A stretch of DNA of 43,761 nucleotides from Bdellovibrionales bacterium (GCA_043739185.1 JAYUEN010000221.1:1-43761); one strand, 5' to 3'. Shown: positions 1-43,761, counted from the stretch's first letter. Notes: generated by a model from the sequence alone, not told the origin. Numbers and translations are program-made.

Positions 1-91
1 CCTTGGCAAGACTACCTACTTTTTCGCACAATGCCTGTCTGTAGTTTCATTCAGCCTCCAAAAAAACTTGCTTGCCAATTTGAACTCATTT

Positions 92-1264
92 TTAGAACAA
101 AACTCCAATTTTGAGAGCCAGCTCTGAACGCGTTTCATTGGCATCAGTTCGTGTTTGATCTTCCGTAGAATAACTTAAGCCGTAGGTGACGGCTCGCTTT
201 TCAAACTTTTGCAGAAATGAGGCTTCAACAAAGAATTCAGTTCCACTGGTGAGATCATGGCCATGTCCCACTTGGGCAGGTAAAGCCGCCATCTTGGCGC
301 TTAAGAGGCACTCATAGCGCTCACTTTCATAGGCGGTATACTCGGCTGCTAAAAATGGATTCCAAAAGGCGACTTTGTACAGGCTGGGGTTGGCGGGAAC
401 ATCGGCAAAATTCTCTAAAAATAAATGATCGCCGTAAGCAAAGCCCAAGCCAAAGCGAAGACTTGGAGCCACGCGGTTCAGAACTGCGAGCTCATATTGA
501 ATAGTCGTCGAAGGCCCCAGTTGACCTGAAGTTGCCGTATTATTTGCCGAGGTAGAACTCATTTGGCTTATATTCATGGTTAGAATGGTTGAGAGCGAAG
601 AATTCCACCAATGATCCCAGCCCAATTCTACACCCAATGTTGTGACTCCTGATAAGGAGTAGCCTTTACCAGAGGCCACTTCCGTCGCTGCTTGTGTCAC
701 TTGCGAATAACTAGGAATAATCGACCAATAGTTATGAGTCTCTTCACCATGCTCGGAATGGGCTTGGTGCTCGGTATGCGCGGACTCGTGTGCCATCTGG
801 TGCTTCTGCTCTGGGTGCGTCTCTTGATGGGTTTCTTTGGCGGGAGCTTCATGAAGTTCTGAATCCGGAGAAGCCGTGGCTTTCGCGGATTCTAGGTGTT
901 CTTTTTCGACTTTGGCCACTGGTTGAGCTGGCACTGGAACACTTTCAATGTGCTGAGCTGGCGGCGGAATTACGACAGCTGGTGCCGCAACTTTGACGTT
1001 GTCGTCTTTTTCATGGGCGGCCTCTTTGTCCTCGAGAATGAGTTCCTGACCGGGCTCTAGAATTAAATTTTTAGCTTTTGTCCAAGGGTTTAATTTATAG
1101 ATTTTTTTAATGCTTCCTTTGGGGCCAAAAACCGGCTCACCATAATAGCCGCGAGCAACATTTGCCAAGGTATCGCCTTTTTTAAGTATATAGGTCTTAG
1201 CTTGAAGCAAATTTGCACTGAGAAAAATAAACCCGGCCAATATAAATAATGAAATATTTTTTAT
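92..1264 (-). CDS. Secreted LysM-domain protein with Pro/His-rich linker and probable C-terminal outer-membrane beta-barrel
   Basis: LysM-like YILKKGDTLANVA...LNP...LEPGQELIL. His-rich linker. The C-terminal ~210 aa have amphipathic strands ending in Phe (KIGVLF). The ORF track starts at TTG 1240, but the in-frame ATA at 1264 gives a complete signal peptide. Confidence 0.75.
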   Translation of the reverse strand: MKNISLFILAGFIFLSANLLQAKTYILKKGDTLANVARGYYGEPVFGPKGSIKKIYKLNPWTKAKNLILEPGQELILEDKEAAHEKDDNVKVAAPAVVIPPPAQHIESVPVPAQPVAKVEKEHLESAKATASPDSELHEAPAKETHQETHPEQKHQMAHESAHTEHQAHSEHGEETHNYWSIIPSYSQVTQAATEVASGKGYSLSGVTTLGVELGWDHWWNSSLSTILTMNISQMSSTSANNTATSGQLGPSTTIQYELAVLNRVAPSLRFGLGFAYGDHLFLENFADVPANPSLYKVAFWNPFLAAEYTAYESERYECLLSAKMAALPAQVGHGHDLTSGTEFFVEASFLQKFEKRAVTYGLSYSTEDQTRTDANETRSELALKIGVLF

Positions 1265-1455
1265 AACTACCCCGCTTTAATAAAAAGGCTCCCATTCATT
1301 TAGCAATAGTTAAATAATATGAGGCAAGACCTTTATTCTAATAATTCGAGAGGTCAGGTCTAGCCAGCCCTAGGACTGAAATAAAGAGCCTCTAACTTTC
1401 ATCTAGGTTTTCAAATCTGCTCTCTGTCGAAGGGCCTGATTTACTTTCGAAGCCT

Positions 1456-1482
1456 TTAATCCTTTTCTGAAAATTCCGATCG
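1456..1482 (+). promoter_or_regulatory. Sigma28 (FliA)-like promoter
   Basis: TTAA-N15-TCCGATCG, compared with consensus TAAA-N15-GCCGATAA; ends 22 nt before ATG 1505. Confidence 0.45.
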
Positions 1483-1504
1483 AACAGAGTGAAGGAATCA
1501 AAAT

Positions 1505-3175
1505 ATGTCATTTCAATATAAAAAAGATAAGTCCGGTGACGAATCAGGTATGCAATGGACATCGTATAGCGATTTGTTCATGTCCCTATCCGTTATCTTT
1601 CTATTAATGTATGTGACTGCAAGTCTAAAACAGGGCACGGCAAGTCTTCAACAAAACATTGAAAACACCAACCTGAAACAACAGCTCACAGATTTAAAAC
1701 AGCAAATCAAGGTCTATAATACTTTAAAAGAAGATTATATGACTGAGGACGCTTCGAAAGATGAGCAAAAGGCCTATCAGGAACTCATGGGCAAGCTCAA
1801 TCTTTTGCAAGACGATGCTAAAAACGAAAAAAATGCACTTCGACAAAAAGCGAAAGAAAATGAAGAAAAGGAAGTGGCACTTAATAAGTATCAAAAGTTG
1901 ATTTCAAACATCATCAATACCAATGTGCTTTCAAAAGCACAAATCAAGCGACGAGATAAGATCATTGTCAAAAAAGATGACATCATTTCAGAACGCCAAG
2001 TTGAAATTAAAAGTTTAGAGAGAACTGTGGCTGAAAAAAAGGCGGTCATCGAAAAAGGCAAAGCTGAAATTGCCGAAGTAAATACCGAACTCGAACAAAA
2101 AGTTAAAGAACTTACCTACGCATATAATAGCCACAATATTTCAAAGAAAAAAATGGAAGCTGAAAAAGAGCGCTTAAGAGAAGAAAATTCCGAAAAGGTT
2201 GCAGCTCTTCAAAAAGAGAATATTGAAGCCGCGAAGCAGCTTGGTCAGGTGAGCTCGACTCTCGAAACTGTTGAGTCACAACTTGAAAATACGAAATCCA
2301 ATCTTGAAAAAGTTGGAGAAGAAAAAGGCCGCTTAGCCAAAGAGCTTGAAAGTACCGAAGGAAAGTATGCGGCTCAAATGAAGGGTCTGCAAGAGTCCTA
2401 TGATCGAAAACGAGCCGCAGAAAAAGCCGCCTTTGATACCGAACTTCACAAGCACAAAATGTCGGCCGAAGCTAAGGCCAATCGTGAGGCTCAATTTAAA
2501 GCCGCTGCTGAACAAGAAGCAAAAGATTTGAAAGGGCAGTTGGCCGGACTTTCAAATAAAATGGCTGCTACCCAAGGCGAATTGACCAAAGCCCGCGCCC
2601 AAATTGAACAACGTAAATCACTTGCTAGAGACATCAAAGCAAACTTTGCTAAAAATGGGATTAAAGCCGACGTCGACCAAGCAACAGGAGATGTGGTGCT
2701 CGATTTCGGTACAGAGTATTTTGATACCGGAAAAGCCAGTCTCAAACCGGGCATGAGAAATATCATTGAGAAAGCAATGCCGATTTATTCACAAAGTCTT
2801 TTTGGCAACGAAAAGGTTTCTAAAAAAATCAAAGCTGTCGAGATCATCGGCTTCGCGTCGCCTACTTATCAAGGCAAGTATATTGATCCACAGAGCTTAA
2901 ATCCTGGAGATCGAACTGCGGTTGACTTCAATTTGGACCTCAGTTTCAATCGTGCCCGCTCGATTTTTAAGTATGTATTCGATACCAATAAAATGAACTT
3001 CAAATACCAACAGCAACTCCTTCCTCTTGTGAAAGTAACCGGAAGAAGTTTCTTGGCAGAGCGAAAAAATGCTCGTGATCTCGCATCCCCAAATATGACC
3101 CAAAAAGAATTTTGTGAAACCCATGATTGCTCTAAGGCTCAAAGAGTTATCATACGCTTTAATTTAGACGAGTAA
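1505..3175 (+). CDS. MotB/ZorB-like protein: N-terminal TM with Asp, long coiled coil, OmpA-like C-terminal domain
   Basis: WTSYSDLFMSLSVIFLLMYV (MotB/ZorB TM with Asp23). K/E/Q-rich coiled coil at ~aa 45-380. OmpA-like YFDTGKASL, VEIIGFAS, FNLDLSFNRA, QRVIIRF. AAGGA RBS. Confidence 0.8.
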   Translation: MSFQYKKDKSGDESGMQWTSYSDLFMSLSVIFLLMYVTASLKQGTASLQQNIENTNLKQQLTDLKQQIKVYNTLKEDYMTEDASKDEQKAYQELMGKLNLLQDDAKNEKNALRQKAKENEEKEVALNKYQKLISNIINTNVLSKAQIKRRDKIIVKKDDIISERQVEIKSLERTVAEKKAVIEKGKAEIAEVNTELEQKVKELTYAYNSHNISKKKMEAEKERLREENSEKVAALQKENIEAAKQLGQVSSTLETVESQLENTKSNLEKVGEEKGRLAKELESTEGKYAAQMKGLQESYDRKRAAEKAAFDTELHKHKMSAEAKANREAQFKAAAEQEAKDLKGQLAGLSNKMAATQGELTKARAQIEQRKSLARDIKANFAKNGIKADVDQATGDVVLDFGTEYFDTGKASLKPGMRNIIEKAMPIYSQSLFGNEKVSKKIKAVEIIGFASPTYQGKYIDPQSLNPGDRTAVDFNLDLSFNRARSIFKYVFDTNKMNFKYQQQLLPLVKVTGRSFLAERKNARDLASPNMTQKEFCETHDCSKAQRVIIRFNLDE

Positions 3176-3185
3176 GGAGATTTTT

Positions 3186-4133
3186 GTGAAAGAATTAGTG
3201 CAGCATTTTATTGATTTCGTTGCCAACTTTGCGGGCGAATACCTCGTATCGATTATCCTCTTTACTTTTGCAGCAGGATTTGCCGCCAGAGGCTTAATCT
3301 ACTACACGATTAAACGACACGAATGGTTTGCCAAAGAGTTTGAAAAACGCGTGGATCGCTATATTGACGATGCGACGACCACCAAATCTGAAGTCTCGTT
3401 TTATGTCTTGGCAAAACGTTTGCTAGAAAAAACTTACTACGAAGCTTTTGAATTGCGAGTCAAATTTAGCCGACGCAAGCCAGACAAAGTCATGCACTGG
3501 AGCGATCGCCTCTTCTTGATTAAACTTGGTTCCGCATGGATCGTTAAAGACACTTTAAAACAATTACGTCACCTCAAGTACAGCGCACAACAGCCAAAAA
3601 TTCTCAACGTAGCGAAGTCAACTTTGTTAAACAATCCGTGTTTCAATCGTCTCTTTGGGATTATGCCGATCTCGAGCCTCAATGATATCCTCAATATATT
3701 ACCAGGCCTGTTTGTTATCGGCGGAATTTTTGGTACCTTTCTTGGAATCATGAAGGGTCTACCCGAGCTCAGTGGAATGAATCTTTCAGATCCAGAACAA
3801 ACAAAACTTGTGATGGACGGATTCCTTTCAAATATTTCATTTTCAATGACGACTTCTATTGTGGGAATCTTGTGCTCCGTACTTATGAGCATCACCAATA
3901 CTGTTTGGTCGCCTGAAAAACTTTTTGCTACCATTATAGATCGTTTTGAAAATGCACTCGATATTCTCTGGAACCGAAGTGACAACAACAATACTCCAGA
4001 TGAAGACACTGAATTTGAAGACCGACGTGATGGCAATGAGGCTATTGCCGAAGCTGCCGTCAATCAAGAAACCAATCGACAACATCGCAAGCGCTCAATG
4101 GAAACTTTGCATAAGCCGAAAAAGGCCTCTTAA
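3186..4133 (+). CDS. MotA/TolQ/ExbB-family (ZorA-like) ion-channel subunit
   Basis: Three hydrophobic helices. PGLFVIGGIFGTFLGI and FSMTTSIVGI resemble the TM2/TM3 motifs of MotA/ExbB/ZorA. GTG start with AAGGAG RBS, 10 nt after the upstream stop. Confidence 0.75.
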   Translation: MKELVQHFIDFVANFAGEYLVSIILFTFAAGFAARGLIYYTIKRHEWFAKEFEKRVDRYIDDATTTKSEVSFYVLAKRLLEKTYYEAFELRVKFSRRKPDKVMHWSDRLFLIKLGSAWIVKDTLKQLRHLKYSAQQPKILNVAKSTLLNNPCFNRLFGIMPISSLNDILNILPGLFVIGGIFGTFLGIMKGLPELSGMNLSDPEQTKLVMDGFLSNISFSMTTSIVGILCSVLMSITNTVWSPEKLFATIIDRFENALDILWNRSDNNNTPDEDTEFEDRRDGNEAIAEAAVNQETNRQHRKRSMETLHKPKKAS

Positions 4134-4153
4134 AGAAAGCTTAGATGGGATAG

Positions 4154-6841
4154 ATGAAAGATACAAGTGGCACCGCCTGTCGAATAAAGATCACATTGGG
4201 AAATGAGACTCGTGAAGAACTCATCGACAGGACTGCCTTTACCATTGGTCGCGGCCGAGATGCCGACGTGCAAATTACCTCTCCCAATATTAGCCGCGTT
4301 CACCTAACAGTTGAAATTCGCAATGGCTCGATTTGGATAGCCGATTTTGGCTCAGCCAATGGTAGCTTTATCAACAACAAAGAAATTGCGCGCCACCAAG
4401 CAACGCTTTACCAACCTGGTGACAAAATCAAATTAGGAGAGGCAAAAGAACTCCTAACTCTTGAGATTCGAGAACCCTTAAGACTGGTAGTTCCCCCTGG
4501 TGAAATCAATCTTGATGATACTCAGCCAGAATATGATTTGCAGCTTCCTCCAACTCCAGCTGAAATTCCCTTACCACCCCCCATTCAGCGTGTTGCTGAA
4601 ATCGATCATTCTGCCGCCGAGCGAATTTTAAATCAGGCACGGGCACTTGCTTACCAATTGCGAGAGGCCGCTGAAATAGATGCTAAGAAAATTGCCGATA
4701 CCGCCCAGCTTCAGGCTCGAGAAACAATCGAAAAAGCGGATACAGATGTTCAAAAATCTTTAGCGAGTGCGAATGTCGAAGCTCAAAAGATCATCAGCTC
4801 GGCGCATTTGAGAGCTGAAGAAATCGACGCTCAAGCTAGGTTGCAATCGACTTACAAGCTCAAAGAAGCTGAAGAGGATACCAAAATCAAAGTCGAAGAA
4901 ATGCTAGACAATGCTAAAATTGCTGGTGAGAAAATCTTAGCAGAATTCAAACCTCGAGGTGAAAAACTCGTAACTGAAGCACGACAACAGGCCACGGCAA
5001 TCAAAACTGCTGCCCAAGAAGAGGCCGATAAATTACTACAAGAAACCTATCAAAAATGCACCAGTTCACAAATTTCATCTGAAGAGAAGGCCCATAAAAC
5101 GGCCGAAGAAGCCCACCAAAAGGCCGAATTCATTCTTCAAGAATCTCAGGACGAAGTGGACCAAATCTTAAAGGACGTAAAAGAATCTATTCGCAAAATG
5201 CGGCAAACCAATGAAAACGATTTATCCGAAATCAAACTTCAATCTGAAAAGAAAGCACAGCAGCGCCTCGATCAAGCTAAATTAGAGGCTGATAAAATAG
5301 TTTCACAGACAAGCTCTCAAGCAGACGCGCAAAAACAAAGTATTTTGTCGAAAGCCACTGAAGAAGCTAAAGAAATAGTCAATGAGGCTATTCGCAAATC
5401 AAAGCTCGCGGGACAAGAAGTCACTCGCACTTTTCATGAGGAACATTTTAAACTTGGCCAAACCCGCGAAACCTTAGAACGCGATGTTGCCCGTATCGGA
5501 CAAAAGCACACCGAAGTCGAAAAACAATTTTCTCTCAGAAATGAAAAACTAAATGGCCTCAATATTAAAATTGAAGCCGCCGAAAAATTGCTTGGCGAAA
5601 CCGAGCTTGCAAGTAAACAACGCGTATCAGACCTGCAATTTCGCATCTCTTCTCTTGAAGAAACTCTTGCCACCAAAGCAAAAGCGGTCGATGCATTGGA
5701 TTTGAGTGCAAAAGAAGCCTTAGAGCGCCGCCAGCAAGAAGAAGAAAATACGTTACGAATCAAGTCTGAATGTGAATTGATACTGAAAAAAGTCAATGAC
5801 CTCGAAACCCAAGAACGACAATTGGTCGAACGTTCTTCTTCGCTTGATAAGCAAATCAATCAAGAGCGCATTCGCTTAAAAGAAAACCTTGAAGCCCAAA
5901 TGGTCAATGAGAGAAAAGAAATAACCAGTGAAATAAAGCGACTCCGCGAACAATCGGTAGCGGATCACGCAAAACAGAAAATTGCTCAAGATGAAGAATT
6001 GGCAGTACTAAAAAGACGAGAACTTGAACTTATTAAATCTCTGCGTGCCGAAGCCGATGCCAAAGCCCGATTGGTGCGCAAACACAAAGCCATCGAAACC
6101 GCAAAAGCACTTGAAATTTACTTGACGCCAAAACTGCAAGAGGCCCTTAAGACACAAGTCTTACCAGAGAGTTTTCAAAACTTCTTTCAGGACATTACCG
6201 CCGTCCTCACCAATATGGTCGCTGAAGAAAATTCAAAAGAAGCGAGCAGCAGTGAAATCATGCATCCAGCCGCTTCGATTTCTGATTTTACCAATACTAA
6301 AAAACGAAAGCGCATTTTTATACATGCCGCCGGAATTTTCGTATTGCTTCTAGTCACGCTATTTTACTTGCAAGAAAAATATGGTGACCACAGAAGTGCC
6401 GCCGAAGTATTTGCTGAAGAGCTTCGCGAAAAAGAAGCAAAACGCCCGAAGTTTGTTCCTGAAATTACCAGCGACTACAAAACTTCGTACACAGATAATA
6501 TTATTTATACGGACACCTATGCGCAATTCAAATCGGATTCTCAAGCCCAAGCAAAATGGATACGAGATTTAAATAAATTTTTTATTAACAAATTAAATTT
6601 GAATGAAAACTCAGTGGTTAAATTCATTCCGGTTGAAAATGAGCTCGTTACGCAGTTGCAAGAGAAGCGAAATATTATTCATTTTGAAACCCAAGACGAT
6701 GATATCAAAGCCATGCGTGATATCGAGCAAACTTCTGTTGAAAAGCTCACAGAGGTTCTGGGCGGACATGCCAATTACAAAGCCTTTCGTGAATTTGAAA
6801 AAAATTACTTTCAACAAAATCGCATGCCCGCGAGCAAATAG
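4154..6841 (+). CDS. FHA-domain, long coiled-coil, single-TM protein
   Basis: Canonical FHA motifs IGR, SRVH, DFGSANG. Pro-rich linker, hendecad then heptad-like coiled coil, KKRKR followed by TM IFIHAAGIFVLLLVTLFYL, then a ~155-aa helical C-terminal domain. Confidence 0.85.
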   Translation: MKDTSGTACRIKITLGNETREELIDRTAFTIGRGRDADVQITSPNISRVHLTVEIRNGSIWIADFGSANGSFINNKEIARHQATLYQPGDKIKLGEAKELLTLEIREPLRLVVPPGEINLDDTQPEYDLQLPPTPAEIPLPPPIQRVAEIDHSAAERILNQARALAYQLREAAEIDAKKIADTAQLQARETIEKADTDVQKSLASANVEAQKIISSAHLRAEEIDAQARLQSTYKLKEAEEDTKIKVEEMLDNAKIAGEKILAEFKPRGEKLVTEARQQATAIKTAAQEEADKLLQETYQKCTSSQISSEEKAHKTAEEAHQKAEFILQESQDEVDQILKDVKESIRKMRQTNENDLSEIKLQSEKKAQQRLDQAKLEADKIVSQTSSQADAQKQSILSKATEEAKEIVNEAIRKSKLAGQEVTRTFHEEHFKLGQTRETLERDVARIGQKHTEVEKQFSLRNEKLNGLNIKIEAAEKLLGETELASKQRVSDLQFRISSLEETLATKAKAVDALDLSAKEALERRQQEEENTLRIKSECELILKKVNDLETQERQLVERSSSLDKQINQERIRLKENLEAQMVNERKEITSEIKRLREQSVADHAKQKIAQDEELAVLKRRELELIKSLRAEADAKARLVRKHKAIETAKALEIYLTPKLQEALKTQVLPESFQNFFQDITAVLTNMVAEENSKEASSSEIMHPAASISDFTNTKKRKRIFIHAAGIFVLLLVTLFYLQEKYGDHRSAAEVFAEELREKEAKRPKFVPEITSDYKTSYTDNIIYTDTYAQFKSDSQAQAKWIRDLNKFFINKLNLNENSVVKFIPVENELVTQLQEKRNIIHFETQDDDIKAMRDIEQTSVEKLTEVLGGHANYKAFREFEKNYFQQNRMPASK

Positions 6842-6853
6842 TTTGCCGCTAAA

Positions 6854-8161
6854 TTAATTATTCTGCTGATTCTTTAATAGAGCCGAAAAGGGCGAATTTT
6901 GATTCACAACTGAAATGTGAAATAGAAAGTCCGGCGGCTCATGTTGCAAAATTGTATAGAGCAGATAACCTGGCGTGATACCATTGTAGCCTGAAAGTGA
7001 CGGATTGCTTGGTTGGTTTCCGTTTGCATCGAGTCCTTGTAGGTCCCAACTGTTTTTGAAAACGGCTCCTGCAAATGCCGCATCTAAGGTCCGTGTATTT
7101 TCAATCAGTACCAAATGTCCACCGGCCAACTTCACCTGGCCCTGTAGTACTAAGTCAGAAGAAGCAACACCTGAGCTTTGAAAACCCTGCTGATTGTAAA
7201 TAGCAAAGCCCACAGGAACCGGAATAGGCTTGGGAAGGGTGAGACTCGCTTGAATGGCGCTTTCTAAAAGCTTTTGATTAGCTGAGGTCATTTGAACATC
7301 GACAAAACTATTCGGATCAAATTGTGCCACACTCTTCATAAAACTAAGCGGTGTATAACTATTCCCATCCGTATGTACAAACTGATCATTTGGACGATAA
7401 GGTAAATGTTTATTCGCAGATGAAGCATTGAGTACCGGACTCAATTTATCCGTCATCAGTTGATAAAGCGGAGTATTGATTCCATCAGAATCTACTCCAT
7501 TAAAAATGCTTGTACGATTGGGCGCATTTAAAATACTGCCAACTAAATCTTTTAAACTGGCAACAAGTGTCAATGCTTGATTATTTGAAGTGATGGGACG
7601 ATCAAACAAAGTTTGCGGAACCAAACCAATTAACTTTGCTTCGTTTAGAGCCGTCGGCTCATCACTGCCAGAGTGCACCACAAATTCAGCCTGAGCTGCC
7701 GCTCTTGAATTTGGACGCAATCTCATCATGAGCACAGCTTCGAGACTTGCCTCTTCGAGAGAAATTTCTCCGCGCTTAACTCTGCCAGCTAGTTTTGCAA
7801 AATACATTGGATGTTCTTTTATTTGAAAATAAAAATGCCAAAAACCATTGTGATCCGGCGAAGTTTCTAAAGTAACACCGGTATTGGTATGCAGATTTTG
7901 ATCAACCAATTCATTGAAACCATAGGCCCAGCAGATTTCAGCATATTTTTGATTCAGAATTTTAGAGCCCGGAGCAATTCCGCCATTAACAAGCGGAGTT
8001 GCTTTTTGAAAACTACTCAAATCTGCTGAAATCTTTGAAGCGTTACCCGAATATCTTACAAAGCCATCAATGCATTCGTCGCCATTTGCAAAAGAATTCA
8101 AAGCTAAAAACGAAATACTTGCGAATGCAACAACCGATAAGAACTTTGAAGTCTTTCTCAT
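6854..8161 (-). CDS. Secreted papain-like (clan CA, C1-like) cysteine peptidase
   Basis: Signal peptide ending SFA. NQKYAEICWAY (oxyanion Gln, catalytic Cys-Trp), GGHLVLI (His) and FKNSW (Asn) occur in papain order. Confidence 0.7.
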   Translation of the reverse strand: MRKTSKFLSVVAFASISFLALNSFANGDECIDGFVRYSGNASKISADLSSFQKATPLVNGGIAPGSKILNQKYAEICWAYGFNELVDQNLHTNTGVTLETSPDHNGFWHFYFQIKEHPMYFAKLAGRVKRGEISLEEASLEAVLMMRLRPNSRAAAQAEFVVHSGSDEPTALNEAKLIGLVPQTLFDRPITSNNQALTLVASLKDLVGSILNAPNRTSIFNGVDSDGINTPLYQLMTDKLSPVLNASSANKHLPYRPNDQFVHTDGNSYTPLSFMKSVAQFDPNSFVDVQMTSANQKLLESAIQASLTLPKPIPVPVGFAIYNQQGFQSSGVASSDLVLQGQVKLAGGHLVLIENTRTLDAAFAGAVFKNSWDLQGLDANGNQPSNPSLSGYNGITPGYLLYTILQHEPPDFLFHISVVNQNSPFSALLKNQQNN

Positions 8162-8220
8162 TTATGGCTTCCTTAACGAATTGAAAACAAGAGCTTGATT
8201 GCTTTTATGCAGTTATTCAG

Positions 8221-8237
8221 AGCAAATTGTGTTCCGA
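8221..8237 (-). promoter_or_regulatory. Sigma54-like promoter for the C1-like peptidase
   Basis: Minus strand TCGGAACACAATTTGCT = GG-N10-GC with TTGC at -12, about 60 nt before the start. Confidence 0.5.
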
Positions 8238-8321
8238 TTTAAAATGACTTTAATTGAAATAAAGCCAAAGAAGTGACGTAATTAGTCTTAAAGTATTGAA
8301 ATCAAAGCGTGAACTGTCACT

Positions 8322-8348
8322 AAAAGGGCCTTTTCAAACCGGGCCCCT
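8322..8348 (-). terminator. Intrinsic terminator after the M13 peptidase
   Basis: Minus strand GGGCC...GGCCC stem followed by TTTT, about 20 nt after the stop. Confidence 0.45.
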
Positions 8349-8366
8349 ATTAAAATGCTGAAGTCA

Positions 8367-10394
8367 TTACCAAATATGAACAATTTTGTCGGCAGGCAAG
8401 ACCATTTTGTCGCCTTCCTTACATTGAAATGTATCCTTAAAAGCACTTTGCTGCTTAATTTGCTCATTGGTCCTAGCCCAACCTAAAGCATGCGGATTGG
8501 TCTTAAGCTGTTGTTCCTCAAAAGACGGACGATACAAACTGCACCACAAGTGGGCGTACTGTAAGAAGAATTTCTTACGCGTTTCATTGTCAAATTTTGG
8601 ATTAATTGAAGCTGCCTGCAGTGCCGCCGTCAAACCCACATTGTCGCCAATGTTTTCTCCAAGAGTTAATTTACCATTGTGGCCAGCATGGCCGAATTGA
8701 TCTACTAAAACCGATGTGCGTTTTTCAAATTCCTTGGTGTCGTCATTGCTTCTCCAACTTTTCAAGACTCCACGGGAATTGAACTTTGCTCCTTGATCAT
8801 CAATGCTATGACCCATTTCGTGACCAATTACAGTGCCTAGACCACCTAAATTTTCTTCGTCACTTAGTTTTGCATCGAAAAAAGGCGGCTGCAATATTCC
8901 GACAGGAAGTACAAACTTATTGTACTCGACTGAGTAGTAAGCATTCACTATGAGCGGCCCCCATTCCCAGCGATAAGGACTCAAGGTCTTTTTAAAATCT
9001 GCAATTGTTTTGTCTTCTAAAATTTTGGTCAATTTGCGTGCGTTCGCGATGGGCTTATCATTTGAATATTTTGCCGTTGGATTGAAATCCCACTCTTCAT
9101 TGTTACTTGGTGAAACCAACTGGAGCTTCATCGTCTTAATTTTTTTCGTTGCTTCGGCCTGAGCGGTTTTTGATAGCCATTTGTTATTTTTAAGACTCAA
9201 TAAGATAGAGTTTCGAATGCGTTCGCCAAGAGCCACCACTCTTTGCTTCGGAAAATTCTTAAAGAGTCTTGGCCACAGAATGCTATCGAGTTCTTTAGAG
9301 TATTTGCGCATCACGAGAGTTGTGCAACGCTCTTGACGATCAGGTCGCACTTTTGGCCCGCCTAGATGTTTAAATGCAAATTCAAATCTTTTCTTAAAGA
9401 AGTCAGGATAAGCATCATCTAAATAGCTAACTAGCGCGTGGTAGGCATAGAGTCGCTTGAGGTCTTCAAGTGGCATTTCAGAAAATTTCTTATTCAAGAA
9501 CTCAAAACTTTTGGGTTCAAAATCACGGATCAAAGTTGAATTCGGAATTTTCTTTAAAAATGATTCGACCCGAAAACTCGGATACTTTGAAATCAAATCT
9601 TTTCTCGATGTTGTCGCCGGAGAGGAAAACAACTCGCGCCATTCAACTGGCGTCGGATAAATTTTTGAAAACTCAATTTCAAAGGCTAGCAAATTCTTAG
9701 CCGCGTCAGCGGGCTGATCCATTTCAATGGTTTTGAAGAATTCCGTGAACATCGCCTGCAGGTCCTCGGTGTTTTCAGATTTCTCGTAGTAAGTTCTCTC
9801 TGGATAACTCAAAAGACTGAAGGTCACATACATATCATTTTTAAGCGGATTTTTTTGGTTCGCAACATCGCTAAACTCAAGCAAGCTCACTTCACCCGAG
9901 GTGATTTTACTCTCGAAAAACTTCAGAATATCTTCGCGGGTTTTTAAACCTGCCAGTGTGGACTTTAGGTCTTTGACCAAATCTCTTTCTTCTTCGGCCC
10001 GACTCTTATCATTCATACATGCCGAATAAACGTTTTTAAGTTGGGATTCACGTTCCGAACTGGGCTTTGCCGTAGTCAGATTTAAAAAATATTTCTTTTT
10101 ATACTCTAGAATTCTTTCATTTGAGTCATCAAAAGCGAAATCATGTCGTGACCGATCATCTCTCAGCTGAAAAGAGTCAACCACACTTGAACAAGCATAC
10201 TGAAAAAAATTATCACAGGGATTTACCTTTTCATTTACCGGGAAATCACGATGTTCGGGTATGGTTGAACTCTTCTTCACATTTGTGGATGTTGGCTCTG
10301 CACTTACCGGCGTGACACTTTCATGTGAACAGCCGACTGCAAGTCCGAGACTTGCTAAAAATAGCGTCGCGATAATTCCGTTTCTATAGATCAC
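8367..10394 (-). CDS. M13-family (neprilysin/PepO-like) zinc metallopeptidase, lipoprotein
   Basis: Lipobox LAVGC. PCDNFFQYAC, VNAYY, HEMGH and GENIGD motifs. GGAGG RBS before the GTG. Confidence 0.93.
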   Translation of the reverse strand: MIYRNGIIATLFLASLGLAVGCSHESVTPVSAEPTSTNVKKSSTIPEHRDFPVNEKVNPCDNFFQYACSSVVDSFQLRDDRSRHDFAFDDSNERILEYKKKYFLNLTTAKPSSERESQLKNVYSACMNDKSRAEEERDLVKDLKSTLAGLKTREDILKFFESKITSGEVSLLEFSDVANQKNPLKNDMYVTFSLLSYPERTYYEKSENTEDLQAMFTEFFKTIEMDQPADAAKNLLAFEIEFSKIYPTPVEWRELFSSPATTSRKDLISKYPSFRVESFLKKIPNSTLIRDFEPKSFEFLNKKFSEMPLEDLKRLYAYHALVSYLDDAYPDFFKKRFEFAFKHLGGPKVRPDRQERCTTLVMRKYSKELDSILWPRLFKNFPKQRVVALGERIRNSILLSLKNNKWLSKTAQAEATKKIKTMKLQLVSPSNNEEWDFNPTAKYSNDKPIANARKLTKILEDKTIADFKKTLSPYRWEWGPLIVNAYYSVEYNKFVLPVGILQPPFFDAKLSDEENLGGLGTVIGHEMGHSIDDQGAKFNSRGVLKSWRSNDDTKEFEKRTSVLVDQFGHAGHNGKLTLGENIGDNVGLTAALQAASINPKFDNETRKKFFLQYAHLWCSLYRPSFEEQQLKTNPHALGWARTNEQIKQQSAFKDTFQCKEGDKMVLPADKIVHIW

Positions 10395-10441
10395 AAACTT
10401 ATCCTCCTAAAGATAGACTTTTTTTTGACTGAAAAGTCAGC

Positions 10442-11257
10442 TTAGTAAGTAATGGGGCTGCCGGCAATTTTTTTGTTTAAAACCGCGCAGAGCGCGACGC
10501 CAATGAGAAAGATCCACCACAGGATCGAAATCCACAAAAAGAAAATTGGAATAGTGGCCAAGCTTCCATAAAGCTTGCTATAGCTAAATATGGTTTTGGT
10601 CAGCAAAGTAAATATTTTTTGACCGCCAGCTAAAAACGAGGTGGCTACAATCGCGCTCAAGATCGCTGCCTTCATATCCACCTGCTCACTTGGTACATAC
10701 TTATAAATGAAAAGAACAATCATCCAAAGCAAGCTGGCATTGAAATAAATTTTATGAAGGTAAAAGAAACCGGTTTTGTTTGAATACATTGCCCCCATTA
10801 AGCCGGCTAAGGCCAACGGCCCAAGAAAAATGATGAGCCATGAGAAAAAGATGCGCAGAGTAAAGGAACGCTTTTCTTTGATTTGCCATACCTTTTCAAT
10901 TGCGGCCTCCATATCAATTAATAAGGTGGTAGAGGTGATCAGAAGCCCTAAAAACCCCAAGAGCCCTAAAGTTTGAGGCTTGAACTTAAAGATCATGCTT
11001 TGGATTCCTGAAAGGGCGGTTTTGCCTGCGGCCGACGCCAAATTTTGCATGATCAGGGGTTCGATCTCAGCATAGAGCTTATCGAGTCCCCCAAAAGCAT
11101 GAAAAACGCTCAAACTAACTGCAAAAAATGGAATAAGTGAAAGCACTGTTGAATACGACAAACTGTTGGCCAACAAACGCACTTCGCCATTGGTGATTTG
11201 CTTGTTTACCTCTGAAACTAACGCTAGGATTTTCTGAATTTGCCTCTTCATGCGCAC
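10442..11257 (-). CDS. YihY/BrkB-family inner-membrane protein
   Basis: LANSLSYSTVLSLIP, IYKYVP and YSKLYGSLATIPIFFLW motifs; about 6 TM segments. Confidence 0.9.
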   Translation of the reverse strand: MRMKRQIQKILALVSEVNKQITNGEVRLLANSLSYSTVLSLIPFFAVSLSVFHAFGGLDKLYAEIEPLIMQNLASAAGKTALSGIQSMIFKFKPQTLGLLGFLGLLITSTTLLIDMEAAIEKVWQIKEKRSFTLRIFFSWLIIFLGPLALAGLMGAMYSNKTGFFYLHKIYFNASLLWMIVLFIYKYVPSEQVDMKAAILSAIVATSFLAGGQKIFTLLTKTIFSYSKLYGSLATIPIFFLWISILWWIFLIGVALCAVLNKKIAGSPITY

Positions 11258-11283
11258 TTTATTTTGAACTAAAGGAGTCGATA

Positions 11284-11589
11284 ATGTTAGTCCAAAAAGT
11301 CATTCAATCTTTGTTAGCTTGCTCAGGTCTTATCGTTTTTTCAAGTTGTTCACATCAAGCGATTGTTCCTGAAGCTAAAAACGTTAAAATTCAGCGAGAG
11401 GCTCCAGCCAAAGATTGTCGCAGCCTCGGTCATGTTGAAGGTAATGTCATTCGCGCCAATGGCAAAATTGAAGACGCAATTGAAGATATGAAACTCGATG
11501 CAGCCCGCAAGGGTGCCAACTTTGTTCAAATGGGTGAAACTTCTGCCCTCGGCAAAAACGTTGCGGGTATCGCCTATCAGTGTCCATAG
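11284..11589 (+). CDS. Small lipoprotein, DUF4156-like
   Basis: Lipobox FSSC. CRSLGHV...AARKGANFVQ...AYQCP pattern. AAGGAG RBS. Confidence 0.75.
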   Translation: MLVQKVIQSLLACSGLIVFSSCSHQAIVPEAKNVKIQREAPAKDCRSLGHVEGNVIRANGKIEDAIEDMKLDAARKGANFVQMGETSALGKNVAGIAYQCP

Positions 11590-11691
11590 TCCGCGCCCAT
11601 AGTTGCGGACCAAAGTCCGGAAATTTGGGGCGGTTTCAACTTAATTTCGTAATGGGTCTTAGCTGAGTCTTGCATTGGCACTCTGTAATTA

Positions 11692-11710
11692 TACAACTTA
11701 CTAGGTTGTA
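11692..11710. promoter_or_regulatory. Palindromic operator candidate TACAAC-N7-GTTGTA
   Basis: Perfect 6-bp arms ending 20 nt upstream of the HTH gene; a near-identical copy lies at 16995-17012. Confidence 0.55.
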
Positions 11711-11730
11711 AATTTTCGGAGCATATCCAA

Positions 11731-12201
11731 ATGGAGCTAACCCCATACGAAATCGAAGCTGCCTTTCAATATTGGTTTTCACAATATGAATTCCGAAAAA
11801 TAGACATTGAAATTGAAAAGCTTCTCGCTGTCCAACTGAGAAGTGATTGGATCTTTCAAGTCAGAAAAGCGCAATATCTAAGCGCTAAAAAGCTTGCAAA
11901 TAAACTTCAGATTTCACAGCAAGCTTGCGCCAAACTAGAAAAGAGCGAAAGTCTTGAGACCATTACCATTCAATCCCTTAGAATAGTTGCAAATGCGCTC
12001 GACTGTGAATTTGTCTATGGCTTCAGGCCAAAAATAAAGCAGAAGCTTGCGAGACAAATTTGGGAAAAGCTTTATTTGGTTTCGAAAGATCATTTGTGGA
12101 TTCAAAAATGCGTGCAATCTCGAAGGGCCCAAGCTTTGGCCGCAGTCGCAAGAATGAAAATGAAAGATCCTGAGGTCAAAAAAAAGCTCCTACATTTCTG
12201 A
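11731..12201 (+). CDS. XRE-type HTH protein resembling mobile mystery protein A
   Basis: WIFQVRKAQYLSAKKLANKLQISQQACAKLEKSE...ITIQSLRIVANALDCEFVYGFRP matches the pattern I recall for that family. Confidence 0.75.
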   Translation: MELTPYEIEAAFQYWFSQYEFRKIDIEIEKLLAVQLRSDWIFQVRKAQYLSAKKLANKLQISQQACAKLEKSESLETITIQSLRIVANALDCEFVYGFRPKIKQKLARQIWEKLYLVSKDHLWIQKCVQSRRAQALAAVARMKMKDPEVKKKLLHF

Positions 12202-12211
12202 AGGAGCTTTT
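12182..12211. terminator. Bidirectional intrinsic terminator
   Basis: AAAAGCTCCT/AGGAGCTTTT inverted repeat between convergent genes, with the longer U tract on the minus strand. It overlaps the 3' end of the HTH ORF. Confidence 0.75.
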
Positions 12212-12227
12212 AGAAAATTCAATTTAA

Positions 12228-12650
12228 TTACCAGCGATTTCCGCCGCCGCCGCCGCGATCACCGCCGCCGCCACGTCCGCCGCCGCCACCACGTCCGCCG
12301 CCGCCACCACCGTAGCCACCGCCGCCGCCACCACCGTAGCCACCGCCGCCGCCGCCACGTCCGCCGCCGCCAAAGCCACGTCCGCCGCCACCACTACGCT
12401 CTTCTTGTGGGCGTGCTTCGGAAACCTTTAGTGCTCGACCTTCGAAATCTGCGCCATTGAGTTCGCTGACTGCTCTGTCGGCTTCTTCATCGTTTGTCAT
12501 TTCAACAAAACCGAATCCCTTGCTGCGACCGCTATCACGATCCATAATGATCTTAGCTGAATCAACGCTTCCGACTGTTGAGAACTTCGCCGACAAACTT
12601 TCGTCTGTCACTGAAAACGGCAAATTCCCTACGTATAACTTCTTACCCAT
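12228..12650 (-). CDS. RRM RNA-binding protein with Gly/Arg-rich tail
   Basis: RNP2 KLYVGNL and RNP1 SKGFGFVEM; GGR/GGY-rich tail; GAGGAG RBS. Confidence 0.95.
   Translation of the reverse strand: MGKKLYVGNLPFSVTDESLSAKFSTVGSVDSAKIIMDRDSGRSKGFGFVEMTNDEEADRAVSELNGADFEGRALKVSEARPQEERSGGGGRGFGGGGRGGGGGGYGGGGGGGYGGGGGGRGGGGGRGGGGDRGGGGGNRW
12240..12392 (-). repeat. Coding GGC/GGT low-complexity repeat (poly-Gly tail)
   Basis: Runs of ccg/cca triplets on the + strand, including two copies of ccgccaccaccgtagccaccg. Confidence 0.8.
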
Positions 12651-12782
12651 TCAAATCTCCTCAATGCTAACGACTTCTGAATTCACAACAATAGGAGCCC
12701 CATGCCCAAACTACCGCGAACACACATCCGTTCAAAAAAATGTGTAGCATGATTTTAAAGCACTAGGAAAATAAATTCTCGG

Positions 12783-13481
12783 TTAAGATGATTTTTTCAC
12801 AAAAATATTATTCAAAAAGCTTTCGAGGCGCGTTATGATTTCAAGCGGAATTTCATGCCCGCCACGAAACAAGTGCAACTGACCTTTCGCGCCACCAGAA
12901 ATCAATAATTGATTGAGATTTTTTGCTGCATTTACAGGCAAAACACTATCATTTTCACCATGACTTTGAAAAAAGGCTAAGCCTTGATGTTGCTTTAGTT
13001 TTTCAGCCCAAATATCTCGTGAAACCAGTGTGCCGGATAATATCACCAGGCCCGCAATCTGCTCATGAACTTGAAGGCTGATATCGGTCGCGAGCATGGC
13101 GCCTTGGCTAAAACCTCCCAAAGCAATTTGCGTATAGTCAATCCCTAAGCGGGAGATGAGTTCGATCACAGCTTCACGAGATTTTTTGATCCCTGGGGGC
13201 ACAATATTTTCAAAACTTATTCCCTGTTCAAGATCCCGCAAAGCGATGGGGAACCAGGCTCGCCCCTCCATATGTGGGCCAAGACTTACACTGTGAGGGC
13301 CATTGGGAAAAATCAAACGCAGATTTGGGATGCGGATCATATTGGCCAGACTTGCAAGATCCTCACAATTGGCGCCAAAGCCATGCAAAAGTATCAATGC
13401 TCGGCTCGAGGGACTCTTCGAATCATCAATATCAATACATTCTAAGGAGCCAATTTTGTGACGTTTCATCTGTTTAGCCAT
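12783..13481 (-). CDS. Alpha/beta hydrolase (phospholipase/carboxylesterase family)
   Basis: LLHGFG, GRAWF, nucleophile GFSQG, HGENDSV, GGHEI. Start moved to ATG 13481, which has an AAGGGA RBS. Confidence 0.9.
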   Translation of the reverse strand: MAKQMKRHKIGSLECIDIDDSKSPSSRALILLHGFGANCEDLASLANMIRIPNLRLIFPNGPHSVSLGPHMEGRAWFPIALRDLEQGISFENIVPPGIKKSREAVIELISRLGIDYTQIALGGFSQGAMLATDISLQVHEQIAGLVILSGTLVSRDIWAEKLKQHQGLAFFQSHGENDSVLPVNAAKNLNQLLISGGAKGQLHLFRGGHEIPLEIITRLESFLNNIFVKKSS

Positions 13482-13542
13482 AATTCCCTTTGGGTCCAAA
13501 TCTTTCTTGGTCCGCGCAACAAGTTTTGATAAGACTCTACCC

Positions 13543-14322
13543 ATGGATAATTTACATTGGCAACTCTCTGTTTTAAGTCGGGCAATTCATTATAAAAATC
13601 TTTCGGGCGCGGCCGAGCATATTGGCCTCAGTCAGCCACAGCTTTCACGCATTATTTCGCGCATTGAAGGCGAACTGGGCGTGGTTCTTTTGGATCGAAG
13701 CGTGCGCCGAAAATCTGGATGGACTCCGGTTGCCTTTAAAGTGGCTGAAATTTATTTGCAGAGTTCGCGCAAACTTTCTTCAAGTTTGCAGCAACTTCAG
13801 GATGAAGATCAAATTTCACAGCTCAATGTCGGCTGCCTTGAAGGAATGCTTAATCTTGGCGCGCACTTTTGCCAGCAGCTTTTCGACCACAGTGTTATTC
13901 AGACCTTTGAACTCGATGTCTACGATTTAAGCGAACTTGAAACACGTTTTGAAAAAAACGAACTCGATATGATTTTTACCTTTCGCGAACCCGGTAAACA
14001 AAAATACAAATTTGTCCGCAATCTCGGCTATCAAACATTTAAGAAGTTCGATTCGAAAACAACCCAGACACGCGTGATGAGTCCCTTTGAGTTTGCGCAG
14101 TTTGTAAACCGTAAGAAAATGGACAAAGAAGCCCGTTTCATTTTAAGCAATTCTTTAGCGGTTCGAAAGCTTTGGGTTGAAAAATATGGCGGCATCGCTG
14201 ATTTCCCTTCAGATGTTTACTCTAAAAAAACGAGCTCCGATGGCGAACAGCCAGTTTATTTAATTGCCAATGAATTTATGAATGCCCGACTTTGGGAAAA
14301 AATGAAAGATATTAAAATTTAG
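13543..14322 (+). CDS. LysR-family transcriptional regulator
   Basis: NLSGAAEHIGLSQPQLSRIISRIEGELGVVLLDR (LysR HTH). Divergent from the hydrolase. ATG 13543 preferred over TTG 13507. Confidence 0.85.
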   Translation: MDNLHWQLSVLSRAIHYKNLSGAAEHIGLSQPQLSRIISRIEGELGVVLLDRSVRRKSGWTPVAFKVAEIYLQSSRKLSSSLQQLQDEDQISQLNVGCLEGMLNLGAHFCQQLFDHSVIQTFELDVYDLSELETRFEKNELDMIFTFREPGKQKYKFVRNLGYQTFKKFDSKTTQTRVMSPFEFAQFVNRKKMDKEARFILSNSLAVRKLWVEKYGGIADFPSDVYSKKTSSDGEQPVYLIANEFMNARLWEKMKDIKI

Positions 14323-14336
14323 TAAGAGGATTTTTT

Positions 14337-16961
14337 ATGAAGAGTGATGTTCGGCAGCCGGTTTATCTCAAAGACTATCAGGCCACTGATTTTTTAATTG
14401 AAAGCCTTCATCTTCAGTTCGATTTATTTGAAGACCACGCCTTGGTGACAAATAAAATGAAGGTCTATCGAAATCCGCAAATGCCCACTAAGACTCCGAA
14501 ATTATTTTTAAATGGTGAGCAACTTGCACTCGTCGAAATCAAATTAAACGGCAAATCTGTGGAGCGCGAAAACTTTTATCTAGACGACAAAAGTTTGAGC
14601 TTGAGCCCCACTGAAATGAATTTTGAACTTGAAATAAAAACTAAAATTGAACCGCAAAAGAATTTGGCCTTTGAAGGTTTATACAAATCGAGCGGAATGT
14701 TTTGCACCCAATGTGAAGCCGAAGGCTTTCGTAAAATAACCTATTTCTTAGACCGACCCGATGTGATGACGAAGTATACGGTGACGATTACCGCAGATAA
14801 ATTAAAATACCCAGTGCTGCTTTCTAACGGAAATCTGATCGCCCAAAAAAATCTAGCGGATGGCCGACATCTTGCTGAATGGCAAGATCCATTTAAAAAG
14901 CCAAGTTATTTATTTGCGTTGGTTGCTGGTGATCTGGGGGTCCTCGAGGATCATTTCACCACGCAATCGGGGCGTAAAATTAAACTGCAGATCTTTTCAC
15001 ATAAGGGTTACGAAGCTCGCTGCGTTCATGCTATGCACTCTCTTCAAAAAGCCATGAAATGGGATGAAGAGCACTATGGTCTCGAGTATGATCTCGATAT
15101 TTTCATGATTGTGGCTGTTGATGATTTCAATATGGGAGCCATGGAAAATAAGGGTCTCAATATTTTCAATTCAAAATATATCTTGGCCAATAATCAGACC
15201 GCCACTGACTTTGATTATGAAATGATTCTCGCCATTATCGGTCATGAATATTTTCACAATTGGACAGGCAACCGAGTCACTTGTCGTGACTGGTTTCAAC
15301 TTTCATTGAAAGAGGGCCTCACCGTTTATCGCGATCAAGAGTTTTCAAGCACCGTATTTTCTCGTGCCGTTAAACGCATTGAAGATGTCATTCGCTTGCG
15401 AAGTGTTCAATTCGCTGAAGATGCAGGGCCGATGGCTCATCCGGTGCGTCCGCAGTCTTTTATTGAAATAAATAACTTTTATACACCTACCGTTTATGAA
15501 AAGGGTGCGGAAGTGATCCGCATGATTCATACTATTATAGGTGCAAGCAATTTCAGAAAAGGCATGGATAAATATTTTGAACTCTTTGACGGAAAAGCGG
15601 TCACGACTGAAGATTTCGTTCATGCCATGGAGATCGTCAGTGGCATTGACCTCACACAGTTTAAGAATTGGTATGATCAAGCTGGAACTCCAGTAATCAA
15701 AGCAAGCTCACATTATGATGCCAAATCAAAAGTATTCAAATTGAAGCTCACACAATCTTGCCCGTCTACGCCCGGACAGAGTAGTAAAAAGAACTTTCAT
15801 ATTCCCGTCTCGATGGCTTTACTCGCCGAAGATGGTAGTGAGCTATTAAAAGAACAGGTGCTTCATCTAAAAGATAGCGAGCAAAACTTTGAATTTAAAA
15901 ACATAAGTCATAAGCCAATTGCTTCATTGCTTAGAACTTTTTCGGCCCCAGTAAAACTAGAATATGAATACACAGATGCCGAACTGAGTTTTTTAATGGC
16001 AAAAGATACGGATAGTTTCAATCGCTGGGAAGCCGCCCAAAAGCTTTATTGTCGAACTTTCATAAAACAAGTAGAGGCTTTGCAAAAAGGCCAAAATCTT
16101 GCGGTTTCAACTGAGCTTACTACCGCCTTTCAAGCGGTTATCGAAAATCAAGCCTTGGATTATCATTTTAAATCTCTGCTTTTAAGTTTTCCTTCCGAAA
16201 CTTATTTGACTCAGTTTTTCGATAAAATTGACGTCGAGTCGATCACCTCGGCGCAAGATAAAATCGTCAAACACTTGACCCAGAATTCTTTTGTCAGCCT
16301 TGAAAAATTAACGCAAAATTTGACGGCAAAAATTGCGAACATCAAAAGCCAAGAGTATAGCCACGAAGCCTCAGGTCTTAGAAGTTTGAAAAATACTTGC
16401 CTCAAACTTCTTTGTCAGCTCGAAAAACCTCAGGCTTTTGACTATGCGATTCAACAATTTAATTCTGCCCAGAATATGACTGAGGAAATCGGCGCGCTGA
16501 ATGCCCTCAATCACTTTGATTCAAAGGCTCGCGGCGAAATTTTTCAAAAATTTTATGATAAATGGAAGAAAGAAACTCTTGTCATCAATAAGTGGTTGGC
16601 TTTGCAGGCTGCTTGCCCAGGTGGAAATCCTCTTGCGCGTGTACAAAAAACCTCTCAGGACTCCGTATTTGACAAAAATAATCCCAATAAGATTTATGAT
16701 CTGTTTTATCGATTTGGCTATGACAATTTAAGTGGCTTTCATGCTAAATCCGGGCAGGCTTATGAATTTTTGGTGGATCAAATTTTGGAAATTGACTCAA
16801 GAAATCCTCAAGTCGCAGCTCGCTTGGTTTCAATATTCAACCACTGGAAGAAATTCGATTCCACTCGAAAAGATTTAATGAAAACCCAAATCACGCGCAT
16901 TGTAGAAACCAAAAATCTTTCAAACAATGTTTTTGAAATTGCCTCTAGGGCTTTGAACTGA
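14337..16961 (+). CDS. pepN: Aminopeptidase N (M1 family)
   Basis: FCTQCEAEGFRKITY, GAMEN, HEYFHNW...E, VYEKGAEV, NPQVAARL. Confidence 0.97.
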   Translation: MKSDVRQPVYLKDYQATDFLIESLHLQFDLFEDHALVTNKMKVYRNPQMPTKTPKLFLNGEQLALVEIKLNGKSVERENFYLDDKSLSLSPTEMNFELEIKTKIEPQKNLAFEGLYKSSGMFCTQCEAEGFRKITYFLDRPDVMTKYTVTITADKLKYPVLLSNGNLIAQKNLADGRHLAEWQDPFKKPSYLFALVAGDLGVLEDHFTTQSGRKIKLQIFSHKGYEARCVHAMHSLQKAMKWDEEHYGLEYDLDIFMIVAVDDFNMGAMENKGLNIFNSKYILANNQTATDFDYEMILAIIGHEYFHNWTGNRVTCRDWFQLSLKEGLTVYRDQEFSSTVFSRAVKRIEDVIRLRSVQFAEDAGPMAHPVRPQSFIEINNFYTPTVYEKGAEVIRMIHTIIGASNFRKGMDKYFELFDGKAVTTEDFVHAMEIVSGIDLTQFKNWYDQAGTPVIKASSHYDAKSKVFKLKLTQSCPSTPGQSSKKNFHIPVSMALLAEDGSELLKEQVLHLKDSEQNFEFKNISHKPIASLLRTFSAPVKLEYEYTDAELSFLMAKDTDSFNRWEAAQKLYCRTFIKQVEALQKGQNLAVSTELTTAFQAVIENQALDYHFKSLLLSFPSETYLTQFFDKIDVESITSAQDKIVKHLTQNSFVSLEKLTQNLTAKIANIKSQEYSHEASGLRSLKNTCLKLLCQLEKPQAFDYAIQQFNSAQNMTEEIGALNALNHFDSKARGEIFQKFYDKWKKETLVINKWLALQAACPGGNPLARVQKTSQDSVFDKNNPNKIYDLFYRFGYDNLSGFHAKSGQAYEFLVDQILEIDSRNPQVAARLVSIFNHWKKFDSTRKDLMKTQITRIVETKNLSNNVFEIASRALN

Positions 16962-16977
16962 AGCTTCATGTTCGATT

Positions 16978-17028
16978 TCTCCCTCTGAAAAAAAACAACT
17001 TCCTAGGTTGTATTTTTTCAGAGGGAGA
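16978..17028. repeat. Long inverted repeat downstream of pepN (terminator, stabiliser or operator carrier)
   Basis: TCTCCCTCTGAAAAAA pairs with TTTTTTCAGAGGGAGA (16 bp); after one mismatch ACAAC pairs with GTTGT. No following U tract. Confidence 0.8.
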
Positions 17029-17100
17029 GTGGCATAACTATTGTATTATCTAAATCTGAGTTTCGCTAGTTCTACCAAGTACGTAGATGAGGAGTCGCCT

Positions 17101-17673
17101 GTGCATAAGTTTTGGACAAAATTAACAATTAGTGGCCTTATGGCCCTCTCCCTTCTTCCTTCACAGTCCTTTGGCGGTGGAATGCCAAAAGCTTTAACTT
17201 CGCTTAGTATTCAAAGTGACTCTTTTCGGGGAACGTCTTTACGAAGATCTTCGAGTCAAGATTTGGATTTGAATTACGGCTTTGCTCAGGCTGCCAAGAA
17301 TCTCTCAAATAACGGCGATAAAACTTGCTTTGAGTTTACGCAGGGAATTCTCTCTCGCATGAATGCGAGCGAGCCATTAAAATATTTAAAGGACCAGAAA
17401 TGGATCGTGAAAGCTGAAATCATTCATCAGAGTAAAACTAAACTTTGTGAGTTCGAACTTAGCACTTATCCTTCTGATGCCAGTAGTAGTACTGCGTTTA
17501 CTACAATTGTTTTAGCTGAAGACGAATTGACCGCCCACTATGCAATTAGAACCTTGGACTACAGACTAAACAAATATCTCGAAAACATTAGATCCGAGAA
17601 AAGAATGTCAGAAGATGCCAACTCCCATGCGGCGCGCGAGATCTTCAACTTCACAGACTATTTAACTTACTAA
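17101..17673 (+). CDS. Hypothetical secreted protein
   Basis: GAGGAG RBS before GTG 17101; signal-like MHKFWTKLTISGLMALSLLPSQSFG; no motif recognised. Confidence 0.65.
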   Translation: MHKFWTKLTISGLMALSLLPSQSFGGGMPKALTSLSIQSDSFRGTSLRRSSSQDLDLNYGFAQAAKNLSNNGDKTCFEFTQGILSRMNASEPLKYLKDQKWIVKAEIIHQSKTKLCEFELSTYPSDASSSTAFTTIVLAEDELTAHYAIRTLDYRLNKYLENIRSEKRMSEDANSHAAREIFNFTDYLTY

Positions 17674-18285
17674 TTTCGCCAAACTATTTTTAAGCTGTTC
17701 GGGGTTTTGAAAGTGAATTGTCTGAAAACCGAGATTTTGGGCGGCTTTAATATTTCGTTCGACATCGTCAATGAAGACCGATTGCTCAGGTACCACTCCG
17801 TAGCGGGTCGTTAATAGATTAAAAAATTTCGGATCTGGTTTTATGAGCTTTTCTTCGCCGGATACTAAAATCGCTTCAAATAATTTCAAAAATTCATACT
17901 TCTCGCGTGCGAAATGAAAGGTTTCAGCGGACCAATTACTTAAGGCAAGGAGTTGATATTTTTTAGTGTTTTTAAGTTCACTTAGAATTTGTACTGTGCC
18001 CGCGATACTTTGACCAAGAGTTTCATCCCAGCGTTTGAAGTAGATCTCAACTTCGGATTTGAACTGCGGAAAGCGCGCTGCAATTTCGAGCTCAGCTTCA
18101 GCAAAGCTGCGACCAGCGTCTTGTTTCTCATTCCATTCTTGGTTACAGACGTGGGTCAGAAAATATTCCATCTCGTCTTCGCGAGCTTTGAAAACTGAAC
18201 GAAATAGATAACGCGGATTCCAGTCGATGAGGACTCCGCCAAGATCAAAAACGATAGTTTGGATGGGATGATTTATCATCCCCAC
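17662..18285 (-). CDS. HAD-superfamily phosphatase
   Basis: FDLGGVL, ALSNW, KPDP and FIDD motifs I-IV. Confidence 0.92.
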   Translation of the reverse strand: MGMINHPIQTIVFDLGGVLIDWNPRYLFRSVFKAREDEMEYFLTHVCNQEWNEKQDAGRSFAEAELEIAARFPQFKSEVEIYFKRWDETLGQSIAGTVQILSELKNTKKYQLLALSNWSAETFHFAREKYEFLKLFEAILVSGEEKLIKPDPKFFNLLTTRYGVVPEQSVFIDDVERNIKAAQNLGFQTIHFQNPEQLKNSLAKLVS

Positions 18286-18294
18286 AAACTTACT

Positions 18295-19767
18295 TTAATC
18301 GAGAGCTTTAAACAAGAAGGGATAAGAAACTTTTACCATGGTGCCACCCTTTGGCTGCGGAAACTTCCAGTTCGAAAGTCTGCGAAGCATACAGCCTTCA
18401 ACCATCGAGCTCTTCATCGTTGAGTTTTCAACCTTGGGTTCGATCACTCCGCCTTGAGAGTTGATGACAAATTTCACCAGGACTTTTCCGTACAAGTCGC
18501 GGTTGGCCGACAATTGGCGCTCGTAACATTCACGAACCTGACCAATATTTTTCTTTATAATTTCGGCGATCACATCTTTGTCTAGGCCACCATCAATGAC
18601 GGTTTCGTCATCAATCAAAGCAACGTCGCCTTGACCAACTCGGCCGCCAGTTAAGGCTGTGCCTTCACCAATATTCGAAGCACCGCCCCCAACTCCCTTG
18701 GTCGCAATGCCACCAAGCTTGAAGCTAGATCCTGCTTTAGCTGCAGCTCCGCCCCCGCCAACGGTAGCTGTTCCGGTTGAGAAGAAGGCGCGGCCAGAGG
18801 CTTTTTCAGGAGCGACTCCGTTAGCCGCAATCATGATTCCCGATTTCGCAGCACGTTTGGCAATTTTTCCGATGAGTGAGTTCAAACCGGATGCGCGAAG
18901 ATTATTTAGTGCCGCTGTGGTTTTGTTTGAAACTTTTGGAGCTTGGGATTGATCGGGAGCCGGCTGAGCTGTGGTCGCGACCACTGGTACTTCGGATCCG
19001 CCACGTTTTGCACCAGCAGCAATTTGAATTTTCTTACTTTCACTACGTTTTTTCATAATGGCTTTGGCGTTGAAAATGATATCCATCGATTTTGCGTCGA
19101 GATTTTTTCCGGAAGTCGAATTCGGAGCCAATTTGATTCCTACCCAAAGAACAGCAAATATCATGATCACAACTGCCAAGGGCTTAGCAAAATCGCGGTC
19201 AATTTCGAAATCAGGTTTATGCATAACCTCTTGCTCAGGCACCAATCTCTGCTGAATCACTCTTCGTCCCAATTCGCTCACCACCCAGTTGGCACTTGTT
19301 GGTGGCGGAAGTTTAATTTCAGTTTCACCGTCTCGCATATGCAAGTGGGCGTTTTTCTCAAGAATAAGTGTCTCAACAATTCCCCAGCCTCTGCGAATAA
19401 TAACTTGTTGTTTGGTGTTTTCGCCCGCAATTAGTTGATTGGTAAAAAGCTTTTGATTCTTGGGCCGATTGAGTAGGCGAATCTCATGATTGCCAATGGT
19501 TAATACATGGCGATTATCTAACTTTTGCTCAACTATATTTTTTTCGTCTAACAAGGTCTCCTCTGAGCCACTCAAATCACAGGCATACCAGTGAGGAGCG
19601 CGGTATTTCAAAACCATGTGGCAGCCGGCAACCGTTTGGCCGTTGATTCTCAAATCAGCGGATTTACTAGAGCCGATCAAGAACAAATTTGATTTTGCTT
19701 GAATGCGAAGGTGCTTTTTTATTTTTTTACCTTCGATATGTTCTAAAATTAAATCAGGGGCTGCCAT
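18295..19767 (-). CDS. FHA-like/TM/TonB-like (AgmX/PglI C-terminal) protein, GltG-like
   Basis: Degenerate FHA (IGSSKSADLRI...CH), one TM, Gly-rich linker, and C-terminal GGLDKDVIAEII...VRECYE...GKVLVKFVI...FPQP...VSYPFLF. Confidence 0.85.
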   Translation of the reverse strand: MAAPDLILEHIEGKKIKKHLRIQAKSNLFLIGSSKSADLRINGQTVAGCHMVLKYRAPHWYACDLSGSEETLLDEKNIVEQKLDNRHVLTIGNHEIRLLNRPKNQKLFTNQLIAGENTKQQVIIRRGWGIVETLILEKNAHLHMRDGETEIKLPPPTSANWVVSELGRRVIQQRLVPEQEVMHKPDFEIDRDFAKPLAVVIMIFAVLWVGIKLAPNSTSGKNLDAKSMDIIFNAKAIMKKRSESKKIQIAAGAKRGGSEVPVVATTAQPAPDQSQAPKVSNKTTAALNNLRASGLNSLIGKIAKRAAKSGIMIAANGVAPEKASGRAFFSTGTATVGGGGAAAKAGSSFKLGGIATKGVGGGASNIGEGTALTGGRVGQGDVALIDDETVIDGGLDKDVIAEIIKKNIGQVRECYERQLSANRDLYGKVLVKFVINSQGGVIEPKVENSTMKSSMVEGCMLRRLSNWKFPQPKGGTMVKVSYPFLFKALD

Positions 19768-19770
19768 GCT

Positions 19771-20289
19771 TTATTCCTTTGTCATCACTGCAATTTTAAC
19801 ATCTGAATAGCCAGCTAACATTGAGGTATACATAACCTTTCGAAGCAAAGTATAAGAAAGATCGCGGTCGGCTTGCATTACCACTTTACCATCAAACTCT
19901 ACGGTCTCGTTTTGTTTTGCAATGTCTTTTGATTTTGTAGCCTGAGCATCGAGCGCATCGTAAAGTGCCCGAATAAAATTCACGTCTGTTGAATCGAGAT
20001 CTTTACTTTCGAGTTTACCTTGATTGATGTCGACAATTTTTTTGTCGTCTACAAAAATGCCGGTTTTACTCACGACCAGTTTGAGCGCATCGACGGGATC
20101 TTTGGTGCTCGTACTCGCGGGCAAAGTGAGATCTGCGCTCGGATTGATATTCACTGGTGAAGTCGAATAGCTTTTCAACAGGAATACTAAGAGAATGACA
20201 AACATATCAACCATCGAAGTGATTTGAATCTTAAAGGTTGAAGGTGCTCTTTTATCCATAAATCTTGCGAAGCCACGTCTGCGAATCAT
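19771..20289 (-). CDS. aglS: ExbD/TolR-family gliding motor subunit (AglS-like)
   Basis: IQITSMVDMFVILLVFLLKSYS (TM Asp) and QADRDLSYTLLRKVMYT. Confidence 0.8.
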   Translation of the reverse strand: MIRRRGFARFMDKRAPSTFKIQITSMVDMFVILLVFLLKSYSTSPVNINPSADLTLPASTSTKDPVDALKLVVSKTGIFVDDKKIVDINQGKLESKDLDSTDVNFIRALYDALDAQATKSKDIAKQNETVEFDGKVVMQADRDLSYTLLRKVMYTSMLAGYSDVKIAVMTKE

Positions 20290-20291
20290 TT

Positions 20292-20828
20292 TTAGCCCCC
20301 TGCTACATTTCCGAAAACCACATCAGGAAAGATCAGTTCGGTTTCAACTTTTTTACCACTTTCGACATCGGTAAAATAAATCTTAGGATCGTCCTTTGAG
20401 CGATTGCGAACTTTGTCCATGATGGCAACAATTTCACTTAAATCGACATTTTCTTCAGGATGTAATTCAAGCCTAAAACTGTCTGGATATTGCGATTTGA
20501 GATCAATCATTTGGCGATGTAGTCCCGCCAAATCAAAGGCCTTATTTTTAAGAGCAACATTAAGCTGCTTCGACCTGCCTTTGCCATCGATGCTAATTTG
20601 AAACCCTGAAGATTTTGAAATCCCGAGCGTAATTTGCGTATCATCTTTCTTATCTTGATTGACGATAGCTTTTTGTACGGCCTGCGGAACCGGAGTTTCA
20701 ACCATAGTAATTTGTACGAAAACCACACTCAACAGGAGCATGGGCACAATCGACACAATGATATCTAACAAGGGCGCCAAATTCAATTCGAAGGTGGCAT
20801 CTTCAGTTCTCGATTTATACGCTCTCAT
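20292..20828 (-). CDS. ExbD/TolR-family gliding motor subunit (AglQ-like)
   Basis: ELNLAPLLDIIVSIVPMLL (TM Asp), IVAIMDKVR, LIFPDVVFG. Confidence 0.8.
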   Translation of the reverse strand: MRAYKSRTEDATFELNLAPLLDIIVSIVPMLLLSVVFVQITMVETPVPQAVQKAIVNQDKKDDTQITLGISKSSGFQISIDGKGRSKQLNVALKNKAFDLAGLHRQMIDLKSQYPDSFRLELHPEENVDLSEIVAIMDKVRNRSKDDPKIYFTDVESGKKVETELIFPDVVFGNVAGG

Positions 20829-20857
20829 AAATACCTCAATTGAAAATTTCTAAAAGA

Positions 20858-21565
20858 TTAAGCCGATTTACTTGGAGCACTGGGGATCTTAACTTTTTTC
20901 TCGGCAGTTGCAGTGAAGGCTGTGGCTGCGCTGAAGCCATCAAAGCCGCGGCTTCTCAAGAGCTCAATTGTCTTCGCTGCATTTTGATCAATCTCAGAAA
21001 AAAGACGTCCTTGCTTTGCGTGCAAGAAAGAATAGATCACCATCACCGGAATAGCCACTAAGAGTCCCATGGCCGTAGAGTGCATCGCAAGTGAAATACC
21101 ATCGGCAAGTAAAGTTTGCTTTTGCGATGGATCTGCAAAACTCACGGCTTTAAATGACATAATCAAACCCACAACGGTCCCCAGCAAACCAATCAAGGTC
21201 ACCACATTTGATATCATTGCCAGATATGATAAGTTCTTTGCAAGTTTTGGCGCCATCTCAGAAGCGGCAATATCAAGTGAATGATCAATGGCTCCATCAT
21301 CGCGGTCGGATTTTTCAAGAATTCTTTTTACCACATAAGCTAAAGGCTTTTTCTCATTAGCAGAACAATATGTGATGGCTTCATCAACCTTATCTTCTTC
21401 AACCATCTTAATGACTTTGGCAATGAAGACTTGGGCATTGATCGAATAGTCAAAATACAGGGCTTTCACGCGCTCTGAAATGAGCGCAAAGCCGAAGGCC
21501 CCCATTCCCAACATGGCGACATCGAGCAATTGATGATCGACTACGAACTTTAAAAATGCATCCAT
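20858..21565 (-). CDS. aglR: MotA/TolQ/ExbB proton-channel subunit (AglR-like)
   Basis: TLIGLLGTVVGLIMSF and GISLAMHSTAMGLLVAIP; GGAGG RBS; lies upstream of two ExbD genes. Confidence 0.85.
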   Translation of the reverse strand: MDAFLKFVVDHQLLDVAMLGMGAFGFALISERVKALYFDYSINAQVFIAKVIKMVEEDKVDEAITYCSANEKKPLAYVVKRILEKSDRDDGAIDHSLDIAASEMAPKLAKNLSYLAMISNVVTLIGLLGTVVGLIMSFKAVSFADPSQKQTLLADGISLAMHSTAMGLLVAIPVMVIYSFLHAKQGRLFSEIDQNAAKTIELLRSRGFDGFSAATAFTATAEKKVKIPSAPSKSA

Positions 21566-21593
21566 TTGGAGCCTCCCTTAAAAAATTTTAAAT

Positions 21594-22490
21594 CTATTTA
21601 CCTGCGAACATCCAGCCGGGTTGGGTTTTGTGGGCGAAATACTCGTGCAAAGTATTTTTCAACTTTTTATCGAGACCCACAAATTTCACTCCATAGGGAA
21701 CAGGTGTCTTTACACTTTTTAATTCTCTAACAAATTTTTTACTTACTATTTCTGCCGCCACATTAAAGGCATTGAGCCCATCGTGAGAAGCAAAATGCAG
21801 CTTCACTGTTTGACCTGGCTGAAGAGTCGCGTTTTGAATGATCAATCCTGATCCGCCCTCGCCGCCTTGAAAGGCTTGTCCCATCCATAAAGCTTGATCA
21901 TCATGCACCATCACTTCGTTCATAAAAGTAATGCGCTGGTGTTCTCTCTTTTTGAAAACGCTTTTTGCTTTTGGATGCAAAACCAGCTCTCTAATGTTCT
22001 CGACTGAGAACTCGGGGTGTTCGGCAATTCGAATCCACTCGCCCATGCCTTCTTTCCAAATAAATTCAAAGTCAAAAACTTTTTTTTCTTGAAGGGCCTT
22101 AACCACCCCAACTGAAGTGAGTGGGCCAAAGCGATGTGATTCCTTTTGAATAAACCAACTTTCACTAAGCGACGGACTAGCATCCGATTGCAAATTCGCA
22201 ATTTCTTGTTCGGGCACTATTTGAGCCGCCGCTTTTTCTTGTGCTGGCTTAGGGGATGCGGATTTATTTGGTGGCGCTATTTTTGGCTTAAACTCTTTTG
22301 CAATGAAGTCGAGTAAGACTTGATGTTTATTGAGCTCAATCCAATCGGCCGCATCATCATCGTAAATGAAGTCGGTGGTGATGAGCTGTTGCATCGAAAG
22401 ACGTCTGGCAATTTCTTCAATTGTCCACGGCCCGATGTGCTGACCAAGATGAGAAACGAAATATTCTTTTTGTTTGAGTGCTGCTTTCAT
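21594..22490 (-). CDS. Tandem GYF_2 (DUF4339)-like domains plus PilZ-like domain
   Basis: YFVSHLGQHIGPW...W and WFIQKESHRFGPL...IWKEGMGEW; REHQR (RxxxR); YGVKF PilZ terminal strand. Confidence 0.8.
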   Translation of the reverse strand: MKAALKQKEYFVSHLGQHIGPWTIEEIARRLSMQQLITTDFIYDDDAADWIELNKHQVLLDFIAKEFKPKIAPPNKSASPKPAQEKAAAQIVPEQEIANLQSDASPSLSESWFIQKESHRFGPLTSVGVVKALQEKKVFDFEFIWKEGMGEWIRIAEHPEFSVENIRELVLHPKAKSVFKKREHQRITFMNEVMVHDDQALWMGQAFQGGEGGSGLIIQNATLQPGQTVKLHFASHDGLNAFNVAAEIVSKKFVRELKSVKTPVPYGVKFVGLDKKLKNTLHEYFAHKTQPGWMFAGK

Positions 22491-22497
22491 ATCTAGC

Positions 22498-22524
22498 CTA
22501 TCGTAATGAGCTTGCCTAGGCTAA
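22498..22524 (-). promoter_or_regulatory. Sigma28-like promoter, possibly giving a leaderless transcript
   Basis: Minus strand TTAG-N15-TACGATAG ends 7 nt before ATG 22490; no SD is present. Confidence 0.45.
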
Positions 22525-22634
22525 AGGCCCGAGACCAAAGTTCTGTTTTTTTCAAGATTTTTAGGTGATTTGTTTCAGCTTGGAGCGGGCAGATATGTCA
22601 AAATGTAAAACTCTTAATCAGTGCTCGCTCAGAT

Positions 22635-22658
22635 CAAAAGTGCTCACTAGGGAGCACT
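22635..22658 (-). terminator. Intrinsic terminator after the PBP gene
   Basis: AGTGCTC/GAGCACT 7-bp stem running into a short T tract on the minus strand; an extra AGTGCTC copy lies at 22620-22626. Confidence 0.5.
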
Positions 22659-22673
22659 CTCATATTGAGATGA

Positions 22674-23945
22674 TTATCGGCTCGCAGTAGAGCGAGTTTC
22701 TTTTTCACGTTTAATATATTCGTGAAGGTAAAAGCTCGCCAATTGAGAGGATTTAACCTTCCAGTTCTTCTCATTTACGGTAAGTGCTGCTACTGCAATT
22801 TTTTTATTATTATAAATCACATAGCCAACGAACCAATCACATTTGCCTTTGGGGTCAAGCCCCGTAAGGGAGCCCGTTTTACCGCCCATTTCAACTTCAT
22901 CAAAACGAGCTTGTCTAATGGTCTGACGAAATGACTTACGTGAAGTGCCGTTGGTAACAGTTGCGTTCATGAGAGATCTCAACTCAGAAGCCGATTCTGG
23001 AGTCATGATTACTGAGGCTTGCTTGTATTCTGCTGAATAGAGCGCGTTGCCCTGTTCGTCGCTCACTGAACTAACCAAGAAAGGTTCCATCATAATACCA
23101 TCGTTGGCAACGGCTGCCGCAATCAAAGCACCTTGCAGTGGGCTCATTGTATTATCAAGCGTAAATCCTGAAGCGGCAGTGGCAATACTCCACGGATCCT
23201 CACGATCCATTTTGATATGCCCCATTTCGATTGGGATATCGCCGTGAATAGGCTTATTGAAAAAGAATTTTTCGGCATATGATAAAAGGCTTTCAGGACC
23301 TATATAAAACAGTCCCAGCTTTCCGAACACCGTATTAACCGAACGGGAAAAGGCTTCACGGATGGTCATATATCTCGTCCAGCGATTTTCATGAAAGTCA
23401 GTGACGTTTTTTCTGTAGAGCGTGTGGTTGGCTCCATTAAAAGGAACAACGGTATCAGGACCAGCTTTTTTTGTATCAATGGCTGCACTAGCCGTTACCA
23501 CTTTAAAAACGCTTGCCGCCGGAAACTTAGCCTGAATAACAAAATTTTCGGTAGAAGTCATATTTCGTCTTAAACTTAGCATCGACAAAATTTTTCCGGT
23601 TTGAGAATCAATAGCAACAAAGGCCCCGTAATCTGGAGAATAAGACTTCAGCAATTTTTGCATATAAGCTTGCAGATAGGGATCGATCGTATAATGAAGA
23701 GCTACCTTTTGTTTGGCCCCGGATCGATCAAATTCAATTTGCTCAGGCATTGAATTACTTTTTAAAGCAGAACTTAGTTGTTGGGCTAAAAAGTCTTTGT
23801 TGATTTCGGAATGTGAATTTGAATTAAGAGTTTCAATAACATTGGTGCTTACTTTGGGCCCCAAAAATTGAGCTAGACCCAAACCTACTACCAACGTACC
23901 AAAAAGAGACAAGACACCAATTTTTATGTATTTACTTTTTTGCAT
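22674..23945 (-). CDS. Penicillin-binding protein, transpeptidase domain with N-terminal TM
   Basis: SVFK (SxxK), SVN (SxN) and KTG motifs; TIDPYLQ; ATG 23945 preferred. Confidence 0.9.
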   Translation of the reverse strand: MQKSKYIKIGVLSLFGTLVVGLGLAQFLGPKVSTNVIETLNSNSHSEINKDFLAQQLSSALKSNSMPEQIEFDRSGAKQKVALHYTIDPYLQAYMQKLLKSYSPDYGAFVAIDSQTGKILSMLSLRRNMTSTENFVIQAKFPAASVFKVVTASAAIDTKKAGPDTVVPFNGANHTLYRKNVTDFHENRWTRYMTIREAFSRSVNTVFGKLGLFYIGPESLLSYAEKFFFNKPIHGDIPIEMGHIKMDREDPWSIATAASGFTLDNTMSPLQGALIAAAVANDGIMMEPFLVSSVSDEQGNALYSAEYKQASVIMTPESASELRSLMNATVTNGTSRKSFRQTIRQARFDEVEMGGKTGSLTGLDPKGKCDWFVGYVIYNNKKIAVAALTVNEKNWKVKSSQLASFYLHEYIKREKETRSTASR

Positions 23946-24019
23946 TATCTTATCTTGTCGGAAGATAACGGCGTGGGTCAATAGCTAAATCGCTATTTTC
24001 GAAGGGTCCAAAAGTCCAA

Positions 24020-25384
24020 TTATAAGCTGCGATCTAGTAAAAATCGAATGCTCGTAAAATCAATACGGCGGAGCTTTTTAGGTAAAAGTGTATCAATACG
24101 ATAAAATCCGTCACGCCCCTTTCGGACCTGTATATCTTGCTCAAAATAAAACTTCTCATTTGAATAATCGTTTTTTTGAAAGCATTTTCGCCCACAAGTA
24201 AGACTATCCATTTCGAGTGTGCTTGATCTTTTAATTCCCCGAAGAGTCATTTTTATGCGATTTTTTTTGATCGAAGTCGGAGCCATTTCACCCACAATAT
24301 AAAAATTCTCATTTTCTTTGGCCAATTCATCAAAACCTCTAAGAAAAAAACTTCCGTCTGCGTGCAATCTGAGCACCGATGCTTTTGGGGTTTCGACAGA
24401 AATGAGCTGTCGCTCTAGTATTTGTGACAAATTCGACTTCGCAAATTCTCCCTCAATTTTTTCTTTTTTAAGATCTTCAGCATCACTCATGTCGGGGCTC
24501 AGTATTTGACCATTATCTAAAAAGCGAATTTCTGAAATTGCCATTTCCTTGGGGTATTTTTGACCAAGAAAGCTCGACAGAAATAAGATTTTAATTGTTT
24601 TGCACTTATAAGATTTCCCTAATTTTATAGATTGCGGGAGCATTTCATCCATGAGCGAGAATTGAACTTTGCTATCCTGATCACACTGCACCTCGATCTC
24701 TTTGGGGCGCGCAAAGTGCCTAAAAAGAATATCATCTATGAAGTTTCCCGGCCAAATGAGAATTTGATCTAAACTAACATTCTCTTGCCATTTTAATTTT
24801 ATAAAAGCCGGCCCTGATTCGAGTTTCAATTTTAAATAAGTCTGAAGTTTCGAGTCGAAGAGATTTTCAAGCTGCGAATGTGACCGCCCGGTTTCAATAC
24901 GAGTCAAAATCAATTTTGGAACCTTTAATTCGAGGGGTTGTCCAGCCACCTCTAAAGACATTTTCTTCAAACAAACACTGCTGCTTCTTCGAAAATTTAT
25001 CACAATGGCTTGGACGTAGATTTCTTTTCCTCCATTTGAAAAATTGAAATCTAAATCCCGCCGCCCACCTTCTCTGAACCTAAATACCTCGTCAAAGTTG
25101 AGATAGAGATCGGCGCCGTCGGCCAAAACTTCACCACAAGTCTCAAGCTTGATCCGATCTATTTTAACCGGTTTTTCAAAATATATTTCGAGTTTTGAGA
25201 ATTGTCTTTCTGGGCCCAATTGCAGGGGCGCTTTGCCGCTTAAAAAATCAAAAACTTCACGGCTATTCGCATCGGTCGCAATTGCGCCAAAGACTTTGGC
25301 CAAATCAGTACTCGGGGCCGCCGCCGCCTGCTGGCTCAGACATAAAAAAATAATGAAAGTGATCAAATACTTATTTAAGCGCAA
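24020..25384 (-). CDS. Secreted protein with discoidin/NADase-type glycan-binding-like domain(s)
   Basis: Signal peptide. NLFDSKLQTY, IWPGN...ARPKEIEV and GQKYPKEMAISEIRF resemble galactose-binding-like jelly-roll modules. Confidence 0.55.
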   Translation of the reverse strand: MRLNKYLITFIIFLCLSQQAAAAPSTDLAKVFGAIATDANSREVFDFLSGKAPLQLGPERQFSKLEIYFEKPVKIDRIKLETCGEVLADGADLYLNFDEVFRFREGGRRDLDFNFSNGGKEIYVQAIVINFRRSSSVCLKKMSLEVAGQPLELKVPKLILTRIETGRSHSQLENLFDSKLQTYLKLKLESGPAFIKLKWQENVSLDQILIWPGNFIDDILFRHFARPKEIEVQCDQDSKVQFSLMDEMLPQSIKLGKSYKCKTIKILFLSSFLGQKYPKEMAISEIRFLDNGQILSPDMSDAEDLKKEKIEGEFAKSNLSQILERQLISVETPKASVLRLHADGSFFLRGFDELAKENENFYIVGEMAPTSIKKNRIKMTLRGIKRSSTLEMDSLTCGRKCFQKNDYSNEKFYFEQDIQVRKGRDGFYRIDTLLPKKLRRIDFTSIRFLLDRSL

Positions 25385-25538
25385 ATCCTATCCTTAATTG
25401 TTTATAAATCACTAGAGCCGGACATAGTATAAGAAATATCAAATGCACGGAGCAACGGATTTCGCATTTCTTTCATAGTCGAATACAATTTGACCTTCAA
25501 TTTGGTCTAGTCGCTGTCTAGTCCTGAATGATTTTTAG

Positions 25539-25567
25539 TTGTCAATACAAGGAGCTATGCTCATTCT
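25539..25567 (+). promoter_or_regulatory. Sigma70-like promoter for carbonic anhydrase
   Basis: TTGTCA-N17-CATTCT. Confidence 0.4.
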
Positions 25568-25604
25568 GTAGGGAGAAGTTAAACTGCAAATGGATGAGGA
25601 AAAA

Positions 25605-26489
25605 ATGAGTCCGAAACAATTCACACTCATTCTAATATTAAATGCTTTTTTAATCTTTAGTTCTTGCGGAATTTTTAGCAAGCGTTCAGACGAACATTTT
25701 AAGACTCACGCCCCGGCAAAAAAAGTCGAAATAAAACCAGAGGCTGAATTGGCAACAACGCCTGGGCCGACCACTCAAACTCCTGCTTCGTCGCTCGAGC
25801 CAACTAAAATTGAAATATCTCGAGAAAAGGACTCCCCTCTTGTTTCCGATGCTAAATCAGCCCCAGTTGGTGAAAAACAATTTAAATTTTCAACGCCGGC
25901 GTTGCCTGCAGAAACCTCATTGCACTGGCTTCAAAACGGAAATATTCGCTTTCTTAAAAAGAGCTTTCGCGCCGACGGACGTAGCGAAAAGGATCGCGCT
26001 CGATTGGCCAATGGCCAACATCCTCATGCGATTATTTTGAGTTGTTCGGATTCACGCGTTCCACCTGAAATCATTTTTGATCAAGAACTTGGTGAGATCT
26101 TTGTGATTCGAGTCATTGGAGAAGCGCTGGATTCAACGGTCATTGCGAGCATTGAATATGCCGTCGAACATCTTCACGCTGGTTTGTTAGTGGTTTTGGG
26201 GCATAGTCAATGTGGAGCAATTCAGGCCACCGTTAAGACCCCAGAAAATGTCTCAACGGGAAGTTTGGATATCGACAAAGTCATATCGGATATTCGTCCG
26301 CGACTTGCCACTCTAAAAAATGAGCCTCCAAGCTCAAATTTAGAAGTCGAATCAACACTCAATGCCGATGGTGTGGCCAGAGATTTGGTGAAACGTTCTG
26401 CACTTCTGAGGGCCGCAGTCGAAACTGGTAATCTATTAATCAAGCCTGCTCTTTATAGAATAGATACGGGAAAAGTTAGGTTCTACTAA
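25605..26489 (+). CDS. Beta-class carbonic anhydrase, probable lipoprotein
   Basis: CSDSRV and HSQC zinc ligands; lipobox FSSC; Pro/Thr-rich linker; GAGGA RBS before ATG 25605. Confidence 0.93.
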   Translation: MSPKQFTLILILNAFLIFSSCGIFSKRSDEHFKTHAPAKKVEIKPEAELATTPGPTTQTPASSLEPTKIEISREKDSPLVSDAKSAPVGEKQFKFSTPALPAETSLHWLQNGNIRFLKKSFRADGRSEKDRARLANGQHPHAIILSCSDSRVPPEIIFDQELGEIFVIRVIGEALDSTVIASIEYAVEHLHAGLLVVLGHSQCGAIQATVKTPENVSTGSLDIDKVISDIRPRLATLKNEPPSSNLEVESTLNADGVARDLVKRSALLRAAVETGNLLIKPALYRIDTGKVRFY

Positions 26490-26563
26490 AAATTTGTTTC
26501 ATTCTGAATCAAAAAATTTTGACCTTAATCCTTTTTAATCATGCGCGGCGTTTTTACTTTAAA

Positions 26564-26585
26564 AAACGAACGATCGTGCTATTCT
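26564..26585 (+). promoter_or_regulatory. TetR operator overlapping an extended -10 element
   Basis: Imperfect palindrome AAACGAACGATCGTGCTATT with core ACGATCGT; TGcTATTCT ends 6 nt before ATG 26592. Confidence 0.6.
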
Positions 26586-26591
26586 TAAGGT

Positions 26592-27275
26592 ATGTCTCTG
26601 CTAAACCTAAATCAAAGAAAGTCTAAGATGCCGCCTCGTAAATTTACCAGCGAGAGTACTTTGTCTTCCTCTGGCAAATCGACGCGGGCCGTGATCCTAC
26701 AAACAGCTCTGCGGGTCGCTTGCACGCATGGTATTGAAGGTCTCACTATTGGCGAACTTGCCAAAGAAGTGGGAATGTCTAAAAGCGGACTCTTTGCACA
26801 CTTCAAAAACAAAGATGATTTGCAGTTAGAAGTACTCAAACTTGCAGCCAATGAATTCATCCAAAAAGTCATGAAACCTTCTTTTGAAAAACCAAGAGGA
26901 GAAGCACGTATCAAGGCCATGTTTAAGAACTGGATTTCACATGTCGACGGAAGTGAAGCTGTCTCAGGAGGAATTGTTTTGATTTCGGCAAGCATCGAAC
27001 TCGACGATCGCCCAGGAAAATTAAGAGACTTTGTATCAAATGCTCAAAAAGAATTAATACAAAATATTGAAAAAGCTGCGAGAATAGCTGTGGAAGAAGG
27101 ACAATTTCGAAAGGATTTAAGTGCCGAGCAATTTGCTTGGTCACTTTATTCTTTCATCTTGGGTTATCACCATTTCAAAAGAATGTTAAATGATCCAAAG
27201 GCTGAAAAGCATGTTGAAAACTCGTTCAAGGGATTGCTTGAGTTTTCAAAGCGACCAATATTGAAAAAGAATTGA
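26592..27275 (+). CDS. TetR/AcrR-family regulator
   Basis: GIEGLTIGELAKEVGMSKSGLFAHFKNKDDL; upstream of fadE. The start could alternatively be ATG 26628. Confidence 0.93.
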   Translation: MSLLNLNQRKSKMPPRKFTSESTLSSSGKSTRAVILQTALRVACTHGIEGLTIGELAKEVGMSKSGLFAHFKNKDDLQLEVLKLAANEFIQKVMKPSFEKPRGEARIKAMFKNWISHVDGSEAVSGGIVLISASIELDDRPGKLRDFVSNAQKELIQNIEKAARIAVEEGQFRKDLSAEQFAWSLYSFILGYHHFKRMLNDPKAEKHVENSFKGLLEFSKRPILKKN

Positions 27276-27320
27276 TATAAGTTTAGTTAAAAAATTAGGC
27301 TACTCAACATCGGAGGACTT

Positions 27321-29816
27321 GTGGAAAACTTTTCGGGATTTTTAATGGGGGAAAATATGTGGATGGGAGTGCTCGGATGCATTTTCGTCACATTTGTAAT
27401 CGGATTTACCGGAGCCCCCTTTATCTTTTGGGCAATAGCAATCGCAGCCGTACTAATGGGATACGGCGCACCCATTTGGCTGATTGCTGTTTTTGCCGTT
27501 GTGGCACTAGTTTTTCTAGTAAAACCCGTACGACAAATTGCGGTTTCAAGTCCCTTAATGAAAGTATTAAAGGCTTTGCAATTTATCCCAAATATTTCAG
27601 CAACTGAAAGGACAGCTCTTGAAGCCGGGGTTGTGTGGGTTGAAGCCGATCTTTTTTCTGGTAAACCTGATTTTAACAAGATTTTGAAAGAGCCCTATCC
27701 CGAGTTGACACTTGAAGAACAAGCTTTTTTAAATGGCCCAGTTGAAAGACTTTGTGATGTTATGAGTGACTGGGAAGTTTGGGAAAAGCGCGAAATCCCT
27801 CCGGCGGCTTGGGACATAATTAAGAAAGAAAGATTTTTAGGAATGATTATTCCTAAAGAATATGGCGGCCTCGGATTTTCAGCGATGGCACATTCAGAAG
27901 TCATTATGAAAATTTCAAGTCGCTCAATGGCTGGCGCGATCACTGTAATGGTTCCAAATTCTTTGGGCCCTGCTGAGCTACTTATTCATTACGGAACTGA
28001 GGAACAAAAGAAAAATTTATTACCTAAACTTGCAATTGGTGAAGAGATTCCATGCTTCGCATTGACTGAGCCTACTGCGGGTTCAGATGCTGGTTCGATA
28101 ACTTCCGATGGAGTTCTTTTTAGAGGCGAAGACGGCAAACTTTATATGAAATTAAATTGGAATAAGCGGTGGATTACGCTTGCCGCTATTGCCACAACAC
28201 TGGGCCTTGCCTTTAGATTGAGAGATCCACAAAATCTTTTGGGACGAGGAGAAGATCTTGGAATTACTTGCGCTTTGATCCCAGCAAAAACTCCAGGAGT
28301 TGTCCTTGGACGCAGACACGATCCACTCGGTGTTCCTTTTTACAATTGTCCGACTCAAGGTAAAGATGTGGTTGTTAGCATAGACGCTATCGTCGGAGGC
28401 ATTGAAGGCGCCGGCCGTGGTTGGAAAATGTTGATGGAGTGTCTCGCTGCAGGTCGCGGAATTTCTCTTCCGGGACAAGGTGCCGGCGGAGCCAAACTAA
28501 CTACCAAAGTCGCAAGCGCACATTCAGCAATTAGAAAGCAGTTCGGAACAGCAATTGGAAAGTTTGAAGGAGTCGAAGAACCACTCGCACGAATTGCAGG
28601 ATTTAACTATATAATTGAGTCATTCAGAAGATTCACCCTGGGCGCCCTCGATAAGGGCATTAAGCCTGCCGTGATCACTGCGATTGCAAAATATCACTCA
28701 ACTGAATTGGGTCGACGAATCATTAATGACGGTATGGATATATTGGGTGGAGCTGGAATTTCACGAGGACCACGAAATACTCTTGCCAATATTTATATTG
28801 CGACACCAATCGGCATTACAGTTGAGGGCGCGAATATTATGACTCGCACTTTGATTATTTTTGGACAAGGCGCTTTGCGCGCGCATCCTTATGCTTTTAA
28901 AGAAGTCGATGCGATTGAAAAAGGCGATACCAAGGCCTTTGATCGCGCCTTTTGGGGACACATCAATCATATTGTGAGAAATCTTTTTAGATCGATTGGC
29001 TTGAGTCTCACTCGCGGCTGGCTTGCAGGCTGGCCTCGTGGCGGAAGCGTAAGTCAGTACTATCGAAAACTTTCTTGGACTTCGGCTTCATTTGCAATCA
29101 TGGCCGACATCGCCATGGGCTCGTTGGGTGGCCAACTCAAGATGAAAGAGAAAATCACCGGACGTTACGCTGATATTTTATCTTGGATGTATATCGGCAC
29201 TTCTGTTTTACGCAGATTTGAAGCCGACGGAAAACGCAAAGAAGATATTCCGTTTGTGCACTTTGCAATGGGACATGCGCTCTATGAAATTCAAAAGGCG
29301 TTTGACGGAATTTTCTCAAATCTCGAAGTTCCTTTAGTTGGATGGTTCATTCGTGGCCCGATTCGCATTTGGTCCAATTTCAATCCACTTGGTGGAGAGC
29401 AAATTGATAAGCATACTCATAAAATCGCAAGTTTGATTTTGTCTGATAGCGAACAAAGAGATCGCCACACATCCGGAATTTATATTTCTCAAGATCCCGA
29501 TGATGCGGTCAATCGTCTCGAACGTACTTTTAAAGTGGTGAAACTTGCTGAAGTAATTGAAAAGAAAGTACGAAAAGCAGTTAAAGCTAAGACCATTGCA
29601 AAAGCCAAAGGGCCGGCGTTGATAAAATCCGCTCTAGATGCGAAAGTGATCACTCAAGAAGAGTTTGATACCCTCACCTTGGCTGAGAAAATGCGCTACG
29701 ATGCAATTCAAGTCGACGATTTCTCACAGGAAGAATATGTACACCATAGCGGCGTAAAACCCCGCGAGACTGTAGCAAAGAATACGACAACTGAAACGCT
29801 TAGAAGAGCACATTAG
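27321..29816 (+). CDS. fadE: Acyl-CoA dehydrogenase FadE (long, membrane-anchored type)
   Basis: ISATERTALEAG, VMVPNSLGPAELL, CFALTEPTAGSDA, ITVEGANIMTR, C-terminal IQVDDF; GGAGG RBS. Confidence 0.95.
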   Translation: MENFSGFLMGENMWMGVLGCIFVTFVIGFTGAPFIFWAIAIAAVLMGYGAPIWLIAVFAVVALVFLVKPVRQIAVSSPLMKVLKALQFIPNISATERTALEAGVVWVEADLFSGKPDFNKILKEPYPELTLEEQAFLNGPVERLCDVMSDWEVWEKREIPPAAWDIIKKERFLGMIIPKEYGGLGFSAMAHSEVIMKISSRSMAGAITVMVPNSLGPAELLIHYGTEEQKKNLLPKLAIGEEIPCFALTEPTAGSDAGSITSDGVLFRGEDGKLYMKLNWNKRWITLAAIATTLGLAFRLRDPQNLLGRGEDLGITCALIPAKTPGVVLGRRHDPLGVPFYNCPTQGKDVVVSIDAIVGGIEGAGRGWKMLMECLAAGRGISLPGQGAGGAKLTTKVASAHSAIRKQFGTAIGKFEGVEEPLARIAGFNYIIESFRRFTLGALDKGIKPAVITAIAKYHSTELGRRIINDGMDILGGAGISRGPRNTLANIYIATPIGITVEGANIMTRTLIIFGQGALRAHPYAFKEVDAIEKGDTKAFDRAFWGHINHIVRNLFRSIGLSLTRGWLAGWPRGGSVSQYYRKLSWTSASFAIMADIAMGSLGGQLKMKEKITGRYADILSWMYIGTSVLRRFEADGKRKEDIPFVHFAMGHALYEIQKAFDGIFSNLEVPLVGWFIRGPIRIWSNFNPLGGEQIDKHTHKIASLILSDSEQRDRHTSGIYISQDPDDAVNRLERTFKVVKLAEVIEKKVRKAVKAKTIAKAKGPALIKSALDAKVITQEEFDTLTLAEKMRYDAIQVDDFSQEEYVHHSGVKPRETVAKNTTTETLRRAH

Positions 29817-29834
29817 TATTTAAGGAATTTTATT

Positions 29835-29857
29835 GGGCCTCAATATTATTGGGGCCT
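29835..29857. terminator. Hairpin between convergent genes
   Basis: GGGCCTCAAT/ATTGGGGCCT stem including G-U pairs on the + strand. Confidence 0.5.
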
Positions 29858-30566
29858 ACTGAAAACATTCTTGCGACAAGAAACCCGAGCCTTTTTTATG
29901 AAAGGCCTTATACCAATCCCCTGTTTGCTCCACCCACAATTTCTTGGCACCTTTAACTACCAATATCTGTGGGCTCGCTTTGTCTGTATCCGCATACATC
30001 ACACAGTCGCCGCCATTGGTGGTCTTAAAGCCTTGTTTGAATTGAACCGATGCCGAGCCTCGTTCGGCCTCTTGCTTTGGCTTTGGCTTCATTTTAACTT
30101 GGAGCTCGGCCGCGGGCGGTTCCTCAGTGGGAACGACTTCAGTATTTGTAGCCATTTTCCCATCAGGGTTCTCTGCTTTCGACATATCTTCAGATTTTTT
30201 CAAAACCTTTGCCGGCGTCTTCTTTTCGGCAGCCGGCGCTTGCGCTGCTTCTGGGTTTTGCATTTGATCAAAAGCATCGCCCTTAGTTCCGGTCGCAGCT
30301 TGATCGTCATCTTCCTCATTGGTAGCAGGGACTCTTGGTTTTTTTGAATCCTTGCCCTTTGACTTCTTCGCACTCACCTTATTTTCAGGCGCAGCCTCTG
30401 GCAATTTATCAATCTCAACTCTTGGCATTTCGTAGTCTGCCTCACCCTCGTCTAAAAAAACATTCGAAGCACCGCCAGAAGACTTTTCTTCAGCTCTCAA
30501 TGCATGATGAAAAATAAATACTGCAAAAGCGGTCCCAAAAATCACAATCCATAGTTTTGCGTTCAT
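29856..30566 (-). CDS. Secreted, largely disordered protein with C-terminal SH3b-like domain
   Basis: Signal peptide; charged/Ala/Pro linker; CVMYADTDKASPQILVVKGAKKLWVEQTGDWYKAFHKKGSGFL resembles SH3b; GGAG RBS before ATG 30566. Confidence 0.65.
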   Translation of the reverse strand: MNAKLWIVIFGTAFAVFIFHHALRAEEKSSGGASNVFLDEGEADYEMPRVEIDKLPEAAPENKVSAKKSKGKDSKKPRVPATNEEDDDQAATGTKGDAFDQMQNPEAAQAPAAEKKTPAKVLKKSEDMSKAENPDGKMATNTEVVPTEEPPAAELQVKMKPKPKQEAERGSASVQFKQGFKTTNGGDCVMYADTDKASPQILVVKGAKKLWVEQTGDWYKAFHKKGSGFLSQECFQ

Positions 30567-30611
30567 GAGTATCTCCATCCCAACTTGAAATCTCAGTTTG
30601 ACCCAGTTTTC

Positions 30612-30638
30612 CTATCGGAATCTCAGTCCAGAACGTTA
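30612..30638 (-). promoter_or_regulatory. Sigma28-like promoter
   Basis: Minus strand TAAC-N15-TCCGATAG. Confidence 0.55.
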
Positions 30639-30833
30639 AGGCTAGGTGCTACAATTTGTTGGCGGTTTTTGGGACATTTTTTTGGAACAAAACTAAGGGC
30701 AATATGCAAAAGTCGCTTCAATGGTTTGCTTTTTTTCTTTGTTTTTAAGCACTTTAGACCTATCCTAATCTATGTCGAGTTTAACTTGACCAAGGATGCA
30801 ACCTAGAAAGCTGAGGACCTTCCGACGAAAACC

Positions 30834-32462
30834 TTGCTCTTTCCGTTTAATAAAAACTTTGATCTCAGCCAGTTCTTTCGTCTAGAAAATATTGTCGAAG
30901 GTGCTCAGCCTAACTGCAGCTCATTTGTTTCTCGCCATGATCCTCACAATATCGAAATTAAAACCGTATTTGAAATTGCCAATGGTGCTTTTGAAAGCGA
31001 GCTTGATGTCTATCTCTTTGTGCCGCGAAATTTTGGCATTAAGCTAGAAGATCGGCTAGATCTTTTAAAGGATATTCGCGCCCGACTCAAACTCTCAGTA
31101 CCTTTTCACGGAGACCAAAACAATCAAGGATTAAAAGAAATTCTCATTCGACTTCAAAAATCAGTAGATCAATGTCGTGATCCCTCTTTAGAGATGCTTG
31201 GGAATGAACAAGATGCTCAAGCCGCAGATATCATGGTTGAAGAGGCAAGAGATCTTTGCGCCCTTGTGACCGAAAGCTTTAAGCAATCGGCAAATGAACT
31301 TTCAAAACAAGTTTTTTTAAGTCATAACCTTTTGAGCAATATTCATTCGACCGTCAAGAGTCTCAATGAACTTGAAGGACAATTGCATAAAAAATCCGAA
31401 ATTATGAATGAAGTTCGGAATGTCATTGTTACAAATTCAAGTCCGCAAATTCTCAAGCTGCTCAATGAGTTTTTGAGCTATGTTTATATTCAATATCTGG
31501 CTGCGGTGAGATTTGAGTTGGATAGCACCGAACTCACAGAAGAAGTGAAGTCCAACCTAGATTACCAGTCGGCTCGTAGTAAATTAGAAATTTGCATGAG
31601 TGAACTTCAAGAGAAAGAAGCAGCTCACCGTTACCGCGTCGGATTGCGATTCGATCCCGAAGAAACTGAAAAAGAACGCGAACTTCGTTTGATGAAGCTC
31701 AGCCATTTGAAAAAGTTTTTTCAATCTAAAAGTTTTGTAGATTTCACGACTAAAAATAATGTTAAAAGAATACATGAAACTCTAGCCACTTTGGGAACAC
31801 TACTGGCTGCGCTTGCTGTTGCCGGTCTTGAAAGTTTTAAAGATTCAGGCGCAACGCAAGTCACTTTTAAGGGTCTTTTCCTTTTGAGCTTCGGGGTCAT
31901 TGCCTACGTTTTGCGGGATCGCTTAAAGGATTGGACTAAACAATTATTAAATAAGAAAGCCAGCGCTTATATTCCGGACGTTGAAAATAATCTTTGGGCA
32001 CAAAATAAAAAGATGGGTTTTGTTCGCGAATGGTTGCGAGTTGAAAGTAAGAAATCAATTCCAATGACTATATCCGTAAAACGCCAAGGTGTTGAAGGCA
32101 GCGATCTTGAGAAAGCTCTAGCCGAAGATGTCCTTCACTATCGAAAAATTCAAAATATTTCAAGACATGCTTCTGATTTCAAATCGCACTCTGGCGTGAG
32201 TGCTGTTCACGAAAATTTAAGGATCAATCTTGCGCGCTACCTCAAACATATGGATGATCCTTATAAAGATTTGGCAGAGTTAGATGCCTGGGGCGCAATT
32301 AAGAAAAGTAAATCAAGAAGAGTTTATCATTTTTATGTCTGTGTTAACCTCAAATACAGTTCGACCAAAGCTCATCACAGTTCCGCACCTGTTCATGAAC
32401 AACTGGTGATTTCAAGAGTTGTTATGGATAAAAATGGCGTGGTACGCGTTGAAGAAACTTAA
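30834..32462 (+). CDS. Hypothetical membrane protein (large soluble domains around a 2-TM hairpin)
   Basis: 542-aa ORF; hydrophobic segments LATLGTLLAALAVAGL and GLFLLSFGVIAYVL; start uncertain. Confidence 0.75.
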   Translation: MLFPFNKNFDLSQFFRLENIVEGAQPNCSSFVSRHDPHNIEIKTVFEIANGAFESELDVYLFVPRNFGIKLEDRLDLLKDIRARLKLSVPFHGDQNNQGLKEILIRLQKSVDQCRDPSLEMLGNEQDAQAADIMVEEARDLCALVTESFKQSANELSKQVFLSHNLLSNIHSTVKSLNELEGQLHKKSEIMNEVRNVIVTNSSPQILKLLNEFLSYVYIQYLAAVRFELDSTELTEEVKSNLDYQSARSKLEICMSELQEKEAAHRYRVGLRFDPEETEKERELRLMKLSHLKKFFQSKSFVDFTTKNNVKRIHETLATLGTLLAALAVAGLESFKDSGATQVTFKGLFLLSFGVIAYVLRDRLKDWTKQLLNKKASAYIPDVENNLWAQNKKMGFVREWLRVESKKSIPMTISVKRQGVEGSDLEKALAEDVLHYRKIQNISRHASDFKSHSGVSAVHENLRINLARYLKHMDDPYKDLAELDAWGAIKKSKSRRVYHFYVCVNLKYSSTKAHHSSAPVHEQLVISRVVMDKNGVVRVEET

Positions 32463-32623
32463 TTCAGTTGGTCTTCTACACTAGAAATCAAATCAGTTTT
32501 AACGGCAGCAGCGGCCGTCAACCGTTTGCCAGTTTCGGTAGGCAGATTTCAGTGGGATCCAGACTCTGATTCTGGATCAGCTGCTGTTGACTGATTCCTG
32601 AATTCCAGCTGCCGAACGCTGAA
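32463..32623. ncRNA. Candidate structured non-coding RNA, family unrecognised
   Basis: Nested inverted repeats in an intergenic region that is more GC-rich than the other spacers (details in findings). Confidence 0.4.
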
Positions 32624-32646
32624 GTTTTCACTACTTTACCAAGCGG

Positions 32647-32683
32647 AAGAAGAAAGAACTCAAGATGTTTATTATCTTGAGTT
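32647..32683 (-). terminator. Intrinsic terminator of the coiled-coil gene
   Basis: Perfect 10-bp stem AACTCAAGAT/ATCTTGAGTT (32657-32683) followed by CTTTCTTCTT on the minus strand. Confidence 0.7.
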
Positions 32684-32684
32684 A

Positions 32685-33404
32685 CTAATCCAAACTCAAT
32701 TCATCTGAACTCGAACCAATTGAACTCAATTTGTTCTTAGCCGAATTTGATCGGGTTTGATTTTGAATTTGAAGACGCTCGGTTTGTGCCTGTAATTTGA
32801 CGACACTCGATTTCAATCGATAAACCTCGGCCACTTTACTTACTCTGCGCTTATCTATATTTTTCTTTATGCGTTGCTCGCGCTGAAGAAGGGCCGTCAA
32901 CTGACGCTCTTGTTTTAAAAGATCTTTGCGTTGCTGTTCTACTTGTCCAAGAGATTCTTTCGCTTTTTTTGTACGCTCTTCGGCTTTGGCTTTTTGATCT
33001 CGCACTTTCTCGAGGCGCTTTTCTAAAACTGAAACTTCTTTTTGTTCTTTAGCTAAAATCTGCTCAAAACGTCTGGCTTGCTTTTCAGATTCAAATTTTT
33101 CTTTTTTGGTAACATTATAACTTTCAGAAGATCGTTTTGCCCTTTTTTCTGCCTCGAGTTTTTGATTTTTGAGGCGAGAAATTTTATTCTTTAAACCGTT
33201 AATATCTTTATTGAGCTGACGTGTTTCAATATTGGTTTGCGTAGCGTAGTCGTCATAAGAATAGCCCTCGACTTCTTCAACTTGTGAGTCCATTCGCATT
33301 TGTTCAACTTGATCGTCTTTGTCAGTTAAATTCGAAGCGTAAAGTTTTGACGATACCGCCAAACACATCCCCAAAATAATAGATAATAACAACGCCCGTT
33401 TCAT
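32685..33404 (-). CDS. Secreted basic coiled-coil protein
   Basis: GGAGG RBS; signal peptide MKRALLLSIILGMCLAVSSKLYA; long K/E/Q/R-rich helix. Confidence 0.8.
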   Translation of the reverse strand: MKRALLLSIILGMCLAVSSKLYASNLTDKDDQVEQMRMDSQVEEVEGYSYDDYATQTNIETRQLNKDINGLKNKISRLKNQKLEAEKRAKRSSESYNVTKKEKFESEKQARRFEQILAKEQKEVSVLEKRLEKVRDQKAKAEERTKKAKESLGQVEQQRKDLLKQERQLTALLQREQRIKKNIDKRRVSKVAEVYRLKSSVVKLQAQTERLQIQNQTRSNSAKNKLSSIGSSSDELSLD

Positions 33405-33433
33405 AAATGCCTCCATAGTCTACTGCGCATTTG

Positions 33434-33450
33434 AGCAAGCGCTATGCCGA
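33434..33450 (-). promoter_or_regulatory. Sigma54-like promoter
   Basis: Minus strand TCGGCATAGCGCTTGCT = GG-N10-GC, close to TGGCAC-N5-TTGC. Confidence 0.6.
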
Positions 33451-33520
33451 GCTTAAAAAGCATTTTAAGGCATTTGGCCTAAGACTGGCATGAAGGCTTT
33501 TCAATCGAGGGCGAGGATTG

Positions 33521-34462
33521 TCACAGATTTTGAAATAGTTGATCTGCCGGGACTTTTTTCTTAATGAGTTTAAGTACAAGCAGCTGCTCAATAAGCTCAG
33601 ACCATCTCGCCTGGGTCATAGTTCCGATTCCAAACTTTTTAGTTTCTTCAGTCTCAATCAATGAACGTTGAATTTCAGCGCTCTTTTTTAAGCTTTCTAG
33701 ATCAACAGATGGATTCAAAGCATTCATATAGACATTCGCCTGTTCCGGATTAGTGAGATAGGCCGCAAGGCCTTCTCGCATCGCCGTCACTAAGCTTTTA
33801 ACTATATCGGGCTTGTTCTTAAGCACATCTGCTCTCGTTACCAGCACCGTCGTATAAGGGTTGTATCCTGCTTCTGATACTAAGAAGCTTTTTGTCTTGT
33901 GATTTTTCTTTTCGGCACTAATGGGTTCTGAGGTTATAAAACATTGTTGAGAATATTTTGGGTCGGCTAAAAAATTACTTATTCCTCCGAGATAGGGGAC
34001 AATTTGAGCTTGAGAGTTCTTAAATTTCTGCATCAAAAACATTGCATAAGGTAGGCCTTTTTGCAGAGCGATCTTATTTGGAGAGGCAAAAACATCGGCA
34101 AAACTCTTAAAACCTGATTCTTCATGAGTCATGATTCCTTGAGCATTGGTTTGATAGGTAGCAAAGAGTGCAACAACTTTCGCGCCGTGACTTTGTGCTA
34201 TGACGACTTCATCAGCACTTGCAATCCCAAAATCGAATTGCGAGCCGGCTACCATTTGGACACTTGGTGTCCCGGCACCGCCCGGAATAATCTCAACCTT
34301 CAAATCATGCTTCTTAAATATCCCACCAAGCTGAGCTTGATAAATTCCACCGAATTCTGCCTCTGGCTTCCAATTCAGAGCAATCTTTATTTCTCTTTCA
34401 CTTGCAAAGGATTGAAAAGCACTCAGCATAGAAAAAATTAAAATCAGACCTCTTATTTTCAT
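33521..34462 (-). CDS. ABC transporter substrate-binding protein (NMT1/THI5-like)
   Basis: LNWKPEAEFGGIYQA, PGG, FITSEP; signal peptide from ATG 34462 with AAGGA RBS. Confidence 0.88.
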   Translation of the reverse strand: MKIRGLILIFSMLSAFQSFASEREIKIALNWKPEAEFGGIYQAQLGGIFKKHDLKVEIIPGGAGTPSVQMVAGSQFDFGIASADEVVIAQSHGAKVVALFATYQTNAQGIMTHEESGFKSFADVFASPNKIALQKGLPYAMFLMQKFKNSQAQIVPYLGGISNFLADPKYSQQCFITSEPISAEKKNHKTKSFLVSEAGYNPYTTVLVTRADVLKNKPDIVKSLVTAMREGLAAYLTNPEQANVYMNALNPSVDLESLKKSAEIQRSLIETEETKKFGIGTMTQARWSELIEQLLVLKLIKKKVPADQLFQNL

Positions 34463-34463
34463 A

Positions 34464-35228
34464 CTAATCCTTTCGAAGTTCTGAAGCATGCCAATGTTGT
34501 AAACTAAGTCGGCTAAAGAAATTAATTAGGCTGACAAAGAGTAGACCGATGAGAGCAGAAAGTAATACAGCAGCGAAAACCTTGTCCATGCGCTGTTGAG
34601 TGCGCGCCGAATCGACTACGCTTCCCAATCCTCCACCGGCTACAAACTCACCGACAATCGCACCAATGACGGCTAGTCCTGAAGCGATTCTCAAACCCGA
34701 GAAGATCTGAGGCAAAGCCGATGGAATCCTCAATTTAAAAAGAATTTGAATTCTATTTGCAGAATAGATTTTGAATAGATCAATGAGTAAGGGGTCGGCG
34801 CTGTCTAAGCCGAGAAGGACACTTGCAATGATCGGAAAAATTGAAACGATAAAAGCAGACGCCACAACAGTTGGCGGACCAAATCCAAACCAAATGACCA
34901 AAACTGGCGCTATCGCAATGATCGGTACTGTTTGAAAAAATATAGCAACCGGAAAAATTGCATCTCGCAGCCAATGTGACAAACTAAATAAAATGGCTAA
35001 GCTCGACCCCAAAACAAGACTAAGCAGAAGCCCGAGAGCTGCATAACTTGCAGTTTGTAATGCTCCCGCAAGCAATTCAATTCGATCTTGAAAAAGTGCC
35101 AATAAAATTTCGGAGGGGGCGGGCAATACAAAGGATTGAATAATATTAAGACGAACTAATATTTCAAATGTGACAAAGCTTGCCAAAATACTAATAAGAG
35201 GTGCAAGGATCTTTGAATTTACTTTCAT
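34464..35228 (-). CDS. NitT/TauT-family ABC permease
   Basis: LPAPSEI, QTVPIIAIAP, PSALPQIFSGLR, GAIVGEF. Confidence 0.93.
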   Translation of the reverse strand: MKVNSKILAPLISILASFVTFEILVRLNIIQSFVLPAPSEILLALFQDRIELLAGALQTASYAALGLLLSLVLGSSLAILFSLSHWLRDAIFPVAIFFQTVPIIAIAPVLVIWFGFGPPTVVASAFIVSIFPIIASVLLGLDSADPLLIDLFKIYSANRIQILFKLRIPSALPQIFSGLRIASGLAVIGAIVGEFVAGGGLGSVVDSARTQQRMDKVFAAVLLSALIGLLFVSLINFFSRLSLQHWHASELRKD

Positions 35229-36043
35229 TCGAGCTTTCCGCGCGTAGTTTCAAGCATAGATTCGCGCATAACCTCGCCCTTTGAAAAGCTTTGGGTGATT
35301 TGCTTTACCAATAAAATATAATTTGGATCAGAACGTAGATCCGCATCTCGAAATTGTGGCAAATTGATTTTTTGATCGAGAAGAATCTGGGTTGGCATCT
35401 GACTATTTTGTTTCGCATATGGGGAGCCGAGTAAAATCGCGCGCTCAGATAAAAATACGGCCTCACTGACTGAATGGGTAACAAAAATGACTGTCATCTT
35501 TTGGCGCTGCCAGATCGCACGCAATTCTTCTTGTAAACGAAAGCGCGTGTTTTCATCAAGGGCAGAGAAGGGTTCATCTAAAAGCAATAATTTAGGATTT
35601 GTTAGCAAGGCACGGGCCACCCCTGCTCGCATGCGCATTCCGCCAGATAATTGATGCGGATATTTTTCGATGTCGTTTGCTAAGCCAACAAGGTTTAGGA
35701 CTTCTCTGATAAGCCTGACTTTCTCATCTTTAGTATGTGGCTCTTGGATAAGTTCAAATACGAGTTCTAAATTTTCTCGCAAATTTCTCCAGGGGAGAAG
35801 ATTGGCGTCCTGAAAGACAAAGCTTTTTGAGGCTTGAGACTGCGAAAATTGAAGAGTTCCAGAAGTTGCGATCTCTAAACCCGCGATCAACCTCAAAAGC
35901 GTTGATTTTCCGCAACCAGAGGGGCCCAAGACAGCGACGAATTCTCCGGCATTTATATCGAGATTAAAATCTTCAATGATCGAGTTTTGAAGATAGCTCT
36001 TCGCAAGATTTTGAATTCGCAGCTCAATGCCCGGAGTTTGCAT
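35225..36043 (-). CDS. NitT/TauT-family ABC ATPase
   Basis: GPSGCGKST, LSGGM, LLLLDEPF, FVTH. Confidence 0.95.
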   Translation of the reverse strand: MQTPGIELRIQNLAKSYLQNSIIEDFNLDINAGEFVAVLGPSGCGKSTLLRLIAGLEIATSGTLQFSQSQASKSFVFQDANLLPWRNLRENLELVFELIQEPHTKDEKVRLIREVLNLVGLANDIEKYPHQLSGGMRMRAGVARALLTNPKLLLLDEPFSALDENTRFRLQEELRAIWQRQKMTVIFVTHSVSEAVFLSERAILLGSPYAKQNSQMPTQILLDQKINLPQFRDADLRSDPNYILLVKQITQSFSKGEVMRESMLETTRGKLE

Positions 36044-36089
36044 AACAAAACGCTAACATGATTTATTCCGTCCCTCAATGAGGACTTTT

Positions 36090-38765
36090 TCAGAGTTGCT
36101 TGAGTGCATTTAACCAGGGCTGAGAAATCTTTTTCCATTGTAGGATCGAATCATTCGGCATCAAACTTGTTATACTTTCGACCAAATTTAGAGTTTCGAC
36201 AATTTCAGGCAGTTGTCCAATCGAAGTGCCGCCTTCTGTTGTTAAATAAAAGCCCTTTTCAGCATTCCATAATTTGCGATTGATAAAGTAATAGACATCC
36301 AAAGCAGCATTTTTGTAAATGAGGGCAGAATTCATACTTCCCGCTTTTTCTAAAGCCGCCATGACATTGACTTGATCTCGTAAATTTCTTGGGCCTTTCA
36401 CCGGCATCTTTTTAATCATATCGTAATTGTGATAAACGCCCCCATCAGGATCTTGCATTTCATGCGTTAAAAAATTGGCTATTGCAGAAGTTAAGAGAAA
36501 AACTTTTTTACGGCCGTCTCGCAAGGCATCTAGAGTATTTGAGCCATCTTTCATTTTTTGCGTTAAAAAAACTGAATTTGTTTTTTCAATCCCTTCGGTT
36601 GCATTGTAAAACTCAACCAGAGCCAAGAGCTCATGAGACAGAGCCGTTGAATCGGCTATTTCACTTCGTTTTCCATTAACAATATTGGCAAAAGCGGCCA
36701 TTGCAGAAATCGGAGCCGATGGATCGCCATTGTCAGCTTCGTTCTCCCATTTCATATTGCGATTTTCGTCAAGCAGCAGAATCGTTGACATACTCTTTGC
36801 AAAATTACTCAGTATCACCGCCGCATCACCTATGAAAAGTGTAAATAAAATATCTTTCGGAAAAAACTTCTGATCAATACTTTTCATCCGCGGATCTAAG
36901 ACAAAATCATTGACCTTGATATTGCCTAAAAGGCGGTCGAAGGAATTGGACTCCCAATCTCGAAAGAAATAGACCATTCGACTGAGGCCTTTTAAAAGTT
37001 GCGCCTGGCTTTCAATATCGACATTGAGGCGATCTTTATCAGCGGGCACGGCATGAAAGGCATCGGTAGCAATCAAAGCATCGGGAACTACGAATGAAAT
37101 TGGATTCTCAAAAACACTCTTAAGATCAAGATTGGGATCAGATTTACCATCCGGATTCAATGCAAATGAAAGTGATTTGAATCTTTCATTTACATTCACG
37201 CGAAATCCGCCAATTGAAAGTGCTTTGTTAATTTGTGACAGAATCTCTTGCACATGAAGTTGTTCGGGCCCCAACTTACTCGGCATCATTTTTATTATTT
37301 TATTTGTCGAAGTCTCAAGAGGAATGTGTGAAAAGCGCTCTTGTTGCAGTTCCCATCTCGTCTCGAGTGCGGTCATTGAGGCACCTAGAGTTGCTGCACC
37401 TACAGTTTGGGATTTGAGTTTGCCAAAGCTTAAGTTTTTAGAACTGGTAAATTTGACGTGTACGTCGGTTAATTCGAGCGCCGATATTCCGATTGGCTTT
37501 TCTTGATAATAAGTTTTTGCCCATTTGTCGACGCCCGGACTTAAAAAAGCTTTAAAATCTTTAGAAATACCAGCCAGTACTTGAGCCTCATCTTTAAATG
37601 ATTTTGCAATTCGCTCTTCAAAAATATCTGGTAGCTTAGCTTTGAGAAGGGGTGCAACCTGCTGGATCAAAGATGCCGAAGCATATTGTACCGCTCCCTG
37701 ATTCACTTGGTCTTTTAACTTATCGACACCATAGGTTTTAATTTGCGGCAAGATTTGAGAGTTGCGGGCAAGAATTGTATAGATATCAAGTCCGCAACGT
37801 TTGCCTTCAAGGCAATCCAATTGACCATCGCTTGCACCATTCAAAAACTTATAAAGCGCTGGTGACATGGCTTCAAATTGCTTTTTTCGTTCTGCTGGCT
37901 CCAAGAGTCGCCAAACCGCGACAATCACTCTGAGTCCGTCATTTTCACTAACTGCGCTATCGACTAAACTTCCCAGCGTGAGACCCTTTTGCAAAAGCTC
38001 TTTGGTATCCTTATCTAATTCGACATCTAAATAGCCCGCTACTTGATTCAATTCTGCAATGAATCTAGCTAAATTAGTTTCAAGGCTCATGGCGGTTAGT
38101 GCGATTCGGATTTTTGCGGCTAAGGGATCGAATTGCTCTTTGATTCCATCGAGTAGGCCCTTATAAACCCGCGGATCGAGTTTGGCGCGCTTCCATTGCT
38201 GCTCGAGAGATGAAATATAGGTTTCGACAAAGTCGACCAATTGGTCGACTTTAATTTCATTTCCTGGCCAATTGTACTCGGTTTTACTTTTTTCAACGAC
38301 ACTCTGAACCAGTGCCGCTTGATCATCTAACATTTTGACGACATTAAAAATCGCATCTTTGGCATCGGCTTGGGTTTCGCCGATTGCAGCCAAGAGAAAA
38401 GGGCTCTTTGAAAATGGTGACCTGGTCGTAGTCACATTAGATTTGTAAAAGCCTTCAATCAAATTGTGCCCTAAATTTTCAAGCTCAGGATGTGACCTCT
38501 TTGATAAACGTAAAATATGTTCAGCTGCAATGAAATATTCAGACGAGGTCATATCTCGCTCGAAACTTAAACTGCTTGCAGCTGAATTTTCGATTTTAAT
38601 ATGATCTATTTTTATTTCAGCATCACGATTGCGAGGGCCAAATTCAGAAACTGGCTCCGGAAATGATTTTGATTTTAAAGCTGGAGCACAAGCCGAAAGG
38701 ACCATAAACGCGAGCAAGCTCACGAGTCCGATCCTTTTGAATTGAGTTGTGCTCAATTTGAACAT
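36090..38765 (-). CDS. Large hypothetical lipoprotein with possible C-terminal (alpha/alpha) toroid
   Basis: Lipobox LSAC; 891 aa, mostly helical; THEMQDPDGGVY and LWNAEKGFY resemble six-hairpin glycosidase-like repeats. Confidence 0.75.
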   Translation of the reverse strand: MFKLSTTQFKRIGLVSLLAFMVLSACAPALKSKSFPEPVSEFGPRNRDAEIKIDHIKIENSAASSLSFERDMTSSEYFIAAEHILRLSKRSHPELENLGHNLIEGFYKSNVTTTRSPFSKSPFLLAAIGETQADAKDAIFNVVKMLDDQAALVQSVVEKSKTEYNWPGNEIKVDQLVDFVETYISSLEQQWKRAKLDPRVYKGLLDGIKEQFDPLAAKIRIALTAMSLETNLARFIAELNQVAGYLDVELDKDTKELLQKGLTLGSLVDSAVSENDGLRVIVAVWRLLEPAERKKQFEAMSPALYKFLNGASDGQLDCLEGKRCGLDIYTILARNSQILPQIKTYGVDKLKDQVNQGAVQYASASLIQQVAPLLKAKLPDIFEERIAKSFKDEAQVLAGISKDFKAFLSPGVDKWAKTYYQEKPIGISALELTDVHVKFTSSKNLSFGKLKSQTVGAATLGASMTALETRWELQQERFSHIPLETSTNKIIKMMPSKLGPEQLHVQEILSQINKALSIGGFRVNVNERFKSLSFALNPDGKSDPNLDLKSVFENPISFVVPDALIATDAFHAVPADKDRLNVDIESQAQLLKGLSRMVYFFRDWESNSFDRLLGNIKVNDFVLDPRMKSIDQKFFPKDILFTLFIGDAAVILSNFAKSMSTILLLDENRNMKWENEADNGDPSAPISAMAAFANIVNGKRSEIADSTALSHELLALVEFYNATEGIEKTNSVFLTQKMKDGSNTLDALRDGRKKVFLLTSAIANFLTHEMQDPDGGVYHNYDMIKKMPVKGPRNLRDQVNVMAALEKAGSMNSALIYKNAALDVYYFINRKLWNAEKGFYLTTEGGTSIGQLPEIVETLNLVESITSLMPNDSILQWKKISQPWLNALKQL

Positions 38766-38780
38766 CTTGCTCTTACCCTC

Positions 38781-40025
38781 TTAAAAAAACATCGTTAACC
38801 ACAACTCATTGGTGGTTATATGTGGCATATTTGTTCCTGCAATCGTATCTGAAAATTCAAAACTCGCGATGAATGGCATAAAGCTTTCTTGCTTAAAGTA
38901 AGACTGAACCGTGCTATATGCTAAGCCAAACTTTACGAGCTGATAAGTCGAATTTGTTCCCGCATCTAACATCGCATAGTCATAAGGCATCGACCCACTG
39001 AAGCGATCAGCAGCTTTACTTTGAAATTCTAAGCCCCCGGACAATGCAAGCCTTGAAAAAATCTCGTAGGTCGCAGAAACTCCTGCGCCTCCGGCATCAC
39101 CAATTTTGCGATCGAGCTTTTCGGTTTGATCTTGCGCAGGTAAACTATCATTTGCATCTAGAGGCACTCGCTTTTCAACTTTATCGGCCAAATTGTAGTG
39201 GTAAAAAACCTTTGCAGCCAGAGTGAGTGGACCAAAAACGCGATAATTAAAAATGATTTGTTGCTCAATAGAACTTTGCCCTGAGTTATCCAATGCCGCC
39301 AAATCATTTGGATCTGCCTGGGGACCTGTGGGTAATCCTATCATAGTCTTTGAAAGTAATTTGAATCGATCGCTTTTATAAAATTGATAAAGACTGGCGA
39401 TCTGAACATCTCCAACAAATTCGCGATCGCTTTGTCCTATTGGCTGATAACCCAGGCTACTCAAAGTTTGTTGAGCTTGGCTCACCAAATTTACTTTGAG
39501 AGAACCAAAGGCACCATTGAGTTGCGGTGAGGAGTAACCGACTTGTGCATGTATGGCGTCGATATTCGAACCAGTAGATTCAAGTCCGACACTGTTTTGA
39601 TAATGAATGACGGGTGCTCCAATAGCTAGAGTCCAACGATCTGTCATTCCTCTGGCAAATACCGGCGCATAGTAATTTACTTGCGGCTGAATATCGAACT
39701 TGAGATATCCTAGGTTGATTTTGTCCCCAAGCTTTTGTGATCCAAACTGATTGAGCGCAGAAACAAGCTGCGCAACCTGGGGTTGGAGCGCGATCAATTT
39801 CTGGGCGTCAAAACCCATGGTATGAACATCACCCAAGGACTGAAGAGCTCCATCGGATCCGTACTCCTGACCAATCCCGCTCACTATTCCGATGCGAATC
39901 GAAGGGCTATATATACCTTTCGGCAAAACATCGGCCGAATCCATCGCGAAACTCGATTTGGGAGCCAAAATTTGAAACCCAAAAGTCGCGACGAGAATCA
40001 ATTTTCGGATCTTAAAAGCCTTCAA
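38781..40025 (-). CDS. Probable outer-membrane beta-barrel protein
   Basis: Signal peptide from TTG 40025 (MKAFKIRKLILVATFGFQILAPKSSFA); VGDVQIASLYQF and IGLPTG resemble MetA-pathway/SphA-type channels; terminal LWLTMFF. Confidence 0.65.
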   Translation of the reverse strand: MKAFKIRKLILVATFGFQILAPKSSFAMDSADVLPKGIYSPSIRIGIVSGIGQEYGSDGALQSLGDVHTMGFDAQKLIALQPQVAQLVSALNQFGSQKLGDKINLGYLKFDIQPQVNYYAPVFARGMTDRWTLAIGAPVIHYQNSVGLESTGSNIDAIHAQVGYSSPQLNGAFGSLKVNLVSQAQQTLSSLGYQPIGQSDREFVGDVQIASLYQFYKSDRFKLLSKTMIGLPTGPQADPNDLAALDNSGQSSIEQQIIFNYRVFGPLTLAAKVFYHYNLADKVEKRVPLDANDSLPAQDQTEKLDRKIGDAGGAGVSATYEIFSRLALSGGLEFQSKAADRFSGSMPYDYAMLDAGTNSTYQLVKFGLAYSTVQSYFKQESFMPFIASFEFSDTIAGTNMPHITTNELWLTMFF

Positions 40026-40102
40026 AAATGATATGTCTTGAAATGAATAGGCTCTCAATTTGGCTCTCTTTGAATTGGTTTTTCTGGGACGCGAAAGATC
40101 AC

Positions 40103-40119
40103 TGCGATTTCGAGGCCAA
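40103..40119 (-). promoter_or_regulatory. Sigma54-like promoter
   Basis: Minus strand TTGGCCTCGAAATCGCA = GG-N10-GC. Confidence 0.45.
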
Positions 40120-40274
40120 TTTTTTGGCCATGAATGTCTTTGTTCCGGTATTAGCAAAACTCATTTTTAGGACCCTATATTATTAATAATTGTGCTAAAT
40201 TCGTTTTCAATTTAGAGTAATTAAGTCATTTCTCTCTTAGCCTTTGAAATATTTTTAATCCTGGGTGACCAAAA

Positions 40275-41255
40275 GTGTTTAAGCCGCAAAGTAATATAAT
40301 TTCATGCCAACCCCCGCTTTGGGCAAAAGCAAGTCACTTACATACCATTGCCGCCTATCTTTTGGCTTCGCCATTGGCTCGCGCCTTTGACGAGAAAATT
40401 TTAGTACCCGTTTCTGGCGGAGATCATTTAGTTAGTTTGTATTTCAAAGGAAAAAAGAATATTTCGATCTATCTCTTTCACGGTTTGAGCGGCGACAGTC
40501 AGTCGAATTATATGCAGAGAACTTGCGTGATTGCCGAAGCACTCGGCGCCCATGTTTATATAACCAATCATCGCGGTTGTGGTGAAGGCGAAGGCTTAGC
40601 AGGAGAGCCTTACCACTCAGGTCGCAGTGATGATATGAGCCATATTATTTCAATGGGAAGAGAGCGCAATCCGAGTCACTTGCATATCGCAATTGGATTT
40701 TCACTTAGCGGCAATGCGGTTTTACTATTGGCGGCTAAAATTCGGGCGAGCGCAATGCCAGACGCCGTGATCTCAGTTAATGCGCCTATCCAATTAGAAA
40801 AGGCAGCCAAACGTTTGGGAAAAGGACTCAATCTTGTTTACGACCAAAAATTCGTAGTTGAACTCAAACGTGCAGTTCAAATTCGCGAAAAAAATGGACC
40901 AAGTCGAAAGACATATAAATTCCCGTCCCTGCTTTCAACCTATCAATTTGATGCCATCTATACGGGGCCGGCCTCTGGTTTCGGAACCCGCGAAAATTAC
41001 TATCAAACGTGCTCAGCCGCGCAGTATTTAGCAGATATTCAAATACCCACTTTAATTTTAACGAGTGAGGATGATCCTTTTGTTGATGCCGAAGATTTTA
41101 AAAGTGCGCGCATTTCAAAATCGGTTCAGATTCAAATTCAAAAATTTGGCGGTCACTTAGGCTATCTCAATCAAAAAAAATTGCCGGTTGGAGAAAAGCG
41201 TTGGCTTGATTATTTTTTACATGAGCAGATATCGCATCTCATGCGATCGCTTTAA
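40275..41255 (+). CDS. YheT-family alpha/beta hydrolase
   Basis: HLHTI, FHGLSG, NHRGCG, YHSG, GFSLSG, DDPFV, GGHLG. Confidence 0.9.
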   Translation: MFKPQSNIISCQPPLWAKASHLHTIAAYLLASPLARAFDEKILVPVSGGDHLVSLYFKGKKNISIYLFHGLSGDSQSNYMQRTCVIAEALGAHVYITNHRGCGEGEGLAGEPYHSGRSDDMSHIISMGRERNPSHLHIAIGFSLSGNAVLLLAAKIRASAMPDAVISVNAPIQLEKAAKRLGKGLNLVYDQKFVVELKRAVQIREKNGPSRKTYKFPSLLSTYQFDAIYTGPASGFGTRENYYQTCSAAQYLADIQIPTLILTSEDDPFVDAEDFKSARISKSVQIQIQKFGGHLGYLNQKKLPVGEKRWLDYFLHEQISHLMRSL

Positions 41256-41258
41256 AAA

Positions 41259-42416
41259 CTAAGCTACTTTTTCACCGAATTTACAGCCACAATTTGAGCA
41301 AAACTTGGCCCCTTCAATATAGCCAGTTTGACAGTCAGGGCAGCTTGGCCCACTCGTCGCGAGCGCCGTCTTTTTAACAAATGACTCTTCTGGCTCTTGA
41401 GCATCCACGACTGACTTTTCATTCCACTTGTCGATTTCTTTTAGAATTCTCCAGTTCATTAACATCACTTGCCATTCGCGCAAATCAAAAGAAAGTATCA
41501 CACCAGCATCGCGTGATTGGCGTTTTGCGTAGAGACCCTTTTGCTCAATTACTGCAAAGTGATCGGTATTCAAATTGATTCCAAACTGAGTCTTAAATTT
41601 TTCAACAATACCTTCAAAGGGAATACTCACGATCCCGTTGCGATCAGGCGCTATATCTTTTACACAATCGAGCAGGTGACTTACGATTCGCCCAGCAGTT
41701 TCATCAACTTTTAAGAGCTCAAGTTTACCGCTCTTAAAGTAATAATATTGATAAAATTCAAAAAAGTTTTCAATAATGCTGGGGTTAAAGAATTTAACCG
41801 AAGCTATATCTTCTTTACTTTCAGTCTGCTCATTGCTGTCGTTCATTTCATATTTTGCAAGTTTCATCTTGACGAAAATATTTGTGGCAAACTCCATTCG
41901 CTTTGGGCTCTCTCCGAAAATTCTTTGAGCATATTGCTTAAGTGCTGGCCAAGCGATCTCAGTACAATCTGATTTTTTCTCGCCCTTGTAATGAACAGTA
42001 TGAAAAAGTGCGCCAAAAACTTTTGCGGTTTGATCTTGGGGGCAAGGCGTATTGTCTCTTTCGAGTTTCACAGAGCGAAGTTCTGTACTCAGAACCTTCA
42101 ACTTATCCATAGTACTTTTTACTATGAGTTTCATTATTTGATTGAGCGCCAATATTTGAGGCTTTACGGCTTCAGAGGAAAGTTCCATTGCCGTTGTTTC
42201 AACTAATGCAACTGCAGATGCGGCGTGAGTTTGACTACCCGCCAAAGTCTGCTCAGCGAGAATTTGCATTGGACCCAGCTTATACAGATCAATTTTTTGT
42301 TTATTTCTTTGTAAATAAACTTGAATGCTTCCGGTTTGAATGAGAAAAAGCGCGCCAGATTTATCACCCTCTTTAAAGATAACTTCGCCCTTTTTAAAGA
42401 CCCGACTGATGCTCAT
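41259..42416 (-). CDS. cNMP-binding (Crp-like) protein with C-terminal zinc ribbon
   Basis: FKKGEVIFKEGD...LFLIQTGSIQV; CPDC...CSNC at the C-terminus; GAGGT RBS before ATG 42416. Confidence 0.85.
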   Translation of the reverse strand: MSISRVFKKGEVIFKEGDKSGALFLIQTGSIQVYLQRNKQKIDLYKLGPMQILAEQTLAGSQTHAASAVALVETTAMELSSEAVKPQILALNQIMKLIVKSTMDKLKVLSTELRSVKLERDNTPCPQDQTAKVFGALFHTVHYKGEKKSDCTEIAWPALKQYAQRIFGESPKRMEFATNIFVKMKLAKYEMNDSNEQTESKEDIASVKFFNPSIIENFFEFYQYYYFKSGKLELLKVDETAGRIVSHLLDCVKDIAPDRNGIVSIPFEGIVEKFKTQFGINLNTDHFAVIEQKGLYAKRQSRDAGVILSFDLREWQVMLMNWRILKEIDKWNEKSVVDAQEPEESFVKKTALATSGPSCPDCQTGYIEGAKFCSNCGCKFGEKVA

Positions 42417-42431
42417 TTTAACCTCTATGAA

Positions 42432-42458
42432 ACATCGACATTTTCTGGTCTGAACTTG
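42432..42458 (-). promoter_or_regulatory. Sigma28-like promoter
   Basis: Minus strand CAAG-N15-GTCGATGT. Confidence 0.5.
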
Positions 42459-42495
42459 ATATGAAAAAAGACGAGACCAGAACTCGGACGAGCCC

Positions 42496-43368
42496 TTAGT
42501 CCTTAGACCTTTGAAATAGGACATAGCCGTTGTCCCGGCGAAATTCTTCCATCGCTTTTTTTCTGAAAACTTTCGGAGCTATTTTTGAAATTATATTCCA
42601 AGGAAAGGGCATCGGAAATGGTCTGCCGATTTGAATAGCCACATCAAGAGCCGAAATAGTTTCATTGATTTTAAAGCCAAGTTCCTCAAAAAAGCCCAAC
42701 CAGTTTTTTACTTCGAATAAAAAGGGCGCATCTTTGAGATGCTTTTTGAAACTTCGTGGAGCATGACGTCTCAATCCACCATTACGAAAGTCCTGAATCC
42801 AATACTCAAAGCTAGGAATAGCCAAAACATCTTTGGCTAGATTGGCGGCAGATTCATTGCTCAAATAGGGAATGACCCCTTCAGTAATAATTAAGGCTCT
42901 TTTTGCTTCGTGGCCAATTTTACTAAATACCTCATGTCGCATTTCGTTTTGGGAAAGATCAACCGCGATACGTTCTAATTTGCAAACTGGGGTCTCGGCC
43001 TGCAATTTTTCATTTTTAAATTTTATCATATTTTCAAAATCAATTTCAATCCAACGAAGATTTTTTGGCAAATTCATTCGATACGGCCGAGTATCAAGAC
43101 CCGCTCCTAGATTGATAATGGTGTCGACACCAAGATCTATTGATTTTAAAATAAGCCGGTCAATCGCGATTGTTCTGGTCACCAAAACCCAATAAATAAT
43201 TTCTGAAAAACCCAAGAGCTTGGCTATTTTCTCGGCACGCTCGCCAAGAAGCTTCTCTGCCAAAGGATCTTTAAAGAGCGCGTCCGCACGCTTGGTTTCG
43301 CGAGCGCGAAAGGTGGCCACCCAAAGTGCGGTATCCGAAACGTTCTCAACTTTTACGTTTTCAACCAT
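42496..43368 (-). CDS. SAM-dependent methyltransferase (leucine carboxyl methyltransferase-like family)
   Basis: VSDTALWVATFRA, DPLA, INLGAGLDTRPYR, IEID, ITEGVIPYL. Confidence 0.92.
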   Translation of the reverse strand: MVENVKVENVSDTALWVATFRARETKRADALFKDPLAEKLLGERAEKIAKLLGFSEIIYWVLVTRTIAIDRLILKSIDLGVDTIINLGAGLDTRPYRMNLPKNLRWIEIDFENMIKFKNEKLQAETPVCKLERIAVDLSQNEMRHEVFSKIGHEAKRALIITEGVIPYLSNESAANLAKDVLAIPSFEYWIQDFRNGGLRRHAPRSFKKHLKDAPFLFEVKNWLGFFEELGFKINETISALDVAIQIGRPFPMPFPWNIISKIAPKVFRKKAMEEFRRDNGYVLFQRSKD

Positions 43369-43488
43369 ATATCTCTAATTTATGCGAAGCTCTTCGCGGA
43401 CGCACCAAATTTTATAGTAAATTTTTAGTATTCGAGCTATAATCCCCAACTGGCTTAACTGAGTCGTTCTTTTAAATTTATTCTCTAT

Positions 43489-43761
43489 GGGGGCGTAATG
43501 GCTTCGACGGGGATGTTGAAGTTTTGGGAGCATGTCGGGGCGCTCGAGGACCTCGTAAAAACGAGCAACCAATTAGTTGATAACTCTTATCAATTGGCAG
43601 CTTAATTGATGCCCATCGGCCAGTTTGGTGATTGCGCAATCTGAACCGGTGTAACTTAGCGATCTCGATTCTCGGGTGTTTTCGCCAGGCCCGAGAGTTT
43701 AAAAAATCTGGTGGAGGAGTGCGTGGAATTTTGTCTTTAGAAGTCCGTGCACTGCCCTAAA
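43489..43761 (+). ncRNA. ssrA: tmRNA (3' end beyond the window)
   Basis: 5' GGGGGCGTAATGGCTTCGAC; GAGCATGTCG; pk1-like pairings CGGGG/CCTCG and GCTCG/CGAGC; TAGTT before the resume codon; tag ending LAA-stop. Confidence 0.95.
43579..43605 (+). other. tmRNA tag reading frame (A)DNSYQLAA*
   Basis: GAT AAC TCT TAT CAA TTG GCA GCT TAA, preceded by ATTAGTT (compare E. coli ATAGTC). Confidence 0.85.

Follow-up and report, generated by a model that had tools for sequence, protein, structure and literature searches.

The known ion motors of the 5:2 type serve flagella, gliding, outer-membrane uptake, division, and, in the form of ZorAB, phage defence. What, then, is the job of such a motor when its B subunit is encoded before its A subunit and the next gene encodes an FHA-domain membrane protein? 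The operon that raises this question lies in a 43,761-nt stretch of DNA from a Bdellovibrionales bacterium (GCA_043739185.1, JAYUEN010000221.1), analysed at its full length and called the window here.

The Locus and Its Orthologues

Three open reading frames on the plus strand are separated by 10 and 20 nt, as an earlier note on this DNA had claimed. The genes and their elements, in window coordinates, are as follows.

1456..1481, +, candidate sigma-28 (FliA)-like promoter, TTAA...CCGATC, 24 nt upstream of the B start (sequence compared with the published consensus)
1505..3175, +, gene B, ZorB-like, 556 aa, orthologue of Bd1167 (PADLOC ZorB1, E 2.5e-28)
1556..1627, +, transmembrane (TM) helix of B with the predicted ion-carrying Asp23 (codon 1571-1573), aligning to WISYADL of ZorB (8QYD)
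1637..2605, +, predicted periplasmic stalk of B, ~325 aa: a conserved neck (~45-150), then a variable heptad coiled coil
2606..3172, +, OmpA-like predicted peptidoglycan-binding domain of B with a CxxxxC pair (profile and alignment)
3186..4133, +, gene A, short-tailed ZorA-like three-TM subunit, 315 aa, orthologue of Bd1168
3999..4076, +, motif in the A tail (consensus FDEHRDPxEALAE; motif profile), a helix on which F is predicted to dock
4154..6841, +, gene F, FHA domain, hendecad coil, heptad coil, TM helix, and predicted periplasmic domain, 895 aa, orthologue of Bd1169
4241..4438, +, FHA domain of F (Pfam PF00498, residues 30-95, E 1.4e-16)
4601..6013, +, predicted cytoplasmic coil of F: 11-residue repeats (150-420), then 7-residue repeats (420-620)
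6317..6838, +, TM helix of F and a conserved 150-aa all-helical domain, predicted periplasmic (model pLDDT 88.6)

The operon corresponds to Bd1167-1169 of Bdellovibrio bacteriovorus, so that the unstudied Bdellovibrio homologues predicted earlier do exist. Their current annotations (microtubule-binding, hypothetical, and Ala/Glu-rich protein) are mis-annotations. Our literature search returned no paper describing Bd1167-1169 as a motor, none combining Bdellovibrio with ZorA and ZorB, none on a ZorA-like, ZorB-like, ZorAB-like, or Zorya-like system, and none on a Bdellovibrio "microtubule binding protein". Locus tags of the range Bd1165-1170 do occur in the main text of one Bdellovibrio paper. 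Fenton et al. (2010), on Ccrp, reportedly may mention Bd1167, so that a deletion may already have been published.

The operon is mostly single copy, and its GC content (41.5%) is close to that of the genome (41.8%). In 101 of the 103 A rows examined, a set that contains near-duplicate genomes, B is the immediate 5' neighbour, so that the B-A order is beyond chance. A Pfam search of 36 window proteins revealed no flagellar protein and no Zorya effector, in agreement with the earlier reading of the neighbourhood, and none of 14 other window proteins matched PADLOC at the thresholds applied.

A Motor Pair Related to ZorAB

The AlphaFold2 model of A (pLDDT 78.6) has three TM helices, and its first four Foldseek matches are all ZorA. 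In VIA comparisons, the model aligned with 8QYH at Z 12.0 (rmsd 3.9, 204 residues aligned), versus 10.3 with ExbB and 9.3 with TolQ. ZorA residues P136, I144, T147, and S184 correspond to P173, I181, T184, and S224 of A, of which T184 and S224 are invariant in 58 sequences. The motifs that had been pointed out in the two proteins are all present: PGLFVIGGIFGTFLG and MTTSIVG in A, and WTSYSD (with D23), F475-N476-x-x-L479-S480-x-x-R483, and G449-F-A-S in B. Of the earlier term "MotA-like", the three-TM motor subunit stands and the MotA label falls; ZorA-like fits better, as Pfam MotA_ExbB (PF01618) gives no match to A, although PF01618 and PF13677 do match other loci of this genome.

The best PDB sequence matches of B are ZorB (8QYD and 8VVI), and D26, Y151, N152, L155, and R159 of ZorB align with D23, F475, N476, L479, and R483 of B. 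The TM Asp is kept in all 93 proteins in which the N-terminal motif was found (8 of 101 were unscored). Degenerate copies of B that lack the Asp also occur (L091-L093). The C-terminal domain matches the profiles of ZorB (8VVI, E 1.5e-10) and MotB (6YSF, E 3.5e-3), and Pfam OmpA matches 41 of 46 family members weakly. N476, L479, S480, R483, C537, and C542 are invariant in 46 aligned sequences, and F475 is Y in most homologues. Neither MotB_plug (PF13677) nor ExbD/TolR (PF02472) of Pfam matches B. Between the membrane helix and the wall-binding domain lies a stalk of 246-1501 aa (89 homologues), whose heptad period of 3.54-3.56 exceeds that of shuffled sequences.

In a quick tree of 135 columns that carries long-branch warnings, a branch with SH-aLRT 96 separates the A family and ZorA from MotA and from seven of nine rows labelled TolQ, ExbB, or AglR. 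In profile searches, predicted fold, and tree, the nearest relatives of B and A are thus ZorB and ZorA. A occurs in 123 of 301 genomes of the phylum, whereas the ZorC domain occurs in 2 of 301. This genome has no match to ZorC or ZorE, and of 134 proteins encoded in the flanks of 36 loci, not one matches ZorC/D/E at E<=1e-15; the two loci that served as positive controls, L089 and L130, were recognised as ZorA-D. The proposal that the pair is Zorya-related and neither flagellar MotAB nor canonical Zorya is supported.

The resemblance to ZorA5B2 of Zorya types I and II (8QYD/8QYH, 8VVN, 8VVI; PMC11946911, PMC11890865) covers the three-TM A fold with its Thr/Ser filter, the TM Asp of B, the OmpA-like wall-binding residues, the Cys pair of the C-terminal domain, and the lack of a MotB plug. 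However, B-A-F is not a Zorya system, because B precedes A (the Zorya order is zorAB), the A tail has ~75 aa, the B stalk is long, and ZorC is so much rarer than A. By comparison, the ZorA tail has several hundred residues, long cytoplasmic tails being ascribed to all Zorya subtypes in PMC11946911, which also describes the ZorB wall-binding domain as fused without a linker and proposes that sensing depends on the membrane-wall distance. Also unlike Zorya, the operon encodes no ZorC/D/E, is phase-regulated, has a signalling-domain third gene, and scores far under the NCBIfam cut-offs (e.g., 31.5 versus 250 bits).

Flagellar MotAB/PomAB share the predicted 5:2 ion-motor principle and a single-TM B with an Asp and an OmpA-like domain; in apparent contrast to the four-helix membrane fold of MotA, the A model has three TM helices. 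PF01618 and PF13677 do not match, and the A family forms a separate tree branch. Three true MotAB pairs lie elsewhere in this genome, and a full B-A-F operon is found in three genomes with no FliG_C match (G037, one contig and 99% complete; G257; and G092), whereby a flagellar link was rejected: the operon is independent of the flagellar rotor. ExbBD-TonB, TolQR-TolA, and AglRQS-GltG also have a three-TM A subunit and a single-TM partner encoded with the motor, but here B has an OmpA-like and not an ExbD domain. TonB and TolA carry an SHLS motif in the TM helix; F has no invariant His in its TM helix, no TonB_C domain, and a long coil that is predicted to be cytoplasmic.

Gene F and the Changing Third Gene

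The description of F as an FHA/coiled-coil/TM protein proved accurate. Among 60 homologues, its FHA domain conserves G32 (100%), R33 (93%), S47 (93%), H50 (93%), and N69 (91%), which we take to be the residues of the phospho-threonine pocket. F therefore keeps the G-R, S-x-x-H, and N-G motifs of FHA phospho-threonine readers, and ligand binding is predicted. Residues 150-420 have an 11-residue periodicity (period 3.68; power 3.38 versus 1.09 for the shuffled 95th percentile), and the coil matches Scy, Wag31, FliH, and V-ATPase H of NCBIfam weakly, all far under cut-off. A single TM helix lies near residues 722-740. The C-terminal domain was found in 86 of 301 phylum genomes, with 84 of 90 matches just 3' of A. 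This predicted periplasmic domain has no Foldseek match at E<=0.001 and no Pfam family; its best Atlas score is 0.76, and its best VIA Z of 7.3 is within background. The window also holds a GltG-like gene (18295-19767) that likewise encodes an FHA-TM-periplasmic domain protein.

F is the third gene beside 82 of the 83 closest A matches, so that it is kept with the pair in the window's clade, and beside 2 of 19 and 0 of 29 in the more distant score bands. In a quick tree, the A proteins with F group together (SH-aLRT 99). In the sister clade, the third gene encodes a cNMP-binding protein; one locus has a receiver-like protein, and other clades have no third gene. In other words, the signalling partners of the B-A pair swap between clades, and the proposed signal switch is not universal, because many homologous B-A pairs have no third gene nearby. 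As the pair is also found F-less and all A proteins with F fall into a single clade, F must have been recruited later. As judged from sequence, the B-A pair is the old core, to which F was added in a single event within one clade, along with a new motif in the A tail. The tail has a median length of 75 aa (range 62-141; 63 F-clade proteins). Of the 62 A proteins adjoining F, 61 reach 10.8 bits or more for the motif, and none of the 35 without F exceeds 1.8 bits, although the profile was trained on F-bearing loci and the association represents one evolutionary event.

The grounds for thinking that F is physically coupled to the motor are two, co-transcription and the co-occurring tail motif. 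When A(1-302) was modelled together with F(615-895), a segment that lacks the FHA domain and upper coil, the score was 0.00, with no folded controls and with alignments that were not exactly row-paired; this gave no answer and counts neither way. Among the best 150 50%-cluster representatives of A, the longer tails are Pro/acid-rich and not coiled, and a weak search for longer A homologues returned none.

Expression and Promoter

In B. bacteriovorus, a single transcription start site covers 1167-1168-1169, whose RPKM values are 932/1354/527 versus 35/23/14, the columns being read as attack versus growth phase (PMC3627812 supplements). All three proteins have been detected (41/16/52 peptides), and they drop by 0.7-1.2 log2 units by 3-4 h and are back by 6 h (PMC12546842 supplement). 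The three orthologues thus co-vary in attack-phase expression. The candidate promoter of the window resembles the FliA consensus TTAAG-N16-CCGATA (PMC3627812). A -10-like element lies 5' of B in 45 of 92 loci versus 8.6 expected from shuffles, and in this genome also 5' of 135 of the 1385 ORFs that stand first in their unit. A universal FliA promoter for the operon was rejected, the HD100 promoter being listed without a FliA site (PMC3627812 supplements). The predation role suggested earlier is unsupported as a requirement: transposon insertions in all three 109J orthologues are neutral (W 1.5-2.0, like most neighbours) under four prey conditions (PMC6561027 Data Set S2).

What Might the Motor Do?

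The very long stalk, the lack of a long tail, and the lack of defence enzymes make a different job in the cell envelope likely. A and B would probably form a proton-driven A5B2 rotary motor, with the long stalk of B tethering it to the cell's own peptidoglycan and probably recruiting no anti-phage nuclease. Membrane and wall lie ~9 nm apart, whereas even a stalk of the minimum 246 aa would span ~37 nm when straight, so that B should reach the wall at all times. The distance trigger of Zorya would then play no part, and switching would have to start in the cytoplasm. In loci that have a third gene, this gene may supply the signal-reading domain (FHA, cNMP-binding, or receiver-like), its protein docking on the short clade-specific tail helix of A and serving there as anchor, brake, or clutch. 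If F holds A in place, the torque would go into twisting and tensioning the B stalk, and the inner membrane would be tightened against the wall. In layout only, YcgR and MotI, clutch or brake proteins in which a cytoplasmic signal reader acts on the A ring, and GldLM, with a long dimeric periplasmic arm on its B-type subunit, are analogous.

We tentatively favour, while holding it far from secure, a signal-switched, wall-anchored motor for mechanical envelope work in free-living attack-phase cells. No phenotype supports this job, and the neutral 109J insertions under the four prey conditions (PMC6561027 Data Set S2) speak against it. A bolder form of the proposal is unlikely to hold in full: a Zorya-lineage motor domesticated across the phylum as a periplasmic winch, in which A, held by the FHA arm, twists a wall-fixed stalk of 40-220 nm and sets membrane-wall tension in hunting cells, with phospho-Thr and cyclic-nucleotide readers as interchangeable clutches on the A tail.

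The motor could still be a defence device of the exposed attack phase, sensing envelope attack by phages or rivals and triggering an effector encoded elsewhere or opening an ion leak. We consider this somewhat unlikely, even though its closest relatives are Zorya motors, the insertions were neutral in phage-free laboratory predation, and expression outside the prey fits phage exposure equally well. The patchy distribution also fits defence genes: 22 of the 75 genomes from the same order lack the operon, among them single-contig (complete) genomes of a genus in which 18 of 20 have it. Of nine copies of the sister clade's cNMP third gene, two resemble the cNMP domain of Pycsar PycTIR (E ~2e-16). 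On the other hand, ZorC/D/E are not beside the operon, canonical Zorya is a separate locus in two B-A-bearing genomes (G009 and G027), and viral contigs and plasmids yielded no relative. The 12 of 134 flanking proteins with PADLOC matches (helicase, AAA activator, protease, and exonuclease) look like shared housekeeping domains. Moreover, according to PMC11946911 and PMC11890865, Zorya defence fails when the tail is truncated or any one gene is missing, and no depolarisation was seen.

Doubtful to a slightly greater degree is the model of the earlier note, in which the motor is an envelope sensor and F an added part that stands in for the ZorA tail: F would relay the signal into the cell, and phosphorylated partners would assemble on its FHA tip at a pole. 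The cytoplasmic coil of F (~600 aa) is near the ZorA tail in length, F directly follows A in the close homologues, the tail motif persists (53.7 bits) in G222, whose F gene has moved to another part of the genome, and the hendecad repeats weakly resemble the polarity scaffolds Scy and Wag31. The substitution holds only in part: F is a single later gain and not an ancestral tail that split off, and the pair persists without it. There is also no A-F fusion among the best 150 representatives, which carry no F or B domains, F-like proteins occur away from any A (6 of 90 matches), and the long B stalk removes the distance trigger. Least probable, we believe, is that B is mainly a wall-anchored periplasmic coiled-coil skeleton that A only anchors or gates, with rotation doing no work. 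B is annotated as a "microtubule binding protein" and called crescentin-like in PMC2797640, its stalk varies sixfold in length, and Asp-less copies exist. Nevertheless, the main family retains Asp23, T184, and S224 throughout, and selection on ion flow is therefore implied; the curvature of HD100 is attributed to the hydrolase Bd1075 in PMC8938487.

Returning to envelope work by a signal-switched motor, Bd1167-1169 is non-essential in a genetically tractable model predator, and the proposal is directly testable. The B-A pair is a widespread, expressed branch beside ZorAB without two features thought essential to Zorya, the long tail and the linker-free wall anchor, which bears on whether ZorAB arose from, or gave rise to, a housekeeping motor. 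If the winch were real, it would add a task to those known for 5:2 ion motors, and the Zorya family would have its first branch outside defence. It should also be mentioned that three flagellin genes lie 3' of A in two loci of one genus.

Identity of the predicted motor genes

The three-gene operon had been described in an earlier note, and its ORFs, gaps and motifs were all borne out by a sequence check of the window:

1505-3175 (+), B, ZorB-like, 556 aa
3186-4133 (+), A, ZorA-like, 315 aa
4154-6841 (+), F, 895 aa, with FHA domain, cytoplasmic coil, TM helix and predicted periplasmic domain

The proposal of a Zorya-related motor was supported by profiles, fold lists, conserved residues and a quick tree. 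In PADLOC, B matches ZorB1 (E 2.5e-28) and A matches ZorA1 (E 1.9e-8); the NCBIfam Zorya models match both with scores far under their cut-offs, and Pfam gave no match for whole B or whole A. The best solved relatives of the orthologue profiles are ZorA for A (8VVN and 8QYH, E 1e-7) and ZorB for B (8QYD, E 1.3e-5), while the C-terminal domain profile of B reaches ZorB 8VVI at E 1.5e-10 and MotB at E 3.5e-3. When A was modelled with AlphaFold2 (pLDDT 78.6), ZorA supplied the top four Foldseek matches and the top five in VIA (Z 12.0, rmsd 3.9, 204 residues), with ExbB (10.3) and TolQ (9.3) scoring lower; for helical proteins a Z under about 13 carries little weight, so this match counts only jointly with the sequence evidence. 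Residues required for Zorya function (ZorB D26, Y151, N152, L155 and R159; ZorA T147 and S184; PMC11946911) have conserved counterparts in our alignments (B D23, F475, N476, L479 and R483; A T184 and S224). The quick tree, built from TM2-TM3 (76 rows, 135 columns; long-branch warnings apply), has a branch with SH-aLRT 96 that separates the A family and ZorA from MotA and most TolQ, ExbB and AglR rows; seven of nine ZorA rows form their own group. In the ESM Atlas, the neighbours of the B. bacteriovorus A orthologue are clusters from Bdellovibrionota and clusters of PF28082 (ZorA-like_t1). One of the latter is 294 aa long, so a short ZorA-like protein is not peculiar to this family. We regard B-A(-F) as a ZorAB-type motor in a new form. 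In the available text of PMC12505986, ZorAB is a remote homologue that the tree leaves out, and we found no description of this family there; nor did a literature search, outside whose range most subscription journals lie, find it described as a motor.

Distinction from Zorya and flagellar stators

In Zorya, the long ZorA tail is required (PMC11946911, PMC11890865) and the ZorB wall-binding domain is linker-free (PMC11946911), whereas here the A tail is short and B carries a stalk of 246-1501 aa between its TM helix and OmpA-like domain. A genome-wide effector search covering ZorC and ZorE matched neither in this assembly (97.65% complete), the ZorC controls being silent in that search, and 134 flanking proteins from 36 loci gave 12 PADLOC matches at E<=1e-15, none to Zorya effectors. 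Among 301 genomes sampled from the phylum, 123 have A (E<1e-25) and two have a ZorC domain; a search of 121 genomes of the order did detect the ZorC family, in seven. Canonical Zorya loci are present in the order, coexisting in two genomes (G009, G027) with a separate B-A locus. Two loci are Zorya type I-like (order D-A-B-C), in genomes that also have a B-A pair:

L130:63-7005
L132:462-7290

A flagellar stator was rejected: the genome's three MotAB pairs sit at other loci, and B-A-F is intact in three genomes (G037, G257, G092) with no FliG match. Short tail, stalk, lack of ZorC and ZorE matches and FliG independence uphold the earlier view that the pair is neither flagellar MotAB nor canonical Zorya.

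The third gene

F lies directly 3' of A for 82 of 83 A matches at E<1e-110; between 1e-110 and 1e-60 this is so for 2 of 19, and between 1e-60 and 1e-25 for none of 29. Its expected conservation with the pair thus holds in the closest band and fails in the more distant ones. A adjoins 84 of 90 F-domain matches. For an A tree built without the tail, 31 loci that were redundant, truncated or unpaired were removed, leaving 72 rows; in it, the 43 A proteins accompanied by F form one side of a branch (support 99). With the root placed on the cNMP clade described below, F would have been gained once, in one A clade, which weakens the earlier idea of F as a substitute for the ZorA tail.

A motif in the A tail accompanies F (61 of 62 with F adjacent, 0 of 35 without), its profile being trained on F-bearing rows and the association representing one evolutionary event. 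In one genome (G222; L109 and L110 on a single contig), F lies about 0.9 Mb from B-A, still near FtsY, and the motif is retained. Because the motif tracks F and persists there, the alignments suggest a predicted F docking site. The FHA pocket of F is intact in the homologue alignment, the genome holds five Hanks-type kinase motifs, and the predicted periplasmic domain has a confident fold model with no known match. F paralogues (FHA-coil-TM, same periplasmic domain, 540-600 aa) lie remote from motors in a conserved neighbourhood of one genus, two of these genomes having no A match:

L111:4900-6528
L112:4605-6266
L113:4495-6300

Variation in other clades

Of the 15 B-A loci fetched from the most distant band, 14 (all except L119) have a cNMP-binding protein of 150 aa 3' of A:

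L051-L056, L068, L116-L118, L120-L123, cNMP sister clade

This third gene is stand-alone and its GE...RTA cassette looks intact; B reaches 1780 aa (L055:7416-12758), and A has its own conserved tail helix, which differs from the F-clade motif. L103 encodes a receiver-like third protein, so named from its sequence, and the remaining B-A loci have no third gene. Three degenerate paralogues have a B without TM Asp (and without OmpA-like domain in the first two) and a long, Pro/acid-rich A tail ending in a short coil; by sequence they are possibly motor-dead copies:

L091:43-2579
L092:419-2710
L093:3795-6852

L050:5443-7902 encodes an A homologue whose tail is long and acidic and which has no B immediately before it; its true start is probably near ORF residue 286.

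Orthologues in Bdellovibrio bacteriovorus

Bd1168 measures 906 nt, in agreement with the 301-aa A orthologue (P0088; CAE79081.1, which we take to be an HD100 accession). The Bd5 locus L011 (regulator, acetyltransferase, B, A, F, three ORFs, FtsY, epimerase) matches Bd1163-Bd1175 in gene order (PMC2797640 supplement), has the 12- and 0-nt gaps of Bd1167-1169, and contains the published promoter sequence of that operon upstream (PMC3627812). Since order, length, gaps and promoter agree, B, A and F are Bd1167, Bd1168 and Bd1169, and the guess that homologues exist as unstudied Bdellovibrio genes proved right. As far as the available text goes, the operon has a single attack-phase TSS and no FliA site, with RPKM of 932/1354/527 vs 35/23/14 in columns taken as attack vs growth phase (PMC3627812); on prey entry the genes stand at 0.64, 0.64 and 0.81-fold (PMC2797640), and all three proteins are detected, with a minimum at 3-4 h and recovery by 6 h (PMC12546842). 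The 109J orthologues, matched via annotation and order (EP01_RS15535/15540/15545), show W 1.5-2.0 under four prey conditions, similar to most neighbours, predation-defective genes having W < 0.1 (PMC6561027). PMC12034629 does not name the Bd1167-1169 locus tags. A sigma-28-like -10 element precedes B in 45 of 92 loci (kin among them, hence not independent) vs 9.7% of the genome's first-in-unit genes, which suggests attack-phase control conserved across clades. The Ser/Thr kinase Bd3148, attack-phase induced about 42-fold and required for predation (W 0.003; PMC6561027), is a candidate phospho-Thr source for FHA proteins.

Possible function

Direct support extends to homology, a conserved ion path, co-transcription, co-varying attack-phase abundance, dispensability for laboratory predation, and independence from Zorya effectors and FliG; the assembly would presumably be 5:2, with proton-driven rotation, the predicted topology and wall anchoring. 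A straight stalk rises 0.15 nm per residue, so one of 246-340 aa would span 37-50 nm. The membrane-to-wall distance in E. coli is about 9 nm, and Zorya's proposed trigger is a wall pushed closer to the membrane (PMC11946911); at its length B could reach the wall without such a push and would be free of this trigger. Because the stalk would remove the distance trigger and the clade-variable third-gene partners are all signal readers, we tentatively favour, over three rivals, a motor whose switch would lie in the cytoplasm and which would perform mechanical envelope work in free-living cells. Against mechanical work, the operon is missing from 22 of 75 same-order genomes, and attack-phase expression is equally consistent with phage exposure. 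Residual defence is a rather unlikely reading; a sensor whose output would run through F as an arm seems slightly less probable still, and a passive skeleton is improbable.

Genomic neighbourhood

The operon (GC 41.5% vs 41.8% for the genome) has as nearest named relative a Bdellovibrionales MAG (A identity 87%), and conservation of its neighbours stops at genus level. One MAG titled Bacillota (L010, JBLMWG010000105.1) carries the operon at Bdellovibrio-like identity and is probably mis-binned or mis-labelled. The window also contains:

92-1240 (-), LysM protein upstream of the operon
6854-8161 (-), 29856-33416 and 36090-40157, large ORFs without Pfam match (435, 240, 542, 243, 891 and 458 aa)
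18295-22490 (-), second motor operon: AglR/ExbB-like gene, two ExbD-like genes and an FHA-TM-TonB_C (GltG-like) gene

The second operon, preceded by a GYF_2/PilZ protein, is probably a gliding-type cluster and, like B-A-F, has an FHA membrane partner.
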